Virus record (IMG/VR): IMGVR_UViG_3300014043_000231
Reading direction: 5' to 3' (one strand)
Source: an uncultured virus (IMG/VR IMGVR_UViG_3300014043_000231)
Taxonomy: Duplodnaviria; Heunggongvirae; Uroviricota; Caudoviricetes
Length of the DNA stretch: 64,000 nucleotides
Part shown: positions 1-64,000 of the stretch, in pieces
Numbering within the stretch: position 1 is the first letter of the stretch
Layout: each line of letters opens with the position of its first letter
The notes under the pieces: generated by a model
What the model was told of the DNA's origin: nothing
Seen by the model: only the letters and a program-made list of their open reading frames with translations
Database searches by the model: none
Made by a program: the position numbers and the translations under genes

Positions 1-1296
1 GGAAGCGATGATGTGTTCAAGTATAACCCAGCAATCAGGAAGGTTAAGGTAATCATCCCGGAACCCGCGAAGCAGCGTAATCCGAAACTACATGATAGGA
101 CTGAGCACCTGATTGCGCTCGGCAGCCAAGTCAAACAAAGCGTTCTCAAGCAAGTGAAGGATGACATACGCGGTTTGCATGCTGTTAGGGTGAAGGGTGG
201 TAAGGTTGGTTCACTGAAATTCACCAGTGAAGTGAACTCAATTAACCTACCGCAGTATGGTGTCACATGGCGGGTTAAGGGAAACTCTAATAGGATTAAA
301 ATACAGGGCATCCCCGGTTACTTGTATGTTAAGAACCTGCAACATGAACTCTTTAACACGCAGTATGATTATAATCTCGCGAACGCGAGATTATTGCGTC
401 GTTCGGATGGTTATTATATTGCTATAACAGCTTACCTGAGTAATGAGGATTATAAGGATAGGAAGGATAAGCATGATGCTAAGGTAATGAGGAAGGAACC
501 AGCATCGGATACTTACATTGGTGTTGATGCTGGTTTGCAGCACCAGTTCATTATGAGCACGAATGGTGAACCTGTTTACAAGGATGCATACCGGAGTGAA
601 TCGAAGCGGTCTAAACGCGCGAGAGCGCATCAGAGAATGAAGAAGCACGGCTCGAAACGGTATGATAAGTGTAAGCGGGTTATTCGTCAGGATTCGTCCT
701 ATGGTTGTTAAGCATGTTTGAAACTATTTGTATTCAGGATGAGCATTTTCAATCATGGTTCAGGGTGAATGGTTGTAAGATGAGTGATGGTATCCTCGGT
801 CGGGTTTACGCTGAATTGCGCGGGCTTGCTGGTGAGTCATCGCCGCGTGTCCTCATGTGCGATGAGTGGCAACCCACGACACAGTATTGTGCGTTCTGCG
901 GGCATTGTACTAAACATAAACTATCAGAGCGCGTGTTCCATTGCGCGTATTGCGGTTTTGAAATGGATCGGGATACTCACGCAGCATTGAATATGATTAT
1001 CCTCGCGTTGGAACCATTGCCTGCTTACTGGTGGCGATTATCTGAGTTTAAACCACTGGACTCAGTTAAAAGAATGGATAGTGGTTTAACCGTGCGTGAG
1101 AGCGCGGTTATTAATCACGCTGGTCTGCATTCAATTGCAGGGAATGTGAGTCGATTGGTTACACCAGTTGGCACTCTCGTGTCTGATGGTGATTACTGTC
1201 CAATCGCGTTTCCCGGCCAGTGAACCCACAGTGTTAACACTTGTTAATTCTGAGCATTATGCTGAAGCCCCGCGCTTCAGCGCTGGGGTATCTCAC
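1..1296 (+). mobile_element. IS200/IS605-family element (left part outside window) carrying a split tnpB
   Basis: TnpB motifs followed by a right-end hairpin GAAGCCCCGCGCTTCAGCGCTGGGGTATCTCAC (1264-1296) ending in TCAC; composition differs from flanking DNA. Confidence 0.85.
13..1223 (+). pseudogene. tnpB: TnpB-like RNA-guided nuclease split into two frames (13-711 and 705-1223)
   Basis: RuvC-I YIGVDAGL in ORF1; RuvC-II ICIQDE, zinc finger CAFC...CAYC and RuvC-III DRDTHAALN in ORF2; frame break and apparent deletion near 695-710. Confidence 0.85.
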
Positions 1297-1710
1297 ATGA
1301 CAATGATTGATGATTTCATGAATGCAGTGAAAATAGGAACGCATGAATGGTTCCAACCTGCTTATGATTGGATTGATAATCTGAACGAGAATGATTATCA
1401 TACCATCATCAATGAGAACTGCTTGTTCGCAATGAATCCAATGCTGTCAGTGATTTCAACGACACGGAACAGGAATTATGTGATTAATTTCCCGGAATTC
1501 GCATCATTCTTTAAAATGCAAATGAGAACAGACACGATAATCGGCGCTGGAATCATCGCATATCATGTCATCAATCTGTTTCCTGATGACATGATGAATA
1601 ATTTTGATGATAATGAATTCAATGCTCTCATAATCACATTCATTCATAATATTTGCAATGACATGCCATTGGAATACTGCGATGAGGCAATCAAATCAAT
1701 GATAATATGA
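1297..1710 (+). CDS. hypothetical protein with C-terminal MPLEY motif
   Basis: ATG immediately after the IS right end, in frame with ORF 1168-1710. Confidence 0.7.
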   Translation: MTMIDDFMNAVKIGTHEWFQPAYDWIDNLNENDYHTIINENCLFAMNPMLSVISTTRNRNYVINFPEFASFFKMQMRTDTIIGAGIIAYHVINLFPDDMMNNFDDNEFNALIITFIHNICNDMPLEYCDEAIKSMII

Positions 1711-1899
1711 TATGCTGCCATTGTTTTCATGATAACAATTAATGATGCGAAGGAGTTGTATTTAAAATTATCTGATGATTAATACTATTATAATAAGTCT
1801 CATGGTAATTGATTGAGCAGGAAATCCAGACAATATTCAATATAATATAATGATGGTATGAACGCATTGTAATCATATTGTGTTCATGCCATCATTATA

Positions 1900-3186
1900 T
1901 TATATTTTTAGTTTTGACAATAATACAGGGATTGGTTTATCAGGATTATCAATCATATATTTAATACTTTCTATTATTTCATCATGATTATTAAGCCAAT
2001 CATGTTCCCATATGAATGCAAGACGTATTCCTATCATTTCAGCAGCGGTTCGTTTCAACTTATGATATGATTCTGGTGTAGTATCTCTTTTTGACATCAT
2101 GGCATCACCATGCCACCAATCACCGTTATATTCAAATGCGATTCTTAATGACGGAATGAATATATCCATTTGCTTTTGACGTGCATCTTTTGAAATGTTA
2201 ACATCAGCGATTCCAAGAATTTTCATTGCTTTGCTGAAACAAGCGCTTCTATATTTCTTGATTTCATCCGCATATGTTGGCAATAATGAACATAGTTCAT
2301 CGGCTAATTCATTTTCCTCATTAGATTCACGGAACGCGCAAGCAGGACATCCATGCCCTTGAACGCGCGTATTCGGCGCAGCCTGCCATTCCTTTCCACA
2401 TTCAGGACATAACCACCAGTATTTCACAATTGTCCCGGGCATGACATCGCATGGTTTCACATTACCATTCTTAACCGGATGCCATTGCGCGGCAACCTCT
2501 GGATATAAGGTTTGCAAATCATTAAAACCGGTAAGAATACGCTGATGATTGCAATATGGACAACCATCACCGCGCGTGCGAGCAAGACAAGTTGCCTGCC
2601 AGTTTCCATTGCAATGTTTACAATGCCACCATGGAATTTGTCTGGTTCCATTCACGATGATTGTTTTTGTCCCGGGCATGACATCGCATGGTTTCACATT
2701 ACCATTCATTTTCCAAAACCATTGTCTTGCTATATCAGGGTGTGTTGTCATGAGATCATTGAAACCACGTCGTAATAATCTATGAGAACAAACTGGACAA
2801 CCAGCACCAGGTTTCGCCTGACATCTGTCATATATATCTGTTTGCCAGTCAAAACCGCATTTATTGCAATGCCACCATGCTTGCATATTGCTTGTACATG
2901 AAACCATATCAGGCGTGAAACCTTTATTCAATAATGGATGCCATGTCGCCGCCACATCAGGACGCTTTTCCTGCAAGCTTTTTCCGGTAGAACGGCTTAT
3001 AATTCTTGAACATCGTGCGCAACATCTATTCCTTTTATGGTTCATGTCATACATTGTATTCATGAATGGCTCATTACAATACGGACATGTCCACATTATA
3101 TCGGTTTTATAATCATTATCAGGAATAGCGTTAATGTCAATGCCAATATTGCATTCAGGACGAAATAAATCTGTTTTCCAGTTCAT
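1900..3186 (-). CDS. repeated zinc-ribbon (treble-clef/DUF4379-like) protein with C-terminal PD-(D/E)XK-like nuclease domain
   Basis: Repeats of P..A..WHP..N...P......WW.C..CG..W...R..G.GCP.C; C-terminal MDIFIPSLRIAFEYNGDWWH. Confidence 0.85.
   Translation of the reverse strand: MNWKTDLFRPECNIGIDINAIPDNDYKTDIMWTCPYCNEPFMNTMYDMNHKRNRCCARCSRIISRSTGKSLQEKRPDVAATWHPLLNKGFTPDMVSCTSNMQAWWHCNKCGFDWQTDIYDRCQAKPGAGCPVCSHRLLRRGFNDLMTTHPDIARQWFWKMNGNVKPCDVMPGTKTIIVNGTRQIPWWHCKHCNGNWQATCLARTRGDGCPYCNHQRILTGFNDLQTLYPEVAAQWHPVKNGNVKPCDVMPGTIVKYWWLCPECGKEWQAAPNTRVQGHGCPACAFRESNEENELADELCSLLPTYADEIKKYRSACFSKAMKILGIADVNISKDARQKQMDIFIPSLRIAFEYNGDWWHGDAMMSKRDTTPESYHKLKRTAAEMIGIRLAFIWEHDWLNNHDEIIESIKYMIDNPDKPIPVLLSKLKI
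2431..2707. repeat. 40-bp exact internal duplication within zinc-ribbon gene (2431-2470 and 2668-2707)
   Basis: tgtcccgggcatgacatcgcatggtttcacattaccattc occurs twice (NGNVKPCDVMPGT). Confidence 0.85.
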
Positions 3187-3221
3187 ATGCTCAATAATAG
3201 CATATTATTATAATATGATAA

Positions 3222-3260
3222 AATAAAAGAGCGCGGTTGGTTTTTCGCGCTCTTTTATTT
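3222..3260. terminator. intrinsic terminator hairpin
   Basis: aataaaagagcgcg...cgcgctcttttatt just after the RNA ligase stop. Confidence 0.7.
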
Positions 3261-3262
3261 TA

Positions 3263-4393
3263 TCAGTCGGCCTTCAGAAGATACTTGTTGCTGATGGTCT
3301 TAAAATGCTTCCATTCATCATGGAAACCATCAGGCAATTCACCGTCATAACGCCATACGACACCTTCCGCGAGGCGATTCTTATCCAATGCGGAATGAAT
3401 GCCATCAACCATGTTCAATGCCGCATCCATCATATCAAGCGGATCGCCGCCAGTATGGAATGGAAGCACCAAATCCAATTGCGGAACGACAATATCCTTA
3501 ACCGGTTCCACATCAGCCGGATTCATGCGTTCACCATCAATGAGGACATTGAACGCATGGAATTCAATGTCCTTACAGTTCAAACGATTACCGTTAATAC
3601 CGGGGCCGGTTGATTCGCCTTGAATGGCGACGGACACCGCATTCGGATACAATGCATGCAATGCATCCAGTCGAGCGTTCATGTCATAAGCATCATAATT
3701 ACGCCAATACACATTCACAGTTCCGTTAACATTGCGGAACGTGTTATCATCAGCGCGCTTAACCTCATTATTGCGAGAGCAAACGCCATCACGATAACCA
3801 TTCGGCTGTTCATCATCCTTCACACGATAATAAGTCGTGGAAGTTCCATCCAGTTTTTCAGATGGATGAAACTGCTTAATGAATTCATCCGTGTGTTCAT
3901 AACCGGCGAACCAGCGAATCATGGAAATCAAATTCTGAATTCGTTCCTCATCGGTACGGCTAAGAAACGACGGCCAGCTGCTCATGTTAGCAGGCCGTCC
4001 AATGATTTCAGGCGGATCATACTTCTGCACACCGAGCAGTTCACTGACATCCGTGCCTACGTCAATGTCCTCATTGATGTCAAATGCATCCAATGGAAGC
4101 GCAAGTCCCTGCGAAAGCTGCTTGCGCAGTTTAACAGTGCGCAGGACAACGCACATTTCACCTTTATCATTCTCACGGTTCTTACCACGTCCGGCAAGGG
4201 AAGCGAATTGTGGTTTATCCAATGGAAGCATGCTGTCAGGTTCAAAATAAATAATCTTATCACCCTCATGCATGTTCTCATCCTTGCCGATTACAACCGG
4301 CCAGCCGCCGATATGCGCGGTTTCAATCCTGTCCGCATCGGGAATAGGCGTGATGCGGTCAATAATGCGAATAGCAGCCATTTTACGAGCCAT
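3263..4393 (-). CDS. RNA ligase, DRB0094/Rnl2-like
   Basis: N-terminal PIPDADRIE...YFEPDS..P module; motif I SEKLDGTS, motif III QGE, IIIa FHAFNV, IV EGVV, V FKTISNKYLLK. Confidence 0.9.
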   Translation of the reverse strand: MARKMAAIRIIDRITPIPDADRIETAHIGGWPVVIGKDENMHEGDKIIYFEPDSMLPLDKPQFASLAGRGKNRENDKGEMCVVLRTVKLRKQLSQGLALPLDAFDINEDIDVGTDVSELLGVQKYDPPEIIGRPANMSSWPSFLSRTDEERIQNLISMIRWFAGYEHTDEFIKQFHPSEKLDGTSTTYYRVKDDEQPNGYRDGVCSRNNEVKRADDNTFRNVNGTVNVYWRNYDAYDMNARLDALHALYPNAVSVAIQGESTGPGINGNRLNCKDIEFHAFNVLIDGERMNPADVEPVKDIVVPQLDLVLPFHTGGDPLDMMDAALNMVDGIHSALDKNRLAEGVVWRYDGELPDGFHDEWKHFKTISNKYLLKAD

Positions 4394-4548
4394 ATTTATC
4401 CCTTTCATTCAAAGCTGCATTCATTGTATCATATGATTACATTGAAATCAAATCGTCGTATCGTATGTGTCTCGAATGCGGATAATATAAAAAATGACAC
4501 CAATGCTTTATATACATTGATGCCATTTGAATATTATTTTATAAAAAA

Positions 4549-5166
4549 TCATCCGAAAAACGTCATGACCGCCAATAAACCGATTATCAGGAATGGGATG
4601 ATTTCAATGAGAACACTGATGACGCTACCGGTCAGCATGTGTTCATTATTCACGGATTTCAAACCATTTGATTCCGGTCCGCCGTCATGATTACATGCAA
4701 TCATCCACCGGACATAACCAATGACAATGAGAATAACACCGCAATCCATTGTGAGACACCATGGGCATAATACATGAATGAACATGATGCTTGCGAGAAG
4801 CAGCCATCCTGCGAACAGAACACAGAAAGCGACACCGAGGCCGAGCAACCATTTGATTTGTTTAATCGGACGATAACCGAACATGAGCGCGCCGGTGAAA
4901 CCAATGAATATACCAAATGCAATCAAACCGAAAAACGCATTCGGAACCTGCGTGCCCCATAATGGTATCAGATTAGCATAAGCGCTTTTTGACACGCTGG
5001 AACATGACAGTTTACCATTCACATCACAACCGAGTACAGTATCCGGTGTTTTCGCGAGAATCAAACTGTCAACGCTTAATGCGCATGCCGCCAATGCCGC
5101 GATGCAACTACCAATGAACATGATGACGGCATTATAAATCCTGCCTGTCCTGATTAAACGAATCAT
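4549..5166 (-). CDS. vitamin K epoxide reductase (VKOR) family membrane protein
   Basis: Loop cysteines GCD...SCSSV, PNAFFG motif, active-site LCPWC, several TM helices. Confidence 0.9.
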   Translation of the reverse strand: MIRLIRTGRIYNAVIMFIGSCIAALAACALSVDSLILAKTPDTVLGCDVNGKLSCSSVSKSAYANLIPLWGTQVPNAFFGLIAFGIFIGFTGALMFGYRPIKQIKWLLGLGVAFCVLFAGWLLLASIMFIHVLCPWCLTMDCGVILIVIGYVRWMIACNHDGGPESNGLKSVNNEHMLTGSVISVLIEIIPFLIIGLLAVMTFFG

Positions 5167-5220
5167 AAGAAACCAAAACCTTCCGATTGAATGTCAGCAT
5201 TGTATGCAATATCAACAATG

Positions 5221-5532
5221 TCAACATATTTTAATTGTTCTCGCATAATTGAATATTTTATCATCCGGTTCACCGTTATCTTCCATTTCCATGAGCGCTG
5301 ACACTGCATTCTGCACAGTTCTGTATATTTTACTATCCGAACCTGTTATCAGATAAATGAAATCAATGAATCCAGGTGTCGCGCAATTCACATCAAGCCA
5401 TTCAATCCATGTCACGGCACGAATGCCATCAATGGAATCAGGCATGTGAATTATCGCCGTATCATCAAATTTGCAATCCAAACAGCCATTAAGATATTCA
5501 TTCACCACCTTATTAATAATATTAGTGTCCAT
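5221..5532 (-). CDS. hypothetical protein
   Basis: 103-aa ORF co-oriented with neighbours. Confidence 0.6.
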   Translation of the reverse strand: MDTNIINKVVNEYLNGCLDCKFDDTAIIHMPDSIDGIRAVTWIEWLDVNCATPGFIDFIYLITGSDSKIYRTVQNAVSALMEMEDNGEPDDKIFNYARTIKIC

Positions 5533-5547
5533 GATAACATGATATCA

Positions 5548-6960
5548 TCATTCATTCAATGCCGGATACCATTCGGTTTCATTGAATGGCGGCATTGAAC
5601 GCCATATTTGCATGCCGGTGAACGCAATGGTTATGATAATCAGACAACATATTATTCCAATGAGCAGATTCACCATTAGCGTATCCCTTGTTGACGGCAT
5701 ATCACGCCATTTCCAGAATGAAAGCACTGGAATCATGAGTGCAAGCATGAACACATAACGGAATGAGAAAGTTGACGGATACGGTGCAACAATACAACTT
5801 GCAACATGGAACACTATAAGCGCGGTTATCGCAATGATGAACACAATGATTTCACTGTCATCATCAATCATGTCCCGAATAACCGTTTTCATGCTCATGA
5901 TGATTCCAATGAATAATAGGATTATCATGATGACCGCAAGAATGAACATCATGGTTCCGAGCATGAGTTGCATCCTGTCATCATATTTGAAAGACTGGAA
6001 TAACGCGCTTTTGAATGTACCGAGAATAATGTTGCTTTCATTATAATCGCAACCTGCATAATCAATGTTACATACATAAGGACGGAATAATGATGGGAAT
6101 GATGAAAACCTATCCCACAGATTACCGGACAGGAACATTTCAGCTGGTTTTTGAATATACAGGAACGGCAGACCATACTGATAATGCTGAATCATAGGAT
6201 ACATGAAACCGAGTATTGACGCGATGACACCCGCATATGCTCCCTGAATTATGATTCCACATGCGCGCACATCCGCATGATGTCTAATGCTTCCAATGAT
6301 GAATACAATGAATGCAATGATGAGATAAATCGCATAACCATATTTCACGCTCATTCCAAGCCCCATGATTATTCCGATGCTGGCCGCATTCGACAAATCA
6401 GGTTCAATCCACCATTTCAACAAAAACAGGATTGTCAATCCTTCCATAACATACAGTAATGGATCAGGTGAAATCCACGCACTTGCATAAACCAATGTCG
6501 GTTGAAACGCAATGAACGCAATGAGGACATTACGAATGGCATGATTGCTTATAAGCATTCTGAGGATACGATTCAGAATAATTATGAATATGGTTATGAA
6601 AACAACCGATAATGTTTTCAAACTGTTTGCAATGACAGCATCAGATAAACCGGATAAACGGAATAGTTTAATCCATAATGCCGCAATCCAATAATATAAC
6701 GGCGGGTTGCTCCAACTCCATGTGTCCATTGTGTTCCAACCTGGCGTCGCCGGGAAATTATCCGCCATCCAGAACGCGAATGACGCATGCCCCGCATCGG
6801 CATTATACGCATAAGAATCAAACTGGCGGGAATCATATGGTGTTGCAATCGCATACATTGAACGCATGATTAAACTCATAAGCATTATCATGAACGCGCC
6901 GATACCATAATAATCACGGACATGCCGAATAATTGAATGCATTGTGATTTCCTTTCCCAT
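5548..6960 (-). CDS. GT-C fold membrane glycosyltransferase (PMT/ArnT-like)
   Basis: About 11-12 TM helices; first loop with D...H and NPPLYYWIAA motif; GLGMSVK. Confidence 0.75.
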   Translation of the reverse strand: MGKEITMHSIIRHVRDYYGIGAFMIMLMSLIMRSMYAIATPYDSRQFDSYAYNADAGHASFAFWMADNFPATPGWNTMDTWSWSNPPLYYWIAALWIKLFRLSGLSDAVIANSLKTLSVVFITIFIIILNRILRMLISNHAIRNVLIAFIAFQPTLVYASAWISPDPLLYVMEGLTILFLLKWWIEPDLSNAASIGIIMGLGMSVKYGYAIYLIIAFIVFIIGSIRHHADVRACGIIIQGAYAGVIASILGFMYPMIQHYQYGLPFLYIQKPAEMFLSGNLWDRFSSFPSLFRPYVCNIDYAGCDYNESNIILGTFKSALFQSFKYDDRMQLMLGTMMFILAVIMIILLFIGIIMSMKTVIRDMIDDDSEIIVFIIAITALIVFHVASCIVAPYPSTFSFRYVFMLALMIPVLSFWKWRDMPSTRDTLMVNLLIGIICCLIIITIAFTGMQIWRSMPPFNETEWYPALNE

Positions 6961-7036
6961 GCTATTTCAATCATATGATATCAAAAAATGGGAACAGTGA
7001 AACCGTTCCCATTAATGATTAGAATTCAACCGATTA

Positions 7037-8116
7037 TCAGTATTCCGAACTTGCGGCATCAGCCGGTTGACTGGAATCAGCTGATTCAGCACCTGTTGTC
7101 GCAGTTTCAGTGGATAAATCAGTTGATTCATCTGTTTCATCAGCAGTATATCCAATTAATGAACCAACATTTGATGACATACCGGCATATGGTATAGCCT
7201 GAATTTTACTACTGACGGTTCCAGCGGACGCAGCGACACCACCGAATGATGCGAACAGAATGACGCTTATGAGAACAGCGACAATGGACGCTCCGACATG
7301 TGAATGTTTAATGAGTCCAATCACACCGAGAATCAATGCGATGAGTCCAATGAGCGCGATTCCACCAGCGAACACAATGCCGAATAATTGGAAACTACCA
7401 GTGAAAATAAGGACAGTGAATGCAATGAGCGACCATGCGAACGGGAATATACCCGCCGCCAAACCGAGTCCAATGATGCCGAAACCAGCATCCTTGTCCG
7501 ATGGCACTGCTGACTCCGCAGTCTTCTCATCATTCTTGTTTTTACGTGGTTTACGAGCATGTTCCTTATTACCGACATCATTCAAATCCGGTGCGGCATC
7601 CGCTGGTTTATCCTGCGGAGCAGTGGATGATAATGATTGCATTGAATCCAATGGATCATCATCCTCCACTGGCGGGACAAAAGGACGAGCAGGCGCAGCA
7701 TGCGGACGCTGAGCTGGCATTCCAGCATTCATCTGAACCGGTGATGCCGGGGTTGCGAAAGGATTACGAGCATCAGGTTTCAATTCCTGCATACGACGAG
7801 CATTATATGCTTCCTCCGCTGGCATGGAAACAGGTTGAGACGGCATTGGCGAATCATCCATCGTGAAACCCTCATCATCAAAATCAAATGACATATCAGC
7901 GGGCGGTTGAGTCTGAGATGCCGGCATTTCCTGTGGAACCTGCTGCTGTGTATTCATTGCAGGCATTGGATTCACTGGGCGCGACTGAACAGGTTGCATT
8001 GGACGCTGCGCAGGCGTTTGCTGAAATGGTTGCTGTGGATTCATTGCAGGCATTGGACGCTGAGGCGCAGCTGGCACAGGGCGAACATTACGATTCGGTA
8101 ACGGCATGATAATCAA
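7037..8116 (-). CDS. Pro/Gln-rich membrane protein with three C-terminal TM helices
   Basis: Low-complexity N-terminus, then hydrophobic helices and a Ser/Thr/acidic tail. Confidence 0.75.
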   Translation of the reverse strand: MIIMPLPNRNVRPVPAAPQRPMPAMNPQQPFQQTPAQRPMQPVQSRPVNPMPAMNTQQQVPQEMPASQTQPPADMSFDFDDEGFTMDDSPMPSQPVSMPAEEAYNARRMQELKPDARNPFATPASPVQMNAGMPAQRPHAAPARPFVPPVEDDDPLDSMQSLSSTAPQDKPADAAPDLNDVGNKEHARKPRKNKNDEKTAESAVPSDKDAGFGIIGLGLAAGIFPFAWSLIAFTVLIFTGSFQLFGIVFAGGIALIGLIALILGVIGLIKHSHVGASIVAVLISVILFASFGGVAASAGTVSSKIQAIPYAGMSSNVGSLIGYTADETDESTDLSTETATTGAESADSSQPADAASSEY

Positions 8117-8158
8117 TTAACTCCAATCTGAAAAATAATTAATGTTAACAATCAAATA

Positions 8159-8392
8159 TCATCTGACACTATGATGCCGCATCATTGCAGGCATGAAATC
8201 AATGTCATCATCAGAATCATCAACGAGCATGAACAATGAATATGTTGAATCAACCGCATCAACCATATCAAGGATAATCAAATATAAGCCTGCCATCAAC
8301 AGCATTAAACCAATGAACGGCATTAAATGAGCAGCATCCAATGAATAATATAATGCCGGTTCATCAGGCGCAAGAATCATATGATTCATCAT
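8159..8392 (-). CDS. small membrane protein
   Basis: 77-aa ORF with one hydrophobic helix; overlaps upstream small ORF by 4 nt. Confidence 0.5.
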   Translation of the reverse strand: MMNHMILAPDEPALYYSLDAAHLMPFIGLMLLMAGLYLIILDMVDAVDSTYSLFMLVDDSDDDIDFMPAMMRHHSVR

Positions 8393-8726
8393 TCACCTCC
8401 CATTCGCAGTATTATAAATTTAACCAAACAGCCATATGCTGTTGCTACTGCCGTTATCACGGACATGACTGGAATCAGCACCGACATTACAGCTTTAATG
8501 AATACAAGTATTGTTTTCAATGCGTCCATATCATCATTCCTTTCCCTCATCCGTAACCATAATATCCAATCATGAACGCGGATTGACACGAGATGATATG
8601 ATTTGATTCATCCCATTGAACACTTCATGAATCACATCATAAAGTCGCGAGATCATTCATTCCCGGAACAACCCCGCGACCTTTAATCGGTGATTTGAAT
8701 AATGTCATGTATTCATGATATCAATA

Positions 8727-11120
8727 TTATCTACTTATAGGATTGATTTTCTGGACTTTTGCCATGATTGGTTTCAAATCATCAGGTGTCAGGGTTTCCT
8801 TATCCAACAGCAATCCGGCAAGTTCATCCAGCACGCTCCTGTTCAATGTCAATGCGTTCACTGCATTCATATGAGCACACGAAATAATATTACGAGTTTC
8901 AACATCAATGTCATGCAATGTTTCATCAGATAATGGCAGCTGGTTCGCATCGGAACGATCAAACGTCCATACGCCAATACCGAGCTTATCGTTGAAACCA
9001 TACTTAGTGATGATATCACGCGCAAGGGAAGTTGCCTTATCAATGTCATTGGATGGACCCGTGGATACATCCTTGAAAACAAGTTCCTCCGCAGCCCATC
9101 CGCCGAGCATGTAATTCAACTGGCCGAATAATTGCGAACGAGTGTAATTCGTCCTGTCATCATCACTGTTGATTGCAGTGTAACCGAGAGCATGCGCACG
9201 AGGCAGAATCGTAATCTTATTCACCGGATCAGCACCAGGTGTCGCCATTGCAGCCAATGCGTGACCGGCTTCATGATACGCGGTAAGACGCAAGGTTTTC
9301 TTATAATCCTCCCTGCTTGTTTTCTTCGGACCCATGAGAGTGCGATCAATGCCTTCACTGATGTCATCAATGGTAACAGCATCCCTTCCCTCACGGACAG
9401 CCATGAGCGCAGCCTCATTCATCACATTAGCCAATTGAGCGCCACTGAAACCGGAAGTGTTCTGTGCAGCCCAGTGCAAATCAGCATCGTTCTGCAATGT
9501 TTTACCGCGAGCATGGATACGCAGAATGGCTTCACGTCCAGCCATATCCGGTAAATCAACTCCAATCTGCCTGTCAAAACGCCCCGGACGAGTCAATGCT
9601 TTATCCAGAATGTCAGGACGGTTCGTGGAAGCGAGAACAATAATGTCTCCATTGCCTTCAAAACCATCCATCTCAACAAGCAGCTGATTCAATGTCTGTT
9701 CACGTTCACTATTACCATCTGAACGATTCCCACGCGCTGAACCAATGGCGTCCAATTCGTCCAGGTAGATAATATTTTTACCCCCATTTTTCTTTGCTTG
9801 CTCGAACAAATTACGCACTCTTTTCGCGCCTAGTCCTGCGAACACCTCTATCAGGTTTGAAGCCGCACAATAATAGAACCCGGCGTTCACTTCCCCGGCG
9901 AGCGCTTTCGCAAGCAGTGTCTTACCGGTTCCGGGCGGACCATACAGCAACACGCCTTTCGGCAGTTTCGCTCCGATAGCCTCATATTTTTCCGGGTTCG
10001 CAAGCATATCCTTGATTTCCTTGAGTTCAATGAGCGCAGTGTCCTCACCGGCAACATCATTGAATGTTACATCAGGCTTATCGGATTTCGCCTTATCATC
10101 ATCCTTGCCTATGCCTCCCATGCCGCCAATGAGTCCATCCTGACTCCTCATAATCCAAATGAACAAACCGACTATGATGAAAGTCGGAAGCAATCCGGTG
10201 ATGAGATTCGTAATTGTGTTACTACGATAACCGATCACCTCATAACCTTTAGCATATTTGCTTTTATCCAATATTTTACCGAGATTCTCGCGTTGTCCGA
10301 CTGACCATCCGAAAACGACTTTCTTACCTACTTGTTCATTATCGCTTTTACGAGTGTAATCATTTTTGAGTTCAATGAGCACTGTTTGCGCCGTATCCTG
10401 AACGGTTGCTTTCTCAACTGCCTTATTGTCTTTCAACAAGGCGAAACCTTCATTCGATGGGATTTCCGCTGGCTTCGATCCTTTCTGAAAACCTGTGATA
10501 ATGCATAGTATCGCAAGCACTGCAACCAGTACTGCTATCCATGCGTGCAATGGTTTCTTGAACCATTCAGTCAGTTTATCCATTAGTGATTTCTTATCAT
10601 CTTTTTTGTCGGAATCCTGTTTTTTATCCTGTTCATCCTGCCATTTGTTTTCAACTGTTTGCAATGTCGCCAATGCTTTACGATACTTATCCAATCTGCG
10701 TTTCTCATCCTCTGAATCACGCTGGTCGGATGGAAGCCTGTTCACATCCAGATTATTCATGATATCGGCAATTTTCACATGGCGCGCGGCTTCATTATCT
10801 TTAAGATTATCAATGTAATCCGCATAAGGCTGATGTTTCTCATGTGTGAGCAGTTGGACGCATGCTATCACATTCTCATCGAAACCATCCGCGCGCATGT
10901 CATCGGCGGTGTAACCGGTGTCTTCCATGGTGTCATGCAGCCATGCGACTGTTTTCTCAAAATCAGTGTTCACATGCTCTGCCACATATCGTGGATGCAG
11001 AATGTAATCATTGCCTCCCTTGTCTTTCTGGCCGGCATGGCGTTCGCGGGCGATTTGTTCCGCTTTCGCGAGTTGTTCCTTGCCGGTTAATGGTTTCCTG
11101 TTGCCAATGGATTCAGGCAT
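8727..11120 (-). CDS. ftsH: ATP-dependent zinc metalloprotease FtsH with N-terminal RelA/SpoT-type HD hydrolase domain
   Basis: Residues ~15-155 HAGQKDKGGNDYILHP...AWLHDTMEDT...VKIADIMNN; two TM helices; Walker A GPPGTGKT, Walker B IYLDELD, SRH TNRPDILDKALTRPGRFDR, HEAGH. Confidence 0.95.
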   Translation of the reverse strand: MPESIGNRKPLTGKEQLAKAEQIARERHAGQKDKGGNDYILHPRYVAEHVNTDFEKTVAWLHDTMEDTGYTADDMRADGFDENVIACVQLLTHEKHQPYADYIDNLKDNEAARHVKIADIMNNLDVNRLPSDQRDSEDEKRRLDKYRKALATLQTVENKWQDEQDKKQDSDKKDDKKSLMDKLTEWFKKPLHAWIAVLVAVLAILCIITGFQKGSKPAEIPSNEGFALLKDNKAVEKATVQDTAQTVLIELKNDYTRKSDNEQVGKKVVFGWSVGQRENLGKILDKSKYAKGYEVIGYRSNTITNLITGLLPTFIIVGLFIWIMRSQDGLIGGMGGIGKDDDKAKSDKPDVTFNDVAGEDTALIELKEIKDMLANPEKYEAIGAKLPKGVLLYGPPGTGKTLLAKALAGEVNAGFYYCAASNLIEVFAGLGAKRVRNLFEQAKKNGGKNIIYLDELDAIGSARGNRSDGNSEREQTLNQLLVEMDGFEGNGDIIVLASTNRPDILDKALTRPGRFDRQIGVDLPDMAGREAILRIHARGKTLQNDADLHWAAQNTSGFSGAQLANVMNEAALMAVREGRDAVTIDDISEGIDRTLMGPKKTSREDYKKTLRLTAYHEAGHALAAMATPGADPVNKITILPRAHALGYTAINSDDDRTNYTRSQLFGQLNYMLGGWAAEELVFKDVSTGPSNDIDKATSLARDIITKYGFNDKLGIGVWTFDRSDANQLPLSDETLHDIDVETRNIISCAHMNAVNALTLNRSVLDELAGLLLDKETLTPDDLKPIMAKVQKINPISR

Positions 11121-11256
11121 TAATCATCCTTTCGTCAAGATATTTTGTTTTGAACATATTATTGTTGTTTTGTTCTAATCATGAACTCAATTATATCACA
11201 TCATAGACAATTGCAATTTGTCGTAATGCCGTCATTGTCGTGATATCATATTATGT

Positions 11257-12759
11257 ATGGATAGGAATAAAGAACTTGGACAGGTTTGGACACCAGATTG
11301 GCTTGTATGCAACATTCTTGATAATATTGGATATACTTGTGATAACCCGGCAATAATAAATAGCAAAATAATGGAGCCATCATTTGGATCGGGAGCATTT
11401 TTGATTGAAATTACGCGCCGGTTAATTGACGCATGCGAAAGATATGGAATGAAAACAAGCGACATAGAAGATACTGTTAACAGAAATATATATGGTATCG
11501 AATATGATGCAAATATTTTCATGCAAACATTACAATCATTAAAATTATTATGCTCCTCATATGGATTTAATGTTCCTTTTAATAATCTTGTAAGAATGGA
11601 CGCCCTTGACTATAATCCAGCAGTAGATTTTGATTATATTGTAGGTAATCCTCCATATGTTAAGATTCAATCATTATCAAACGATATGCGAGAAAAAATG
11701 TCAAAATTATCAGCTGCATCTGGAAATACTGATTTATATATTGCCTTTTATGATATATGCATTAATTGGCTTGAATTGGATGGTAAATTATCTTTTATAT
11801 CACCATCAGGATGGATGAAAGGAGCCTCCCAAAAATACTTTCGTGCAATGCTTTCATCAACTGAAAGCATAATAAGTATTCATGATTATTCAGATATTAG
11901 AATATTTGATGGTGTAGACACTTATACAGCGGTTCTTACATTAAGATCTCCCGTTAAGTCAATGGTAAAACATATTTCAGAATTTACATATTATCGCATG
12001 AATTCAAATAATCAAATGGCGTTTTCCACTCATGTGAAGTTTAATGATTTTAAAGACGGAAAATCATTGAGATTACTATGCCTAAATAGCAATGAAAAGA
12101 AAATACTTAAAATATGCCTTGCATCAGATTATAAAAATTCTATACAAAGCAATTTCATTGTATCAAATGGAGTTGCAACGTTATCCGACTCTGTATTTTT
12201 AATTAATGATGGCAATTTTAATAATGATTCTCTTATATATCCTGCCATTAAAGCATCGAAATACCATGGCGGAAGCATTGATGCTAAAATTATATTTCCA
12301 TATATAATGGACGCATCTGGCAGATTTAACATAATTGATGAAAATGAATTATTACGTAATCATTCATTAGTATATAATCATCTTATTACAAATAAAGACA
12401 TTTTGGAAAAACGAAAAAGAGATAAAGGAACTCAATGGTATGCTTATGGCAGAAGCCAATCAATACAGATTACCAATAAGCAAAAACTAATTATCAATCC
12501 TATTGTATCACCGGATTCAAATATATCTGCTTATATTATACCAGCTGGAACAATTATATATTCTGGTTTGGTAATCACCGAATATGATAATGGAATGCCA
12601 CTTAAAAAATTAATACCAATAATAGAGAGTAATTTATTTCATGAATATGCAATGATAGTAGGATCTCCAATGAGCGGAGGTTATAGAAGATTATCATCAC
12701 CGGATGTTAAATCATTTAATATGGATGTCATTAATAACAAACATTATTATATGTCATAA
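11257..12759 (+). CDS. N6-adenine DNA methyltransferase (gamma class, TaqI/Eco57I-like), apparently orphan
   Basis: GQVWTP, MEPSFGSGAF, IVGNPPY, DLYIAF; markedly AT-rich. Confidence 0.9.
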   Translation: MDRNKELGQVWTPDWLVCNILDNIGYTCDNPAIINSKIMEPSFGSGAFLIEITRRLIDACERYGMKTSDIEDTVNRNIYGIEYDANIFMQTLQSLKLLCSSYGFNVPFNNLVRMDALDYNPAVDFDYIVGNPPYVKIQSLSNDMREKMSKLSAASGNTDLYIAFYDICINWLELDGKLSFISPSGWMKGASQKYFRAMLSSTESIISIHDYSDIRIFDGVDTYTAVLTLRSPVKSMVKHISEFTYYRMNSNNQMAFSTHVKFNDFKDGKSLRLLCLNSNEKKILKICLASDYKNSIQSNFIVSNGVATLSDSVFLINDGNFNNDSLIYPAIKASKYHGGSIDAKIIFPYIMDASGRFNIIDENELLRNHSLVYNHLITNKDILEKRKRDKGTQWYAYGRSQSIQITNKQKLIINPIVSPDSNISAYIIPAGTIIYSGLVITEYDNGMPLKKLIPIIESNLFHEYAMIVGSPMSGGYRRLSSPDVKSFNMDVINNKHYYMS

Positions 12760-12782
12760 ATACAATTATATCATAATAAAAA

Positions 12783-12823
12783 ATAAGGCATGAAAACCGG
12801 TTTTATAAGTTTTCATGCCTTAT
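12783..12823. terminator. bidirectional terminator hairpin
   Basis: ataaggcatgaaaac...gttttcatgccttat between convergent genes. Confidence 0.7.
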
Positions 12824-12830
12824 GATTAAT

Positions 12831-13298
12831 TTAATCAATCTTCTTGATGCTTATCGCGTCATTTAACTGATTGATGAGAACATCAATGTCATCAGTGAAT
12901 CTTCCGGCATTATCGCTTTCATAGCTGATTGTGTTCAGTATGTCGCGTGGCATTTCCAATTCCATATCCTGTTTCTTATTGTCCGCATCAGTCCATGTGA
13001 AAAGGAACGCATGGATGACATTGTTCACGCCACGGACTGGTTTCATTGTCATTTCCGTTCCATCATTGAACATGGCATTGAATGTTTTATCATCCGCTTG
13101 TTTGAATCCAGTGATGTTTCCATGTGTTCCTGATGGTGTTTCCATGATGCTTTCAATGTTTTCCTGAATCCAATTGATGAGTTCAGGACGGCTCTCACGG
13201 CGTCCCGCGTCAGTGATGAGCATCGCGGCTTCACCGATTGCGGGTGGGACAGGTGATTCGCCGCGCCGTATTTCATTAATCGTGTATTTACTGGTCAT
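12831..13298 (-). CDS. hypothetical protein
   Basis: Start reassigned to ATG 13298, 7 nt after TGATAACAT -10 element. Confidence 0.65.
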   Translation of the reverse strand: MTSKYTINEIRRGESPVPPAIGEAAMLITDAGRRESRPELINWIQENIESIMETPSGTHGNITGFKQADDKTFNAMFNDGTEMTMKPVRGVNNVIHAFLFTWTDADNKKQDMELEMPRDILNTISYESDNAGRFTDDIDVLINQLNDAISIKKID

Positions 13299-13346
13299 GA
13301 TTACAATGTTATCATATTGTTCCCATGATTCCAATTCCTTCAAATG

Positions 13347-13571
13347 TTAACGGTCAATCAAATATTTCACATAAATGACTATCGCCGCGAGAACAAGAAG
13401 TATGAAACCTCCCGCATAACCGAAGAACGCCGGGATGAGCGCGATGGCGGATGTTACTCCACCAGCCCATAGCGTGCGTGTGAGTTCCTTTCGTTTGATG
13501 CATTCGTAAGTGAACCATCCGCCGAAAATCGTCAAACCAGCTATTATAACATTCAAAATTACATCAATCAT
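13347..13571 (-). CDS. small membrane protein
   Basis: 74 aa with 2-3 hydrophobic segments. Confidence 0.65.
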   Translation of the reverse strand: MIDVILNVIIAGLTIFGGWFTYECIKRKELTRTLWAGGVTSAIALIPAFFGYAGGFILLVLAAIVIYVKYLIDR

Positions 13572-13594
13572 ATTAACATGATATCATTGAACGC

Positions 13595-14338
13595 ATGGTT
13601 TCAACATCCAATAAGAATGGAAGGCATTTCAGCGGTTATTATGTGCAACCCGCATCAACCGGCAGGCATGGGAATGGCAGTATCATAATCGATGTTGATG
13701 AAACTTTATACGATAATGTTGCAACCATCGGGAAACATGCGAACAGATTCAGAGCGAATCTGATAACCGGTGCAATGTTCATCATCTCCGCGTTCATTGG
13801 AATACTGATCGCGTTGATTCCAATGATGTTCATTGGTTTGTATCGGATTCCATCACAGTCAATGATGGACACATTGCAACCCGGCGACAGGATTGTAATC
13901 AGCAGAATGTGGATGCATGATGACAATGTGAACAGAGGCGACATCATAGTGTTCCATGATCCCGGCGAATGGCTTGATGCTGGCAAGGAAGGCGAAACGC
14001 TAATCAAACGAGTCATTGGATTGCCTGGGGATACAGTGTCATCACTGGGTGATTGCAAGGTGCTTGTGAATGGTGAGATTATTGATGAGCCTTATGTCAA
14101 GGATGGTTGTTCATCGAACATTGCTTTCAATGTAACCGTGCCATCAGGTAAAGTGTTCGTCATGGGTGATAATCGCGGGAACAGCGCGGACAGCAGGTAT
14201 CATTTGAATGATGCCAATGGCGGCATGGTTCCAATTGTGAACATTATCGGTAAAACAGAAGGTGTGTTCTGGCCGTTGCATGACATGCGTTTCAATATTC
14301 GCAATGAATCCAGTGATGATTTGTGGTTCAATGAATGA
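13595..14338 (+). CDS. lepB: signal peptidase I
   Basis: TM helix, catalytic Ser IPSQSMMDTL, Lys LIKRVIGLPGD, GDNRGNSADSR. Confidence 0.93.
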   Translation: MVSTSNKNGRHFSGYYVQPASTGRHGNGSIIIDVDETLYDNVATIGKHANRFRANLITGAMFIISAFIGILIALIPMMFIGLYRIPSQSMMDTLQPGDRIVISRMWMHDDNVNRGDIIVFHDPGEWLDAGKEGETLIKRVIGLPGDTVSSLGDCKVLVNGEIIDEPYVKDGCSSNIAFNVTVPSGKVFVMGDNRGNSADSRYHLNDANGGMVPIVNIIGKTEGVFWPLHDMRFNIRNESSDDLWFNE

Positions 14339-14483
14339 AAACATTCGCAGTATAATCATTATTCATTGTAATAACATGAATCGCGATACATAAGTTTGAC
14401 TTTCAGTTGATGTTATCATTGAATTCATGTTAACATGATGATGTCAAACAAAAAACATTGGAAGATGTTGATTTACCATAAGA

Positions 14484-14906
14484 TTGGATTATTATGCTGA
14501 ACAGGCATATGGTGTGGAATTCCCTGAACTATCCGATGACGGTTGCGGGTATGTTAATGTTTACGATGTTAACAAGGCAATCAATGGTCAGGTTAAAATT
14601 ATTGGTGAATGGCGTAATCTGATTTACGCGCATGATGTCCATGCGATTAATCCGCAGGATGACATTCCATTGGAAATTGACATCACTGATAATAAAAATA
14701 AATCATTCATGGAATCAAACAATTGTCATAATGAACCATTATATTATGGGGCTTGCATTGCATGCAATGATAAGGATGATAAACCATTCTTGAAAACAAT
14801 GGCAGGCGACCTGATTGGAGAATCATTCATTTACATTGGAATTGAAATTGATGATCCTATCACTGGTTTAACTGGCGCGCAGGGGAGACTTGTGGGCGAT
14901 TGTTAG
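14484..14906 (+). CDS. hypothetical protein
   Basis: 140-aa acidic ORF, TTG start. Confidence 0.5.
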   Translation: MDYYAEQAYGVEFPELSDDGCGYVNVYDVNKAINGQVKIIGEWRNLIYAHDVHAINPQDDIPLEIDITDNKNKSFMESNNCHNEPLYYGACIACNDKDDKPFLKTMAGDLIGESFIYIGIEIDDPITGLTGAQGRLVGDC

Positions 14907-15052
14907 AAACATAATCCGGGAGCACCGGAACTCATTGAACACGAACTCTGCGATTGAATCCAATGTATGCATGATTGCATATGAAAACAGCAGAAGACAT
15001 TCTATATTCTTATGACTGCTTTCATATTCGCTATAATATAAGTTATATATTA

Positions 15053-15916
15053 TTAATTTGAATTAATATATTCTTGAAACGCTTTATTTATTTCATCTCT
15101 GTTAATCCAATAATTTCCACCAGATACTGATGATAATTGCCTAAAATTTATATTTTTGAATATATCTATTATATTATTTTTACTATATTTTTCATTAACT
15201 TTAATATAATGTTCCGCTTTTGAATTAGTTACTTCTGATAATGATTTTACTTGCCCGCTGTTTCCATTTATTGTAAAATCGGCTGATGCATCTCCCCGTT
15301 TTAAGAAAGAATATTCCTCCGGTTGTTTTGGTTTCATAGCACGTAAATCCAATTCTGGAAAAATACTGCTATTATTACACCAAATTTGAAATACTGCTGG
15401 AACATTATATTTATCTCCCCCGATTGTAAATGAATCATCTTTTAAACTATGGTTACATATAAGTCTGTAATCATTCGGTATGAATCTTTGATTTATTTCT
15501 TTCATGAAAATACTTGGTAATATGAATGCGATAACTGACGCATTCAATTCTATTGATTTTTTTATAAATGCTTTTGCCATAGATGATCTATTTCCAAATG
15601 GCGGATTGCCTATAATTAATAAATTATTATACGCTCCAATGTCATCACAATTAATTTTAAGCCAATCTGCTTGTTTTATATATTCTTTCATAGGGCATAT
15701 GTCAAATGAAAGAATACTGCTATTTTTGAATTCATCATGGTTTTTCATTGCTCTTATAAATGAACCATCACCTGCGCTCGGTTCAATAATTAAATCAAAT
15801 AGCGAAATCTCAATATATTTGAGAAGAACATCTATGCATTCATATGAAACATCATCGCACGTGAAAAAGGCATCGCGGGATTTTAAATCATTTAATTCGT
15901 CTATATAATTCGTCAT
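15053..15916 (-). CDS. amino-DNA methyltransferase
   Basis: DAFFT, IEPSAGDGSF, IGNPPFG, AFILP; very AT-rich. Confidence 0.88.
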   Translation of the reverse strand: MTNYIDELNDLKSRDAFFTCDDVSYECIDVLLKYIEISLFDLIIEPSAGDGSFIRAMKNHDEFKNSSILSFDICPMKEYIKQADWLKINCDDIGAYNNLLIIGNPPFGNRSSMAKAFIKKSIELNASVIAFILPSIFMKEINQRFIPNDYRLICNHSLKDDSFTIGGDKYNVPAVFQIWCNNSSIFPELDLRAMKPKQPEEYSFLKRGDASADFTINGNSGQVKSLSEVTNSKAEHYIKVNEKYSKNNIIDIFKNINFRQLSSVSGGNYWINRDEINKAFQEYINSN

Positions 15917-16460
15917 ATTCGTATTTCTTCCTCCATTCCTTCATCATATCGGAATTAATATTTATAGTTATACTATATTCAATATGTTCGTTATTTTTAT
16001 TTGATTCTTTTGTTCCATGAGATGGGCATCCAATAGATTTTATTTCTTTATCCATTTCCGATTTAGTCAAATACATTATTATTGAATTATCTGGATCATT
16101 ATAATCAATATATCCGACTATATATCCAGTTATGTTTTGCCAATTGCGTATTTGCCTTAAATTTAAGTTTTTTGATTCATTGGTTGTACTGAATTTATAT
16201 TCTATATATTCGGTATCTTTATATGCATCACCGCGATTTTCAGATGGCGAAATTCTTTTTAGGTTCAATTTTTTATTCATAAAATCTTCAATAATAAGAG
16301 ATTTCTTTTGTGCATTCATTGATCCGAGAATCTTGCAGAATGATGAAAATGAGCAATCGATAATATTAACATTTCCATCATATGTTTTTATTGAATCTAA
16401 TATTTTATTTAATTCATTAATTTTATCATTAATAATTGTTCTTATATCCTCAATCTTCAT
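15888..16460 (-). CDS. putative PD-(D/E)XK restriction endonuclease
   Basis: RGDAYKDTEYIEYKFS (GD...ExK); overlaps methyltransferase; same low GC. Confidence 0.6.
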   Translation of the reverse strand: MKIEDIRTIINDKINELNKILDSIKTYDGNVNIIDCSFSSFCKILGSMNAQKKSLIIEDFMNKKLNLKRISPSENRGDAYKDTEYIEYKFSTTNESKNLNLRQIRNWQNITGYIVGYIDYNDPDNSIIMYLTKSEMDKEIKSIGCPSHGTKESNKNNEHIEYSITININSDMMKEWRKKYEYDELYRRIK

Positions 16461-16760
16461 ATATACAATGATATCATTCTGTTTACATTGTGGACAACTC
16501 ATAGCAAACGTATGAATAGCATCAATGTCGCAGATCAACAATATCTAATAAGAGAAGTGCATGCATTCAGAAATGGCAATAACCATCATTCGCGGCGGGA
16601 ACCGCCGCGCGTAACGCGTTCATTCCGTTATTATCGATTTTATCAGATTGATTCATTCAGCCGTATTGCTTTCCATACCGGACAGGCACTCATCCCATTA
16701 ATCATCACGATTATGTTCATGGGGTTGTATCCATTAATTCAATGTTCTCGCGCATAGCTC

Positions 16761-16894
16761 ATTTCGATTCTGACGGCGATTTTACTTGTTTGTGAAGCGC
16801 GCATCGAAAACAAGGTTCACCACGATTCCGATTAAAGCACTCGTCCACGGAGCCGATTATTCTGCGCTCTGTGGACGACATCGATTTTCACTGA
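16761..16894 (+). repeat. ~134-bp dispersed structured repeat, copy A
   Basis: Aligns by eye with 53306-53437 (+) and 49669-49802 (-); contains cgtccacRgagc...gctctgtggacg hairpin. Confidence 0.85.
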
Positions 16895-17034
16895 AATAAT
16901 AATTTTAAAAATTAGTGGAAAATCATGTTGTTTTTCGCATCCATGTATTCATGTGCGATGACACGCGGAATTTGACTTATTTTATTATTTCCGTTATCAT
17001 GAATACAGTTGAAAACAAATCAGGCAATTAAGGA

Positions 17035-18315
17035 TTGATAATGGATAATAAATTGTTCATCATGCAAGGTGCGCCGGGCTGCGGTAAAAGCACTTTCATC
17101 CGGAAACATAATCTGGATGATTATGTCATCAGCCCGGATGATCTCCGTCAAATCATCAATCCGAATCCACTGGTTTATGATGAGAACACTGGACACATGG
17201 TTAAAGGTTATGATTTTTCACCGCGAACCAGTAAGCTCGCGTTCCGGATGGCGAATGATATCATGGCTGCACGAATGCGCATGGGACAGACAATCATACT
17301 TGATTTGACGGCCGCGAACCGTAAAACCATCAGTAAACTCCTGCAAACAGCACATGATTATAATTATCATATCATGTATGTGAACATGCAGGAAGGCTTG
17401 GATGTTAATGAAATCCTGCGCCGTAACAAGTCGCGTGGCATTCGTGCCATACCGGATAATATTGTTCGCCGGATGTATGATAATGTGAATGCTTACCGGT
17501 ATGATAAGAATGAAACACTCATCACTAAAAGTGAAATGCTTGACATGATGTGGATTCCTGTTCAGAACATGGATAAGTATGATCGCATTGTATGCATTGG
17601 CGACATTCAAGGCGTATGGGACAGGTTCAAGAAAACGGAACTTGTGAATGGTTTACGTGATGACACATTGTATGTTCTCACTGGCGACATTGAGGACAGG
17701 GGAACCGGAGCTGCGGAAATGTTCGATTGGATTCGATTGAATCATGATAAGGATAATCTCATTCTCATTCGTGGGAATCATGATAATTATTGGCGTTATT
17801 ATGGCAAACCGGAATTCTATGGGTTTTTCGGGAAGGCGACTCATGAAACCATTGATGACATTTACCATCGTTCAAGCATCGCCGGTGATTGGAAGCATAT
17901 TCTCAGGGAAACACGAATGATTGAACATGAATTCATGAACATTGCAATCATTGAATGGTATGGAAACAGATTCGTGTTCACTCATGGAGGTATTCTCCCG
18001 GACATGCTGCATGATGCGTATGATGAAACTCGCAATGCGTTCAAACTGGGTTTCAACAGCCGTGAGGATTTCAATTATGGTTCCGGCATGACAATCGGCT
18101 CCGGTGATTATAATACGGACATTGATGCAATCATTGAACGCACTGAAACCAATAGGCACATCATTCAAGTGCATGGACATAGGAATGAGTATCATCATGC
18201 GCCGGATGCGTTCACGCGCACATTCAATCTTGAACAGGGCGTGGAATATCCTGATGGACATCTTGCCATGCTCATCATTGATGGCACTGGAATCAGTGCG
18301 CATTTGATCAGTTAG
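17035..18315 (+). CDS. polynucleotide kinase / metallophosphoesterase (Pnkp-like)
   Basis: P-loop GAPGCGKST, SPDDLR; calcineurin-like GDIQG, GDIEDRG, RGNHD, THGG, VHGH. Confidence 0.9.
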   Translation: MIMDNKLFIMQGAPGCGKSTFIRKHNLDDYVISPDDLRQIINPNPLVYDENTGHMVKGYDFSPRTSKLAFRMANDIMAARMRMGQTIILDLTAANRKTISKLLQTAHDYNYHIMYVNMQEGLDVNEILRRNKSRGIRAIPDNIVRRMYDNVNAYRYDKNETLITKSEMLDMMWIPVQNMDKYDRIVCIGDIQGVWDRFKKTELVNGLRDDTLYVLTGDIEDRGTGAAEMFDWIRLNHDKDNLILIRGNHDNYWRYYGKPEFYGFFGKATHETIDDIYHRSSIAGDWKHILRETRMIEHEFMNIAIIEWYGNRFVFTHGGILPDMLHDAYDETRNAFKLGFNSREDFNYGSGMTIGSGDYNTDIDAIIERTETNRHIIQVHGHRNEYHHAPDAFTRTFNLEQGVEYPDGHLAMLIIDGTGISAHLIS

Positions 18316-19508
18316 AATACCGGAACTCCGAACTCATCATAATCAGTTCCGGTATTCTTTTGTTTGATATCCGGTATTAACGCTTTCAATGATTCCAATA
18401 TGAATTCATCAGGCATTCCATCAATAATGGATTCAATGAGACCGGTTTCAATTAATGGGAATAAATCTGATGGCTTATATCTTATTATCCCATAATCATT
18501 CAAACCGAGAATCATATCATCCAATGCTTTACCTCGGTTGAACTCAGGAATGCTGATTATATACCATAATATTTTAAGGAATGCCGCTGCCGCGCCATAA
18601 TCATGAATGCTTAAAAACGATGTGAACAGACAGAAGGCAGGATCGGGGTGTGAGCACGAGAATGAATTCCGATCATTATAACCATAAGCATGTAAATCAG
18701 CATAACCATGCATTACATTCAATGCTTTCATGTAATCATCATATGATGGATTCATTTCCATGACACGCATGATTATTCCCATTGGATATGAACTCAATGA
18801 GTTCATGATGTCATCGGAACGAATCACCGGCATCATTTCATCGGAAACAGCATAACCATCATGCATTATTCCTTGCGCAACAAGTTTCGCATCCTCTAGT
18901 GTTTTAGCACGGAACAACAGATAATAACCGAGCTCATTCAATTGTGAGAAATGATAATGCTGCATGAAATCAATGAGTGTATTAATATTGAAAATCGGTA
19001 TTCTTGTACCATTATTCATAATGATGCCATTATTCATAATGAGTGATTTCAAATCATCCATGTTGATTTTCAATGATTTCATTATGCTGACATTCTCACG
19101 AATGTCATAAGTCGGATTCAATGTCCATATTGTCATGGTTTTCACTATTCCGATTTCATGCAGCCATTCCGCTTTATTGGAATATAATGCCGTGCGTATT
19201 GTCAAACCAATGATTCTCATGAATAATCGCATGTTATCACTGGCAATGCTTTTCAATGAATCCATGAACATAATGAAATCATTTAAACTATCATCATTAG
19301 TTGTACTCATGATTTCATTCATTATGTTTCCATTTAATCGTTCATGCGTATCATTGAATGAACGGGTGAAACGATTAAAACGGCGCTGGGATCGTTTACC
19401 CGTTGACATTAAATCAGTGAACGGATCAACATTAATATAATCCGCATATGCTTTCCAATAATCATATAAACGTGATTGCAATGAAGTCATGTGCTTGTCA
19501 GTCATCAT
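18312..19508 (-). CDS. hypothetical protein with C-terminal MPDEF motif
   Basis: 398-aa ORF. Confidence 0.7.
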   Translation of the reverse strand: MMTDKHMTSLQSRLYDYWKAYADYINVDPFTDLMSTGKRSQRRFNRFTRSFNDTHERLNGNIMNEIMSTTNDDSLNDFIMFMDSLKSIASDNMRLFMRIIGLTIRTALYSNKAEWLHEIGIVKTMTIWTLNPTYDIRENVSIMKSLKINMDDLKSLIMNNGIIMNNGTRIPIFNINTLIDFMQHYHFSQLNELGYYLLFRAKTLEDAKLVAQGIMHDGYAVSDEMMPVIRSDDIMNSLSSYPMGIIMRVMEMNPSYDDYMKALNVMHGYADLHAYGYNDRNSFSCSHPDPAFCLFTSFLSIHDYGAAAAFLKILWYIISIPEFNRGKALDDMILGLNDYGIIRYKPSDLFPLIETGLIESIIDGMPDEFILESLKALIPDIKQKNTGTDYDEFGVPVF

Positions 19509-19902
19509 CGGTTAATCCTGTGATTCCTATTCTTCCTTTATATTCAATGTTCCATGCATCATCGCCATATGAAACTTCCTTAGCCTGTCCTATGAAACGA
19601 ATGAAATCAATGCAGGAACAATGACTGTTGATTTCAGGATAAGCACGTGAGAATGGCACACGAGTGAAAACCATTACTTCCATGCAAGTATCATTCTGCG
19701 TGCTGGCAATGAATGCAGTCGGCAATGTCTTATCTTTCATCAATTCAAATAAGCCATTAACCGGACCGTTATCCAAACCGAACACAATGGAAGCTGAATT
19801 CGTATCCATTTCTATCATGTCCGTTAACAATCCTGTTTTTATTGCCGTTTTCGCGGCTGCTATTAAAAGTTCACGTCTATCAACTGGTGGTTTACTGCTC
19901 AT
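19498..19902 (-). CDS. hypothetical protein
   Basis: 134-aa ORF with leaderless promoter. Confidence 0.7.
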   Translation of the reverse strand: MSSKPPVDRRELLIAAAKTAIKTGLLTDMIEMDTNSASIVFGLDNGPVNGLFELMKDKTLPTAFIASTQNDTCMEVMVFTRVPFSRAYPEINSHCSCIDFIRFIGQAKEVSYGDDAWNIEYKGRIGITGLTDDD

Positions 19903-19918
19903 GCATGCAATGATAGCA
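19903..19918 (-). promoter_or_regulatory. extended -10 leaderless promoter (TGCTATCAT-N7-ATG), representative of many copies
   Basis: Same geometry before ATGs at 3186, 11257, 13298, 13595, 16460, 21170, 24891, 27909, 34693, 38430, 39134, 39570, 52463, 58186. Confidence 0.8.
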
Positions 19919-19944
19919 TATGAATCGGCAATCAGGAATTTTCA

Positions 19945-21066
19945 TCATTCGGCAATGGCGAGGACTGATGCTTTCACTTTATGCATGATGCGGCCATCCG
20001 GTTCAAAATCAGAACCGACATATCGGCCACCTGAAATTTGAACGCGCGTTCCGACACGCAGGCGAGGATTATCCTTTATGAAGAATTTAATCATTGCACC
20101 GTCAACACGATTCTGACCTATTGCAATTACTTTCTGCTCACCTGTTTTCCTATCCTTGAAACGGCTTATCTTACTTATATACAAATCAGGAAGCATTCCA
20201 TATATTTTTCTTACTCTGTTGCCATCACTCACCGCGAACGGACGTTCTGTTTTCTTACCTTGCATTTCAGCGTCATATTGTTGTTTTTTCATTCTCATCA
20301 TTTGCAGGAATTTATCAGGATCTGACGCAATGGCTTGTTTCGGATTCTTCTTATAGTCAGATGAATATATTTTCTTCTCACCATCATCCGCCAAATAACA
20401 ACCAGCCATCATTGAATGAATCATGTAATCATTGAATTCATCAGGATGTGCTTTAACAAAAGCATGGAAACGTTCATCCTCTGAATCCTTAACATGCTGG
20501 TATAACACCATTTCCGATGGTGAGCCGGAAATATGAGCCGCATATTTCAAACGATGACATTTAGGGCAATCCACTTTCCTGCCATCATCCTCTGTCAGCC
20601 TGCCTTCAGCATGGCAATAATTGCATTCACGGGCGAATTCGATTATTTCATCCCAGTCCTGTGAATTATGCATGACAGGAACATAACTCACATTGCCGAT
20701 TTTCATTGGATTACAACTGATGACATGAGCATGAGCATTATCACCGAACATTGTGTCACGGAACTCGTCATTATTCATTGTTTCAGGATCAGGTTCCGGA
20801 TTATTGCCATTAGTCATTCCAATGCCATTCTTATTAGCCTGCGCCTGCTTATATTTCTGATATGCGAGAATTTTCTGATTCATTTTAATCGTCGCATCTC
20901 TTGCATCAGTCGCCATGACATCATCAGCGCCATGCAACCGGCATGGCGTGGATGCACATGGAACCATTTTATTCTCAGCTTTCGAATAATGCCATGATGA
21001 CAACACAGGTGCCTTTTGGACTGGTTCCGCCGGTTTCTGTGTTTTCTTACGCAAGAAATCAAACAT
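19945..21066 (-). CDS. hypothetical protein with N-terminal H..C..C..H tag and internal CxxC-CxxC zinc site
   Basis: WHYSKAENKMVPCASTPCRLH; CNYC...CPKC. Confidence 0.75.
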   Translation of the reverse strand: MFDFLRKKTQKPAEPVQKAPVLSSWHYSKAENKMVPCASTPCRLHGADDVMATDARDATIKMNQKILAYQKYKQAQANKNGIGMTNGNNPEPDPETMNNDEFRDTMFGDNAHAHVISCNPMKIGNVSYVPVMHNSQDWDEIIEFARECNYCHAEGRLTEDDGRKVDCPKCHRLKYAAHISGSPSEMVLYQHVKDSEDERFHAFVKAHPDEFNDYMIHSMMAGCYLADDGEKKIYSSDYKKNPKQAIASDPDKFLQMMRMKKQQYDAEMQGKKTERPFAVSDGNRVRKIYGMLPDLYISKISRFKDRKTGEQKVIAIGQNRVDGAMIKFFIKDNPRLRVGTRVQISGGRYVGSDFEPDGRIMHKVKASVLAIAE

Positions 21067-21169
21067 GAATAAATGCTCCCATCTGATGATAAATTATGCT
21101 TTAAAATATCCAATCATCAATCTATCATCATTTTCCTTCATAACTGAAGCCAATGCTATCATTGTACAT

Positions 21170-21949
21170 ATGATTACAGGAAATGGCATAACAAACATAG
21201 CTAAATTAAACATTGATTTTGAAGAGAAAGCGCGTGAACTCCAGCATGGCAATAACATGGAAGTGGATGAAACAATGGCACGCATCCGGTTGATGCATCA
21301 TAATAATACCAGTGTTGAAAGCATGATAACATCATTGGATAAATATAAACAACAAAAACTTAAAACCGCCGCCACCTATGCTGAAACCACTCCCGGTGAA
21401 CTATTATTGAAACTCATCAATGAACCTGATAACATGTTGGCCTATCCGATAATCGGCAAAACAACCAGCAGGATGGCTTATCAGGAACCATTGCAGTATA
21501 AAACGCTAACTGAACAATCAACCACAATATATGAACTTGTCAATCAGCCTAACAATAATAAAATCCTTGCTAATAAACTGAAATCATTGAACGCTTACAT
21601 GGAAACTAAAAGCATTGATTTCACTGGTAAGGCACAAGGCGCATCAGGTATTGAATACACTGTGTTCATAGCGGCTAAATACACTGCTGCGAATGGCGGG
21701 GCACAGGATAATCAGCGGAATGATTTGGAAACATTCGCGGAAGCAGCTACAAGAATACCGGCATCCGATAACATAATAATGGTACTGCTTGCGGATGGCG
21801 CATATTATAATAGCATGCCTCATTATAATCATCAATCATTCTATGATGCCATGCGTTCACAATATGCCAGTATTTATAACACGCGATTAATTGCTACGAC
21901 AACAACTGATTTTGATGTTAACATGAATGCAATGCTGACACGCATTTAA
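21170..21949 (+). CDS. putative restriction endonuclease
   Basis: KSIDF...AAKYTAANGGAQDNQ...LLADGAYY; convergent with and overlapping a methyltransferase. Confidence 0.55.
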   Translation: MITGNGITNIAKLNIDFEEKARELQHGNNMEVDETMARIRLMHHNNTSVESMITSLDKYKQQKLKTAATYAETTPGELLLKLINEPDNMLAYPIIGKTTSRMAYQEPLQYKTLTEQSTTIYELVNQPNNNKILANKLKSLNAYMETKSIDFTGKAQGASGIEYTVFIAAKYTAANGGAQDNQRNDLETFAEAATRIPASDNIIMVLLADGAYYNSMPHYNHQSFYDAMRSQYASIYNTRLIATTTTDFDVNMNAMLTRI

Positions 21950-22986
21950 CTATTCTCATTAATGGCTTTCCGCAGTATCATTCCAGCTTCCCGGAAAGCA
22001 AGCCTGCGCCGGTATTTACCATCTTTCCTTGCGCCCTTGAATGATGTCATGAACACATCATTGGTTTCATCACGCCATGAGTTCAAAATATGATTCGCCT
22101 TCATTATCTGAGTATCAGTGATAGGTTTACCATCCTTCCGGCTTATACGAGTCAAGGAACGGGATGATACTTTAATTTCATCCGGTGAAATATCACTGTC
22201 CATGCCACGCGCGAACCTGATATCCGCTGTATTCCCTGAATCCACTGCATGCAAACCGACATCACCATGCGGATCATTGAAAGTCAAGCCAATATCAGAG
22301 CCATTTGAATATAATGATTCCATTGATTTCAATTTCAACCCTGATAATGAATCAATCATGCGTCCAGTGTTATCATGAATCATTGTCATTCTGCCATCAT
22401 TGCCATACATACTCACATCATCATCAAATAATGCAAGGCACACTGGACAATCCGTATCATTGAACAGTCCTGCTTTCAATGAAATCACATGTGAACAACG
22501 TGATTTGTCAAATTTGCTTGTAATGAATGATTCCGGGATTATCAATGCGGCATGATCAGCATGTTGCAGACATGTGTCCAATGCAACCTGATATATATCA
22601 TCATATGGTTTCCCGCCATCATTAAAAGGCAAATGCCTGCGTGTCGCGCTATTACGGGCAAGATAAGGCGGATTAGTGATTATCAAATCATAATCCCCAG
22701 GAATGTTCAATAAAGTGTCCGCTGTGATAATATTAACATCATCAATGACCGGTTCAGGATTCGGTTGAATGTCAAATGCCGTCCATTTAATGCATGATTC
22801 CAATGCTGGCATGGTTTCACGAATATGACGGATTAATGACAGCGAACCGGCATAAGGTTCACACGCTGCAATGTTTTCATGAGCGCAAATACCATCAAGC
22901 CATTCTTTGAACACGGGCATGTAAAAAGGATTGCCTTCCGTCATCCATTGTCCATGTTCCCGTTTCATCAAACCGTAATCATCCAT
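21946..22986 (-). CDS. amino-DNA methyltransferase
   Basis: HGQWMT, CEPYAGS, ITNPPYLARNS, DDIYQ, LIIPESF. Confidence 0.85.
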   Translation of the reverse strand: MDDYGLMKREHGQWMTEGNPFYMPVFKEWLDGICAHENIAACEPYAGSLSLIRHIRETMPALESCIKWTAFDIQPNPEPVIDDVNIITADTLLNIPGDYDLIITNPPYLARNSATRRHLPFNDGGKPYDDIYQVALDTCLQHADHAALIIPESFITSKFDKSRCSHVISLKAGLFNDTDCPVCLALFDDDVSMYGNDGRMTMIHDNTGRMIDSLSGLKLKSMESLYSNGSDIGLTFNDPHGDVGLHAVDSGNTADIRFARGMDSDISPDEIKVSSRSLTRISRKDGKPITDTQIMKANHILNSWRDETNDVFMTSFKGARKDGKYRRRLAFREAGMILRKAINENS

Positions 22987-23107
22987 GAGTTCATGATATC
23001 ATTGTGGACAACAGAGCGACACACATTCTGAAACATAGGAAGAATAATATTATGGAGGAAATAGTCTGTGAAAGCATGTTCGGTGTTACCGGAATAACCG
23101 GATGCGC

Positions 23108-23171
23108 TATCAATCATGTGAGAGGACACCGCACTTCAGGGCGGTGATGAATCACACACACGCATAACCAA
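23108..23171 (+). mobile_element. IS200/IS605 left-end remnant
   Basis: Near-identical to 63023-63084; hairpin caccgcacttcagggcggtg. Confidence 0.7.
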
Positions 23172-23303
23172 AACTCTCTATGTAATGAACCCCTGCGTCC
23201 GCGTTCAAATGATAATACGCTTTACACATTATAATATAAAATAATAACGCATGCAATGAATGTTAATGTGTTCATTGCATGCATTATTATTTTATGATTA
23301 TTA

Positions 23304-23891
23304 TTAGTTCGCGCGTTTAGTCAGAATTTCATCAATCAAACCATGTTCAAGGCATTTATCCGCTGTGAGAACGGTTTCATGCTGAGTGAATGCATTGATT
23401 TCATCCAATGACAATTTAGAATGAGCGGTTAATGTTTCCTCTAGTTTACCACGCAGGCGAGTGAGTTCATCGGCATAACTTTTAATGTCAGTTGATTTCG
23501 CTCTCTGTGAACCCATTGATGGTTGACGCAGAATGACACGGGCATGTTCAAGCATCATGCGTTTCTGTCCGATTGCAAGTAGAATACTTGCGGAACCTGA
23601 TGTTTGACCGAGACATACAGTATGAACAGGGCATGAAATGTAATTGATTGTATCCGCAATCATGAACACATCATCAATGCTTCCACCGGGACTATTCAAA
23701 TACAAGGTAATTCCTGCTTTATTGTCCTTCTGTTCCAATGCGAGCAATTGCGAGGTTACATTGCCTGCTACATTATAATCAATGATATCATTAATGAAAA
23801 TAATCCTATCCTTATATAATGTGTCAAACGGATTAGTGTAATTATAACCATATGGTGTTTTTTCAGCGATTTGAGGTAAATAATTTGACAT
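23304..23891 (-). CDS. clpP: ClpP paralogue, probably catalytically inactive (ClpR-like)
   Basis: DRIIF, LYLNSPGG; nucleophile region GQTSGSA, His position RVILRQP, Asp position QHETV. Confidence 0.85.
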   Translation of the reverse strand: MSNYLPQIAEKTPYGYNYTNPFDTLYKDRIIFINDIIDYNVAGNVTSQLLALEQKDNKAGITLYLNSPGGSIDDVFMIADTINYISCPVHTVCLGQTSGSASILLAIGQKRMMLEHARVILRQPSMGSQRAKSTDIKSYADELTRLRGKLEETLTAHSKLSLDEINAFTQHETVLTADKCLEHGLIDEILTKRAN

Positions 23892-23909
23892 TTTTAATGT
23901 TAATCCTTT

Positions 23910-24236
23910 TTATTCCAAACTTTTTTTCATGGCTTCATACATGCTTATCCGATTATCATGTTCATCAGGATAATCATCATCATCGTCATCATCATCAAGA
24001 ATTGAATCGGAATTCTTAATGAAACTGACACTATCCCATGGAATGAAAACATTACCGTCATCATCAGTGATTTCAATTCCATAATCCGTGAAATCATAAT
24101 TCCCAGGTAGAGCGGGAATTACAATATTCTCATCATCCAATAATGATTTAAGGAACACTGCAATAGGGAATGTCTTATCAATGTTGGATGCAAGTCCATG
24201 TTTCCTGCGCGTAGTGGTTTTAGTAGTTTCAGCCAT
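23910..24236 (-). CDS. small acidic hypothetical protein between the clpP genes
   Basis: 108 aa with poly-Asp tract. Confidence 0.65.
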   Translation of the reverse strand: MAETTKTTTRRKHGLASNIDKTFPIAVFLKSLLDDENIVIPALPGNYDFTDYGIEITDDDGNVFIPWDSVSFIKNSDSILDDDDDDDDYPDEHDNRISMYEAMKKSLE

Positions 24237-24240
24237 ATTC

Positions 24241-24891
24241 TCATGCCTCTGTTTTCTTAACTGTCCTGTGAGAATGTGAACGCTTTGTTTTCACTGGTTT
24301 CACGCCATTCACATAATCAACAAGTTCCTGTTCAGTGTGGACAATGTGATCAACGAAACCATAATCCAATGCTTCCTGCGCATTATACCAGTGATCATAT
24401 TCATTATCTTTCAGGATTTCATCAATCGGATGTCCAGTCTGTTCAGCTGTCAATGACGCCATTTCCTGCCGCATGCTTTCAATGAGTTGCGCTTCAATGC
24501 GCGCATCGGTTTCAGTGCCGCCAACACCACCTGATGGTTGATGCATGAGCACACGGGCATGCGGCATCAGGAAACGTTTACCGGGTGTTCCACTGGACAA
24601 TAGGAACTGTCCCATTGACGCGCACATTCCAATTCCGACTGTAACAACATCATTTGAAATGAATTTCATCGCATCGTAAATTCCCATGCCATCCGTAATG
24701 GAGCCACCAGGGGACGTAATATACAGGTAAATGTCCTTATCCGGGTCCTCACCATGCAATAAAAGCAGTTTATTGATTACAATGTTAGCAGTGGTTTCAT
24801 TCACTTCCTTATTCAACCAGATTATCCGGTTTTTCATAAGACGGTCTTCCAATGGCGTGATTGTTTTAATATTATCAATGTTATCGGTCAT
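24241..24891 (-). CDS. clpP: ATP-dependent Clp protease proteolytic subunit
   Basis: YITSPGGS, GMCASMGQFLL (Ser), RVLMHQP (His), EYDHW (Asp). Confidence 0.95.
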   Translation of the reverse strand: MTDNIDNIKTITPLEDRLMKNRIIWLNKEVNETTANIVINKLLLLHGEDPDKDIYLYITSPGGSITDGMGIYDAMKFISNDVVTVGIGMCASMGQFLLSSGTPGKRFLMPHARVLMHQPSGGVGGTETDARIEAQLIESMRQEMASLTAEQTGHPIDEILKDNEYDHWYNAQEALDYGFVDHIVHTEQELVDYVNGVKPVKTKRSHSHRTVKKTEA

Positions 24892-24997
24892 ATGAACAAT
24901 GATAGCATGATAATCCGGAACCCGCAAATCATGATAAGGAAACGAGCCGGAAGTTTTAGCGCTTCCGGCTCATGAGATAGGAAAAACATATGGACAA

Positions 24998-25609
24998 TCA
25001 TTCAATATCATCCAGCGCGGCATCATCATGATGATGCCCGGCATCAAAATGATCAAACAGCAAATGTTCACCGTTCAGCATTGCATCCAATGTTTTCAGC
25101 ACATGCAACGCCTGCTGAGCATGATTCATGCATACGACTGAATGGAACGCATGACTGACAATGGCCTCCGAATGCTCATCATTCATTGGATTCAACGGCA
25201 TGAGGCCAATGTTATCATACTTATCAGTGATGACTTCCAGATTCGTCCTCAAATCATTAATGTAGGCATGAGGCCATGCCAGCGTAGGGTCAGGGATTTC
25301 ATCCAGTTCATTATTACGATAAACCTCCACTGAAACCACACGATGCGCATCCATGAGTTCAATGATGCCATCAACGGCGTCAACAGCAGGCGAAACATCA
25401 TTGAAACGGACATGTCCTCCCATTGGCGTGTAGAAATCAATGATGAACAGCCTGTCATCATTATTATCCTCATTCATTTCATGTGAAATTTCCTGAATGA
25501 GCGAACCATCATCACGTTTCCAGCAATCCAATCGTAATGAACCATCCTGTTCCTCATGGTATGATTCCCAGTCATCCCCTGGCGTCCACCATGGTTTTTC
25601 AATTGCCAT
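24998..25609 (-). CDS. hypothetical acidic protein
   Basis: 203-aa ORF with GGAAGG RBS. Confidence 0.7.
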   Translation of the reverse strand: MAIEKPWWTPGDDWESYHEEQDGSLRLDCWKRDDGSLIQEISHEMNEDNNDDRLFIIDFYTPMGGHVRFNDVSPAVDAVDGIIELMDAHRVVSVEVYRNNELDEIPDPTLAWPHAYINDLRTNLEVITDKYDNIGLMPLNPMNDEHSEAIVSHAFHSVVCMNHAQQALHVLKTLDAMLNGEHLLFDHFDAGHHHDDAALDDIE

Positions 25610-25780
25610 AACATTTTCCTTCCAAGAACAATTAACGATTCTTTTTCAATTATGTTCACAATGATAGCATATGAATACAAACATTCGGTATTTCAATGTT
25701 TTCCATGAAGCGGATGGAACAATCACTGGCTCCATCCGCTTCAATGTTCATATTTTCATGCTATCATTCATGCATTATGC

Positions 25781-26140
25781 TCATTTGGTTTCCTCATTAT
25801 AATAATCCTCCTCGGTGTCCGCATCGGAACCGAGAGTGGAAACCGGATCATAACGGCGCTGAACACGTTTGTCCTGTGCTTTGCGCAGTCTGTTTACGAG
25901 AGTGTCCACGGCGCGGTCAACGGCACTGAACGCAGTGGAGCCAATGCCGTCAGTCCTGTAATCGCCATCAACATCAACGCTGACCTTGACTTTCCTGCCT
26001 TCGATTCCGAGGCAGACATGCATTACTTCCGCGCCAGTGAGCTTTTCAACACGGACTGCTTTCTTATCCGCGTAATCAATGAATTCATCACGTTCGCCAT
26101 CAACGAATTTCGGGTTATTCCCGGAAACATGGACTTCCAT
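25781..26140 (-). CDS. hpf: ribosome hibernation promoting factor (HPF/RaiA-like)
   Basis: MEVHVSG.N...DYADKKAVRVEK...SAVDRAVDTLVNRLRKAQDKR. Confidence 0.8.
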   Translation of the reverse strand: MEVHVSGNNPKFVDGERDEFIDYADKKAVRVEKLTGAEVMHVCLGIEGRKVKVSVDVDGDYRTDGIGSTAFSAVDRAVDTLVNRLRKAQDKRVQRRYDPVSTLGSDADTEEDYYNEETK

Positions 26141-26253
26141 CGTTCCATTCCTTTCAATTATACTGGCATTTCACTGGAATCAGCGTATTTCGCATCCCTC
26201 CGTGCCATCTGCTTACAATGTTATCACATGAACACAGGGGAATCAAACAGATA

Positions 26254-27687
26254 TCATTTCATTTCATGCACTGACCCGACATAATACCGTGATGAATCAA
26301 TCTCTGACACGATGGCAGTGTTCTCACCAGTCGTTCCCTGATTTGATTTCAATGATGACACTCCCTGTCCCTCAGAATACGTGTCAGCAATTGATTTCAA
26401 TGAATCCAAATCAATCTCAAACCGGAAACTGAAATTCCGGGAACCATCCCTGTCGATTCCCTTGCAACCATCATTTTCCTTCGCGTCATATGAATAACAG
26501 TATTTGAAACCATTATCATACGCGTTACCAGTATAATAATTCTTCTCATTCGCAATGAGTTCAAAAGCGAATGACACGTGATTCGCCGCCGGATTGACGA
26601 TTCCGGTGTCCATGCATTTCGTTTTCCAATCGGAAACCAGCATGTTCCGCGCATAGAAACACCCATACTGCTCATCGTTAATGTCGTCGGATGTTGCCAC
26701 ATTAACATCCGCCTTATAAACGCCGTATTTGTCAAAGAATACCTGCATGTCATCACCTGTCCGCAAACCGAGACTGGTGATTCCGGCGTCATGGCGCAAA
26801 CCGCTACCATTAGACTCCGGAACCGAAACAGCGGACGCGGCTTGCTCATCAGCCGTTTCCATGAGTATTTTATCCTTGTCATCATTGGAGGCATCCGGTT
26901 TCAATGTTCCATTCAATGATTCCTTCGGATTTCTGACGATGCCATCATAACCATAAGCGTTCTTCTCGCCGGTGTTATACAGTATCAAATCATATAAACC
27001 GAGATGATCATCCTGTATGGTTTTAGCCTTATCGGTGAAACCTTTCGGCGTACCGGAATACACGAGAGTTCTATCGGAATAATCCTTCCCTTCCGATGAT
27101 GAATCCTTGGCATATGAATAATCGTCTCCATCATCATTGAAAACGAACGCATTGACTGCGGGCATTATCGTTAGAATAATTGGGAGCAATATCGTTAGAA
27201 TAATTGGGAGCAAGAAAAACATGATGAACAGCCACTGAATGGCATGACCGATATCGAATTTCCCTCCTGCCTGTATCCGCGCACCACCATTGAATTTCTT
27301 AGCATCAGGAATCGGGTTGCCATTGGAAACGCCAACACCTGAATACATTGATGATGCCGACATGTTGCGATTAAACGGCTTCACAGGCGCGTCCGGCACC
27401 GCATTGGATACATTGTTCGCATTTGATGAGATCGGCTGCGAGAAAGGCGTTTCCGGATGTTTTACGGGCATGTCAGCATTCTTATCATCATTATTGAACG
27501 CATTGATTGCATTGGATACATTATCAGGCATTCCAATCGGCCTACTGGTAGTCCAGTTCACTTGCGCTGAACCGAATGCATTGGAATCATTATCAGCATG
27601 CTTCTTATTTTTCTTACTTGTCTTACCGTTATTCGCATCATAACCGGCGAAACCGCCGCCATTGAAAAAATCGTTGTTCCGTGCCAT
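26254..27687 (-). CDS. single-pass membrane protein with extracellular domain
   Basis: Disordered N-terminus, one long TM, Cys-containing C-terminal domain. Confidence 0.75.
   Translation of the reverse strand: MARNNDFFNGGGFAGYDANNGKTSKKNKKHADNDSNAFGSAQVNWTTSRPIGMPDNVSNAINAFNNDDKNADMPVKHPETPFSQPISSNANNVSNAVPDAPVKPFNRNMSASSMYSGVGVSNGNPIPDAKKFNGGARIQAGGKFDIGHAIQWLFIMFFLLPIILTILLPIILTIMPAVNAFVFNDDGDDYSYAKDSSSEGKDYSDRTLVYSGTPKGFTDKAKTIQDDHLGLYDLILYNTGEKNAYGYDGIVRNPKESLNGTLKPDASNDDKDKILMETADEQAASAVSVPESNGSGLRHDAGITSLGLRTGDDMQVFFDKYGVYKADVNVATSDDINDEQYGCFYARNMLVSDWKTKCMDTGIVNPAANHVSFAFELIANEKNYYTGNAYDNGFKYCYSYDAKENDGCKGIDRDGSRNFSFRFEIDLDSLKSIADTYSEGQGVSSLKSNQGTTGENTAIVSEIDSSRYYVGSVHEMK
27166..27213. 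repeat. perfect 24-bp tandem duplication lengthening a TM helix
   Basis: tatcgttagaataattgggagcaa x2 (LLPIILTI x2). Confidence 0.9.
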
Positions 27688-27908
27688 GATAATTGAATAT
27701 CCGAGTATCATACTATCATTGTAATCATATAAGGACAGAGAGATGCAATGAGAACTATTAGAGCATCATAAGAACATTCCAATCAATATGCTCGCATGAC
27801 AGCAATTGCATGCAATGAGATTCACTGACAGGAATATGAATAAATAATATGGTATAATGCGCGGTTCATGTGTTCATGTTAATGCATTCAAATGGTATCA
27901 TTGAGGAC

Positions 27909-29807
27909 ATGAGGAAACATGATAAACTTACGAACAATAAGGAAATGATGTCATGGCTGGACATGAATGCATCCATTCTGCATACAGGTTTTACCGAACA
28001 GGAAATACTATCACTGGTGGAAACATCAAACAAGGAATTATGCTGGCAATGTCCACATGACAACAGACATGCGTTCGCGCGCAGCGCATACAGTCAATAT
28101 AATGCGAAATACAAATGTCCAATATGCATGGGAATACTGATTATTGCAGGCGTGAATGATATCGCGACAATCCGGCCTGATGTAGCCGCAATGATGATTG
28201 ATAAGAACCTTGCAAGAACAAAAGGAGTTGGCTCGCATGAACACACTGAATTCAAATGCTTGCAGAATCCAACGCATCCCCATTGGAACGAGGCTATCCG
28301 AGAAATAGTGAATGGTCATGGTTGTCCGGAATGTTTCAATGAGAAACGAAAATATATTCGCCGCGCTAAAACAAAAGAGGAAAGCATTGGCTATGCTCAT
28401 CCTGAAATCATAACAGGCTGGAGTGATAAGAATGATGGGACGCCATTTGATTACCGTATATCATCATCAAAAAAGATAATTCTTAGTTGCGTTCAATGTA
28501 ATCATGAATACAAGGTGATAATTTCAAACATCACAGATGGACATAGGCAATATCCAGAATTATGTTTGCAATGTTCACAAGAACGCATAACATATGAACG
28601 AAATCATAGCATTAAAGAAAATAATATTGCCGTTGAATATCCATGGACGATTGATGAATGGGATGATAAAGGAAACGATGATTATACGCCATTTATGTTC
28701 ACAGCTGGTTCCACATTCAAGGCAAATTGGAAATGTATAAATGATAAGCGGCATGGAACATACATTGCAACCATTGAGGACAGAATAGGACGGAAACGTG
28801 GTTGTCCATATTGTTCACATAATCGCGTATTACCAGGCGTTACCGACTTGCAGACAAATCATCCTGAAATCGCCGCACAATGGAATCCTGTTAAAAACAA
28901 CGGTGATCTTCCAATCAATGAAGCATGCACATCACATAATATAAGAACATGGACATGCGATGAATGCGGACAGGACTGGCAGTCAACAGTTGCAAATCGT
29001 GTATATAAGCATTCAGGCTGTCCGAACTGCAATAGAATGAAACGAGCATGGCAAAACGGAATCAACGAATGCGTTGAACGCATGGCTGGCAGGAAAATGC
29101 TTATGGAGCGACGCATATTGGATATAGGAAATGATAGGAATGCCGAAATCGACATTTATGATGAGCAAACAAAAACAGGAATTGAGGCGAACGGACTCAT
29201 ATGGCATTCCAGCAGATTCATGGCTGATACAATGCGCCATCAAAAGAAATATTTGAATGCATGTGAGCAAGGAATAAAACTCATAATGTGCTGGGCAGAC
29301 GATTATGATGAGTACCCTGATGCAATTATGGATTTAATACGCAGATGCATGAACATAGCTGGAATAAAATCACATGGAACAACAAGAATGGAACAATTAA
29401 CAGATGAACACATTGATTTCATGCATGAAAACTCATTATTCCATGAATCCGCATTAGAAGGTTATAATGCAATAACTACACGAAATGATGACAATGAAAT
29501 CATTGCATGCATGATATCACGAAATAATATGATAATCGGATATACTGAAAAGAATTATCATGATTCCAATGCATTCGATGAATCTATTGAATTATTGAAA
29601 CAATCATATGATGTTATTCATGCAACGACAGTGAATGGCGAATCATGGGAGACCCCATTTGAACGCACTGGATTCAAACGAACAAGAATATGTTCGCCAC
29701 GACGCATGACATTATTAAAAAGCAAAAGAATCGCATATGATTCGGCATCATCGCTTCCATATGTTGATGATGCTGGGACAACAGAATGGCTATTGAAAAA
29801 TAATTGA
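27909..29807 (+). CDS. repeated zinc-ribbon protein with PD-(D/E)XK-like nuclease domain
   Basis: Multiple W.C...H...GCP.C repeats; EIDIYDEQTKTGIEANGLIWHS; C-terminal VDDAG. Confidence 0.85.
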   Translation: MRKHDKLTNNKEMMSWLDMNASILHTGFTEQEILSLVETSNKELCWQCPHDNRHAFARSAYSQYNAKYKCPICMGILIIAGVNDIATIRPDVAAMMIDKNLARTKGVGSHEHTEFKCLQNPTHPHWNEAIREIVNGHGCPECFNEKRKYIRRAKTKEESIGYAHPEIITGWSDKNDGTPFDYRISSSKKIILSCVQCNHEYKVIISNITDGHRQYPELCLQCSQERITYERNHSIKENNIAVEYPWTIDEWDDKGNDDYTPFMFTAGSTFKANWKCINDKRHGTYIATIEDRIGRKRGCPYCSHNRVLPGVTDLQTNHPEIAAQWNPVKNNGDLPINEACTSHNIRTWTCDECGQDWQSTVANRVYKHSGCPNCNRMKRAWQNGINECVERMAGRKMLMERRILDIGNDRNAEIDIYDEQTKTGIEANGLIWHSSRFMADTMRHQKKYLNACEQGIKLIMCWADDYDEYPDAIMDLIRRCMNIAGIKSHGTTRMEQLTDEHIDFMHENSLFHESALEGYNAITTRNDDNEIIACMISRNNMIIGYTEKNYHDSNAFDESIELLKQSYDVIHATTVNGESWETPFERTGFKRTRICSPRRMTLLKSKRIAYDSASSLPYVDDAGTTEWLLKNN

Positions 29808-29811
29808 TATA

Positions 29812-30876
29812 TTATCCCAGTCTGCGAACAACATAACCATTAGGGAAAGCCCATTTGATTGGAGTTAATGTTGTTCCTGCGCTGGGATTCAATGCATTCA
29901 CAACCATTCCATCCCCGTAATAAGTAGCGGCGTGTCCGCTACTTAGCACCAGATCCCCGGGTCTTATATCAGATGCAGGAACCGGCGTTCCGTAATTCAT
30001 TTGTAATCCCGATTGGTGCGGCAAATTTATTCCATACACTGCCTTCACTGAATACATGACGAAACCACTGCAATCCCAGCCGGATGGCGTGCTTCCAGCC
30101 CACACATAAGGTACTTTACCGACATACTGCATCATGAACGCAACGAGTTTATCACCCATTCCAGTGTCCGGATGCGCCGCAAGCCATTTCTCATAGGATT
30201 CCTGAATCGCCTGATTATTCGACGCATCCTGTTTCCGTGATTGCGCATCGCTTGCCGCTTGAATGCGTGCATTGTAATCATTGACATCATCATCCACGGT
30301 TTTCCTGGCAGTGTTAACCTTATTCATTTGCGCAGTGAGTTCATCAACGGTTTTCGTCGCGTCATCCTTAATGCCGTTCGCAGTGTCAATTTCCGTTTTC
30401 AATGCCTCGCGATGAGCCTCATCCGCTTTCCCATCACTGTTATCATAAGTTGATTGCGCTGCATTCACTGCATCCAATAGTTTCGCTGTCGCATCATCCT
30501 GCGCATCGGATTTCGTCTGGACAATGTTGATTTGTTCAATTCCGCCCCATGTTACATTCTCATCCTCATTGATGGATGTTCTTGCGGAACCGCGTGATGC
30601 GGATGATTCCGCAAACCAGTCAATACGTTGCGTGTTAGAGCGAGTTTCCGCCGCCGCAACCGGTTTCGCATTCCGTGAATAATTCACACTGGATGCTGCG
30701 GTGCCAATGAATACAGTGGATGCAATCAAACCTGCGATTATCATGTTCCGTGATGGTGATTGTATTGTTTTATGTTTGATTACCTTATCAATGTATTTCT
30801 TCGAATGCCTTGCCAAAATCCGATTAGTTCCTTCCCTGATATGTGAAAGCCAGTCAGCATGATGACTGGCTTTCAC
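29812..30876 (-). CDS. secreted NlpC/P60 peptidoglycan endopeptidase
   Basis: PYVWAGSTPSGWDCSGFVMY, GHAATY; coiled-coil linker; WGGIEQ motif. Confidence 0.92.
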   Translation of the reverse strand: MKASHHADWLSHIREGTNRILARHSKKYIDKVIKHKTIQSPSRNMIIAGLIASTVFIGTAASSVNYSRNAKPVAAAETRSNTQRIDWFAESSASRGSARTSINEDENVTWGGIEQINIVQTKSDAQDDATAKLLDAVNAAQSTYDNSDGKADEAHREALKTEIDTANGIKDDATKTVDELTAQMNKVNTARKTVDDDVNDYNARIQAASDAQSRKQDASNNQAIQESYEKWLAAHPDTGMGDKLVAFMMQYVGKVPYVWAGSTPSGWDCSGFVMYSVKAVYGINLPHQSGLQMNYGTPVPASDIRPGDLVLSSGHAATYYGDGMVVNALNPSAGTTLTPIKWAFPNGYVVRRLG

Positions 30877-30921
30877 TATAAAAATATTATAACATTATTG
30901 CATTCATGATGTCAACTGCAA

Positions 30922-31326
30922 TCATTTCCGCATTCCAAATGAGAATCCATTATAATTATCCGGCGTATCCGATGGTTCCGGATCAGGCTCATTAATGCTG
31001 TTCATGTCCCTGTTACCGAAAATGAATTTTTCAATTGCTGGAATGTCATATTCCTCAAGTTCAGTGTAGAACCTGTCATCATCCGCGTATTCATCATCAA
31101 GCCATGGAACACGGACAAGCTGATAATCATCAGGAAGCGAGCCATCATCATTCAACAAACCGAAATCCGCGACTATATCCAGCATTTCCTGTTCATCATC
31201 ACCTGAACGCGCATCATCAGGATGCATACACCATTCAGGAGCGAAAGTGTTATAACCAGTCAGATAAGTGTCATATTTCCGGTTACGCAGAACAACATTG
31301 AAACCGCCTCTATCATTGACTCTCAT
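30922..31326 (-). CDS. hypothetical acidic protein
   Basis: ORF; start uncertain. Confidence 0.6.
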   Translation of the reverse strand: MRVNDRGGFNVVLRNRKYDTYLTGYNTFAPEWCMHPDDARSGDDEQEMLDIVADFGLLNDDGSLPDDYQLVRVPWLDDEYADDDRFYTELEEYDIPAIEKFIFGNRDMNSINEPDPEPSDTPDNYNGFSFGMRK

Positions 31327-31492
31327 ATTGAATGCACCTGCTTTCATGTTAACAATTAATCTCAATATATTCAATAATATCATGTTCGCTTGAGAACAGG
31401 CCATTACATGAACAAAGCAACCGGATTAACGCATCATTATCCGGTTGCTTTGTTTATCTGCTTTCAGCTATGTTCACATGTTTTCAATGCGT

Positions 31493-33370
31493 TCAGTCCT
31501 CATTCTGTTTGCCATGCAGTTCAGACAGGAATTTCGCATCAAGCATGGCTTCTGGCGTGGTTGAATAAGCCTGATGACGGGCGTTGTTACCGCGTTTCAT
31601 CTGAGGCAGGACAACGCTTCCATCCTTCTGCTTCTTAGCATGCTTCTCACCATACTGCTTCTGATAACGGCTCTGTGCGAGCATGGTTTCACCGTTTTCC
31701 TCGCGATAGTTATTCACGAGCGTCATTGTTTTCTTCGGGAATGCATCCTTGCCGAAATACAGCAAACGTGCTTGCAATGCGACGTTCCCACGGTCGCCGT
31801 TCGAGCCATAAAGCTCGCTGATTATAGCATCTGCTTGCTTACGTGGGCTGAATCTTCCGTTCTCATCAATGAAATTCTTCTTATTGGACAGTTTATCGGT
31901 TATCATCTTATTATACTTGTTGTATTCACGACGATTATAATTCCTGCGTGCGATGTCCTCCTTTGAGTTTCGTTTCATTTTAGCATGAACCGGCTGGTTC
32001 TTTGAATTCAATCTGAAACCAGCTGCTTTCAATTGAGCGACAGTCGCGCCTTTCGGCATTGCCTGCGGAGCCGCTTTCCTGTCAGCCATCTCATACAGGT
32101 ATTCGCCTTTGCCATTACCGGTGCTTGTTCGCCAATTCGGGCGTGTCTTATTGCCTGCTTTTCCTTGCGGCGCACTGATGTTCTTAGCGAAACTCGTCGC
32201 AAGACGAGCGGTTTCATTACCATAAAATTCAGCCGGTTCGCCATTCTTCTTATGACCGACATTGAAATTATTCGCGAACCACATTCCGTTGTTCTCATTG
32301 ATTCCGCCTGCATACGCTGCACGTATGAATTCCTGCGGATGATTCTCCAGAAGATCCTTATATACTTTCTTCTTATGCGCATCAATGGCTTTCCTGCGTG
32401 CATCAGGAGATAATCCTTCCAATGCCTGATTGGATGGGCGCGTATTCCTCATATAGGATGCAAGACGGGCAGGAGGAGCGTAAAGAATGGCAGGATCGGA
32501 TGCCTTGAACATTTCACGTTGGCGTCTCGGTGACAGTTTATCCCATGCTTGTTTTTTCAAATATGTCTGCATTGTTTTCGGCATGTCGCCAGTCGTGTAT
32601 TTCTTATACAAGCGATTCAAACGCTGGTATTCCTTATCTGAATGCTTCACGCCTTGTGCATCCATTGCATCCATTTTCGCTTTAACATCAGCCGCATCCT
32701 GTTCATGCTGTTTATGATATATCGCATTGAAATCGACTTTATCATGCATTATATCCAATGCATTCTGATTCAATGCCGCGACTTCCTTCTTGTTGCGTTC
32801 AGCGTATTTCGAACGATTACGCTGTTCACGGCGTTCCGCTTCCAAATTCAATTGAGCTTTCGCAAGTTCCTTAGCCGTGGGCTCATGCTCGTAACCATAC
32901 ATTTCATGAGCGCGTGCATATACTTTCTCATAAGAATCATTGGAAGTGTCAACAAGATACATCGCGTCATTATCGCTCATCGCATCCACATGCTTATCAA
33001 TGGCTGCATCGATTGCAGTGGATACAGTCGCGAAATCAGTATCCTTCATTTTCGCGTTCGGATTGATTCCTTCGACACCAGCGAGCGCTTTATTGAACGC
33101 TTGCGCAGTTTCATTATCATCCTGTGAATAATACATTGACGCGACTGTTTTGTTATCAATGCGTTCAGTGTAATCATCCATGCTTTCCGTTGTCATGCCA
33201 TGAGCGTTGCCAGCATATAAGGTTTCATTCAATAACTGCTGCTTTTCAATGTAAGCATCGACTTCCTTTTCACTGCCATGGAATTCACCGACAGGGCAAT
33301 GACCTGGACGAGCATGGCAAGTCCCTTTCTTACCGGTATTCCTGTTAACATGGAATCTTCCTTCGGCCAT
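31493..33370 (-). CDS. hypothetical protein with N-terminal H..CHAR..CP..H tag and basic C-terminal half
   Basis: MAEGRFHVNRNTGKKGTCHARPGHCPVGEFH; strong GGAAGGA RBS. Confidence 0.85.
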   Translation of the reverse strand: MAEGRFHVNRNTGKKGTCHARPGHCPVGEFHGSEKEVDAYIEKQQLLNETLYAGNAHGMTTESMDDYTERIDNKTVASMYYSQDDNETAQAFNKALAGVEGINPNAKMKDTDFATVSTAIDAAIDKHVDAMSDNDAMYLVDTSNDSYEKVYARAHEMYGYEHEPTAKELAKAQLNLEAERREQRNRSKYAERNKKEVAALNQNALDIMHDKVDFNAIYHKQHEQDAADVKAKMDAMDAQGVKHSDKEYQRLNRLYKKYTTGDMPKTMQTYLKKQAWDKLSPRRQREMFKASDPAILYAPPARLASYMRNTRPSNQALEGLSPDARRKAIDAHKKKVYKDLLENHPQEFIRAAYAGGINENNGMWFANNFNVGHKKNGEPAEFYGNETARLATSFAKNISAPQGKAGNKTRPNWRTSTGNGKGEYLYEMADRKAAPQAMPKGATVAQLKAAGFRLNSKNQPVHAKMKRNSKEDIARRNYNRREYNKYNKMITDKLSNKKNFIDENGRFSPRKQADAIISELYGSNGDRGNVALQARLLYFGKDAFPKKTMTLVNNYREENGETMLAQSRYQKQYGEKHAKKQKDGSVVLPQMKRGNNARHQAYSTTPEAMLDAKFLSELHGKQNED

Positions 33371-33433
33371 AATATTTTCCTTCCATAATATTTAATTCAT
33401 TATGTTCAATCAAATAATATCTATCTGAAAATT

Positions 33434-33472
33434 ATGGCAGGAACCAGCAATTAAACATTCGGTTCCTGCCAT
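33434..33472 (-). terminator. terminator hairpin downstream of mini-array
   Basis: atggcaggaacc...ggttcctgccat followed by U-rich tract on the minus strand. Confidence 0.65.
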
Positions 33473-33506
33473 TAAGGAAGAAAAAATGAATGGAATATCA
33501 ATTCGC

Positions 33507-33608
33507 GGTTTCATTCCCCTAACGGGGAAACAACTAATCACATTTCCTTTTCATTGATTCGCCATTAATGGTTTCATTCCCCTAGCAGGGAAACAACACT
33601 TGTAAAAC
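33507..33608 (-). CRISPR. Cas-less CRISPR-like mini-array (2 repeats)
   Basis: 28-nt cores ggtttcattcccctaacggggaaacaac (33507-33534) and ggtttcattcccctagcagggaaacaac (33570-33597), 35 nt apart; minus strand reads GTTTTACAAGTGTTGTTTCCCTGCTAGGGGAATGAAAC. Confidence 0.6.
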
Positions 33609-33627
33609 CATATCAAATCAACGAATC

Positions 33628-34557
33628 TCATTGCGCACCGACAGTTCCAGTTGAACCATGTGTGGTTCCAGTTCCATCATCAGTGTTCGCGCTGCATGCA
33701 CCTGAATGCGCCTGTTTAGCCATTTCATTGGATTCCTCATCCGGAACATACGCGAGTGGCGTTTTAACATTACCTGTATTATTAAATGAATTCACATTCG
33801 CGCCATAATATAACACGGCATAACTGTTCGCAATGGCTTCAGTCCGTCCTTTCGCGATGTCCGGATCAGTTGTCCTGCAATGCTGATCAATTGCACGATG
33901 AGCCAATTCATGCTTCACACTATCAATGAGCACACCGTTCTTAGCGAATGCTTCATAATCCTGATGTGATTCATTCACATAAATGATATCCGGTGTCGTG
34001 GAACAATAAATAGCGACTGTACTGGATGATGCCGTTCCTTCACATGGAATGCCATTCAGATTCCATTTGATTTCAGCGCCTGCAAGTTTCACGATTTCAT
34101 TCGCAGCGTTCCTGTAAGTTCCATCTGAACCGATTTCCGGTTTATAATCTGTTATTTGTCGTTCAACATCCGATAAACCATTCGCATTATTATTTGCATC
34201 CGTGTTTCCATTGGATGAATCCGTTGGTTCACCGGACGGTTCGGTTTTATCAGTGGTTTTCTTATCTGTGCCATCAGCTGCTTCCTTCTTATTTTTATCT
34301 GCTGAATCAGGTTTCTTCTCATTATCAGTGTAATCGCCAATCATGAATGATGTCCATGGGAATGTGATTTCCATGCCTCCTTTTGTTTTCATGATTCCAC
34401 TTGCAGTCAAACCGGCGTATACACCATAAACAAGCAGGCAGAACACGATGCTGTTCACAATGAATTTGAATAATACTTTCAAAATAAAATGATTCTTCTG
34501 CTTGCCTTTATTCGCATATGGATCATACAAGTCAAATGAACCCTTATTCCTTGCCAT
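33628..34557 (-). CDS. membrane-anchored putative zinc metallopeptidase
   Basis: N-terminal TM; KHELAH (HExxH) plus downstream TEAIAN. Confidence 0.65.
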   Translation of the reverse strand: MARNKGSFDLYDPYANKGKQKNHFILKVLFKFIVNSIVFCLLVYGVYAGLTASGIMKTKGGMEITFPWTSFMIGDYTDNEKKPDSADKNKKEAADGTDKKTTDKTEPSGEPTDSSNGNTDANNNANGLSDVERQITDYKPEIGSDGTYRNAANEIVKLAGAEIKWNLNGIPCEGTASSSTVAIYCSTTPDIIYVNESHQDYEAFAKNGVLIDSVKHELAHRAIDQHCRTTDPDIAKGRTEAIANSYAVLYYGANVNSFNNTGNVKTPLAYVPDEESNEMAKQAHSGACSANTDDGTGTTHGSTGTVGAQ

Positions 34558-34692
34558 ATTTTAACCTCACAGAATTATGTTAATATGTTTGAATGCAATG
34601 ATAGCATGCTGATTACATGCACCAAACATTAAATAATATCATATAAACATGCGCAATTGAAATCGTCAATGAAATATGTTATCATTGCATGC

Positions 34693-35463
34693 ATGAGGAA
34701 CATCACTATCATTAACGGCGCGGGAATCAGCGTGAACGCCGGAATCAGCGCGTTCCGTGGAACAACCGGCGCATGGACAACGGAACCTGATGTGCGCAAT
34801 GCATTCAATTTGAATGTGTTCATGACGAAACCAAAAGCACGGGCACTATTATGGGATTGGCTTGCGCATTCGCCTGCATGGAACGCGGAGCCGACTATCG
34901 CTCATCAGGAAATCAAACGGTTGAATGATAATAAAGCGCTGCTGGGCGTGTTCACGCAGAATTTCGATGGGTTGGAAGCGAAAACCGGATTGGACACGGA
35001 TAGGATTCATTATCTGCATGGGAACATGCTTACAAGTTCCTGTCAACGCTGCGGCAGGAAATATGATACACGCGCATTATGTGATAATATGGTTAATGAA
35101 CCGGAACCACATTGCCATGCGTGGAATGAGAAGAAATGGAATAAACGCACGCAATCATATGGTAAGGAATGCGGCGGCATCATCAAACCTGACATAGTGT
35201 TTTTCGGTGAAAATCTTGAGAAGCATGTCATCAATGCGTTCAATGAATGCCTGACATGGACGGATGAACTATGGGTTATCGGTTCCAGTTTGCAAGTGTT
35301 TCCAGTTGCGGACATGCCGAAACAAGCATTACTGTTGAATAAGACTGTCCGCATTGTGAACATGAGCGCGACACCATATGATAGGAATCCGCGCGTGGAT
35401 TGCATTCATGAGGACATTGATGCTGCGCTTCCAGGAATGGTGGATAGAGCGCTCACGGATTGA
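34693..35463 (+). CDS. cobB: Sir2-family NAD-dependent deacylase
   Basis: GAGISVNAGISAFRG, TQNFDGL, HGN, CxxC, KPDIVFFGE, IGSSLQVFP; promoter TTGAAA-N17-TATCAT. Confidence 0.92.
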   Translation: MRNITIINGAGISVNAGISAFRGTTGAWTTEPDVRNAFNLNVFMTKPKARALLWDWLAHSPAWNAEPTIAHQEIKRLNDNKALLGVFTQNFDGLEAKTGLDTDRIHYLHGNMLTSSCQRCGRKYDTRALCDNMVNEPEPHCHAWNEKKWNKRTQSYGKECGGIIKPDIVFFGENLEKHVINAFNECLTWTDELWVIGSSLQVFPVADMPKQALLLNKTVRIVNMSATPYDRNPRVDCIHEDIDAALPGMVDRALTD

Positions 35464-35583
35464 TAACATGTAGGCATTGGATACAAATTATTTTATTCCG
35501 AAATAATGACATCAGGATGATTTTCTGATGTCATTATTTGTTTTGATACTATAATGCTTATTTTATAATTTGTCTGCATGTAT

Positions 35584-36711
35584 TCAGTTGAATGCACAGC
35601 GCGCGTCCTTTTCAACGATACATTTCTGATTCACGGCATCCTGAACCGCATTATACCTGTCACCGAGCAGTTTTACACGCTCGTTACCATTCGCATATTT
35701 GCCTTCAATGACTTCCTCAACAATAACGTTAATGGCCCTGATGTCATGTCCTTGCGCATCTAATACCGGTTTATCAGCTTGCGCTGTTTGTTTCGCGGAT
35801 TTCTTCTTAGCTTCTTCCAGTGCTTTCTGTTCATCATATGCGCACACTGAAAGCAGGTTCTCATCCTGTGAAACACGGACTGTTATCGCATTCTGTTTAT
35901 CGGTGTGAACGTTATCACCGTACGTGTTCGGCATGAGCGCACAAATATCATCTTTCTGTGAATACACTCCATATGAATTGCATTTCCGTTCCGCCGCGTC
36001 AACATCATAACCCGATGTTTTCATGCAATCATTGATATCAGCCGCTTTCTTATTCGCTATCGTGATCATGTCCTTGTAATCGAACCGCATTTTATACCAT
36101 GAAGCTGATGGAATGTCCACAGTGAATTCATTGCCATCATCATTCTTCCGCATGTTCTGGGTGACGGTGACTGGATTCCCGTTCTCATCCGGATAAATCG
36201 CTGTCAATAAACCATTGCTGTCATAATACCATCCGAAACCGCATTCATCATATTTCTCCTTGAACATGCGGTTTGCGTTATAATTATATTCCTTAGCGCA
36301 ATTATTAATGTCCTTCAATTGTTTATATTGATTCACGCTATTCATTATCAGTTGCATGTCCGGCGTCGGATACTGTTGTTTACCATTCTCATCCTTCAAC
36401 GATACTGATTCAGGGCCGAAACAATCATAATAAATACCTGATTTCTTGCCACCATTCGTCGGTTTGCAAACATTCTTATTCCTGTCCGCTTTACCGAATT
36501 CCGCATTAACCGGGGAATCATTCTTGCCTGCATTGTTCCCATTGGATGCATCATTTCCTGTTGATGCCGGTTTGATGAAAGCCATAACCTTGCCAATCAT
36601 GGAATTCGCATCGATTTTATCCTGATATGCATTCACGACGAACCATGCGCCGAAACCGAGCGCGGCGGCAGTGATGATTGCAATGAATAATGTAAGAAGA
36701 TTCTTCCTCAT
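35584..36711 (-). CDS. exported protein with C-terminal CW_7 (Cpl-7) cell-wall-binding repeat
   Basis: Signal/TM at N-terminus; IVEEVIEGKYANGNERVKLLGDRYNAVQDAVN. Confidence 0.75.
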   Translation of the reverse strand: MRKNLLTLFIAIITAAALGFGAWFVVNAYQDKIDANSMIGKVMAFIKPASTGNDASNGNNAGKNDSPVNAEFGKADRNKNVCKPTNGGKKSGIYYDCFGPESVSLKDENGKQQYPTPDMQLIMNSVNQYKQLKDINNCAKEYNYNANRMFKEKYDECGFGWYYDSNGLLTAIYPDENGNPVTVTQNMRKNDDGNEFTVDIPSASWYKMRFDYKDMITIANKKAADINDCMKTSGYDVDAAERKCNSYGVYSQKDDICALMPNTYGDNVHTDKQNAITVRVSQDENLLSVCAYDEQKALEEAKKKSAKQTAQADKPVLDAQGHDIRAINVIVEEVIEGKYANGNERVKLLGDRYNAVQDAVNQKCIVEKDARCAFN

Positions 36712-37107
36712 AAAATGAGAATATCAATATGAGTTATGCATTCATTGTAAACATAAATAATGATCATGAATGGAAAATGAATGCTTTTATTATCGGAGCC
36801 CATGAATAATATGTAATCAATGTTCACATGATGACAGCAGTGTTATCATCTCCGAATGGCGAACAGGAACCATCCTTCTCATGTGCTTCCGGGTGCGACG
36901 CATACACGAGAACATCATGATACTTATCCATTATGATGATTGATGGTGTCATTGTTTCCAATGAACGCAACCGTTCCTTTTCATTACGGTGTTCCTGATT
37001 GTTTAAAAGATCATGCTTATCTATCGAACCAATAAATTTGCATTATGTAAGAATATGAATAATGAGGACATTGCATGCAATGCCCCCATCATAATGTCAT
37101 CATGTGC

Positions 37108-37390
37108 TCACAGTGTAATAAATGCTTGCACTTTTGCTTCCAATTCGTCAATATGATCCGCTATCTCATACGGAACGGTAATTTCACCAGATGCAAGCAT
37201 GCGTTCACCTTTGCTATCAGCCGCTTTCGTAATTTTAATGATATGTCGCCAATAATCCACGGTTAGGATAGCCGCATCCAATGGATCATAATCAGCGAAC
37301 AATCGTGCGCATTTCCAATCATAAGCATTATCAACATAACGAGCTGGAATCACATACGCTGGTACGCGCGATTTTTCAATCAATGCTTGA
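37108..37390 (-). pseudogene. probable 5'-truncated hypothetical gene next to IS end
   Basis: Protein-like reading frame whose 5' end runs into the IS left-end remnant. Confidence 0.35.
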
Positions 37391-37450
37391 CCAAATCTGC
37401 CGCTTAACCATATGCTTGAAAGCAGGCAGTTAATCGGCAGGATAATAAGC
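37387..37450 (+). mobile_element. degenerate IS200/IS605 left-end remnant
   Basis: ttgac|caaatctgccgc...tgcttgaaagcagg...cggcag...ataagc shared with 54323-54391. Confidence 0.6.
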
Positions 37451-37500
37451 AAATTGTGAAAATAATGTGAAAGCAGCATTAAAAGTTTATAATCATGTAA

Positions 37501-38430
37501 TCAGTCCATGACACATAGGAATTCATGCGCGGGTTTCGCAGTGAATGACCCATCATCATGTTTCTTCCTGCGTCCAGCAGTGTAAGTGATATCGAAATCA
37601 TGGAATGCAGCCATTGGAAGCAAATCTTTGAAAAATGAATCATCATCCTCCGTCCTATTGGACATCATTATGATATTACCAGCATCATGCATTGTAATCA
37701 TCCATTCGCATAATGCTTTCTGATCCTCATCATTGAAACCAGTTCCATAAGTAGTGAACGAATGACGATAAGGAGGATCCAAATAAATCAATGCTTTACC
37801 TGACTGCATGGATTCAGTGTTCACATCAGTATATGAACCAGTATGGATTTCCGTGTGCTGTAATGCATCATGCCAACCTGTCAACATGCTCTCATCGAAT
37901 AATTGTTTCACATTGGTTTGATTCAATAAACCAGCTGGCGTTGCGAACAAACCATTCGCTTCAACGCATGATTGCCAGATTCCATTGAAACCAGTGCGCA
38001 TGAGAATGAACAGCATTGCGCTGCGTTCCCATGTATCCATGGAATCATGTTGCATCCAATATCTCTTCCGGAAATCATAATACCATGTTTTCCTATTTTC
38101 TTTTCCATCCAATGCAAGCATTTCATCCGCATATTGTTTACATGCACTCATGAAATCATTCACTTTATCGGATTTAACTACTGCCAGTAATTCCATGAGT
38201 TCGGTGTTAACATCATTAACCGCATATAATAAATCATTATTATACAGATTCCACATGTCAGCATATAATGCGCCGCCGCCGAAAAACGGTTCTACATATT
38301 CCATAATATGGTTATGTTTCCGCATGATGGTATTGATTATCGGACGATAATATTTTAATAATCGTGTTTTACCGCCCGCCCACATGTAAAATGGTTTCAG
38401 TTTAATGTCATTATCATCAAATGTACTCAT
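37501..38430 (-). CDS. dam: Dam-like (D12 class) adenine methyltransferase
   Basis: KPFYMWAGGK, YVEPFFGGGA, NDVN, YLDPPY, MSN. Confidence 0.92.
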   Translation of the reverse strand: MSTFDDNDIKLKPFYMWAGGKTRLLKYYRPIINTIMRKHNHIMEYVEPFFGGGALYADMWNLYNNDLLYAVNDVNTELMELLAVVKSDKVNDFMSACKQYADEMLALDGKENRKTWYYDFRKRYWMQHDSMDTWERSAMLFILMRTGFNGIWQSCVEANGLFATPAGLLNQTNVKQLFDESMLTGWHDALQHTEIHTGSYTDVNTESMQSGKALIYLDPPYRHSFTTYGTGFNDEDQKALCEWMITMHDAGNIIMMSNRTEDDDSFFKDLLPMAAFHDFDITYTAGRRKKHDDGSFTAKPAHEFLCVMD

Positions 38431-38510
38431 ACATACAATTATATCAATCACATGCAGGCGATGAACGCGCTTATCAATATATTGATTTAATCATTGAATA
38501 ATGATTCTGG

Positions 38511-39134
38511 CTATTCATAATCCCATCCGACTGCTTTCAATGCATCATCAAGTATTGAATATATTTCTTTTCGCAAATCATTCTCCGTCATATGATTGAA
38601 ACGCCTGAATGACACTACATCAGTATAATCAGTATCCCATATGGAATCAATTGGAAGTTTCAAACTGACGACTTTATTACCGAGAATCCGTTCAGCAGTA
38701 TTCCCATCATAAAATCCATCACCATAGCAGAATGTCAAATAATGCTTGCATCCCAATGCCTGCAATTGATCATAATTCTTATACCAGCGTTCAATCGCAT
38801 TGCCATTCTTGCCTTGTTTCTTGCTTTCAACTGCAAGCAATGGCTTACCATTCTTATCAAGGAATATTCCGCCATCAGGACTTAAACCAGTACATTCAAT
38901 TTTTGAATCTGTACACACAGCATTCCTGTATTCTTCTTCTGAATAACCTTTACGCCAGAATTTATTATCACAAGTGAATGATAATTCATTACGAACATAA
39001 TCCAATGGAATTCTATCCAATGTTTTTGCTTCTTTATCAAATGCAGTAGTTCCAGTTTTTATACCGCCATTGAAACAACCTGTTCTCTGTGATTTCCTAT
39101 TATTTACTTTCATGTTAGTTTTTGTTGCCGCCAT
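38511..39134 (-). CDS. EcoRI-family-like restriction endonuclease
   Basis: SPDGGIF...AVESKKQG..GNAIER..KN...YLTFCYG.GF matches the EcoRI catalytic and recognition pattern. Confidence 0.8.
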   Translation of the reverse strand: MAATKTNMKVNNRKSQRTGCFNGGIKTGTTAFDKEAKTLDRIPLDYVRNELSFTCDNKFWRKGYSEEEYRNAVCTDSKIECTGLSPDGGIFLDKNGKPLLAVESKKQGKNGNAIERWYKNYDQLQALGCKHYLTFCYGDGFYDGNTAERILGNKVVSLKLPIDSIWDTDYTDVVSFRRFNHMTENDLRKEIYSILDDALKAVGWDYE

Positions 39135-39222
39135 GCACGCAATGATAGCATGTGAAATCATAACATGCAAATAAAAGCATTATTTTAACATAATCAATGG
39201 ACATCTGATTATAATGGAAACA

Positions 39223-39570
39223 TCATGCGAACAGAATTTCCGAATAATCCGTGGTTTCCTCACCCTGTTCATATGAACGGCTAATATTCACATCAACTTG
39301 TTCCATGAATGGAATGATTCGTTTCAACACCGGTGATAATTCAGTGCGATACTGTTTAATTCCATTCACGTTGAAATCATCCATGCCATCAATGTGTTCA
39401 ATCGCATGCAGTATATCCCGTTTGAGTTCAATGGAACCATCATCGGCATCCGGGATGCAAGCCATTATATTCACTGCTTCATGAACCCAGATTTCATATT
39501 TACCGATTCGTGATTCCCTGATTCTATCCGCTGTTTCACGCCATGTAAGATTATCAATAGTTGTATTCAT
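39223..39570 (-). CDS. hypothetical protein
   Basis: Leaderless start at 39570. Confidence 0.65.
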   Translation of the reverse strand: MNTTIDNLTWRETADRIRESRIGKYEIWVHEAVNIMACIPDADDGSIELKRDILHAIEHIDGMDDFNVNGIKQYRTELSPVLKRIIPFMEQVDVNISRSYEQGEETTDYSEILFA

Positions 39571-39689
39571 GTGTTCAATGATAGCATATGAACCAAAAAT
39601 AAAATAATCAGCCAGTTCACATATTAGAAACTGGTTGATTAACCATACTATAATGTAATCAAATGAGTTCATTGATTGCCATTATTATT

Positions 39690-41063
39690 TCATGCGCTGG
39701 GATACGTGTTCACGCGCGACGGATCAAAATGATCAACCTCAATTTTAATTTCCCAATCATACCATGAAATGCGTTCACGAACAGCGCGTTCAATGGCATC
39801 AATGATAACGGTGTCATCAACATGCTCGGAATCATGAATATCAATTTTCATTGTAAGCAGAATGCGATCCTCATCCAAATGCAAACCTTCCACACTGATT
39901 AAACGATTACCATTACCACGATCAATCACATAATCCCCATTATCATCCTTAATGAATGCATTGTTTTCAAATTTACGGGATAGGATTTCATTCGCAATAC
40001 GTTCCACACTATCATAAGTCCGTTCACTCATGCCCTCACCGAGAAGCAAACTTGAAATTTTCCTGCCGAGAACAATGGCTCCGAGAATCAGCAGGACACC
40101 GACAGCCGCGCCACCAGCAGCATCATAAATGTCATCACCTGTAATCAAGGATGCAATGGTTCCAATGAACGCGAACACAAGACCAGTGCATGCGAGAACA
40201 TCCTCCATGATCACACAGGCAAGATCGGATGATTTAGTGCCAGTCCAGAAACGCCATAGGTTGAAATCCTCCGGCTTACCGGAATGAGTGATAATATAAC
40301 GCTCCCTTGCTTCCAGAATAGAATTATGCAATGAATAGGATTCCAGACAGAAGGAAACCACGCAAACAAGAAGAACAATAATGAGATGCCCTGTATCCAC
40401 TGCATGCATGTCCGCTCCTCCTGCGATGATGCTGAACATTTTCCTGAATGCTTCCACAGCGGAATACAATCCACCGACGACGAACAATAGAACGACGACA
40501 AGGAATGATGCGAGATAACGTCCACGGCTGGTACCGAATGGATGTTTACGTGAACGGGTTTTCGATGACATTTTCTTACCGAGAACAAGCGTGACCTCAT
40601 TGAACGTATCCGCGAATGAATGCACTGCCTCTGACATCATTGACGCAGATGCCGTAATCATGGCGACAATGAGCTTAATAAGGAAAATACCGAGATTCGC
40701 AATGAACGCCCACATGATTGCCTTACCCTCATGTTGTTTCACTGGCTTATCATCATTATTGGAATCATCATTAGCGTTGGATACGGTGCTCACCAGTTTT
40801 TCCTTGAAACCAGTGAATGCATTCTTCCTATTCTTTTTGATTTCAGGAACATGTGGAACGGCGACATGCGTTTTCTTATGTTCGGTATCCACAAGACGCG
40901 CGTCCTGCATGAGTTCCGCGATGCCACCATTATTACCATCCATTTGATGTGAACCGGGAACGGGAACCGGTTTATCCACTGCGGACATCACCGTGGTTTC
41001 AATGCCATCAGTGTTAACATTCTTATCAGTCAAAATATTTTCCTTCCAAAAATCCTTATGCAA
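39690..41063 (-). CDS. cation diffusion facilitator (CDF) transporter
   Basis: ANLGIFLIK, SEAVHSFADTFN, HPFG, IMED, six TM helices, cytoplasmic C-terminal domain. Confidence 0.88.
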   Translation of the reverse strand: MHKDFWKENILTDKNVNTDGIETTVMSAVDKPVPVPGSHQMDGNNGGIAELMQDARLVDTEHKKTHVAVPHVPEIKKNRKNAFTGFKEKLVSTVSNANDDSNNDDKPVKQHEGKAIMWAFIANLGIFLIKLIVAMITASASMMSEAVHSFADTFNEVTLVLGKKMSSKTRSRKHPFGTSRGRYLASFLVVVLLFVVGGLYSAVEAFRKMFSIIAGGADMHAVDTGHLIIVLLVCVVSFCLESYSLHNSILEARERYIITHSGKPEDFNLWRFWTGTKSSDLACVIMEDVLACTGLVFAFIGTIASLITGDDIYDAAGGAAVGVLLILGAIVLGRKISSLLLGEGMSERTYDSVERIANEILSRKFENNAFIKDDNGDYVIDRGNGNRLISVEGLHLDEDRILLTMKIDIHDSEHVDDTVIIDAIERAVRERISWYDWEIKIEVDHFDPSRVNTYPSA

Positions 41064-41326
41064 TCATGTTAACATATAATCATCAATCATTCAAATCAGC
41101 ATGCCGTCATGCTGGAAAAATAATCAGCAAAAATAGTGGAACCGAATGAATTGCACATCAGGTTCCTGAACTTTCCAAATCAAGCCATGATCATCATGGT
41201 GTTATCAATAATATCATATAAATTAATAAGCGCGGAACCGACAGTGGATTGGTTCCGCGCTTATAATGTTCCGACAATAATGGAACAATATGATAATATC
41301 ATGCGCGGAACACCATCATGATTCCA

Positions 41327-41497
41327 TTATTGTTGCCATGAATTCAATGCAATCAAACCACTGATGATAAGCACAGTGATAATCACCGCGAGAATGCATG
41401 GAATCCAATTATTCGTGATGATTCCAGTGAATACAGTGATTCCAATCGTGAGAACACTGGCTATCATGAGAAGGATACTGATGATGCGCCTCAGCAT
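41327..41497 (-). CDS. small membrane protein (56 aa, not in ORF track)
   Basis: MLRRIISILLMIASVLTIGITVFTGIITNNWIPCILAVIITVLIISGLIALNSWQQ; start overlaps the yqeY stop. Confidence 0.65.
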   Translation of the reverse strand: MLRRIISILLMIASVLTIGITVFTGIITNNWIPCILAVIITVLIISGLIALNSWQQ

Positions 41498-41997
41498 TAT
41501 GCGAGCCGTGCTTTCACTGTTTTGCTGACAGCGCTCATATCCACAAGCAGATTCTTATAATCATCCGTTCTGATGATTCCGCGAACAGCGCTCATGACTG
41601 TTCCCATGTCCCGGATAGTTGACGCGCCAGTTTCCTTGATGGCAGTGTCCACAATGCCGTCAATTTGTTCCTGTGATGCGCTTGCAGGCAGATACTTACG
41701 TAAAACATCAGCCTCATTGCGTTCAATGAGTGCATGAGCACGAGCACGTTCAACCGCATCCTTATCAGCTGTGATTTCACCGTTCACAATGCGTTCATAT
41801 TCCGCCGCGTTTGTTTCACGTTCCTTAACCGCTTTACTGATGATTGCAATGATGACATTATCATCATTCACATTCTTGCCGTCGATTCGCGCGTTATCAA
41901 TGACAGCGAGAACTGAACGCAATACTGTTTTCAATTCATCATCATGTGATTTCATCGCGGTTTTCAAATCAGCTTTAATCATGTCAAATAGTGCCAT
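41497..41997 (-). CDS. yqeY: GatB/YqeY domain protein
   Basis: IKADLKTAMKS...LRSV...E..VLRKYLP...GASTIRDMGTVM. Confidence 0.9.
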   Translation of the reverse strand: MALFDMIKADLKTAMKSHDDELKTVLRSVLAVIDNARIDGKNVNDDNVIIAIISKAVKERETNAAEYERIVNGEITADKDAVERARAHALIERNEADVLRKYLPASASQEQIDGIVDTAIKETGASTIRDMGTVMSAVRGIIRTDDYKNLLVDMSAVSKTVKARLA

Positions 41998-42174
41998 CTT
42001 CTATTTTCCTTTCAAAAAATCAATGTTATATTCTCATATTAACATATGCACGCATGATTTGTCAAACAAAATTTCATGGAAATAAAAAGAGAATGAATCC
42101 ATGGATGCAGCGAGTTCATTCCCGTTTGCTTTAATATGATATGGAAGCATTCATCTGATGAACGAGAGATATTT

Positions 42175-42369
42175 TTAATTTTTCAATGATTTAATTGCCT
42201 GTTCAGCGAATTCGGATGTTCTCATGATTTCAATGATATCATCCGGCGTGAAACGAGAGTATCCCTGCGATGATTTTGACGCGAACATTAGGTTATAATC
42301 ATGAGCCGCGATAGTAGCGCAGATTATGCCATTATCATTCTTCATATGATAACATGAGATGCGGGGCAA
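42175..42369 (-). CDS. small hypothetical protein
   Basis: 64-aa ORF; start uncertain. Confidence 0.4.
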   Translation of the reverse strand: MPRISCYHMKNDNGIICATIAAHDYNLMFASKSSQGYSRFTPDDIIEIMRTSEFAEQAIKSLKN

Positions 42370-42378
42370 TCAAATATT

Positions 42379-43446
42379 TCACAGATGAACGAAACGCATG
42401 TTTTTCACGAGACTTGCCGGGAACACACGGCTGAAATACTGTCCATCATATGATGCGCCGCTTTCACTGGTTATAATGTCACCATTTGGCGACACGTATT
42501 CAACTACCGCGACATGACCATAATAACCATCGGAACCATATGAACCAGCCGGGAATGACACTATATCCCCCGGTAATGGATTGCCAATGGATGTCCAATA
42601 ACCAAGCGAATTACCGGAATCATACCACATGCGTCCATCACCCATATGCGAACCGGCAGGCAAACCCAGTTGATGTCTGCGAACATACGTCCACCATGTA
42701 CATTGACTGAATGAATACGCATTACCGGAATCGCCGGTGTCATGATTCGCGTTCCAACCGGATGGTTTACTGGCGGCATTGTAAGCAAGCATTGCCTCAG
42801 CATTATCCAATGTGAGCGGTATGCCATTCACACCGAGCCATGTTGGTGCATCCGGTTTGGAAGCGACGGCCTTATCAACTATTGCCTGCTTATCCTTATT
42901 CCTGTTCGCAATGTTTTCAATTGTGCGTTCACGAGCAGATTTCGTTTCAGGAACATCCAATGATTCCACGCCGCCCCAGGATACATTCTCCTCTGATGTT
43001 ACACTCATAGCGGAACCATCAGTTTCAACACCGTTGTTCTTCTCCGTGAGAACATCACGGGAACCGCTTCTACTTGCAGCCGTGGACACATCATAACCTA
43101 CAATAGGTTGCACGGATTTTGTTTTCATTGGATTCGTGTAATCAATATTCCCTGCTATGACGGCACTTCCGGCTGTCATCACGCCAATGAGCATGAACGG
43201 GATTGCCTTGCGTCCAGTTGCATCCAATGCTTTCACTGCAAGCATATCACCTGAACCATGTTTTGATGTTGACTTGCGCATGAGTTTCATTGGATTGCCA
43301 TATTTGGTTTTATTCATCGCATGTTTGCTCTTACAGGCATGTTTCGCCATGAGTTGCCGTTTGCCCTTTCTGATTGGATGCAAATCATCCAATCCGTTCC
43401 TTTTCACGCAAAACGGCATTGGATTCATTTTGTCCAATGCCGTCAT
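42379..43446 (-). CDS. secreted CHAP-domain cell wall hydrolase
   Basis: GNAYSFSQCTWW...MGDG..W...YGHVAVVE...SES; WGGVESLDVP motif; start uncertain. Confidence 0.92.
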   Translation of the reverse strand: MTALDKMNPMPFCVKRNGLDDLHPIRKGKRQLMAKHACKSKHAMNKTKYGNPMKLMRKSTSKHGSGDMLAVKALDATGRKAIPFMLIGVMTAGSAVIAGNIDYTNPMKTKSVQPIVGYDVSTAASRSGSRDVLTEKNNGVETDGSAMSVTSEENVSWGGVESLDVPETKSARERTIENIANRNKDKQAIVDKAVASKPDAPTWLGVNGIPLTLDNAEAMLAYNAASKPSGWNANHDTGDSGNAYSFSQCTWWTYVRRHQLGLPAGSHMGDGRMWYDSGNSLGYWTSIGNPLPGDIVSFPAGSYGSDGYYGHVAVVEYVSPNGDIITSESGASYDGQYFSRVFPASLVKNMRFVHL

Positions 43447-43480
43447 TGCATATCATCGCTTAATCATAATATCAATGATA

Positions 43481-43744
43481 TCACATGATACCGAAAATGG
43501 AACTGAGATACCACACGCCCGCCGTAAGCATGAAAGCACCGATGGCAGCGGAACCAGTCGCGCCGAGTGCAAGCAACCATCTGGAATACCATTTGATATC
43601 CCTGAATTCAGGATCCGCAATCGCGGCAACTGCGATCTTACCGAAATACAGAACGGAACAGGCACCGGCAAGAATACCAATGGCGGCAAGCGGAACAAGA
43701 ATCAACATGCTTAAAAACTGCATTTCCAATCGAACCTTTCTCAT
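43481..43744 (-). CDS. small membrane protein
   Basis: Two hydrophobic helices. Confidence 0.6.
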   Translation of the reverse strand: MRKVRLEMQFLSMLILVPLAAIGILAGACSVLYFGKIAVAAIADPEFRDIKWYSRWLLALGATGSAAIGAFMLTAGVWYLSSIFGIM

Positions 43745-43808
43745 TTGTTAAGCTTATTAGCAATTATACCAATCCTCAACAGAAAGTCAAATCGGCGTGT
43801 CGCGATAA

Positions 43809-44258
43809 TCAATTCATGCGTTCATTATAATCAGTGAGGTTCACCGGCATGGTGAACCTGTTAACATGCACATATGAATCCGGACGAACCTGGAATAATT
43901 CAGGTTTGGATTCAATGCATTCATCGCAAATGACAACGCATAGAATATTGCCATGGTTATCACCGAATGGTTCCTCATCCCATGCCGTGGAACCATATTC
44001 ACCGTTACTCATAAGTTCAACGCCGCCATCCACGTTTGCGCTCACACCACAACCTGGCATGACTTTAAGCATTCTGCCGCAAATGACACATGGCCGGTCA
44101 AATGACAAATCCTTCTCCTCTATCCGCCCATGCCTGTTCGTTAACCTGCTGAAAATAGTTTCATCCATGACATCAATGATATCATATGATCCTGCTATGA
44201 CAGCACTGCATGCTGGTTTCATATCCCTTTCATGAATATTCGCCTTCCATGTGTCCAA
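43809..44258 (-). CDS. hypothetical protein with CxxC...CxxC
   Basis: CVICG...GEYGST..D...VICDEC. Confidence 0.6.
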   Translation of the reverse strand: MDTWKANIHERDMKPACSAVIAGSYDIIDVMDETIFSRLTNRHGRIEEKDLSFDRPCVICGRMLKVMPGCGVSANVDGGVELMSNGEYGSTAWDEEPFGDNHGNILCVVICDECIESKPELFQVRPDSYVHVNRFTMPVNLTDYNERMN

Positions 44259-44389
44259 TTTGCGAACATGTAAACATGCCCGCTAATCCACATTATATCA
44301 ATTAACTAACACAATATGATTATTCAATGAATACATTAAACCGGATTATTCATTTAACGCTATTAGAATTTGATTAACGATAAATGTAT

Positions 44390-44869
44390 TTAATCCCAGC
44401 ATGGTATACTGTCATCAATAATATTATGATGATACTTCCATCTGCGGACGCCATCCGTGATACAATACATGATGAAACAAACAATAATGATAATCACTGT
44501 TAACCAGAATGGCAACTCATGATGATGCAGCCATTTTTTCGTTCCATCACCATTCGCATACATTCCCAGAAACGGCAACGCATAAATGAGAATGTTCGCT
44601 ATCAATAATGGAATGAGATTCCAATGTGGTTTCCCATACCAATCGATTTTATGCAAACGATGGAACCATGCACACAGATTCAACAGTATGATTCCCGTTA
44701 TGATGGTGATTGTCTGCGCCATGACAATCCTGATATCCGCCATCATTGATTCGCTTGATGATGATATGAAACCAATAATGTAAAACAAGGATAATGATAT
44801 GAATCCCATTATCCCTGTCATGTTCCGTGCTGTCCTCATGTTAACAATGATATCATCATGCTTCATCAA
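44390..44869 (-). CDS. membrane protein
   Basis: Four hydrophobic helices. Confidence 0.65.
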   Translation of the reverse strand: MMKHDDIIVNMRTARNMTGIMGFISLSLFYIIGFISSSSESMMADIRIVMAQTITIITGIILLNLCAWFHRLHKIDWYGKPHWNLIPLLIANILIYALPFLGMYANGDGTKKWLHHHELPFWLTVIIIIVCFIMYCITDGVRRWKYHHNIIDDSIPCWD

Positions 44870-45200
44870 TCAGATCGAAATCATCATCATAATAAGATAA
44901 ACCATCAACATCAGTCCTTGCGAATGCAATCACTTGAACATCTGAATCCAATGCATCCCTCAAATCATCCAAATCATCATCAGTGATTTCAATTATCACC
45001 ACATCATAATCATCCAATCTCACATCCATAATGGATTCAATGGTTTCACCATAATCCATCCATGTTGATGAATCATCACTGATTATCACATATGATTCAT
45101 CATGCCTGTCCAATGCGTCAATGAGTTCAATCACACGCCCTGCGACATCATAGCCTGTTAACAGTATGTTCCCGTCAATCATGCTCATGACCGGTATCAT
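44856..45200 (-). CDS. acidic hypothetical protein
   Basis: 114 aa with AAAGGA RBS. Confidence 0.6.
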   Translation of the reverse strand: MIPVMSMIDGNILLTGYDVAGRVIELIDALDRHDESYVIISDDSSTWMDYGETIESIMDVRLDDYDVVIIEITDDDLDDLRDALDSDVQVIAFARTDVDGLSYYDDDFDLIDEA

Positions 45201-45247
45201 TCATCCTTTCATCAGAATGGTTGATTATTTCTGACATGCAATATATA

Positions 45248-45709
45248 TCATGATTCCAATGAATCCATTGGAACATCAATGATTGTTGATTTATTCCTGC
45301 CTTCATCAATCATGAAAACCATTGTCCTCTCATCCCATGCGCCTGGCGTGAAACCATGATTATTGATTGCATTGAATACAATTTCTTTGATTTCATCGCT
45401 TGTCTTATCATAATCACGGAACAGTATCACATTCGGTTTATCGGATTCCAATGCATCATCCGTTTTAATGAGATTCTCCTGTTTGATTGGTTTAGGTTCC
45501 GGCAGCTTATCGCCGCTTCCCGCCATTTCCTCCACTGTCGGATGTTTCACAAGATGAACATCAACCGCGTTCATTCCCTTACCCATGACGAAACCGAGCA
45601 TTTTAGAAACCTGCCTATCATTAATTTCAGGCATCCAAATACGCATGAGCACACTGGAACCACGTCCTTTCATTGATTTGACCTGTGAAATTACCGTGAA
45701 TAAACCCAT
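45248..45709 (-). CDS. hypothetical protein
   Basis: 153 aa with GGAGG RBS. Confidence 0.7.
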   Translation of the reverse strand: MGLFTVISQVKSMKGRGSSVLMRIWMPEINDRQVSKMLGFVMGKGMNAVDVHLVKHPTVEEMAGSGDKLPEPKPIKQENLIKTDDALESDKPNVILFRDYDKTSDEIKEIVFNAINNHGFTPGAWDERTMVFMIDEGRNKSTIIDVPMDSLES

Positions 45710-45834
45710 TTTATTGAAACCTCCCGTTTCCTTTTCTGATTACATCAAATATCATGCGCACAATATTATCATATGATGATAACCGGATGGAAAATCAAAT
45801 CCGGTTATCAATTCATGTTAACATGAATACATTA

Positions 45835-47526
45835 TCATTCAGCGTGATCATGTTTCGCAAGGCGACGCGCCGCTGTGTTCCGTACTGATTTCATACTGGC
45901 ATTATCCGCAATGCGCCGCAAATCAGATTCCGTGAATCCGCCTGATTTCACAAGCTCGTTCTGAACCTTCCAATTCTTAGCATTACTGAACACATCATGC
46001 AGTGTTTTCCTGTCATATGAACCGGCATGCTGCTTAGCGAAATCCAATGCGTATTTCGAATCGGACGCCGCGATGCGAGCGGATGCGTCCAATGGAACCA
46101 CCGTTGCGAAACCTTTAGAATCCGTATGTCCTGTTCCATCATATACACGCAATCCTGATTTATCAATCTCATAATTCGTCGGCATTTCATTAATCGCGTT
46201 AACATAATCATCCGTCGTGAGTTTCCCATGCCGTCCGAGTGAATACAATGCCTGCACTCTATCCTCTGGCGTTGAATCCTTATAATGCAGTATTGTCATG
46301 CTCATATCATCAGTAACACGCCCTGCATTATAAGCCATTCTGCGCCATTCAGGATTCTGGTCTTTCATGACACGCTCATGCAGAATATCATCACTGACTT
46401 TACCGGCAAGACACGCCGTCGTATCAGAATACCATGGTTTATCAGGCGCATGATAATGCCGTGCGAGAGCATCAGCCTGAGAACGAGTCAAACGCTCATC
46501 ATAAGCCATGACTGCCACTCCCTCCTGAACCGCATCCATTTCACGTGGATTATAATCATGTGAAATCATGTGCGCAATGAGTTCATTACGTTGAACATCA
46601 TTCATTTTATCCAATTCATGCCCGCCATCGAATAAATCTTTCATTTGATCATAATCATTCCAATCCAATGAATTCATTATCAATGATGATTTCAAATTGG
46701 AAACCTCATTGAATTTCAACCTGTCATCCGAATAATCATAATAACCATTATTGCTTCCACGCATTATAGAATAAGCAACCTCGCTTTTGAACCGAGGATT
46801 CATGCTGGCATCAGACATTACCCGGAATGACATTTCATCATTCAAGGATGTGATTTTAGCAAGCACCTGACGATTGGAATCATCCAATTCATTCGCTTTC
46901 AACCTCATTGCATTCAAATCACCGGATGACACGAGTGTTTTCATTGAATCCATCGCATCCATCCGTTCAATATGCCTACGGACATTATCCGACGCATAAT
47001 CTTTCAAGCCGAGACGGCGAATATCGGCAATTCCATGAGTGGAAGTGGATTCAATCCTGTCCGCAAGTTCCTTGCGGATGGAACCATCAGGATCATTCAA
47101 ATGAATCGGTTCGTTCATGCTCGCACGTAACCTGTCCGCCATGATGTCAGCATCACTGGAACCACCCTCCCAGTCCGGATCATAATAGGACCATGCAACC
47201 GCAAGTTCCCTATCATCGCTCTCCCCTGGTTTCACTGGACGCATTGCGCTCATGATATCAGCATTACCTGACAGTATCATGTCGGTTTGACTGGAACCGA
47301 AATCATTATCAGCACGCATTTTGCTCTCAAATGATTTCACATCTATTCCCAGTGAACCATTGCCGTTAATGTTCGCATTGCATTCAGCGGCTTCCTCCGG
47401 TGCCATGCTGGCATGTGAACCTTTCACATGATACGGGCAAATATCCTTATTCCTGGCATGGCATTCCGTGTATTGCCCCTTATATTTTCCTTTCAACGCA
47501 ATACCATAAGTCCCAGCGTCCGCCAT
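45835..47526 (-). CDS. hypothetical protein with N-terminal CHAR..CP.H tag and helical-repeat-like C-terminus
   Basis: KGQYTECHARNKDICPYHVKGSH; GGAAGGA RBS. Confidence 0.8.
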   Translation of the reverse strand: MADAGTYGIALKGKYKGQYTECHARNKDICPYHVKGSHASMAPEEAAECNANINGNGSLGIDVKSFESKMRADNDFGSSQTDMILSGNADIMSAMRPVKPGESDDRELAVAWSYYDPDWEGGSSDADIMADRLRASMNEPIHLNDPDGSIRKELADRIESTSTHGIADIRRLGLKDYASDNVRRHIERMDAMDSMKTLVSSGDLNAMRLKANELDDSNRQVLAKITSLNDEMSFRVMSDASMNPRFKSEVAYSIMRGSNNGYYDYSDDRLKFNEVSNLKSSLIMNSLDWNDYDQMKDLFDGGHELDKMNDVQRNELIAHMISHDYNPREMDAVQEGVAVMAYDERLTRSQADALARHYHAPDKPWYSDTTACLAGKVSDDILHERVMKDQNPEWRRMAYNAGRVTDDMSMTILHYKDSTPEDRVQALYSLGRHGKLTTDDYVNAINEMPTNYEIDKSGLRVYDGTGHTDSKGFATVVPLDASARIAASDSKYALDFAKQHAGSYDRKTLHDVFSNAKNWKVQNELVKSGGFTESDLRRIADNASMKSVRNTAARRLAKHDHAE

Positions 47527-47595
47527 CATCATTCCTTCCATGAAAAAACAATACATTCAAACGTGTATCTATCGGCATTTTCATAATTGAAAACA

Positions 47596-47640
47596 ATAAT
47601 GGCGCGCATGAATTCATTTGCTTCACATGCGCGCCATTAT
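47596..47640. terminator. terminator hairpin
   Basis: ataatggcgcgcatg...catgcgcgccattat. Confidence 0.7.
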
Positions 47641-47657
47641 AAAAAGAAAAGAGATTA

Positions 47658-48746
47658 TCAATCCGCAGGATACAGATTCAGCATATCCGCGATATCATGA
47701 TATGTTTCCAAACCATTACCGGTCAGTTCATCCTCATTGACTGTCGCGAATTCATCAAACCGGCTCACTGCGACGCTTGCGATTGCTTCCATTGAACGCA
47801 TGAGAACAGAATGCGCAGCGAGATAATTAAACCATTCCGCCATGCCATGCTCATCAATATACTTATCGGATAGAACACTTATAATCACGGCAATTCTACC
47901 GGATGACAGGAAATCAGGATTGGAATGAATCACTGACACCAGTCCATCAATCACCGGCTTACATTTACCATCATAACCACCAGTCCGCATATCCTCCAAA
48001 TAATCGCATGCTGTTTCCAATGAATCCAAACCTGCAATATGATAAGCAAGAACATGATAATATGATGGCGGAATGAAACCCCAGGGAATCATTGATCCTT
48101 GTAATGAGTCCACCAGATTCAATTTACGCCGAACCGTATCATGTTCCCATCCCGTGAATGATTCCAATGCATCCAGATTAACATTAATCACATCATCAAT
48201 CAACTGATTCGCCGGTTTCAGATAATCATCCGTCATCATGCTTGAATAATGATCATCAATAAGGTTAACCACATCACCGACCGGAACCGTGAAATCAGCG
48301 GCGGCAGTCATGATTGCATCGGATGCAAGCAGTGAATACATGTCAACAATTGTTCCCTCCGGCCTCATTGTCGCCCATATCATGACGGATTGAATGACAC
48401 GGGCATACACTGACGGAACCTGAACGACCATGGAATCCGCAATGAGATTCTTATATGTTTTACCGCGCATATTCATGAGCGATTGCTCAATACCGAGATG
48501 TTTCATCCATTCGTTTTTACGCGAAACATACTTATTCACATCAACATGCCTATGATAATCAGATGATGATGCAGGTGATGGATAATCCGGATTCTGTTCA
48601 TCATGCATCCATGACGGCAAATCATTCAACAGGTAAGGATCATGATTAACCGTGCGATGCGGTTCACCATGCAGTTCATCCAGTGAATGATAGAAATCAA
48701 TAATGTCATCAATGATTGCATTGTCATAATAATTATTCGTGTTCAT
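47658..48746 (-). CDS. hypothetical protein
   Basis: Start reassigned to MNTNNYY; the upstream extension reads as non-coding. Confidence 0.7.
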   Translation of the reverse strand: MNTNNYYDNAIIDDIIDFYHSLDELHGEPHRTVNHDPYLLNDLPSWMHDEQNPDYPSPASSSDYHRHVDVNKYVSRKNEWMKHLGIEQSLMNMRGKTYKNLIADSMVVQVPSVYARVIQSVMIWATMRPEGTIVDMYSLLASDAIMTAAADFTVPVGDVVNLIDDHYSSMMTDDYLKPANQLIDDVINVNLDALESFTGWEHDTVRRKLNLVDSLQGSMIPWGFIPPSYYHVLAYHIAGLDSLETACDYLEDMRTGGYDGKCKPVIDGLVSVIHSNPDFLSSGRIAVIISVLSDKYIDEHGMAEWFNYLAAHSVLMRSMEAIASVAVSRFDEFATVNEDELTGNGLETYHDIADMLNLYPAD

Positions 48747-48963
48747 AATTAAGACAATATTATAAAACAACGAACCTGTCAAATCATGATTATTCCCCTT
48801 GTGCTGTCGCCGCCGGTTGTGGTATTTCATCAGGCTAATGCTCATGGACACATGTAAACGTGATGGAACCATGAACCAGTGACAGACGGATGACGCGCGG
48901 CGGTGAATGGAACCAGTCATGATGGCGCACCGCTCGTGCGTGTGATACACTCATCCGAAAATC

Positions 48964-49926
48964 CACACGGGTACTCCCTGCTTGCTTTCAGGTGAACCAG
49001 GTTAAAAGAAGTTTTCAGAACATGATATTTTCATGCAAAAAACAGCCGGTATAATATTCTGCCGATTCGTAATTAATTATAATTCTTAAAAGCTATTGAA
49101 TAATCATAATTGTTCCAACAGGATTTTCAGCATAGCCATGCTTTAAGTATTCCTATGAACATGAATTCATGCATGCAAAAACACTATTATCGTCATGCCG
49201 CTTTAAAGATAACCCATGTTTAAAAATAGGAATTGTCATGACACTGTTTTCATGATAAAATATTCTTATTTTTGAATCCATTGCCATCATTTTGATTGAA
49301 TTATCGCTTTCAGGTGAACCAGTGCGTTTTCAATCTATTGTCAACTTGTTCCCGCTTTCAGGTGAACCAGTTGGAAAACAATAATTGCATGATATTTTCA
49401 TATGCATTCAGTATGTTCCCCGCTTTCAGGTGAACCAGCATTTGAAATCAATTAGAATAACGCTATGAAATCATGTGAATTCAGGGTGATATTAGTGTTA
49501 TCATGATTAATGGCTGTTTTTTCAGGATGCTTTCAGCATGCCGCTCCGGAGCACGATAACAGCGCGATTTCAATATGAAAATGTGAAATATTTTAATGCT
49601 GAAAATCCGTATATTTCGACACCGGTGTAATCAGGACATATTTCAGCATATTTTCGCGTTAATAAAAATCAGTGAAAATCGATGCCGTCCACAGAGCCCG
49701 TAATATTGCGCTCTGTGGACGGCTGTTTTAACCGGAATCACGGTAAACCCTGTTTTCGATGCGTTTCTCATAAAACATATAGAATCGCCGTCAGAATTGA
49801 AAGGAGAGTTTTCCTGATAATGCGAAAAATCCCCATGAACACTACGAACAACGCATCATCCGGAACTCTTGAAAATGGCTTTTTTGACCTGGTTCACCTG
49901 AAAGCAAGCAGGGAGTACCCTCGTGT
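48964..49926. repeat. long inverted repeat enclosing 17-bp direct repeats (origin/iteron-like region)
   Basis: GCTTTCAGGTGAACCAG at 48984, 49306, 49354, 49422 and inverted at 49889-49905; arm gggtactccctgcttgctttcaggtgaaccaggt perfectly inverted. Confidence 0.85.
49669..49802 (-). repeat. ~134-bp dispersed structured repeat, copy C (inverted)
   Basis: Reverse complement of the 53306-53437 and 16761-16894 element. Confidence 0.85.
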
Positions 49927-50141
49927 GAGTTTCAGAGTGAGCATGCGGCAAGCGAAGCAAGTGTGGACTGTGCGACCATACCATCACCGTGCTCTGGCAA
50001 TTGTTATCGGTGTTCTCATGTGTACAGCGGAATACAAGTATGATTACACTATGAGAACATTCACATGAGCGGCATGTGACGGCGGCGATTCTTTTTTGAA
50101 AACCTATGCGAACATGTCATCATGTGTTCTCATAGTTCGCA

Positions 50142-50456
50142 TTATAATAATCCGCCGATGAGTCCAATGCCACCCAGATTCACAAGCATACGTTTTTCCA
50201 ATGGAAGCGTTTGTATTTTGATTTCAATGAGTGGCATCATGAGCGCTGGCGCTGGTTCACGGGTATCATCATCCTTACCATATATGATGCGCATAAGCGC
50301 GATTATCGCAGTTGCTTTCATGCCATTATCAATGTCATCGGCATCATAACCGAAATCCATGATTCCATCGCGCCAATCATCCAGCATTTCATCCAGTTGA
50401 GTGCGTCCACCTGTCTGGCTTGCATATGCTTTAACAGCCGTGTCAAACTCATTCAA
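50142..50456 (-). CDS. hypothetical protein
   Basis: 104-aa ORF. Confidence 0.55.
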   Translation of the reverse strand: MNEFDTAVKAYASQTGGRTQLDEMLDDWRDGIMDFGYDADDIDNGMKATAIIALMRIIYGKDDDTREPAPALMMPLIEIKIQTLPLEKRMLVNLGGIGLIGGLL

Positions 50457-50559
50457 TAAATCATCATCCGTGAAACCTGAATATCATTTGACTTTTAATC
50501 AAATTTTTGTTATCATTGAATGCAAACGCATACTGTCATGTTGAAAGGATTCAATTATT

Positions 50560-50865
50560 ATGACTGATTTGAAACTGACCGTCGGTAAGCATTCATGGTA
50601 TGGTAATACGGATAAGCCATTTGACGCGGTTGTCGCATTCATGCAATCGGATTTGGATGATTATCAGAATGCATATGATGATAAGCATTTACATGATAAG
50701 GAAACGGATGAATCATATGAGATTGTTTTCAATGAATTCATGCTGGATGATTTGATTGATTTCACGGCATGCTGGTTCGGGTTCAACGCTGGTGACATCA
50801 CTGAAATCAATGCCCATGCTGATGAGAATGGCAATGTGAACGCCGTTCTCATTATTGATCGATAA
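50560..50865 (+). CDS. hypothetical acidic protein
   Basis: AAAGGA RBS; upstream TTGACT...TATCAT promoter. Confidence 0.7.
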   Translation: MTDLKLTVGKHSWYGNTDKPFDAVVAFMQSDLDDYQNAYDDKHLHDKETDESYEIVFNEFMLDDLIDFTACWFGFNAGDITEINAHADENGNVNAVLIIDR

Positions 50866-51067
50866 GAATGTGAGATATGATAACATTATGAGAATGATTG
50901 ATTTGTTGAAACGCCTGTTCACTCATGAATGCATTGATTGCAATGCGAATGCACGGCATCATTGTGATTATTGCGGCAACTGGTATTGTGATGAGCATTA
51001 TGATTCGAACAGCGGCATGTGCAAGCATGAAACCATTGACACCGTGATTGACCGCATGTTATGGTGA
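50855..51067 (+). CDS. small Cys/His-rich zinc-finger protein
   Basis: CIDC...CDYCGNWYCDEH...C; true start probably downstream. Confidence 0.6.
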   Translation: MIDKNVRYDNIMRMIDLLKRLFTHECIDCNANARHHCDYCGNWYCDEHYDSNSGMCKHETIDTVIDRMLW

Positions 51068-51070
51068 ATC

Positions 51071-51538
51071 ATGACTGATTTCAAATTGGATACAGATGCG
51101 CTCATAAGCAAGGCGCATGAAACAGGGGTATTATGTAAGGTATTATGTAATCCGACTGATGATTATGCGTTGCAATACGCGCATAGGTTGAAAGGCATTG
51201 ATGCCGAGGGCATGTTCAACATGTATGAAATGGAATCAGATTATGAAATGGAATCGGATTACTGGGGCAGGAAATTAGTTTTTATCATTGAGCGGTTCAT
51301 CAGGAACGGCTTCTATAAGGAGAATGCAATCATCGCATATGTTCTAATTGGCATGCTCATGAATGGAATCAATGAGCATATTTATGATCAGGATGATTCA
51401 ACCGGCGAGGATACTGTTCATGATGACATTAATTATCATGATATCGCCGCTGGTTTGCATGCGCTCATTGAACACATGCCATTGGAATACGCTATTCAAT
51501 GCGCCATCATTGTTTATGATGCGCATGATAGGCAATAA
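51071..51538 (+). CDS. hypothetical protein with C-terminal MPLEY motif
   Basis: Contains an 18-nt tandem duplication (YEMESD x2). Confidence 0.7.
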   Translation: MTDFKLDTDALISKAHETGVLCKVLCNPTDDYALQYAHRLKGIDAEGMFNMYEMESDYEMESDYWGRKLVFIIERFIRNGFYKENAIIAYVLIGMLMNGINEHIYDQDDSTGEDTVHDDINYHDIAAGLHALIEHMPLEYAIQCAIIVYDAHDRQ

Positions 51539-51545
51539 TCTTACG

Positions 51546-52463
51546 TTAGTTTTTTGCCAGTTGGAATTCCATGAGCATGTTCTGATAAGCATATTCAAAA
51601 GGATAGCCTGATGACATGAGATGAATGAAATGTTTCACATGTTCAATTGGAATGACGCCATTGTTCTCATCATACACATACCTGTCAAAAATGTCATCAT
51701 TATTCTCATTGCATCTTATGATGAATTCAATGAGCGCACAACCGGATGAATCATTGGATTCATGGAATAATCGCTCTTGCATTTTCTCATCCGTTTTAGC
51801 ATCCTCCGGAATATTATTCATGAGCGTTTCCAGTTCTTGCCAATCATTAACAGTGATGTCATTTGTTTTCAGCCATGATTTCACGGCATTATCATATTTA
51901 ACATAATCATTCCATTGTTTCCTGTTCCTGACACCATCATAACCGAAATCAGCATACAGCATGAACAGTTCATTCCTGCCATCAAATGATGTTTTCCCTG
52001 ATTGCATGATTGCATTGAGAACATCATAACGTTCCGGTATATGATCAGGATAAGCAGTGTTCAACAGGATTGACATGCTTGTTCCCATATCATCATCCGA
52101 ATACCATGATGAACCATGCTCATCCGCATGTTCACGCGCTGTCATTATCATTTCATATTCCCTCATGTTGTTCCATGCGTTCAATGATAGCATGTTAATT
52201 GTCCGTGTAATGTCATCAACAGTGTAATCATGTTTCGTTTTAATGAACACGGGCGCGGATGGATTATGATTCCATAGTTTATCCATGCTGGTTTCAATGA
52301 ATGCATCCGCGTAACTATCATTCAATGGATATCGCATCATTGTATAATCACGCGCTTCGGACAGCATGCATGTGGATGTTTCCACGGCATACATGTATTT
52401 CCTGATATCAGGTGAACGCCGGGCATTCATTATCTCATTAATAACATCATTCCATGATTCCAT
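51546..52463 (-). CDS. hypothetical protein with C-terminal YPFEY motif
   Basis: 305 aa, leaderless promoter. Confidence 0.75.
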   Translation of the reverse strand: MESWNDVINEIMNARRSPDIRKYMYAVETSTCMLSEARDYTMMRYPLNDSYADAFIETSMDKLWNHNPSAPVFIKTKHDYTVDDITRTINMLSLNAWNNMREYEMIMTAREHADEHGSSWYSDDDMGTSMSILLNTAYPDHIPERYDVLNAIMQSGKTSFDGRNELFMLYADFGYDGVRNRKQWNDYVKYDNAVKSWLKTNDITVNDWQELETLMNNIPEDAKTDEKMQERLFHESNDSSGCALIEFIIRCNENNDDIFDRYVYDENNGVIPIEHVKHFIHLMSSGYPFEYAYQNMLMEFQLAKN

Positions 52464-52546
52464 GTGTTCAATGATAGCATGTTATCTGGTTATTTCACAG
52501 ATTCCATATGACATGTGATAGTATTGTATTATAGTTTTGTCCCATC

Positions 52547-52783
52547 ATGGAGGTTAATATTATGAGTGCTAAAACTCTTATCATTCTGGATATCGCGGCG
52601 TTCATCATCACATTGTGCCTGCTCGGAATGATGCTGATTCCAGCGGTTCCTGATTTCATGCGTGCAATAGCTGGCATAGCAGGTATTCTCATTTCATCCG
52701 GCGCATGCATTGCATCCCGTGCGTTCAAGGATAATGCTGAACGTGAGGAACAGGACGCCGAATGTTTCGCGAAAAGGGTTTGA
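52547..52783 (+). CDS. small membrane protein
   Basis: Two TM helices; GGAGG RBS before ATG 52562. Confidence 0.65.
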   Translation: MEVNIMSAKTLIILDIAAFIITLCLLGMMLIPAVPDFMRAIAGIAGILISSGACIASRAFKDNAEREEQDAECFAKRV

Positions 52784-52789
52784 TGCGGC

Positions 52790-53194
52790 ATGAATGAGAA
52801 TAATTCTTGCATTCAATATGATCATGGTGTGAAAGTATCATGGCAGAATTGGCTTGCATACGCACTACTGCTTGCGATTGTCATCATTCGCATGCTCGGC
52901 ATTCATGATGTGATACCTGATATACTTGATTCGGAAACCGGTTTAATGAGCATAGTGAACCTGTTGTTTTCATGTGTCGCTGGATGGCAACTCGGTGGAT
53001 GCATTGTGAACATACGCACGCAATTGATTATCAAAGCAGGATTCAGACAATTCAACATACAATCATCGGAAACACAAGCGAAAATGATTGATGGTTTGAA
53101 ACAAGGAATCATCACCGCAATGCCATACCGGTTGATTCAGATAATCGCGTTTCTCATACTGTGCATCGACGCGCTCGTCGCATTGTTCATATGA
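52790..53194 (+). CDS. membrane protein
   Basis: Three hydrophobic helices. Confidence 0.65.
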   Translation: MNENNSCIQYDHGVKVSWQNWLAYALLLAIVIIRMLGIHDVIPDILDSETGLMSIVNLLFSCVAGWQLGGCIVNIRTQLIIKAGFRQFNIQSSETQAKMIDGLKQGIITAMPYRLIQIIAFLILCIDALVALFI

Positions 53195-53305
53195 TGAACG
53201 CATGGGGACAAAAAACTCAAATAATTCAATGATGGCATTGTTGGCATTCAGTGTCATCATTTTTTGTATTCATATCATGATTGTTTATTTAATTGAAAAA
53301 CGCTA

Positions 53306-53437
53306 ATTTCGATTCTGGCGGCGATTTTATGCATTTCATGAGCCACATATCGAAAACAGGGTTTACCGGGATTCTGGTTAAAACAGCCGTCCACAGAGTA
53401 TGTAATCTTGCGCTCTGTGGACGGCATCGATTTTCAC
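53306..53437 (+). repeat. ~134-bp dispersed structured repeat, copy B
   Basis: atttcgattctggcggcgatttt...atcgaaaacagggtttacc...gccgtccacagag...ctctgtggacggcatcgattttcac. Confidence 0.85.
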
Positions 53438-53639
53438 GAAAAAACAATTCCTAATTTTTCCATGAAATCATGCCATTTTTTATGAAATGTCAGAAATCCA
53501 TGGAAAATCGTATTCTGAAATAATGTATTCATGATTGTGCTCATATGCCTATGGAATAAAATTGCGGCTCGCTTATTTTTGACAAGACTGTGATTACATG
53601 TTATCATGTGAACATTAAATGGATTAATTCAGGAGGTTT

Positions 53640-54263
53640 TTGATGATTCGCATTCGTGCGGGGCTTGTGAGCATTGATGGAATCCGGGAACAATACGAGT
53701 ATTCCCGTGAACTGGTGGAGAAACAGCATGTTCATCATACTTATTTTGATTACAAACCCGGCATCGCGTATCAATTGGAATCCTTGAAAATCCAATGTTT
53801 CATGGAAAATGGATGTAAATGTGAGCATTGCGGTTTACAAGGTGCGTATTTCGCAGTGGAATCAGCGCAAATCAACAAGCATAAGAAACGTGATTTGCGG
53901 ACACGCGCATGGTTGGAAACCGGTAATCCGTCAAGCACATTGAACTTGAATGCAATGAATACAAAAGGCGTCATTAACTGGTGTGTTAACCTGTATGCGA
54001 TTGATAATGACGGCAATGAGGTTATCATGACTCGTGATCATATTGTTCCACGTTCAAAATGCGGCAGGGATTCACTGCGTAATCTGCAAACATTATGCGG
54101 ATGGTGTAATGTCGCGAAAGATGATGTCTTGCCTGATTTGCCATTCGTGGACATGCTGAACATGGTGAAAGTGAGTGCCCGTGATGAATTCGCTCATTTG
54201 TACGCAATGGAAATGGCTGCATTGTATCCATTGAACGCAAATAACATGTCGCTCACCGCATAA
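53640..54263 (+). CDS. HNH endonuclease
   Basis: CEHCG...MTRDHIVPRSKCGRDSLRNLQTLCGWCNVAK. Confidence 0.88.
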   Translation: MMIRIRAGLVSIDGIREQYEYSRELVEKQHVHHTYFDYKPGIAYQLESLKIQCFMENGCKCEHCGLQGAYFAVESAQINKHKKRDLRTRAWLETGNPSSTLNLNAMNTKGVINWCVNLYAIDNDGNEVIMTRDHIVPRSKCGRDSLRNLQTLCGWCNVAKDDVLPDLPFVDMLNMVKVSARDEFAHLYAMEMAALYPLNANNMSLTA

Positions 54264-54322
54264 AAACAAAAACGCATGATTTTATGAAAATCCGCATGGA
54301 ATCATGCGTTTTGGCATATTTG

Positions 54323-54391
54323 TTGACCAAATCTGCCGCGCATGCCCCCTGCTTGAAAGCAGGGGAGGGGTCAAGCGACAGCAGAATAAGC
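54323..54391 (+). mobile_element. IS200/IS605 left-end remnant
   Basis: TTGAC target-like motif, then caaatctgccgc and hairpin cccctgcttgaaagcagggg. Confidence 0.7.
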
Positions 54392-54547
54392 AGAATGCGA
54401 CAACCATCATGAGAGGAGTTGATTAACCTGTAATCATATGATAACATGGTTAGCACTTAATTAACCAATGGAAGGAGCAACACATGAGTCAGAGGGCGTG
54501 TTCATGGTCATACTTACATTGGTCAGCTGAAAAGAACATGGAATAGG

Positions 54548-55333
54548 ATGATAATGATGAGTGAATTCACTGTCAGCACTGCGAACATTCAAACCACGAC
54601 AGGTATTATCCATGATTACATGCAAGCATATATCGCAGGCGTGGATAAAACAGATAAGCTATCCTATTTGCATAATTGTCGAATGATTGGCATTCCAATA
54701 CCGGATAGTACAGTGAAATATTCCGGGGCATTCAATAAACTGGATATCCGCATCCCGGATATCACGGACTGGCATATAATGTTCACAACTGATGATATGA
54801 ACTCAATCAGTGAACTGGAACCATTAACCAGAGCATTGAATAAAGCGCATACTGTCAATGCTGACATTATGAATGCATTGAACGCGAATAAAACGCTTCC
54901 CATTCTGACGATTCGGCTGATGGCTTTATATTTCGCCATCAGGAATCTAATGCGTTCAAATGATTACACTGAGAATAACAGGAGCATTGTCATTCCGATT
55001 GTGAATCAACTCGCCATGTTCATTAATGATACTGCGGATATGCTCATTGATGAACCTCCGGAAGTCAATGTTCAGAATGCCGGTGCTCTTGCGCTCACGG
55101 AAGCGGCAGGAACGGTTTCATCAGTAAATGCTTACACTGATTTCAATGAACCCATGCCATTGGATGAAAGCGGAATGGATTTATCATATTTCATCATTAA
55201 TGAAACACCATTCCATGAACCGGCAATTAACGCTAATACTATTAGTCAAACCGATGACAATGCATCCAATGAGAATAATAAAGCCGATGGAGGTAATGTG
55301 AACATGACGGATCGTGGTTATCTGTTCAAATGA
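54548..55333 (+). CDS. hypothetical protein
   Basis: 261-aa ORF. Confidence 0.7.
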   Translation: MIMMSEFTVSTANIQTTTGIIHDYMQAYIAGVDKTDKLSYLHNCRMIGIPIPDSTVKYSGAFNKLDIRIPDITDWHIMFTTDDMNSISELEPLTRALNKAHTVNADIMNALNANKTLPILTIRLMALYFAIRNLMRSNDYTENNRSIVIPIVNQLAMFINDTADMLIDEPPEVNVQNAGALALTEAAGTVSSVNAYTDFNEPMPLDESGMDLSYFIINETPFHEPAINANTISQTDDNASNENNKADGGNVNMTDRGYLFK

Positions 55334-55351
55334 CGCTATCATTGAATACAT

Positions 55352-55413
55352 GAACCCAATGGGAAAGGTGCCGATGCTGGCCTTCCCCCGGTTATCCGTG
55401 GAGAGGGAGTCAA
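55352..55413 (+). mobile_element. degenerate IS200/IS605 right-end remnant
   Basis: gaaccca...tcccccggttatccgtggagagggagtcaa, similar to the 63232-63286 end. Confidence 0.5.
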
Positions 55414-56105
55414 AAACATATGCTGGCATGGATGAAAACGGAACCTGATAATTATAACGTTGCACGGATTGAACGCAAAAAATGAATGCATGTCATCATG
55501 GTTCGCATCACATCTCATGCAGAACAGGAAAGCTGGTCTTCTCATGCGACGCATTGGTTGGCGGAACATGATGATTATTGCGGTAGGATTTAAGAATCAT
55601 GAATTCAATGATGATAGCGTTCAATATGTGAATCATGGAATATCCTCATTCCAACGTATTCACATGACCGGTAACTGGTTATATGATTGCATAATGCGTG
55701 CATGTGAACATGATGATGACATTTGATGATGCATGTAATGGAATAACTGATTTAATCAGCGCGATTATAATCGCTCGGCCATCATTGCCGAAAGGCGTTA
55801 TCACTGCTGATTGTATAAGTGAGAATATGATGCATCCAATTGAATTCAACATTGAACAATTAAAAACCATGAGCATTCAGGAACCGGATGATAATGATAA
55901 TTAATCAAATTTTTTCTAAAATAATAAATGCCGATGGAATAATAGTTTTTATCGGCATTCCTCATATTATCATATATTGTTCATATTAATGTTATCATTC
56001 ATTCAATGATTCCAATATATTCACGTTAATTTGTTTAATGCTGACAGCGCCATCATTTTAATTCACTGATGAAATGCCATGCTTCTTCTTATATGATTTT
56101 TAATA

Positions 56106-56483
56106 TCATAGGAACAGGATGAGAATCATTATGATGACTGGAATGATGATTCCAATGAACATATATGAGAGCACTGCGAACCGCATGCCTTTAATATAAT
56201 CATCCATGTTCTTATCACGTTCATCCAGCATATTCTGATAATCCTGTAAGCATGCATCCAATTCCTGTGCGTTCATGCTTGTCCCGCCGTGCTGTTCAAG
56301 CCATTCTCTAATTGATGGCAATGATGGTAATGGATTCACATAAGATAGTTTATCAGCATGATAATCACCAGTGAGAATACGACGCATTGAACGCATGTTA
56401 ACATGCCATCCATGTTTGAACCATGAATCAGTCATTATCATCCTTATCATCCGCGCTATCATAACCATCATGCATATCATCAT
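56106..56483 (-). CDS. hypothetical protein with C-terminal TM helix
   Basis: True start probably near MTDSW. Confidence 0.55.
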   Translation of the reverse strand: MMICMMVMIARMIRMIMTDSWFKHGWHVNMRSMRRILTGDYHADKLSYVNPLPSLPSIREWLEQHGGTSMNAQELDACLQDYQNMLDERDKNMDDYIKGMRFAVLSYMFIGIIIPVIIMILILFL

Positions 56484-57124
56484 CGGGAATCATATGAATG
56501 TTCTTATCATCAAACGGCATGCCAATCATCTTCCTTGAAATCAATGTTAACATTATTCTATCATAATTTGCGCATGAATGCAAATCATATCAGTATGCCG
56601 TTCCGGTGATTATCCGTGTTCGTGGATACGCCATTGCCTTGAATCATTGTTTACAAGTGAGTCCATCAGCGCCGATACGATTGTAATGAAAACATTAACC
56701 ATTGCTTTCGATTATAAGCCATGTTTGCTTTTCAAAACCGCTATCAATGAATGATATTATGCGAATTTTGTTTTCATTGTCCGTAATGTATTTCGAAGCG
56801 TTAAATCCATGATTCCGGCATAAGCGTTTGGCATTGGAATAATCATGATGGTTCGTGTTCTGGTTTTCAATACTGGAATCATGAGAATCAAACCGGTTAT
56901 CAGCATTACGGTAAATGAAATGAATCCGATTGTGCATGTAATAAGCGCCACCGCGTCATATTTGCATCAATTTGAAAATCAAATGACATATGATTGTGAT
57001 AACAAATGAACCGGCGCATGCAAGTGATAGAATGATGTCCAATCCACATTCACTTGTTTCACCGGTTCGTCATTATCCGCATTATTCCCACCGGTTTCAG
57101 TCATGCCGGTGAATATCAATGTAT

Positions 57125-58024
57125 TCAATTATTCGCATTGAATTTACCAGTGCTGTAATCAATGGTGTAACCATAAGCGGTGTTGAACACTTCCACATGC
57201 TGATTAATGCTTCCATCGGATGTTTTAATGTCAACGAACACGCTGCGAGGCATGATTTCATTGCCATCATACACTGGCGTCGCGACATACTGGATTGTTC
57301 CATTCGGATTCTTATCCAGCCAGTCGCGTGCAATGGTTTCAGTGTAAGCCATGCCGCCAGGATTCGATGAATCATTCATGCCGACATTCTGCATTCGAGT
57401 GCCGTTAACAAGGTTTTCAAGCTCATCCTTACCACCCAGCGATTTTGCGATCATGTGCGAACGATTATAGAAATAACCATGATACGCCTTATCACCCGCA
57501 TGAGTGGATTGGATTTCCACACGCTTATTATTACCGGTGTAACCGGCAGGATCGGGCAAATCAGCGCGTTTGCGTTCACTGCCTTCATCACGCATTTTCT
57601 TATTAATGAGTGCGCTTGCGCGCCCCGGGCGACCCAGTGAATCCAGTCCAGTATAATTCACGCCCGGAGTGGATGGGGCGGTATCCAATGCCTCCTGAAC
57701 CGCTTGCCCTGCGATCTGATAATAATCAGGTTCAGCGGATGCATCCCATGTGGTTGCAGTGTAATTACCGACTGCCTGCGCGCCGTTCAGATTCGGTTCT
57801 GATGGAACCTGTTGCGTGTTATCATTATCATCAGTGTATTCATGGATTTTATTTTTCGCTTTATCCCAGAGCGAACCGGCGATATCCTTGGCCTTATCCT
57901 TGATTTCACTGTTATTCGCCGGTTCGCTGGAAGTGTCAGCCGCCTGTTCACTGGAACATGCGGACATTGTAAACATCATGAGTCCCGCGATTGACGCGGC
58001 GATAATCTTATTGAATTTCATCAT
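57125..58024 (-). CDS. lipoprotein DNA/RNA non-specific endonuclease (EndA/streptodornase-like)
   Basis: Lipobox MSAC; LDSLGRPG, YNRSHMIAKSLGG, NLVNGTRMQN, GGMAYTE, Y.ATPVY.GNE..PR. Confidence 0.9.
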   Translation of the reverse strand: MMKFNKIIAASIAGLMMFTMSACSSEQAADTSSEPANNSEIKDKAKDIAGSLWDKAKNKIHEYTDDNDNTQQVPSEPNLNGAQAVGNYTATTWDASAEPDYYQIAGQAVQEALDTAPSTPGVNYTGLDSLGRPGRASALINKKMRDEGSERKRADLPDPAGYTGNNKRVEIQSTHAGDKAYHGYFYNRSHMIAKSLGGKDELENLVNGTRMQNVGMNDSSNPGGMAYTETIARDWLDKNPNGTIQYVATPVYDGNEIMPRSVFVDIKTSDGSINQHVEVFNTAYGYTIDYSTGKFNANN

Positions 58025-58185
58025 GCTTTTATTATATCAAAATGATAATATGATTTCAAATCATCGGCGTGTCATGAACGCAGCGAAAGACACGCATGAA
58101 TCATGAAATAAGCAGAATGAAAAAATCGACATGTCGCTATTATGACTAATTGACTATTATTGTATTCAATGATAACATTGATAAT

Positions 58186-59178
58186 ATGAAAATGTATCAT
58201 ATTGATTATAAATCATCAAATGACCGGATGGCGTATGTGAAATCCTTATCCGATGATTACAGGAAAATCAATCTTCCAATCACGGGACGCAAACCATCAT
58301 TGAATTCATTTATGATGCGTGAACTGAACTCTGAAATCACAGGCGAACCATTATTTGATGATGGTTCATTGCATTCAATCAATCATCCAGCCGCATTGAA
58401 AGGCATCATGAACAGCATGATGGACACGTTCAATCAGATGGACATGCATGATGATGTTTTCAATAACATGTTCCACGATGCTAATTGGATTGAATCATCA
58501 TTGAAATCATTGGATGAGACTGATTATGATGCAATCATCATGTCTGACATGAACGCATTGAACAAACATGGTTCGAATCCCATTGATAACATTGATGACA
58601 GGGATTACACCATGAATAATTACAATACAATCAGAGTGAAATCCAATGGGACGTATTACATTATTAAAACATGCGGTTCACGTGTCGGTTTCTATTCATT
58701 GACAACGGATAACGCTGAATACATGATTACAGCACCATTGGATTTCATCATCCATCTGCTGAATGCCGATAATGTTGATAACATGAATTCATTCATTTCT
58801 GATTATCTTTCGGGTCATGATGAACTCAATGCGAAAATCATGGAATCAAATAAGGGTTATGATGTTTCCAGGAACGCCAGTATTGATTCCGCATGGGATG
58901 GGTTCATTGACCGCATGGATAGGTTCACGATAAAATATAAGAACATGAATGCGAATGATATGACTCGGGATGATGCTAATGAAATCATCGCGAATGTTCG
59001 TGAATTACATGATGATTATGGAACATTCACTGAACATAATAGTATTCCCGCTGAAATAAGCAATGACATTGTTTCAGTTATTTATGGTTTATACGCTTTA
59101 TATAAGAATCATATTATGACGCAATCCGATTTCAACGCGACGCGCCAGAAACTATTGCTTATGGCGCGTAAACATTGA
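58186..59178 (+). CDS. hypothetical protein
   Basis: TTGACT-N17-TAACAT-N7-ATG leaderless start. Confidence 0.7.
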   Translation: MKMYHIDYKSSNDRMAYVKSLSDDYRKINLPITGRKPSLNSFMMRELNSEITGEPLFDDGSLHSINHPAALKGIMNSMMDTFNQMDMHDDVFNNMFHDANWIESSLKSLDETDYDAIIMSDMNALNKHGSNPIDNIDDRDYTMNNYNTIRVKSNGTYYIIKTCGSRVGFYSLTTDNAEYMITAPLDFIIHLLNADNVDNMNSFISDYLSGHDELNAKIMESNKGYDVSRNASIDSAWDGFIDRMDRFTIKYKNMNANDMTRDDANEIIANVRELHDDYGTFTEHNSIPAEISNDIVSVIYGLYALYKNHIMTQSDFNATRQKLLLMARKH

Positions 59179-59241
59179 CAGGGAACAATAATAATAGTAT
59201 AATGATGATTACAATTGTCAACATTGGAAAACAGGAATAAT

Positions 59242-60339
59242 ATGGAACGGAATATGAGTTTGAACGTTAATGATCATAACACTGCTGTCCCTGCTGGTTA
59301 CAATAGTGAGACAGCGCGGAACATCGCTGAGCAGATTGGTTTCATGTTCGCTAATGAAAGCGTCATCAGAACCGCTGTTAAGGAAGCCGCTAAACGATTG
59401 AAAGCAGAGGAAGGTTTTGACACCACTAAACATGTGATCATTAACCCGGATGGCACGGAAAAGGATAGTATCAATGATATTGTGCCCGCCGCGTTTGATT
59501 ACATCATGAATCTTGTGAATATGAATGAACCTGTTTACATGTATGGTCCAACTGGTTCCGGTAAAAGCGAAACCGCTAAAATGATTGCGAATGCACTTGG
59601 TTTGGATTTTTACATGATGAACAGTGTTACCGATGAATATAAACTCACTGGTTTCATGGATGCCAATGGTGTGTATCATTCAAGTTCATTCCGTGATGCT
59701 TTCGAGAACGGCGGTTTGTTCCTATTGGATGAATTGGATGCATCTAGCCCTGATGTTCTCATTGCATTGAACATGGCTATCGCGAACGGATGGTTCATGT
59801 TCCCGGATGGACGCAGGACAGCACATGAGAAATTCCGCGTGATTGCAACCGGTAACACTTCCGGTTCCGGCGCTGATGAATCATACACTGGACGTAATCG
59901 TTTGGATGCGGCAACATTGAACCGTTTCGCAATGGTTCCAGTTGGTTATGATGATCGCATTGACCGTTCATGCGCTGGCGGAGACACAGAACTTGTTGAT
60001 TTCATCCATGCTTATCGTAAGGCAGCGGATAAAGCTGAGGTTAATTCACCTGCATCCTATCGTGATATTCGCCGTATCCGTGCCGCCATGCGAATCACTG
60101 ATGATAAGGATTACATTCTGAACACATGTTTGATTCGTGGACTTGACCCGGATGAACTGCATCAGATTATCCGTGTAATTAAACATTCCGATGATAACAC
60201 ATGGATTCATGCGCTCATTGACATTGACGGTAAGAACGGTTTCAAACCGGAGCAGAATCAGAATAAGAAACTGAATGCAGTCAATCAGAACCAGTATAAT
60301 GGTTATGTGCAAGTTGATGATTATGGTTATCCACGATGA
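59242..60339 (+). CDS. MoxR/CobS-like AAA+ ATPase
   Basis: GPTGSGKS, FLLDELDAS, HEKFRVIATGNT, GRNRLDAATLNRF. Confidence 0.9.
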   Translation: MERNMSLNVNDHNTAVPAGYNSETARNIAEQIGFMFANESVIRTAVKEAAKRLKAEEGFDTTKHVIINPDGTEKDSINDIVPAAFDYIMNLVNMNEPVYMYGPTGSGKSETAKMIANALGLDFYMMNSVTDEYKLTGFMDANGVYHSSSFRDAFENGGLFLLDELDASSPDVLIALNMAIANGWFMFPDGRRTAHEKFRVIATGNTSGSGADESYTGRNRLDAATLNRFAMVPVGYDDRIDRSCAGGDTELVDFIHAYRKAADKAEVNSPASYRDIRRIRAAMRITDDKDYILNTCLIRGLDPDELHQIIRVIKHSDDNTWIHALIDIDGKNGFKPEQNQNKKLNAVNQNQYNGYVQVDDYGYPR

Positions 60340-60446
60340 TTGAATGATAATGAATATTATGTTAAACTGAATAATGGGAAATAATCTGAGCGCATTGCAT
60401 TCAATCATGTTATCAATGCGCTCATAAAATATTGATTGGATGTTGG

Positions 60447-62636
60447 ATGAGCAAGCAAATCAAAACCAGTGACATGTATTATGAACGATGGAACAGCATG
60501 ATTGAATTCGTGAACACTGTTCGTCATCGTGATATTTCACCGAATTGGATTGGCAAGAATTGCGGTGTTGTCATGGATGGAGCGCATCGTTCATGTCATG
60601 GCGATATTCTCACTGGAGCTGATGACATTGTGCGTCCAATGAAATTCTATGCGCGCCCTGATGGATGTAAATATTCCTATGAGGAAACAATTGATTATTG
60701 CATTAACGGAACTGACATGTTCAATGACATGATTGGACGTAATAAATATAAAATCCCATTCAGCATGGCTGTAGCTCCGCGTAAACAGAAAAACAATAAC
60801 ATTGCAGGGCAACAGGTTAATGTTCCGCGTTATTTGAACAACACGCCAGCGAACATGCTCATGTCCCGTGAACAGGATAAACCGAAACAGGCAATCAATA
60901 TCGTTTTCGACACTGATTGCAATTGGACAACACCGGTTATCAATCGCGTGCAATGCGGTGTGAACATTCTGAAAGCAGTGCAGGCATTGACAATCGCAGG
61001 CTATGATGTTCAATTGGATGTCATGCCATTCTGTTCATATTCTAAAACCACCCGTAAACTATACATGACTACAATCCGATTAAAGGATTATGGTGAGAAT
61101 GTGAACATGAATCGTCTTGCATATCCCATTGCAGCTGTCGCAAGTCAATTCCATTTGGGAGTTGACTGGATGCAGCGTATTCCTGATAGTCCATACATGC
61201 TTGCCGCTGGATGGCCCGTGTATCCGAATGAGAAACGTTATGATGAAATCAAAGATTATTTCAAAAATAAGCATGATGCGTTTTTCATTGGTTTGCATGA
61301 AATGAACCTGTTGGAAGCGGATAAGGATACTGATAAATCAGTTGATAATCTCATTCAGTATCTCACTGGTAAGGAAGTCGAACGTAAAGGAGGCTATAAA
61401 ACCGGTTATGCCGTTAAGCAAGCCGGTGGGTCTCATATTCGCGCGTATAATGATGAATTCATGGATTTCAATGAAAACATTGATGGCGCAATCACGGAAA
61501 CCCCTGAATTTGATAATCCTGATGCGAATAACACTAAATGGTCTGATGATTTCAAGGAAGCTGATGGCATCATGAATGGAAACCATGAAAACATAACTGA
61601 AACCAATGGAACATCAGAATCCAACAGGAATTATAATAACGCGCAAACGAATAATGACATTACTGAAGCAGTGAATGACATTGGTTTGAATGCTGACAGG
61701 AACGATTCAAATCAGAATGAATCAGAGAAGAATAATACCGCTGATTCCATTGACGGCACTGAATCAGATAATACTGTATCCGCTGATGATAAGCAGGATT
61801 CAATGGATGCCTCGCATTCTTATGTCGATGATGAGTCATCACATGAACTCACTGACCGTCAGAATAATAATGTTCAGGATACTGATAACATTATGGATAA
61901 TGACATGAATCCATCCAACAGTGAATCAAATTCGCAGCAGGATGATTCCAATGAATCCACCGTGAACAATACTGAGCATGATGATGAGCAATCCGGTTCA
62001 GATAATGAAACCGATGAGAACATGAATACAGGTTCAATTAAGCAGGATTCTGATAATGAAACCGATGAGTCATCAAATGCGCAATCAGATTCTAATAGTG
62101 AGTCATCAAATCATGCTGATGAACAATCAGGTAAGCAGATTGATTCCAATTCTGATAATTCCACTGCATCACAGGATACTGATTCAACTGAGCAGCATTC
62201 CGGTAATTCGCAGAATAGGGATTCTAAGAACGAACCGCAATCAGATAACGGTGAACAGAATCAGAATGACGATTCAAACACTTCATCGGATAGTGAACGA
62301 CAATGGCAGGATTCGCAATCTGACAATCAAGATGAATCAGCAAGCGAGCAGAACCAGAACGATTCCGATTCACAATCCAATGAACCTGGACAACAATCCG
62401 ATAAACAGGATGATTCAAACAAATCCAATGATAACACGGATAATTCACAGGAACAGGATGATCCTGAATCCAATGATGACATTAATGAACCTGAACGGGA
62501 CATGAATGATGAAATCACATTGGATGATGTGCTGAATGGCGATGCTGATGGCGCACCATTAAAATATGATTATGAATCATTCATTGAATGGTTGAAACGA
62601 GTCTATGACTGGCTTCAAAAAGCGAACCGGAAATAA
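60447..62636 (+). CDS. vWA-like partner of the AAA+ ATPase with long acidic disordered tail
   Basis: GQQVNVPRYL..P..M, INIVFD (degenerate MIDAS); ~350-aa D/E/N/S/Q-rich region; adjacency to MoxR-like ATPase. Confidence 0.65.
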   Translation: MSKQIKTSDMYYERWNSMIEFVNTVRHRDISPNWIGKNCGVVMDGAHRSCHGDILTGADDIVRPMKFYARPDGCKYSYEETIDYCINGTDMFNDMIGRNKYKIPFSMAVAPRKQKNNNIAGQQVNVPRYLNNTPANMLMSREQDKPKQAINIVFDTDCNWTTPVINRVQCGVNILKAVQALTIAGYDVQLDVMPFCSYSKTTRKLYMTTIRLKDYGENVNMNRLAYPIAAVASQFHLGVDWMQRIPDSPYMLAAGWPVYPNEKRYDEIKDYFKNKHDAFFIGLHEMNLLEADKDTDKSVDNLIQYLTGKEVERKGGYKTGYAVKQAGGSHIRAYNDEFMDFNENIDGAITETPEFDNPDANNTKWSDDFKEADGIMNGNHENITETNGTSESNRNYNNAQTNNDITEAVNDIGLNADRNDSNQNESEKNNTADSIDGTESDNTVSADDKQDSMDASHSYVDDESSHELTDRQNNNVQDTDNIMDNDMNPSNSESNSQQDDSNESTVNNTEHDDEQSGSDNETDENMNTGSIKQDSDNETDESSNAQSDSNSESSNHADEQSGKQIDSNSDNSTASQDTDSTEQHSGNSQNRDSKNEPQSDNGEQNQNDDSNTSSDSERQWQDSQSDNQDESASEQNQNDSDSQSNEPGQQSDKQDDSNKSNDNTDNSQEQDDPESNDDINEPERDMNDEITLDDVLNGDADGAPLKYDYESFIEWLKRVYDWLQKANRK

Positions 62637-63025
62637 ATCAGTGCGCGAATGGAAAAGGACAACCATCCGCGCACTAATTTTGTCCACATTTGTGGACATG
62701 AATCCATACTATTTCAGTTCACAAGAGTGATAATGCAAGCGCTTATTGTTTCTTACCAGCATGATAAGCATCCCGGGAGTGAACATAAGCAGGACAATTT
62801 CCAAACATGTTGCTATCAATGCGGAACCGAGAATGAATCATCAATTGCATCATATGAAGGCGTCCTATGAGGACTGCTCGCGAGCGCGAAAACATAAATG
62901 ATTCTCATGACTGCAATGGTTGCAAGCAACGCAACGGCGCACCGCCCAATGAGAGTGAGGAAAATCAAACCGATAATTTGTTAACATGTTAACAATAATC
63001 ATTCCAAATCGTTAAAACCTGTTAT

Positions 63026-63286
63026 CAATCATGTGAGAGGACACCGCACTTCAGGGCGGTGATGAATCACACACGCATAACCAACTTCCTATATGGTGCT
63101 TTCAATCGAGAATGTTATCTGATATTTTTAAATCAAACTTTGCATTATCCAAGATGATATGATATTATAGTAGAGGTGATGTAAGGCGGAGGCTGGCGCA
63201 AGCCAGTCGCAACGTTAACGCCAATGATGCGGGAACCCACCGAACCGCAAACCTCCATTAAGGCGACCGGCGTGGGAGGAAGTCAA
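63026..63286 (+). mobile_element. ORF-less miniature IS200/IS605 element (left end, promoter, omegaRNA-like region, right end)
   Basis: Left-end hairpin identical to the 23108 copy; TTGCAT-N17-TATTAT at 63140-63168; GC-rich structured segment ending GGGAGGAAGTCAA. Confidence 0.7.
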
Positions 63287-63323
63287 ATGAACAATGTTAT
63301 CACATGATGATTAATTAAAGAAA

Positions 63324-63361
63324 ATAAGCGGATGAACCAGTATTCCAGTTCATCCGCTTAT
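63324..63361. terminator. bidirectional terminator hairpin
   Basis: ataagcggatgaac...gttcatccgcttat. Confidence 0.7.
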
Positions 63362-63363
63362 CA

Positions 63364-63999
63364 TTATAGCGATTTAATGTTCAGGATTATTCGCTTCGCC
63401 GCTTTAACCGCAGTTTCCAATTCATTATCATCACCGCGAATCACACCTGCTTTCAATGCGAACATGATTCCTTTGATTTCAGCTGATGTATTCATGCTGT
63501 TGACAATCATCGCGTAATCACGAAGAGAATCACGATCAGTGAAATCAATAGTGTTTTTAACCTTATTGAACTCATTGATCGCAGTGTTCACAGCATCACG
63601 CATATCATGCAGATATATGTCATTAGCACGTTGGTTCAAACGTGTAAGAATCGGTTTCGCCGCCTCGCGTGCATCAGCAGGAACCATATCCGCAAGTCCA
63701 TTCACATTACCATGCATGATTTCATCCGTATTCATGTTGCTAATGAATTCACGGAGTGCCTTATCGGAAGTGCTGTTCTTCAAACGCTGCAACATGAGGA
63801 ACAACGGATACTTGATTTTGAACATGTCCTGTTTCGCAGTCCCGTCAAGGGTTGCAACCATTCCTTCATGATTCGCAATCGCCGGAAGTTGCAATGCCTC
63901 ACCGAGAGTTTTCGCGGAATAAATTTCAGGCGTGATGAAACCGAATTTCCCCGGAATCAACACGGCGTTCCTATCCGCAGTTCGTTCATCCACGCCGAG
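63364..63999 (-). CDS. RNA ligase, T4 Rnl1-like (C-terminal part; start outside window)
   Basis: Motif IV HEGMV and motif V MFKIKYP, followed by a helical domain. Confidence 0.6.
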   Translation of the reverse strand, partial: LGVDERTADRNAVLIPGKFGFITPEIYSAKTLGEALQLPAIANHEGMVATLDGTAKQDMFKIKYPLFLMLQRLKNSTSDKALREFISNMNTDEIMHGNVNGLADMVPADAREAAKPILTRLNQRANDIYLHDMRDAVNTAINEFNKVKNTIDFTDRDSLRDYAMIVNSMNTSAEIKGIMFALKAGVIRGDDNELETAVKAAKRIILNIKSL

Positions 64000-64000
64000 C

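What the first reader, a model, noticed from the sequence alone, without database searches (positions are those of the whole stretch)
8727..11120. (p)ppGpp-hydrolase-type HD domain fused to the N-terminus of FtsH
Seen: one uninterrupted 797-aa ORF with a complete RelA/SpoT-type HD domain (H.GQ.D..G..YI.HP, LHDTMED, VKIAD..NN), a charged linker, and then an intact two-TM FtsH. Established: FtsH N-termini are cytoplasmic and normally short, and stand-alone small alarmone hydrolases remove (p)ppGpp/(p)ppApp and can neutralise toxic alarmone synthetases. Inference: a membrane-anchored hexamer coupling alarmone removal or sensing to proteolysis, possibly co-assembling with host FtsH to suppress the stringent response or toxSAS defence. 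I do not know this architecture from cellular FtsH.
Basis: partly seen in the sequence, partly recalled or inferred. Interest (0 to 1): 0.75.

Follow-up and report, generated by a model that had tools for sequence, protein, structure and literature searches.

The report
Alarmone hydrolase fused to FtsH protease
A giant, uncultured, probably phage-like DNA element from cattle guts encodes a membrane protease (FtsH) whose front end carries an enzyme domain of the family that destroys the toxic signal molecule (p)ppApp; this combination was not found in print and probably blunts bacterial toxin or defence systems.

Summary
Window 8727-11120(-) is one 797-aa ORF with an N-terminal HD domain, a charged linker and a complete two-TM FtsH (TIGR01241 above cutoff). 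The HD domain is not a generic (p)ppGpp hydrolase. By sequence (E 3.5e-25) and by fold (TM 0.91-0.94) it is closest to Aph1 (PDB 7SMG), the (p)ppApp-specific hydrolase, and it keeps 5 of Aph1's 6 signature residues. The fusion is no artefact: contigs from three independent DNA studies span it, 24 of 30 variant sites are synonymous, and 66 distinct fusion proteins all keep the catalytic residues of both modules, while the linker varies from 28 to 237 residues. It falls into about 25 clusters at 90% identity, all from metagenomes. Carriers include contigs of about 490 kb and 641 kb. No fused form turned up in 185,579 species genomes (motif-seeded scan), IMG/VR, GenBank phages, PLSDB or the papers searched. 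FtsH and ClpP point to Bifidobacteriaceae as donor or host. Best reading: an active (p)ppApp hydrolase flexibly tethered to an element-encoded FtsH, serving immunity or counter-defence against (p)ppApp-synthetase toxins. Whether the carrier is a phage, and why the two modules are fused, remain unshown. It is a new variant of known kinds, of moderate to high interest.

The parts
8727..11120 (-). Whole ORF, 797 aa: Aph1-type HD domain, linker, two-TM FtsH
11127..11133 (-). Shine-Dalgarno GAAAGGA, 6 nt before the ATG; 136-nt intergenic region shared with the divergent methyltransferase gene at 11257
   Evidence: sequence read directly; the promoter scan gave no more sites than shuffled sequence
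10665..11081 (-). HD domain, aa 14-152: Aph1-family (p)ppApp pyrophosphohydrolase. Metal and catalytic residues H28, H42, H62, D63, E66, D67, D119. Specificity signature D33, D125, R128, K145, Y146
   Evidence: signature from PMC10083569 section 9
10548..10664 (-). Charged K/D/Q-rich linker, aa 153-191. An in-frame +3 nt polymorphism lies after 10629. The linker is 28-237 aa in relatives
10482..10547 (-). TM1, about aa 192-213, preceded by a basic stretch (N-in)
10209..10481 (-). Extracytoplasmic domain, aa 214-304, with the clade-specific motif PSNEGFALLK; only a weak FtsH_ext match (E 0.018)
10143..10208 (-). TM2, about aa 305-326
9339..10085 (-). AAA+ module with lid, aa 346-594: Walker A K400, Walker B D454/E455, pore loop F427-A428-G429, SRH R511/R514
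8772..9299 (-). M41 zinc metalloprotease domain, aa 608-783: H616-E617-x-x-H620 and third ligand E679

Best explanation
The gene encodes a single membrane protein with two independently competent catalytic modules on the cytoplasmic face. The first is an Aph1-family HD pyrophosphohydrolase that removes the 3'-pyrophosphate from (p)ppApp, giving ATP or ADP plus PPi. It is joined by a disordered linker of variable length to TM1 of the second module, an intact FtsH (AAA+ unfoldase plus M41 zinc protease), which should form the usual membrane hexamer. The gene belongs to a family of giant elements from animal guts (contigs of roughly 0.2-0.64 Mb). These are probably huge phages of Bifidobacteriaceae-like Gram-positive hosts, and they carry their own proteostasis set (FtsH, two ClpP, a signal peptidase). 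Shown here: the domain identities, conservation of every catalytic residue, purifying selection, recurrence in many assemblies, and a single clade. Inferred: the HD part keeps toxin-made (p)ppApp low in the cell that carries the element. That would mean immunity or counter-defence against (p)ppApp-synthetase toxins such as FaRel-type toxSAS modules, MuF-Apk toxins of competing phages, or secreted synthetases. The FtsH part is inferred to do membrane-protein quality control for the element. On this reading the fusion mainly gives co-expression and membrane anchoring of the hydrolase, not an obligatory mechanical coupling.
For: HD identity: the best PDB sequence match is 7smg (Aph1) at E 3.5e-25, against 6e-8 or weaker for Rel/RelA and 2e-5 for MESH1. 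The AF2 model has pLDDT 95.1. In Foldseek the four top hits are 7smg chains (E 3e-10, TM 0.91-0.94, rmsd 1.5-2.4 A, 38-39% identity), with MESH1 next at 4.5e-6. Signature: in 66 of 66 distinct fusions H28, D33, H42, H62, D63, E66, D67, K116, D119, N123, D125, R128 and Y146 are kept, and K145 in 65 of 66. In Aph1, D24R+R119A is what opens the enzyme to ppGpp, and 12 of 12 tested homologs hydrolysed ppApp (PMC10083569 sections 8 and 9). FtsH: TIGR01241 at 615.4 bits against a cutoff of 600; Walker A and B, the SRH arginines, HExxH and the third Glu are kept in 66 of 66; two TM segments. Reality and selection: contigs of 20.5, 3.2 and 2.8 kb from three DNA studies span the junction, and the only indel in the ORF is +3 nt in frame. 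Of 30 variant sites, 24 are synonymous and 6 are not; in the HD the split is 9 to 2. Clusters have 177, 31 and 12 members. One clade: all 10 fusion representatives lie in one FtsH subclade with support 93, inside an element clade with support 100. Loose tether: the linker is 28-237 aa and low-complexity. Context: SAH-type hydrolases neutralise toxSAS products, and FaRel of the actinobacterium Cellulomonas is a (p)ppApp synthetase (PMC11782079 passage). Jumbo phages carry stand-alone 'HD-alarmone PDease' genes, read there as counter-defence (PMC7824862 passage). The window also holds an RNA-repair-like set and many methyltransferases.
Against: No (p)ppApp or (p)ppGpp synthetase was found among the 72 ORFs of the window at the thresholds used, so no cognate toxin is in view. 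One of the six Aph1 signature residues (R96) is not kept: it is Arg in 1 of 66. Aph1 is a tetramer (PMC10083569 section 7) while FtsH is a hexamer, so the oligomeric states do not obviously match. HD-less members (P0027, P0125) sit inside the fusion subclade, so the HD is dispensable for this FtsH. For a freely diffusing small molecule, anchoring the hydrolase gives no obvious kinetic gain. The phage nature of the carrier is not shown: no capsid, portal or terminase in 64 kb, no DNA match in the phage collection, and no fused form or element-specific relatives in IMG/VR. Nothing here measures activity.
Confidence: 0.55

Rival explanations
1. One reading: the HD is a (p)ppGpp hydrolase that lets the element suppress the host's stringent response.
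For: The domain has the RSH-type HD fold and matches the Rel/RelA/SpoT hydrolase domains at E 6e-8 to 1e-5 and TIGR00691 at 2e-10. Two of 12 Aph1 homologs showed modest ppGpp activity (PMC10083569 section 8). The R96 signature position is not kept.
Against: The match to Aph1 is about 17 orders of magnitude better in E-value, and the fold is closest to 7smg. D33 and R128, the equivalents of the two residues that exclude ppGpp in Aph1, are invariant in 66 of 66. Pfam HD_4 is below its gathering score.
Confidence: 0.12
2. The HD is a sensor or adaptor: binding or turnover of (p)ppApp by the HD domain gates FtsH, or the HD recruits particular substrates, so that alarmone level is coupled to proteolysis.
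For: The fusion has been kept through deep divergence (FtsH cores 46-99% identical). N-terminal cytoplasmic domains lie next to the AAA ring (inference from the known FtsH topology).
Against: All catalytic residues are kept, as expected of an enzyme rather than a pure sensor. The linker is low-complexity and varies 8-fold in length, which does not fit a fixed allosteric contact. HD-less members lie within the subclade.
Confidence: 0.12
3. The real substrate is a macromolecule: the HD removes the 3'-pyrophosphate that CapRel/FaRel2-type toxSAS enzymes put on the tRNA CCA end, acting as a translation-rescue counter-defence.
For: [quoted passage not shown] The window carries an RNA-repair-like set: two RNA-ligase-like genes and a kinase-phosphatase.
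Against: Aph1-family enzymes have been characterised only on nucleotides in the text I read. Membrane tethering would limit access to tRNA. There is no direct evidence here.
Confidence: 0.1
Each module works as it would alone.
For: The linker is variable and disordered. HD-less members lie in the subclade. Stand-alone HD genes and stand-alone FtsH genes both occur on viral contigs. P0124 and P0127, the closest relatives of the fused HD, are not fused to FtsH.
Against: The fusion persists across at least 25 clusters at 90% identity with intact frames, under purifying selection. Unfused adjacency, the expected precursor, was not seen: 0 of 9 viral FtsH loci hold an HD within their flanks, and among 39 genome loci only L029 holds both, 3 kb apart on opposite strands.
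Confidence: 0.15
5. Assembly artefact or read-through unique to this record.
For: None found.
Against: Independent contigs from three DNA studies bridge it. 17 runs hold at least half of its words; the 20 holder rows come from 13 studies. L061 is a second, syntenic copy. There are 66 distinct fusion sequences.
Confidence: 0.01

Closest known systems
Aph1, adenosine 3'-pyrophosphohydrolase 1 of Bacteroides caccae (PDB 7SMG; Ahmad et al. 2023, PMC10083569)
   Same: Same HD subfamily: E 3.5e-25, 38-39% identity, TM 0.91-0.94. The catalytic HD motif and 5 of 6 specificity-signature residues are kept. Aph1 too lies on a mobile element (a temperate phage).
   Different: Aph1 is a soluble single-domain protein of about 149 aa, a tetramer, encoded next to its toxin Apk2. 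Here the domain is the N-terminus of a membrane FtsH, no toxin gene is in view, and R96 is not kept.
Cellular FtsH (TIGR01241); nearest named are Bifidobacterium and Actinomyces FtsH
   Same: Full architecture from TM1 to the M41 domain, with all motifs kept; 47-49% identity over 72-76% of the query.
   Different: The cellular proteins have only a short or low-complexity N-terminus before TM1 (alignment A1). The element clade sits on a long branch with support 100. The pore loop is F-A-G in 19 of 66 fusions instead of F-V-G.
FtsH of jumbo phages (Pseudomonas phages PA5oct and MIJ3)
   Same: A host-like FtsH carried by a very large phage within a proteostasis island; in PA5oct that island has ClpX, ClpS, ClpP and a heat-shock protein (PMC7318152 passages). 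The window likewise has FtsH, two ClpP genes and a signal peptidase.
   Different: 37.7% identity over residues 300-787 only; no HD domain and no HD gene annotated within 6 kb.
[quoted passage not shown] 2021, PMC7824862) and PHROG phrog_990
   Same: A phage-borne alarmone-type HD hydrolase, read as a counter to alarmone-based immunity; phrog_990 matches residues 11-177 at 3.3e-46.
   Different: Not fused to FtsH. In the phrog_990 profile the HD corresponds to positions 149-314 of 374, so those proteins have a different N-terminal part.
ATfaRel, the SAH-type antitoxin of the FaRel (p)ppApp toxSAS of Cellulomonas marina
   Same: An HD hydrolase that detoxifies the product of a (p)ppApp synthetase in an actinobacterium (PMC11782079 passage). 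This is the functional model for the proposed role.
   Different: It is a small soluble antitoxin encoded in the toxin operon. Its sequence relation to the present domain was not tested here.

Membership tests
Aph1 family of (p)ppApp hydrolases (PDB 7SMG) | HD metal-binding and catalytic motif | tested here: met
   H28, H42, H62, D63, E66, D67 and D119 kept in 66 of 66 fusions and invariant in the 41-sequence family alignment
Aph1 family of (p)ppApp hydrolases (PDB 7SMG) | Closer to Aph1 than to (p)ppGpp-hydrolysing SAH or RSH enzymes | tested here: met
   phmmer 3.5e-25 against 6e-8 or weaker; in Foldseek the 7smg chains rank 1-4 at E 3e-10, against 4.5e-6 for MESH1
Aph1 family of (p)ppApp hydrolases (PDB 7SMG) | Active-site specificity signature D24, D116, R119, K133, Y134 | tested here: met
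   Equivalents D33, D125, R128 and Y146 kept in 66 of 66; K145 in 65 of 66
Aph1 family of (p)ppApp hydrolases (PDB 7SMG) | Signature residue R96 (distant from the active site) | tested here: not met
   The position is N105 here; across 66 fusions it is N 43, S 17, K 4, A 1, R 1
Aph1 family of (p)ppApp hydrolases (PDB 7SMG) | Compact eight-helix fold without the extra C-terminal helix of dimeric SAHs | tested here: inconclusive
   The model superposes on nearly the whole of 7smg (TM 0.91-0.94). DSSP gives nine elements, one of only 4 residues, and the last helix runs on into the linker
Aph1 family of (p)ppApp hydrolases (PDB 7SMG) | Homotetramer | not tested
   No oligomer prediction was run for the HD alone
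Aph1 family of (p)ppApp hydrolases (PDB 7SMG) | Hydrolyses ppApp/pppApp and not ppGpp | not testable with these tools
   Needs an enzyme assay
FtsH (TIGR01241; AAA+ / peptidase M41) | Full-length equivalog model above its trusted cutoff | tested here: met
   615.4 bits against 600, residues 199-781
FtsH (TIGR01241; AAA+ / peptidase M41) | Two TM helices flanking an extracytoplasmic domain | tested here: met
   Two hydrophobic segments; the FtsH_ext Pfam match is only weak (E 0.018, below the gathering score)
FtsH (TIGR01241; AAA+ / peptidase M41) | Walker A, Walker B, SRH arginines, pore-loop aromatic-x-Gly | tested here: met
   K400, D454/E455, R511/R514 and G429 kept in 66 of 66; F427 in 65 of 66; the middle pore residue is A in 19 and V in 47
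FtsH (TIGR01241; AAA+ / peptidase M41) | HExxH zinc site plus the third Glu ligand | tested here: met
   H616, E617, H620 and E679 kept in 66 of 66
FtsH (TIGR01241; AAA+ / peptidase M41) | Hexamer with ATP-dependent proteolysis | not testable with these tools
   Needs biochemistry or a structure
Long RSH (RelA/SpoT/Rel) | Synthetase, TGS and ACT domains after the HD; TIGR00691 above cutoff | tested here: not met
   TIGR00691 39.6 bits against 499.2, HD part only; no RelA_SpoT, TGS or ACT among the Pfam hits
Pfam HD_4 (PF13328) | Score at or above the gathering threshold | tested here: not met
   17.0 bits against 27.2; relative P0031 carries PF13328 in the precomputed list
Tailed phage (as carrier of the gene) | Major capsid protein, portal, large terminase | tested here: inconclusive
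   None among the window's 72 ORFs in Pfam or PHROGs. The window is only about a tenth of the likely genome. Phage-typical accessory genes are present

The most novel reading that the evidence does not exclude
The two modules work as one anti-toxin machine. FtsH, sitting where foreign proteins enter or where membrane stress is sensed, unfolds and degrades (p)ppApp-synthetase toxins or the factors that unleash them. Its tethered Aph domains clear the (p)ppApp already made and hand ATP or ADP back to the ATPase in a cell whose adenylate pool the toxin is draining. This would be a membrane-anchored, self-fuelling immunity device carried by giant phages of bifidobacteria, and it would mean that (p)ppApp warfare is a major selective force in Gram-positive gut communities.
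Probability: 0.15. Interest if true: 0.8.

Novelty: new variant of a known kind. Interest (0 to 1): 0.6.

Why it matters
(p)ppApp hydrolases were recognised as a family only in 2023, and their physiological roles outside one toxin-immunity operon are open. Here a member of that family is built into a membrane AAA+ protease and has been kept through long divergence. The carriers are a set of half-megabase, uncultured elements that recur in cattle-gut metagenomes from many studies.

This gives three things:
- a natural, testable case for asking whether alarmone clearance and regulated proteolysis are linked;
- a hint that (p)ppApp-producing toxins or defence systems matter for giant phage-like elements of Gram-positive, probably bifidobacterial, hosts;
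- an N-terminal catalytic-domain addition to FtsH, of a kind I found in none of the papers searched.

If the modules turn out to be merely co-expressed, it is still a clean new domain architecture and a marker gene for this family of elements.

Tried and rejected
- **Own genome:** none is held for this window. There are no tRNAs and no Rfam family at gathering score.
- **Window DNA against known records:** megablast of window 1-25000 against phages and plasmids gave no match.
- **Carrier identity through IMG/VR:** scans with two element-specific ORFs (573 aa and 734 aa) found no relatives. The protein atlas gave only sub-threshold hits (0.77) for the 573-aa ORF. A lenient PHROG scan of 31 further window ORFs, mostly of unknown function, gave no structural family. 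The weak 'Phage_sheath_1C' (E 0.0044) and 'terminase small subunit' (E 0.002) hits are below any useful threshold, so I do not count them.
- **Metagenome pattern scan:** 4 loci. L061 is a near-identical syntenic copy and L062 a 3.7-kb relative. L063 shows no ORF of fusion length; L063 and L064, both short contigs, were not examined further.
- **Docking of HD onto the FtsH cytoplasmic body:** Complex prediction returned no verdict (score 0.00). This says nothing either way.
- **Second origin of the fusion:** in the quick HD tree P0031 falls outside the other nine fusion HDs, but support is weak and one origin is not excluded. The careful tree did not finish in the time allowed. P0031 is a long branch in the FtsH tree. 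I make no claim of convergence.
- **Earlier scan note e1-5351931** (an FtsH plus HD-protein gene pair on a giant plasmid): tblastn of the fusion against PLSDB found no record covering 80% or more of the query, out of 2,474 with a match. Adjacency on those plasmids was not examined.
- **Lysins as host markers:** the CW_7 protein had no match in the phage collection. The CHAP protein had only 30-38% matches to tail lysins of staphylococcal and enterococcal phages, so this is a weak Gram-positive hint only.
- **Microcystis phage MaAM05, the top FtsH hit:** its neighbourhood reads like cellular genes (purB, glgX, proS, lepA), so I do not use it as a phage precedent.
- **Expression:** contigs of an RNA library (X19) cover 19 of 30 bins, including the stretch from HD to TM1. 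Such libraries can contain DNA, so transcription is not shown.
- **Promoters:** the scan gave no more sites than shuffled sequence.
Full report
**What is there.** Window 8727-11120 on the minus strand is one uninterrupted 797-aa ORF with a good ribosome-binding site (GAAAGGA, 6 nt before the ATG). From residue 199 on it is a complete FtsH:
- NCBIfam TIGR01241 scores 615.4 bits against a cutoff of 600.
- Pfam finds AAA (3.6e-39), AAA_lid_3 (1e-12) and Peptidase_M41 (2.7e-50).
- A hydropathy scan finds exactly two membrane segments, at about 193-213 and 305-325, with a basic stretch before the first. This is the usual N-in topology.

The first 152 residues are an HD domain. Residues 153-191 are a K/D/Q-rich linker.

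**Which HD domain.** Pfam's HD_4 model is below threshold (17 bits against 27.2), so the family had to be settled another way.
- Against all PDB chains the best match is 7smg_A, '(p)ppApp hydrolase', at E 3.5e-25 over residues 17-152. The hydrolase domains of Rel/RelA reach 6e-8 at best, MESH1 2e-5 and PaSAH 0.04.
- 7SMG is Aph1 of Bacteroides caccae (PMC10083569; I read the abstract, passages, and sections 7, 8 and 9 in full).
- That paper defines a signature (D24, R96, D116, R119, K133, Y134) that separates (p)ppApp-specific enzymes from (p)ppGpp hydrolases. It shows that D24R+R119A makes Aph1 hydrolyse ppGpp, and it reports that 12 of 12 tested homologs hydrolyse ppApp, with modest ppGpp activity in two.
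- Mapping through the alignment, the window protein has D33, D125, R128, K145 and Y146 at five of these positions and N105 at the R96 position. R96 is the one signature residue that the paper places away from the active site.
- An AlphaFold2 model of residues 1-160, built from a 41-sequence alignment, has mean pLDDT 95.1.
- In Foldseek against the PDB the four top hits are the four chains of 7smg (E 3e-10 to 1e-9, TM 0.91-0.94 normalised to the target, rmsd 1.5-2.4 A, 38-39% identity). Human MESH1 is next at 4.5e-6.

So the domain is an Aph1-family member by sequence, fold and five of six signature residues. Activity itself cannot be tested here.

**Is the fusion real?**
- The stretch is held by 17 public runs at half or more of its sampled words. 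The 20 holder rows come from 13 studies, mostly labelled bovine gut.
- I laid four runs (Logan contigs, not raw reads). A 20,540-bp contig of X3 covers 8500-11400. A 3,203-bp contig of X4 covers 8848-11400. A 2,829-bp contig of X12 covers 8500-11283. A 692-nt contig of the RNA library X19 covers 10391-11079, that is, from the HD through the linker into TM1.
- The only indel inside the ORF is a 3-nt insertion after 10629, in frame within the linker. It corresponds to the 798-aa form (P0002, L061).
- Of the 40 listed variant sites, 30 lie in the ORF: 24 are synonymous and 6 are not. In the HD part the split is 9 to 2.

The gene is therefore under purifying selection over its whole length in natural populations.

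**How widespread.**
- A word-indexed search of 5.8 billion proteins with the whole protein, and another with residues 1-160 only, found the same set.
- An exhaustive phmmer of residues 1-410 against 1.84 billion 50%-identity representatives gave 35,045 hits at E 1e-3 or better. Among the best 150, only three span from the HD into the AAA module: P0024, P0122 and P0031.
- Together that is about 25 clusters at 90% identity. Cluster look-ups show 177, 31 and 12 member sequences for three of them.
- Across the 308 proteins fetched by then, 66 are distinct fusions. All 66 keep every HD catalytic and metal residue, D33, D125, R128 and Y146, and every FtsH motif checked (Walker A and B, SRH arginines, pore-loop glycine, HExxH, third Glu). 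K145 is kept in 65, and the R96 position is Arg in only one. The linker ranges from 28 to 237 residues, and many carry an extra low-complexity leader of 80-140 residues.
- In a quick maximum-likelihood tree of the FtsH core, the element-borne FtsHs form a clade with support 100, on a long branch from Bifidobacterium and Actinomyces FtsH. All 10 fusion representatives fall in one 13-row subclade (support 93).
- Three HD-less rows share that subclade: P0025 (which starts inside the linker and is probably a truncated call), P0027 and P0125.
- The HD tree groups 9 of 10 fusion HDs next to the short proteins P0124 and P0127. It places P0031 elsewhere, but with weak support.

The simplest history is one fusion event followed by a few losses. 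A second origin for P0031 is not excluded.

**Where it is not found.**
- None of the 445 matching phage records covers 80% or more of the query.
- Of the 21 IMG/VR loci, all hold either FtsH or an HD, never both.
- None of 2,474 matching PLSDB records covers 80% or more.
- In a scan of one genome for each of 185,579 species, none of 39 loci extends past residue 164. This scan is seeded with the query's own motifs, so distant or independent fusions could be missed.
- The only locus with both genes unfused is L029, where they lie 3 kb apart on opposite strands.
- Literature searches for the combination returned only unrelated papers, and searches on FtsH in huge phages and on giant elements of bifidobacteria found nothing on it.
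- The text-held supplements of the Aph1 paper have no occurrence of 'FtsH' or 'metalloprotease' in 6 files, one of which was cut when stored.
- Already known: stand-alone 'HD-alarmone PDease' genes in jumbo phages (PMC7824862, passages) and FtsH in the jumbo phages PA5oct and MIJ3 (PMC7318152, passages). In PA5oct the FtsH lies in a proteostasis island with ClpX, ClpS and ClpP.

**The carrier.** No whole genome is held. The window is 34-45% G+C, is 87% coding under the standard code with 72 ORFs, and has no tRNA or Rfam hit. Its genes include:
- four or more DNA methyltransferase-like genes;
- HNH and two DUF4379 homing-endonuclease-like genes;
- two RNA-ligase-like genes and a kinase-phosphatase;
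- SIR2, and a CobS-like ATPase next to a DUF7192 protein;
- CHAP, NlpC/P60 and CW_7 wall-hydrolase-type proteins;
- a TnpB-like element;
- cell-like genes: two adjacent ClpP, a signal peptidase, VKOR, a PMT_2 glycosyltransferase, a cation-efflux protein, YqeY and a hibernation-factor-like protein.

There is no capsid, portal or terminase, and no conjugation or partition gene. Relatives of the fusion lie on contigs of 489-495 kb (four of them), 641 kb and 214 kb. ClpP orthologues lie on contigs of exactly the same lengths: 641,083, 214,427, 160,956 and 70,405 bp. That points to one family of giant elements. Megaphages over 500 kb (the ten largest 536-716 kb) are reported from cattle, sheep, horse and pig guts (PMC11662467, passages). 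I rate a huge phage as the most likely carrier (about 0.65), but this is inference. For the donor or host, the nearest named FtsHs are Bifidobacterium and Actinomyces at 47-49%, and 21 of the 22 organism-named ClpP neighbours are Bifidobacteriaceae at 62-69%. The element's low G+C would be unusual for that family; the figure for bifidobacteria is recalled, not tested here.

**How it most likely works.**
- Shown: an intact Aph1-type active site and an intact FtsH, on the same side of the membrane, joined by a tether whose length and sequence are free to vary.
- Inferred: the HD hydrolyses (p)ppApp made by toxin-type synthetases. Such toxins include FaRel-type toxSAS modules (FaRel is from an actinobacterium, and its SAH antitoxin neutralises toxSAS products; PMC11782079 passage), MuF-fused Apk toxins of temperate phages (PMC10083569), and exported synthetases (PMC12691689, abstract only).
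- Inferred: the FtsH part, like the ClpP pair and the signal peptidase, supplies the element's own envelope proteostasis.
- The variable disordered linker and the HD-less relatives argue that the two activities are not mechanically coupled. What the fusion buys is probably co-expression and membrane anchoring.
- Against this reading: no synthetase gene is in the window; R96 is not kept; Aph1 is a tetramer whereas FtsH is a hexamer; and anchoring brings no clear gain for a diffusible substrate.
- A prediction of docking between the HD and the FtsH cytoplasmic body gave no verdict and is not used.

**Verdict.** The chemistry is refined from '(p)ppGpp-type' to Aph1-type (p)ppApp hydrolase, which shifts the likely role from stringent-response suppression to toxin or defence neutralisation. 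Each module belongs to a known family. The combination, and its setting in half-megabase elements linked to Bifidobacteriaceae, appear to be new. I class it as a new variant of a known kind, interest 0.6.

Noticed in passing
window 3263-4408(-), 17035-18315(+), 63364-63999(-): An RNA-repair-like set: an RNA ligase with a PHA02142 OB-fold, a kinase (AAA_33/Zeta_toxin-like) fused to a calcineurin-type phosphoesterase, and a second RNA-ligase-like ORF (phrog_562). It recalls the T4 Pnk/Rnl tRNA-repair counter-defence.
   Followed up: no
window 23304-23891(-), 24241-24927(-), 25781-26140(-): Two adjacent ClpP genes, an arrangement that I recall as typical of Actinomycetota, with a hibernation-factor-like (Ribosomal_S30AE) gene just upstream. 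The nearest named ClpP relatives are Bifidobacteriaceae at 62-69% (21 of 22 organism-named hits).
   Followed up: partly
window 4549-8116(-): Downstream of the fusion gene on the same strand lie a proline-rich membrane protein (359 aa, no family), a PMT_2-type glycosyltransferase (470 aa) and a VKOR homolog (205 aa). This looks like an envelope and secretion-related block together with FtsH and the signal peptidase at 13595-14338(+).
   Followed up: no
window 1900-3186(-) and 27870-29807(+): Two paralogous proteins with repeated DUF4379 treble-clef zinc fingers that match the HNH/homing-endonuclease PHROG phrog_559 (4.5e-34 and 3.5e-26). There is also a separate HNH gene at 53640-54263(+).
   Followed up: no
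window 11257-12759(+), 15053-15916(-), 21946-22986(-), 37501-38451(-): At least four DNA-methyltransferase-like genes (Eco57I/N6_Mtase type, phrog_5172/799, Eco57I-like, Dam-type D12) with no clear partner restriction enzyme. These may be orphan anti-restriction methylases.
   Followed up: no
window about 14400-17000 compared with L061 13900-14345: The near-identical copy L061 has 445 bp between the signal-peptidase gene and the 426-aa kinase-phosphatase gene, where the window has 2,697 bp. The window's extra stretch of about 2.25 kb holds three ORFs, including the methyltransferase-like 15053-15916: an indel polymorphism between copies of the element.
   Followed up: partly
window 1-1223(+): A transposase-like ORF (phrog_506) followed by an ORF with a Cas12f1-like TNB domain, likely a TnpB-type IS element, at the window's edge.
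   Followed up: no
window 34657-35463(+) and 59215-62636(+): A SIR2-family gene, and a CobS/MoxR-like AAA ATPase (phrog_249, 2.6e-54) followed by a 734-aa DUF7192 protein. Such pairs are common in large phages. No relatives of the 734-aa protein were found in IMG/VR.
   Followed up: partly
P0124 (176 aa) and P0127 (287 aa), metagenome proteins: These are the closest relatives of the fused HD (60-63% and 53% identity) and are not fused to FtsH. P0127 has a different C-terminal part of about 140 aa. They may mark the source of the HD module or a split form; their contigs could not be fetched.
   Followed up: no

Follow-up and report, generated by a model that had tools for sequence, protein, structure and literature searches.

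A cas-less repeat-spacer-repeat locus in a putative rumen mobile element is probably an orphan type I-E CRISPR mini-array related to those of sister strains

Two short repeats, each able to fold into a hairpin, lie between two minus-strand genes in the 64,000-nt stretch of viral DNA analysed here (the window), raising the question of whether they constitute a CRISPR array and, if so, which Cas proteins such an array would serve. The first-pass annotation of this DNA had described a pair of 28-nt repeats, identical at 26 of 28 positions and 35 nt apart, and this description was confirmed: the two copies, R1 and R2 (Table 1), start 63 nt from each other on the minus strand and are the sole matches to the repeat across the 64 kb at three or fewer mismatches (none in R1, two in R2), while none of 100 shuffles of the window yielded a pair of repeat matches. 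The reported hairpin folds in both repeats as UUCCC(C/U)-N4-GGGGAA, with energies of -9.2 and -11.2 kcal/mol on the minus strand and weaker ones, -5.8 and -9.3 kcal/mol, on the plus strand. Relative to R1, R2 carries a GCUA loop and a C-to-T change that preserves the stem as a G-U pair on the minus strand only, and each copy has an intact hairpin and 3' handle. The array strand is the minus strand, given this G-U pair, the stronger minus-strand hairpins, and the position of leaders 5' of the related arrays in the minus sense. The 28th base of R2, directly before the spacer, is C; related arrays carry T or C at this position, matching the target. The annotation had further presented the first copy within a 38-mer, which is present on the minus strand, but the repeat measures 28 nt and the first 11 nt of the 38-mer (GTTTTACAAGT) are the end of a leader. 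The 'divergent 5' part' ascribed to the second copy is accounted for in the same way, because that part is spacer while the first copy has the conserved leader end.

Table 1. Coordinates of the array, its flanking features and the strain-variable targets and cassette in the window
Feature	Position	Strand	Remarks
Gene B, 625-aa orphan ORF downstream of the array	31493..33370	-	
Terminator-like hairpin, 12-bp stem, 15-nt loop, then AAUUUUC	33427..33472	-	-22.4 kcal/mol, z -5.8
Trailer, not a second spacer	33473..33506	-	Strain-variable, without closing repeat
Repeat R1: GTTGTTTCCCCGTTAGGGGAATGAAACC	33507..33534	-	First 27 nt are the sister-array consensus core; Rfam CRISPR-DR18 18.4 bits, E 0.83
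Spacer S1, 35 nt, ATTAATGG...GTGATTA in RNA sense	33535..33569	-	
Repeat R2, adjoins leader remnant: GTTGTTTCCCTGCTAGGGGAATGAAACC	33570..33597	-	Rfam CRISPR-DR18 17.1 bits, E 1.6, minus strand (weak)
Leader remnant GGTTTTACAAGT	33598..33609	-	Last 12 nt of ~120-nt sister-array leader; alignment of 9 upstream regions
Gene A, 309-aa ORF upstream of the array, no Pfam/PHROG family	33628..34557	-	
Target of L052 spacer sp26, 35/35, GA before it	36585..36619	-	
Strain-variable cassette, three minus-strand ORFs including a Dam-type methyltransferase	36737..39140	.	Sister-contig comparison
Target of the single L048 mini-array spacer, 35/35, GA before it	41623..41657	+	

Across the window, every Rfam match fell short of the gathering score of its family; the CRISPR-DR18 model (RF01331), whose alignment covers the 3' 22 positions only, scored R1 and R2 as listed in Table 1 versus a threshold of 50 bits. 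A DNA similarity search of 33300-33700 returned no match among phage records or plasmids. We regard as spurious a 43-aa ORF (33410-33541, minus strand) overlapping both R1 and the trailer. Each repeat contains a short palindrome, and the two palindromes lie about six helical turns apart.

Full arrays in related contigs all follow a ~120-nt leader, of which the window retains only the final 12 nt; the remainder, including the promoter, is absent, and a 40-nt leader probe gave no window match at three or fewer mismatches. Position 33598, read in the RNA sense, is the canonical G in runs X15, X16, X4 and X14. No copy of the element promoter motif TGATANCATTG lies near the window array, and promoter-like sites in 33200-34700 numbered six versus 5.3 in shuffles, which is no enrichment, with none adjoining the array. 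As 18 nt separate the stop codon of gene A from the leader remnant, transcription of the array would depend on read-through. On the other side, the terminator reported after the second copy is present as a perfect 12-bp inverted repeat (33434-33445 and 33461-33472), and went unlisted in a consensus terminator scan because the loop limit of that scan is 8. Gene B has a promoter-like site of its own (TTGATT-17-TATTAT at 33413-33385) and no relatives in viral_contigs or genome_contigs; among 5.8 billion proteins, only its own 98% cluster was found.

The pair is identified as a CRISPR mini-array on the minus strand, as originally proposed, by the occurrence of the same repeat in regular arrays elsewhere. 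A metagenome scan located the repeat at 14 loci, with an identical 27-nt core in 12 of the 14, from nine contigs, and the regular arrays among them hold 5 to 9 repeats with a 62-nt period and unique 35-nt spacers, 31 of them distinct. These sister arrays are several, small and placed at scattered sites, each behind the element's own promoter motif. Five of the contigs (L047, L048, L052, L053 and L054) align with the window at 96-99% identity over stretches of 0.4-10 kb, and the array-bearing contigs appear under four record prefixes (UMDI, UMDH, REGX and Ga0326512), making it unlikely that the sister arrays are assembly artefacts. We are highly confident that the window locus is a true member of this array family.

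Repeat number at the window-array site differs between strains, as L052 holds a single repeat there versus the two repeats and spacer of the window. The trailer is ~10 nt shorter in L052 and absent in L054, and in runs X14 and X15 the letters 33450-33506 are swapped for 24 others. A contig from DNA run X4, which belongs to another study and spans 33408-34600, has no change listed in 33507-33597 and 16 differences in the flanking 1.2 kb; as about one would be expected in the 91 nt of R1, S1 and R2, this argues only weakly for conservation. The four runs were compared as assembled contigs, from which neither RNA ends nor strand can be read, and the parts of gene A that lack cover in the RNA-library runs X15 and X16 were not counted as evidence. 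The bin that holds the repeat has a summed depth of 449.8 in the RNA library X15, versus ~7 beside it, and of 39 versus 7.3 in the DNA run X14, a sum over all contigs holding the repeat that is no measure of expression.

The system to which the repeat belongs is encoded in L052, where positions 5381-14463 specify Cas3, Cse1, Cse2, Cas7e, Cas5e, Cas6e, Cas1e and Cas2e, with arrays at both ends of the operon. Eight of the nine cas ORFs match Pfam Cas families, and all nine match NCBIfam type I-E models, six of them at the curated cut-off; cas1 is split into ORFs of 211 and 100 aa in this contig, the only sister contig that covers the gene. L047 carries cas3-cse1-cse2, the first three genes of the operon. 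The window repeat therefore belongs to a type I-E system found in sister strains of the element. An affinity to Cas6-processed class 1 repeats had been suggested and is upheld; the repeat family is type I-E, with cas6e in L052. The more specific likening to type III was abandoned, since the same repeat flanks cas3-cse1-cse2-cas7e-cas5e-cas6e-cas1e-cas2e, and no Cas10, Csm or Cmr match was seen among nine ORFs beside sister repeats. Outside the lineage, no protein exceeds 40% identity to sister-strain Cas7e, which indicates that the system is the element's own and long diverged. The L052 operon and its flanking arrays occupy the place of window positions 36737-39140. That the window itself lacks cas genes holds for class 1: tblastn with nine sister Cas proteins found no match, and PADLOC on 72 window ORFs reported only a split TnpB/Cas12f-like ORF at 13-1223.

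The type I-E system of Escherichia coli K-12 has the gene order cas3-cse1-cse2-cas7-cas5-cas6e-cas1-cas2 with an array after cas2, and a 28-29-nt repeat with a GC-rich hairpin followed by ~8 nt, at a period of 61-62 nt. The last base of its repeat varies and matches the base adjoining the target, and its target motif is AAG. The rumen system resembles it in gene set and order, in the array that follows cas2, and in repeat size, hairpin, period and the variable last repeat base. It differs in its target motif, which is GA then T or C (4/4) rather than AAG, in its handle, which would be AUGAAACY, and in having several small scattered arrays behind the element's own promoter motif.

The spacers of the sister strains show what the system is directed against. 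Three of the 31 sister spacers match the window at 35 of 35 positions, and in run X14 a 119-nt contig links the repeat with window positions 34124-34158, within gene A, giving a further perfect match. All four targets are preceded by GA then T or C. Together, the perfect matches and the GA at all four targets indicate that the strains target each other, in agreement with the inter-element competition that had been proposed. In two carriers the strain's own copy of the target is altered: 3 nt are deleted from the first bases of the sp26 target in L052, and in L048 the mini-array replaces 41540-42218, the segment that contains its target. The L047 spacer matches 37557-37591, inside the strain-variable cassette, and for all three sister spacers of known array position the target lies within, or 117 nt beside, the segment replaced by the array or cas cassette in the carrier. 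A search of the window's own spacer, which the first-pass annotation had recommended, gave no target: no match in the sister loci, the cas cassette included, reached 20 nt, the 50,697 phage records gave only chance-level partial matches (at best 20/35 exact, E 0.1, and 25 nt at 88%, E 4), and viral_contigs and genome_contigs gave none.

On balance, we favour the reading that the locus is a genuine orphan type I-E mini-array, consisting of repeat, 35-nt spacer and repeat, whose product would serve as a guide in competition among related elements using Cas proteins supplied in trans. Transcription would read through from gene A and stop at the hairpin at 33434-33472, and Cas6e would cut every repeat at the 3' base of its hairpin. 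The product would be one 63-nt crRNA spanning ~33577 to 33515, made up of the 5' handle AUGAAACC, the 35-nt S1 guide (33569-33535) and a 3' hairpin. Two crRNA-like products had been envisaged, but one canonical crRNA is expected, since 33473-33506 is a variable trailer without a closing repeat. Cascade and Cas3 would act in trans, encoded either by a cas operon beyond the window or by a co-infecting sister strain, and the S1 guide would be used in competition among related elements. Whether the mini-array still works as a guide in this particular strain is a separate matter, on which we lean slightly towards doubt. Among the points that count against the favoured reading, the cas-operon site of the window strain holds the methyltransferase cassette, and the two-position difference between R1 and R2 fits poorly with recent duplication during spacer uptake. 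We also consider, as a speculative and rather unlikely extension, that the cas-less strain is a free-rider whose own crRNA is loaded into a sister's Cascade in co-infected cells or, more broadly, that the scattered leader-repeat modules behave as allele-specific drives, in which the rival allele would be cut and then repaired with the genome that bears the array as template, so that the array or cas cassette would propagate.

The locus could instead be a decaying relic, that is, a site once used as an array that lost the cas cassette and persists as a functionless, leaderless two-repeat remnant. Several observations are in keeping with this: the 64 kb hold no cas genes and another cassette has taken the cas site, leader and promoter are missing, R2 has a stem mutation, the trailer is different in every strain seen, no S1 target was found in the collections searched, and cas1 is split in the only sister contig that covers it. 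The hairpins and 3' handles are nevertheless intact, with the stem change in R2 compensated by the G-U pair, the R1-S1-R2 unit is unchanged in the independent run X4 (subject to the small number of changes expected there), and L052, which does have cas genes, also retains a repeat at the window-array site. Weighing these points, we judge decay unlikely, while giving it serious consideration.

A different role for an orphan repeat would be that of an RNA anti-CRISPR, by which the attacked strain expresses repeats that tie up sister Cas6e and Cas7e in dead-end complexes, as in Racr. The window is indeed a perfect target of at least four sister-system spacers and itself lacks cas genes, and phage-borne repeat mimics inhibit several CRISPR types, with I-E among those tested, according to the portions of Camara-Wilpert et al. 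2023 drawn on here (PMC10651486). Racr candidates in those portions are, however, solitary repeats behind a strong promoter, whereas the window has a repeat-spacer-repeat unit with no predicted promoter, and addition of a repeat and spacer to RacrIF1 gave a functional crRNA, the layout found here (PMC10651486). The single repeat kept by cas-bearing L052 at this site also argues against a decoy, an explanation that we find improbable.

The first-pass annotation had proposed that host Cas proteins are borrowed. Type I-E systems are said to be common among Bifidobacteriaceae, the family of the nearest named relatives of the window ClpP. A pattern covering both repeat variants nevertheless occurred in 0 contigs of genome_contigs, which represents 185,579 species genomes, and a looser pattern gave 46 single matches there, none with the 5' half of the window repeat. 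The mini-arrays of Sulfolobales viruses do carry host-type repeats, as described in the sections of two reports used here (PMC6858448, PMC11656645), but the matching Cas proteins in the present case are encoded by sister strains, and the divergence of sister Cas7e from everything outside the lineage likewise makes use of the bacterial host's machinery very improbable. Finally, the palindromes and their spacing would also suit an intergenic pair of palindromic operators for a protein, or tandem RNA hairpins, but we give this non-CRISPR reading practically no weight, as it is contradicted by the sister contigs, in which the same 27-nt core recurs in up to 9 units, separated by unique 35-nt spacers, beside cas genes.

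Mini-arrays borne by viruses and CRISPR systems of huge phages are known kinds, and the orphan mini-array of the window probably belongs among them. The Saccharolobus portogloboviruses SPV1 and SPV2 carry mini-arrays with host repeats and leaders and use host Cas proteins (Medvedeva et al. 2019, PMC6858448). In the portions of that report on which we draw, their arrays resemble the present one in having one or two spacers (here one), an intergenic position and no cas genes alongside; in addition, related strains of one habitat bear spacers against each other (here in the sister arrays), the carrier's own target copy is mutated or deleted, targets lie near arrays, and leaderless stand-alone repeats are also present. 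The closeness of targets and arrays was noted there too as unexplained (PMC6858448). Unlike in SPV1 and SPV2 (PMC6858448), the repeats derive from the type I-E system of sister elements rather than from that of the host, the window array is leaderless, the setting is bacterial rather than archaeal and the CRISPR type is another.

The CRISPR-Cas systems of huge phages, as set out in the parts of Al-Shayeb et al. 2020 used here (PMC7162821), resemble this one in residing on a large, tRNA-rich element, in their compact arrays and in having spacers that target related phages. Arrays without interference genes are likewise found in some huge phages (PMC7162821). Almost all of the phage systems lack Cas1, Cas2 and Cas4 (PMC7162821); the present system differs in that a sister strain has cas1 (split in the assembly) and cas2, and in that the cas operon is a present-or-absent cassette among strains 97-99% identical. 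Racr elements, in the material cited (PMC10651486), are similar in that repeat copies occur in a viral genome without cas genes, and dissimilar in being solitary repeats behind a promoter, as opposed to the window's full repeat-spacer-repeat unit, which lacks its own promoter.

The locus points to a natural rumen population that has a complete, long-diverged type I-E CRISPR-Cas system as a present-or-absent cassette among near-identical strains, and its spacers, flanking motif and escape mutations form a record of fighting among sister strains. It provides a bacterial-side counterpart of the archaeal virus mini-arrays, a candidate for a compact I-E system whose motif is defined as GA(T/C), and a test case both for the role of an orphan guide after cas loss and for the reason why targets adjoin arrays.

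The earlier placement of the locus on a mobile genetic element is likewise retained: the carrier is likely to be a large mobile element of rumen origin, and probably a huge phage of Actinomycetota. No match to capsid, portal or terminase genes was seen, two proteins tried had no relative in IMG/VR, and tblastn with the DUF7192 protein found nothing in phage records. Phage-like features include phage-type RNA ligases and a kinase, ADP-ribosyltransferases, a tail lysozyme domain and many orphan ORFs, and one contig of the lineage reaches 216,612 nt. Contig L057, which shares with the window only short repeat segments of 87-92% identity, holds 32 tRNA genes within 15 kb, with GIY-YIG and HNH genes scattered among them. 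Two of the 46 matches to the looser repeat pattern, L013 (Leptolyngbyaceae) and L044 (Roseiflexus), fall within arrays of other repeat families, with only the hairpin and 3' end in common. A cyanobacterial link was dropped, as the runs point to a bovine gut origin.

The window carries exactly two copies of the 28-nt repeat, which differ at two positions and have a start-to-start distance of 63 nt, and no further copy was found elsewhere in the 64 kb at up to three mismatches. Two repeat matches were obtained in none of 100 shuffles of the window, which bears out the first-pass description of two 28-nt repeats set 35 nt apart. The pair lies inside a 257-nt gap separating two ORFs of 309 and 625 aa, neither of which has a Pfam or PHROG family. 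Each copy contains a 6-bp hairpin, UUCCC(C/U)-N4-GGGGAA, and the repeats fold more strongly as minus-strand RNA (-9.2 and -11.2 kcal/mol) than as plus-strand RNA (-5.8 and -9.3 kcal/mol); a C-to-T change in the upstream copy preserves pairing on the minus strand only, as G-U. Downstream of the array on this strand, a 12-bp inverted repeat without mismatches encloses a 15-nt loop (fold -22.4 kcal/mol, z -5.8) and is followed by AAUUUUC, in agreement with the terminator-like element described after the array. The 309-aa ORF contains a tandem 21-nt duplication, one copy of which is missing in the DNA run X14, an in-frame length polymorphism of seven codons.

No Rfam family reached its gathering score in the window, and in a permissive search three of the five best-listed matches belonged to CRISPR direct-repeat families and lay on the minus strand, at scores far under threshold (DR18, 18.4 and 17.1 bits, E 0.83 and 1.6; DR36, 14.1 bits) and with only the hairpin and 3' end aligned, which makes them a lead and no test of CRISPR identity. 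A pattern spanning both copies had zero matches in species genomes or IMG/VR, and no DNA relatives of the region were found among phage or plasmid records.

Positions of features in the window and, where a locus is named, in related metagenome loci
Feature	Position	Strand	Remark
Repeat R1	33507-33534		plus-strand coordinates
Repeat R2	33570-33597		leader side; plus-strand coordinates
Hairpin after the array	33434-33472	minus	
Retained 3' arm of leader-end palindrome	33598-33609		5' arm missing
Predicted crRNA	~33577 to 33515		63 nt
Upstream ORF	33628-34557	minus	309 aa
21-nt duplication	33644-33685		
Downstream ORF	31493-33370	minus	625 aa
Stretch swapped for 24 other letters	33450-33506		runs X14 and X15
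Segment replaced by cas genes in L052	36737-39140		
Split cas1	L052:5728-6688	minus	
Target of sp03 (L047)	37557-37591		in methyltransferase cassette occupying the window's cas site
Target of sp04 (L048 two-repeat array)	41623-41657		inside segment replaced by array in L048
Target of sp26 (L052)	36585-36619		117 nt from junction of its array
Match of X14 contig	34124-34158		0 mismatches
Segment replaced in L048	41540-42218		679 bp, with most of a YqeY-like gene
Array cassette in L048	L048:480-648		leader-repeat-spacer-repeat
Leader-end palindrome, example	L049:9950-9997		
23-nt spacer unit	L047:~5353-5403	minus	
Solitary repeat	L057:~10001-10027		leaderless, between two tRNA genes
tRNA cluster	L057:1-15000		32 tRNA genes in 15 kb
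Motif TGATANCATTG, examples	13579-13589, 26216-26226, 42231-42241, 43473-43483		
ClpP genes	23304-24927	minus	two, adjacent
FtsH-like protease	8727-11120	minus	797 aa
TnpB/Cas12f-like ORF	13-1223	plus	two frames, 13-711 and 705-1223
Copies of its 3' part	L051:15321-15652, L057:13879-14250		92-94% identity

A metagenome scan yielded 14 repeat-bearing loci, from which L056 and L060 were set aside as unrelated single matches; as L052, L053, L058, and L059 derive from a single contig, the other 12 loci represent nine contigs. A 27-nt core, GTTGTTTCCCCGTTAGGGGAATGAAAC, is identical in all 12 and is followed by T or C. Arrays in these loci comprise 2 to 9 repeats with a 62-nt period (nine in L052/L053, seven in L049, six in L050, five in both L051 and L055, four in L047, two in L048, and two in a second L052 array), and of 31 distinct spacers, counted from the 27-nt core, 30 are 35 nt long and one is an odd 23 nt. 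The latter lies in the L047 array, where the sequence before the next repeat, TATTTATAAGG, is similar to the leader end GTTTTACAAGG, suggestive of a fusion of two arrays. Five loci (L047, L048, L052, L053, and L054) share 96-99% identity with the window across stretches of 0.4 to 10 kb and, as judged by this identity, are sister strains of its element.

A conserved leader of ~120 nt, with TTGACA-17-TGATATCAT and a palindrome at the end abutting the first repeat, precedes every full array. The window array retains just the final 12 nt of the leader (GGTTTTACAAGT/G), as does a lone repeat occupying this position in L052, and upstream of them lies the end of the 309-aa ORF; the "38-nt repeat" of the first-pass annotation therefore resolves into 11 nt of leader and 27 nt of repeat. 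The palindrome is near-perfect in every full leader, AACCCTTGTAAAA-N5-(G)TTTTACAAGGGTT. In its -10 region the leader promoter contains the motif TGATANCATTG, which occurs 15 times in the window versus 0.97 expected, several copies being just upstream of ORFs, and is probably the element's own promoter consensus; leader-bearing arrays would thus be driven by the element's own promoter type.

In sister strain L052, part of the window is replaced by ~10 kb with nine minus-strand ORFs. Eight of these were identified by Pfam as Cas3 (HD, helicase, and C-terminal domains), Cse1, Cse2, Cas7 (CT1975), Cas5, Cas6e (CRISPR_assoc), Cas1, and Cas2, and all nine match type I-E models of NCBIfam, with curated cut-offs reached for Cas2e, Cas6e, Cas5e, Cas7e, Cse2, and the Cas3 core, and scores below them for Cas1e, Cse1, and full-length Cas3. 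The cas1 gene is split into ORFs of 211 and 100 aa in different frames, through an assembly error or through a genuine frameshift, in which case spacer uptake would be impaired. The nine-repeat array and its leader follow cas2, while the two-repeat array and its leader lie upstream of cas3 and read away from it; L047 carries the same cas3-cse1-cse2. The window has three other ORFs at this site, including a Dam-type methyltransferase. Tblastn with the nine L052 Cas proteins gave no match in the window, and PADLOC on its 72 ORFs reported methyltransferases and a split TnpB/Cas12f-like ORF but no Cas protein of class 1, so the reported absence of cas genes holds for class 1. The split ORF matches PHROG "transposase" and PADLOC Cas12f/Cas12u models, and copies of its 3' part in L051 and L057 point to a probable IS200/605-type element that spreads within this lineage.

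Our analysis shows that the window locus is a member of a type I-E array family, stranded without a leader and with no cas gene within 64 kb. A non-CRISPR reading is excluded by the sister arrays with unique spacers beside a cas operon; the mini-array call was correct, and its type III-like assignment is replaced by type I-E. We propose that the array would be transcribed by read-through from the 309-aa ORF up to the hairpin, and that Cas6e, by analogy with the E. coli enzyme, would cut after position 20 of each repeat, releasing one crRNA with the handle AUGAAACC, the 35-nt spacer S1 as guide, and a 3' hairpin. RNA past the second repeat lacks a closing hairpin and would be a trailer, so that one product is expected instead of the two previously claimed. 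Cas proteins would be supplied from elsewhere in the genome or by a co-infecting sister strain.

No target of S1 was found in the sister loci (cas cassette included), phage records, IMG/VR, or species genomes, and it is possible, if unlikely, that the locus is a functionless relic; a 2.4-kb contig of DNA run X4 covers 33408-34600 gap-free with array-region differences only at 33501 and 33598, and the two-repeat form with S1 is therefore present in another study's sample. Action as an RNA decoy against the sisters' system is improbable: as described in PMC10651486, Racr decoys consist of a solitary repeat that follows a promoter, and a Racr extended by a second repeat and a spacer yielded a working crRNA. 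The earlier suggestion that host Cas proteins are used appears very improbable, given that the repeat pattern had no match in the species genomes searched and that Cas7e shares at most 40% identity with proteins from beyond the lineage; a recent acquisition of the cas genes from a host is therefore excluded.

Matches to the window at 35 of 35 positions were found for three of the 31 sister spacers, and a 119-nt X14 contig joining the repeat to window sequence looks like a spacer against the 309-aa ORF. GA directly precedes all four targets (chance roughly 1e-5, estimated from base composition), the X14 target being slightly less clean because one repeat letter at the junction is non-canonical. 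Each match begins with T or C, and the variable last base of the repeat thus derives from the target, as is likewise the case in type I-E of E. coli. In L052 itself, the sequence corresponding to the sp26 target lacks 3 nt, in frame, among its first bases, as expected for avoidance of self-targeting. From these matches, we conclude that the type I-E system is used between sister strains. In L048, an array cassette replaces window sequence, its left junction lying within a promoter-motif stretch common to leader and window, which hints that arrays move by recombination between promoter copies.

Public runs carrying the stretch, one of which may be the window's own source, come from gut metagenomes, bovine and other (20 rows, 13 studies), and contigs of four were aligned to 32400-34600. 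Repeat bins contain many short contigs with differing flanks (80 aligned in RNA run X15), so the repeat is present in many contexts in these samples; summed contig depth at the repeat, which reflects neither copy number nor expression, was 449.8 versus ~7 alongside in X15 and 39 versus 7.3 in X14. "Inverted" short contigs arise because leaders end in a palindrome. Repeat number at the window-array site varies by strain, with one in L052, two in the window and X4, and at least one in L054, X14, and X15, whose contigs end in the repeat, and the trailer differs among all strains compared.

The window locus belongs to kinds already known, and what gives it broader interest is the population of strains around it. 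As described in PMC6858448 and the review PMC11656645, mini-arrays of Sulfolobales viruses target close relatives in both directions, the carrier's own copy of a target is mutated or deleted, targets are located close to the arrays, and leaderless repeats also occur alone, an overall pattern closely followed here. Compact arrays and phage-against-phage spacers, reported for huge phages in PMC7162821, fit as well. The present element differs in having its own type I-E machinery, with adaptation genes present, in a strain-variable cassette, whereas "almost all" huge-phage systems are said in PMC7162821 to be without Cas1 and Cas2. A limited full-text search of literature on huge phages, rumen, and type I-E listed no paper on such an element, which does not show it to be unpublished.

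The element is probably a huge phage or a comparable large mobile element. In favor of this, the L057 tRNA cluster is interspersed with genes for GIY-YIG and HNH endonucleases; L057 and the window have only short repeat segments in common (87-92% identity). Window genes encode two HNH/DUF4379 endonucleases, two RNA ligases, a polynucleotide kinase-phosphatase, a CobS-like ATPase with a DUF7192 partner, cell-wall hydrolases, and several methyltransferases; four ORFs of L051 contain an ADP-ribosyltransferase domain, a tail-lysozyme domain is found in L049, and most ORFs are orphans. A lineage Cas7e at 89% identity sits on a 216,612-nt contig, and RNA ligase relatives occur in 334 phage records, with large phages giving the best matches. 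Against a phage, no match to a capsid, portal, or terminase was found among the window and sister ORFs profiled, and two proteins searched had no IMG/VR relatives. The closest named relatives of the second ClpP are from Bifidobacteriaceae (62-69% identity), with further relatives at 66-75% identity on contigs as long as 641,083 nt; the ClpP relatives suggest an actinobacterial host and may also hint at related giant elements. The first ~177 residues of the FtsH-like protease match phrog_990, annotated as a metal-dependent phosphohydrolase, and its best match among phage records is in Microcystis phage MaAM05 (46.7% identity).
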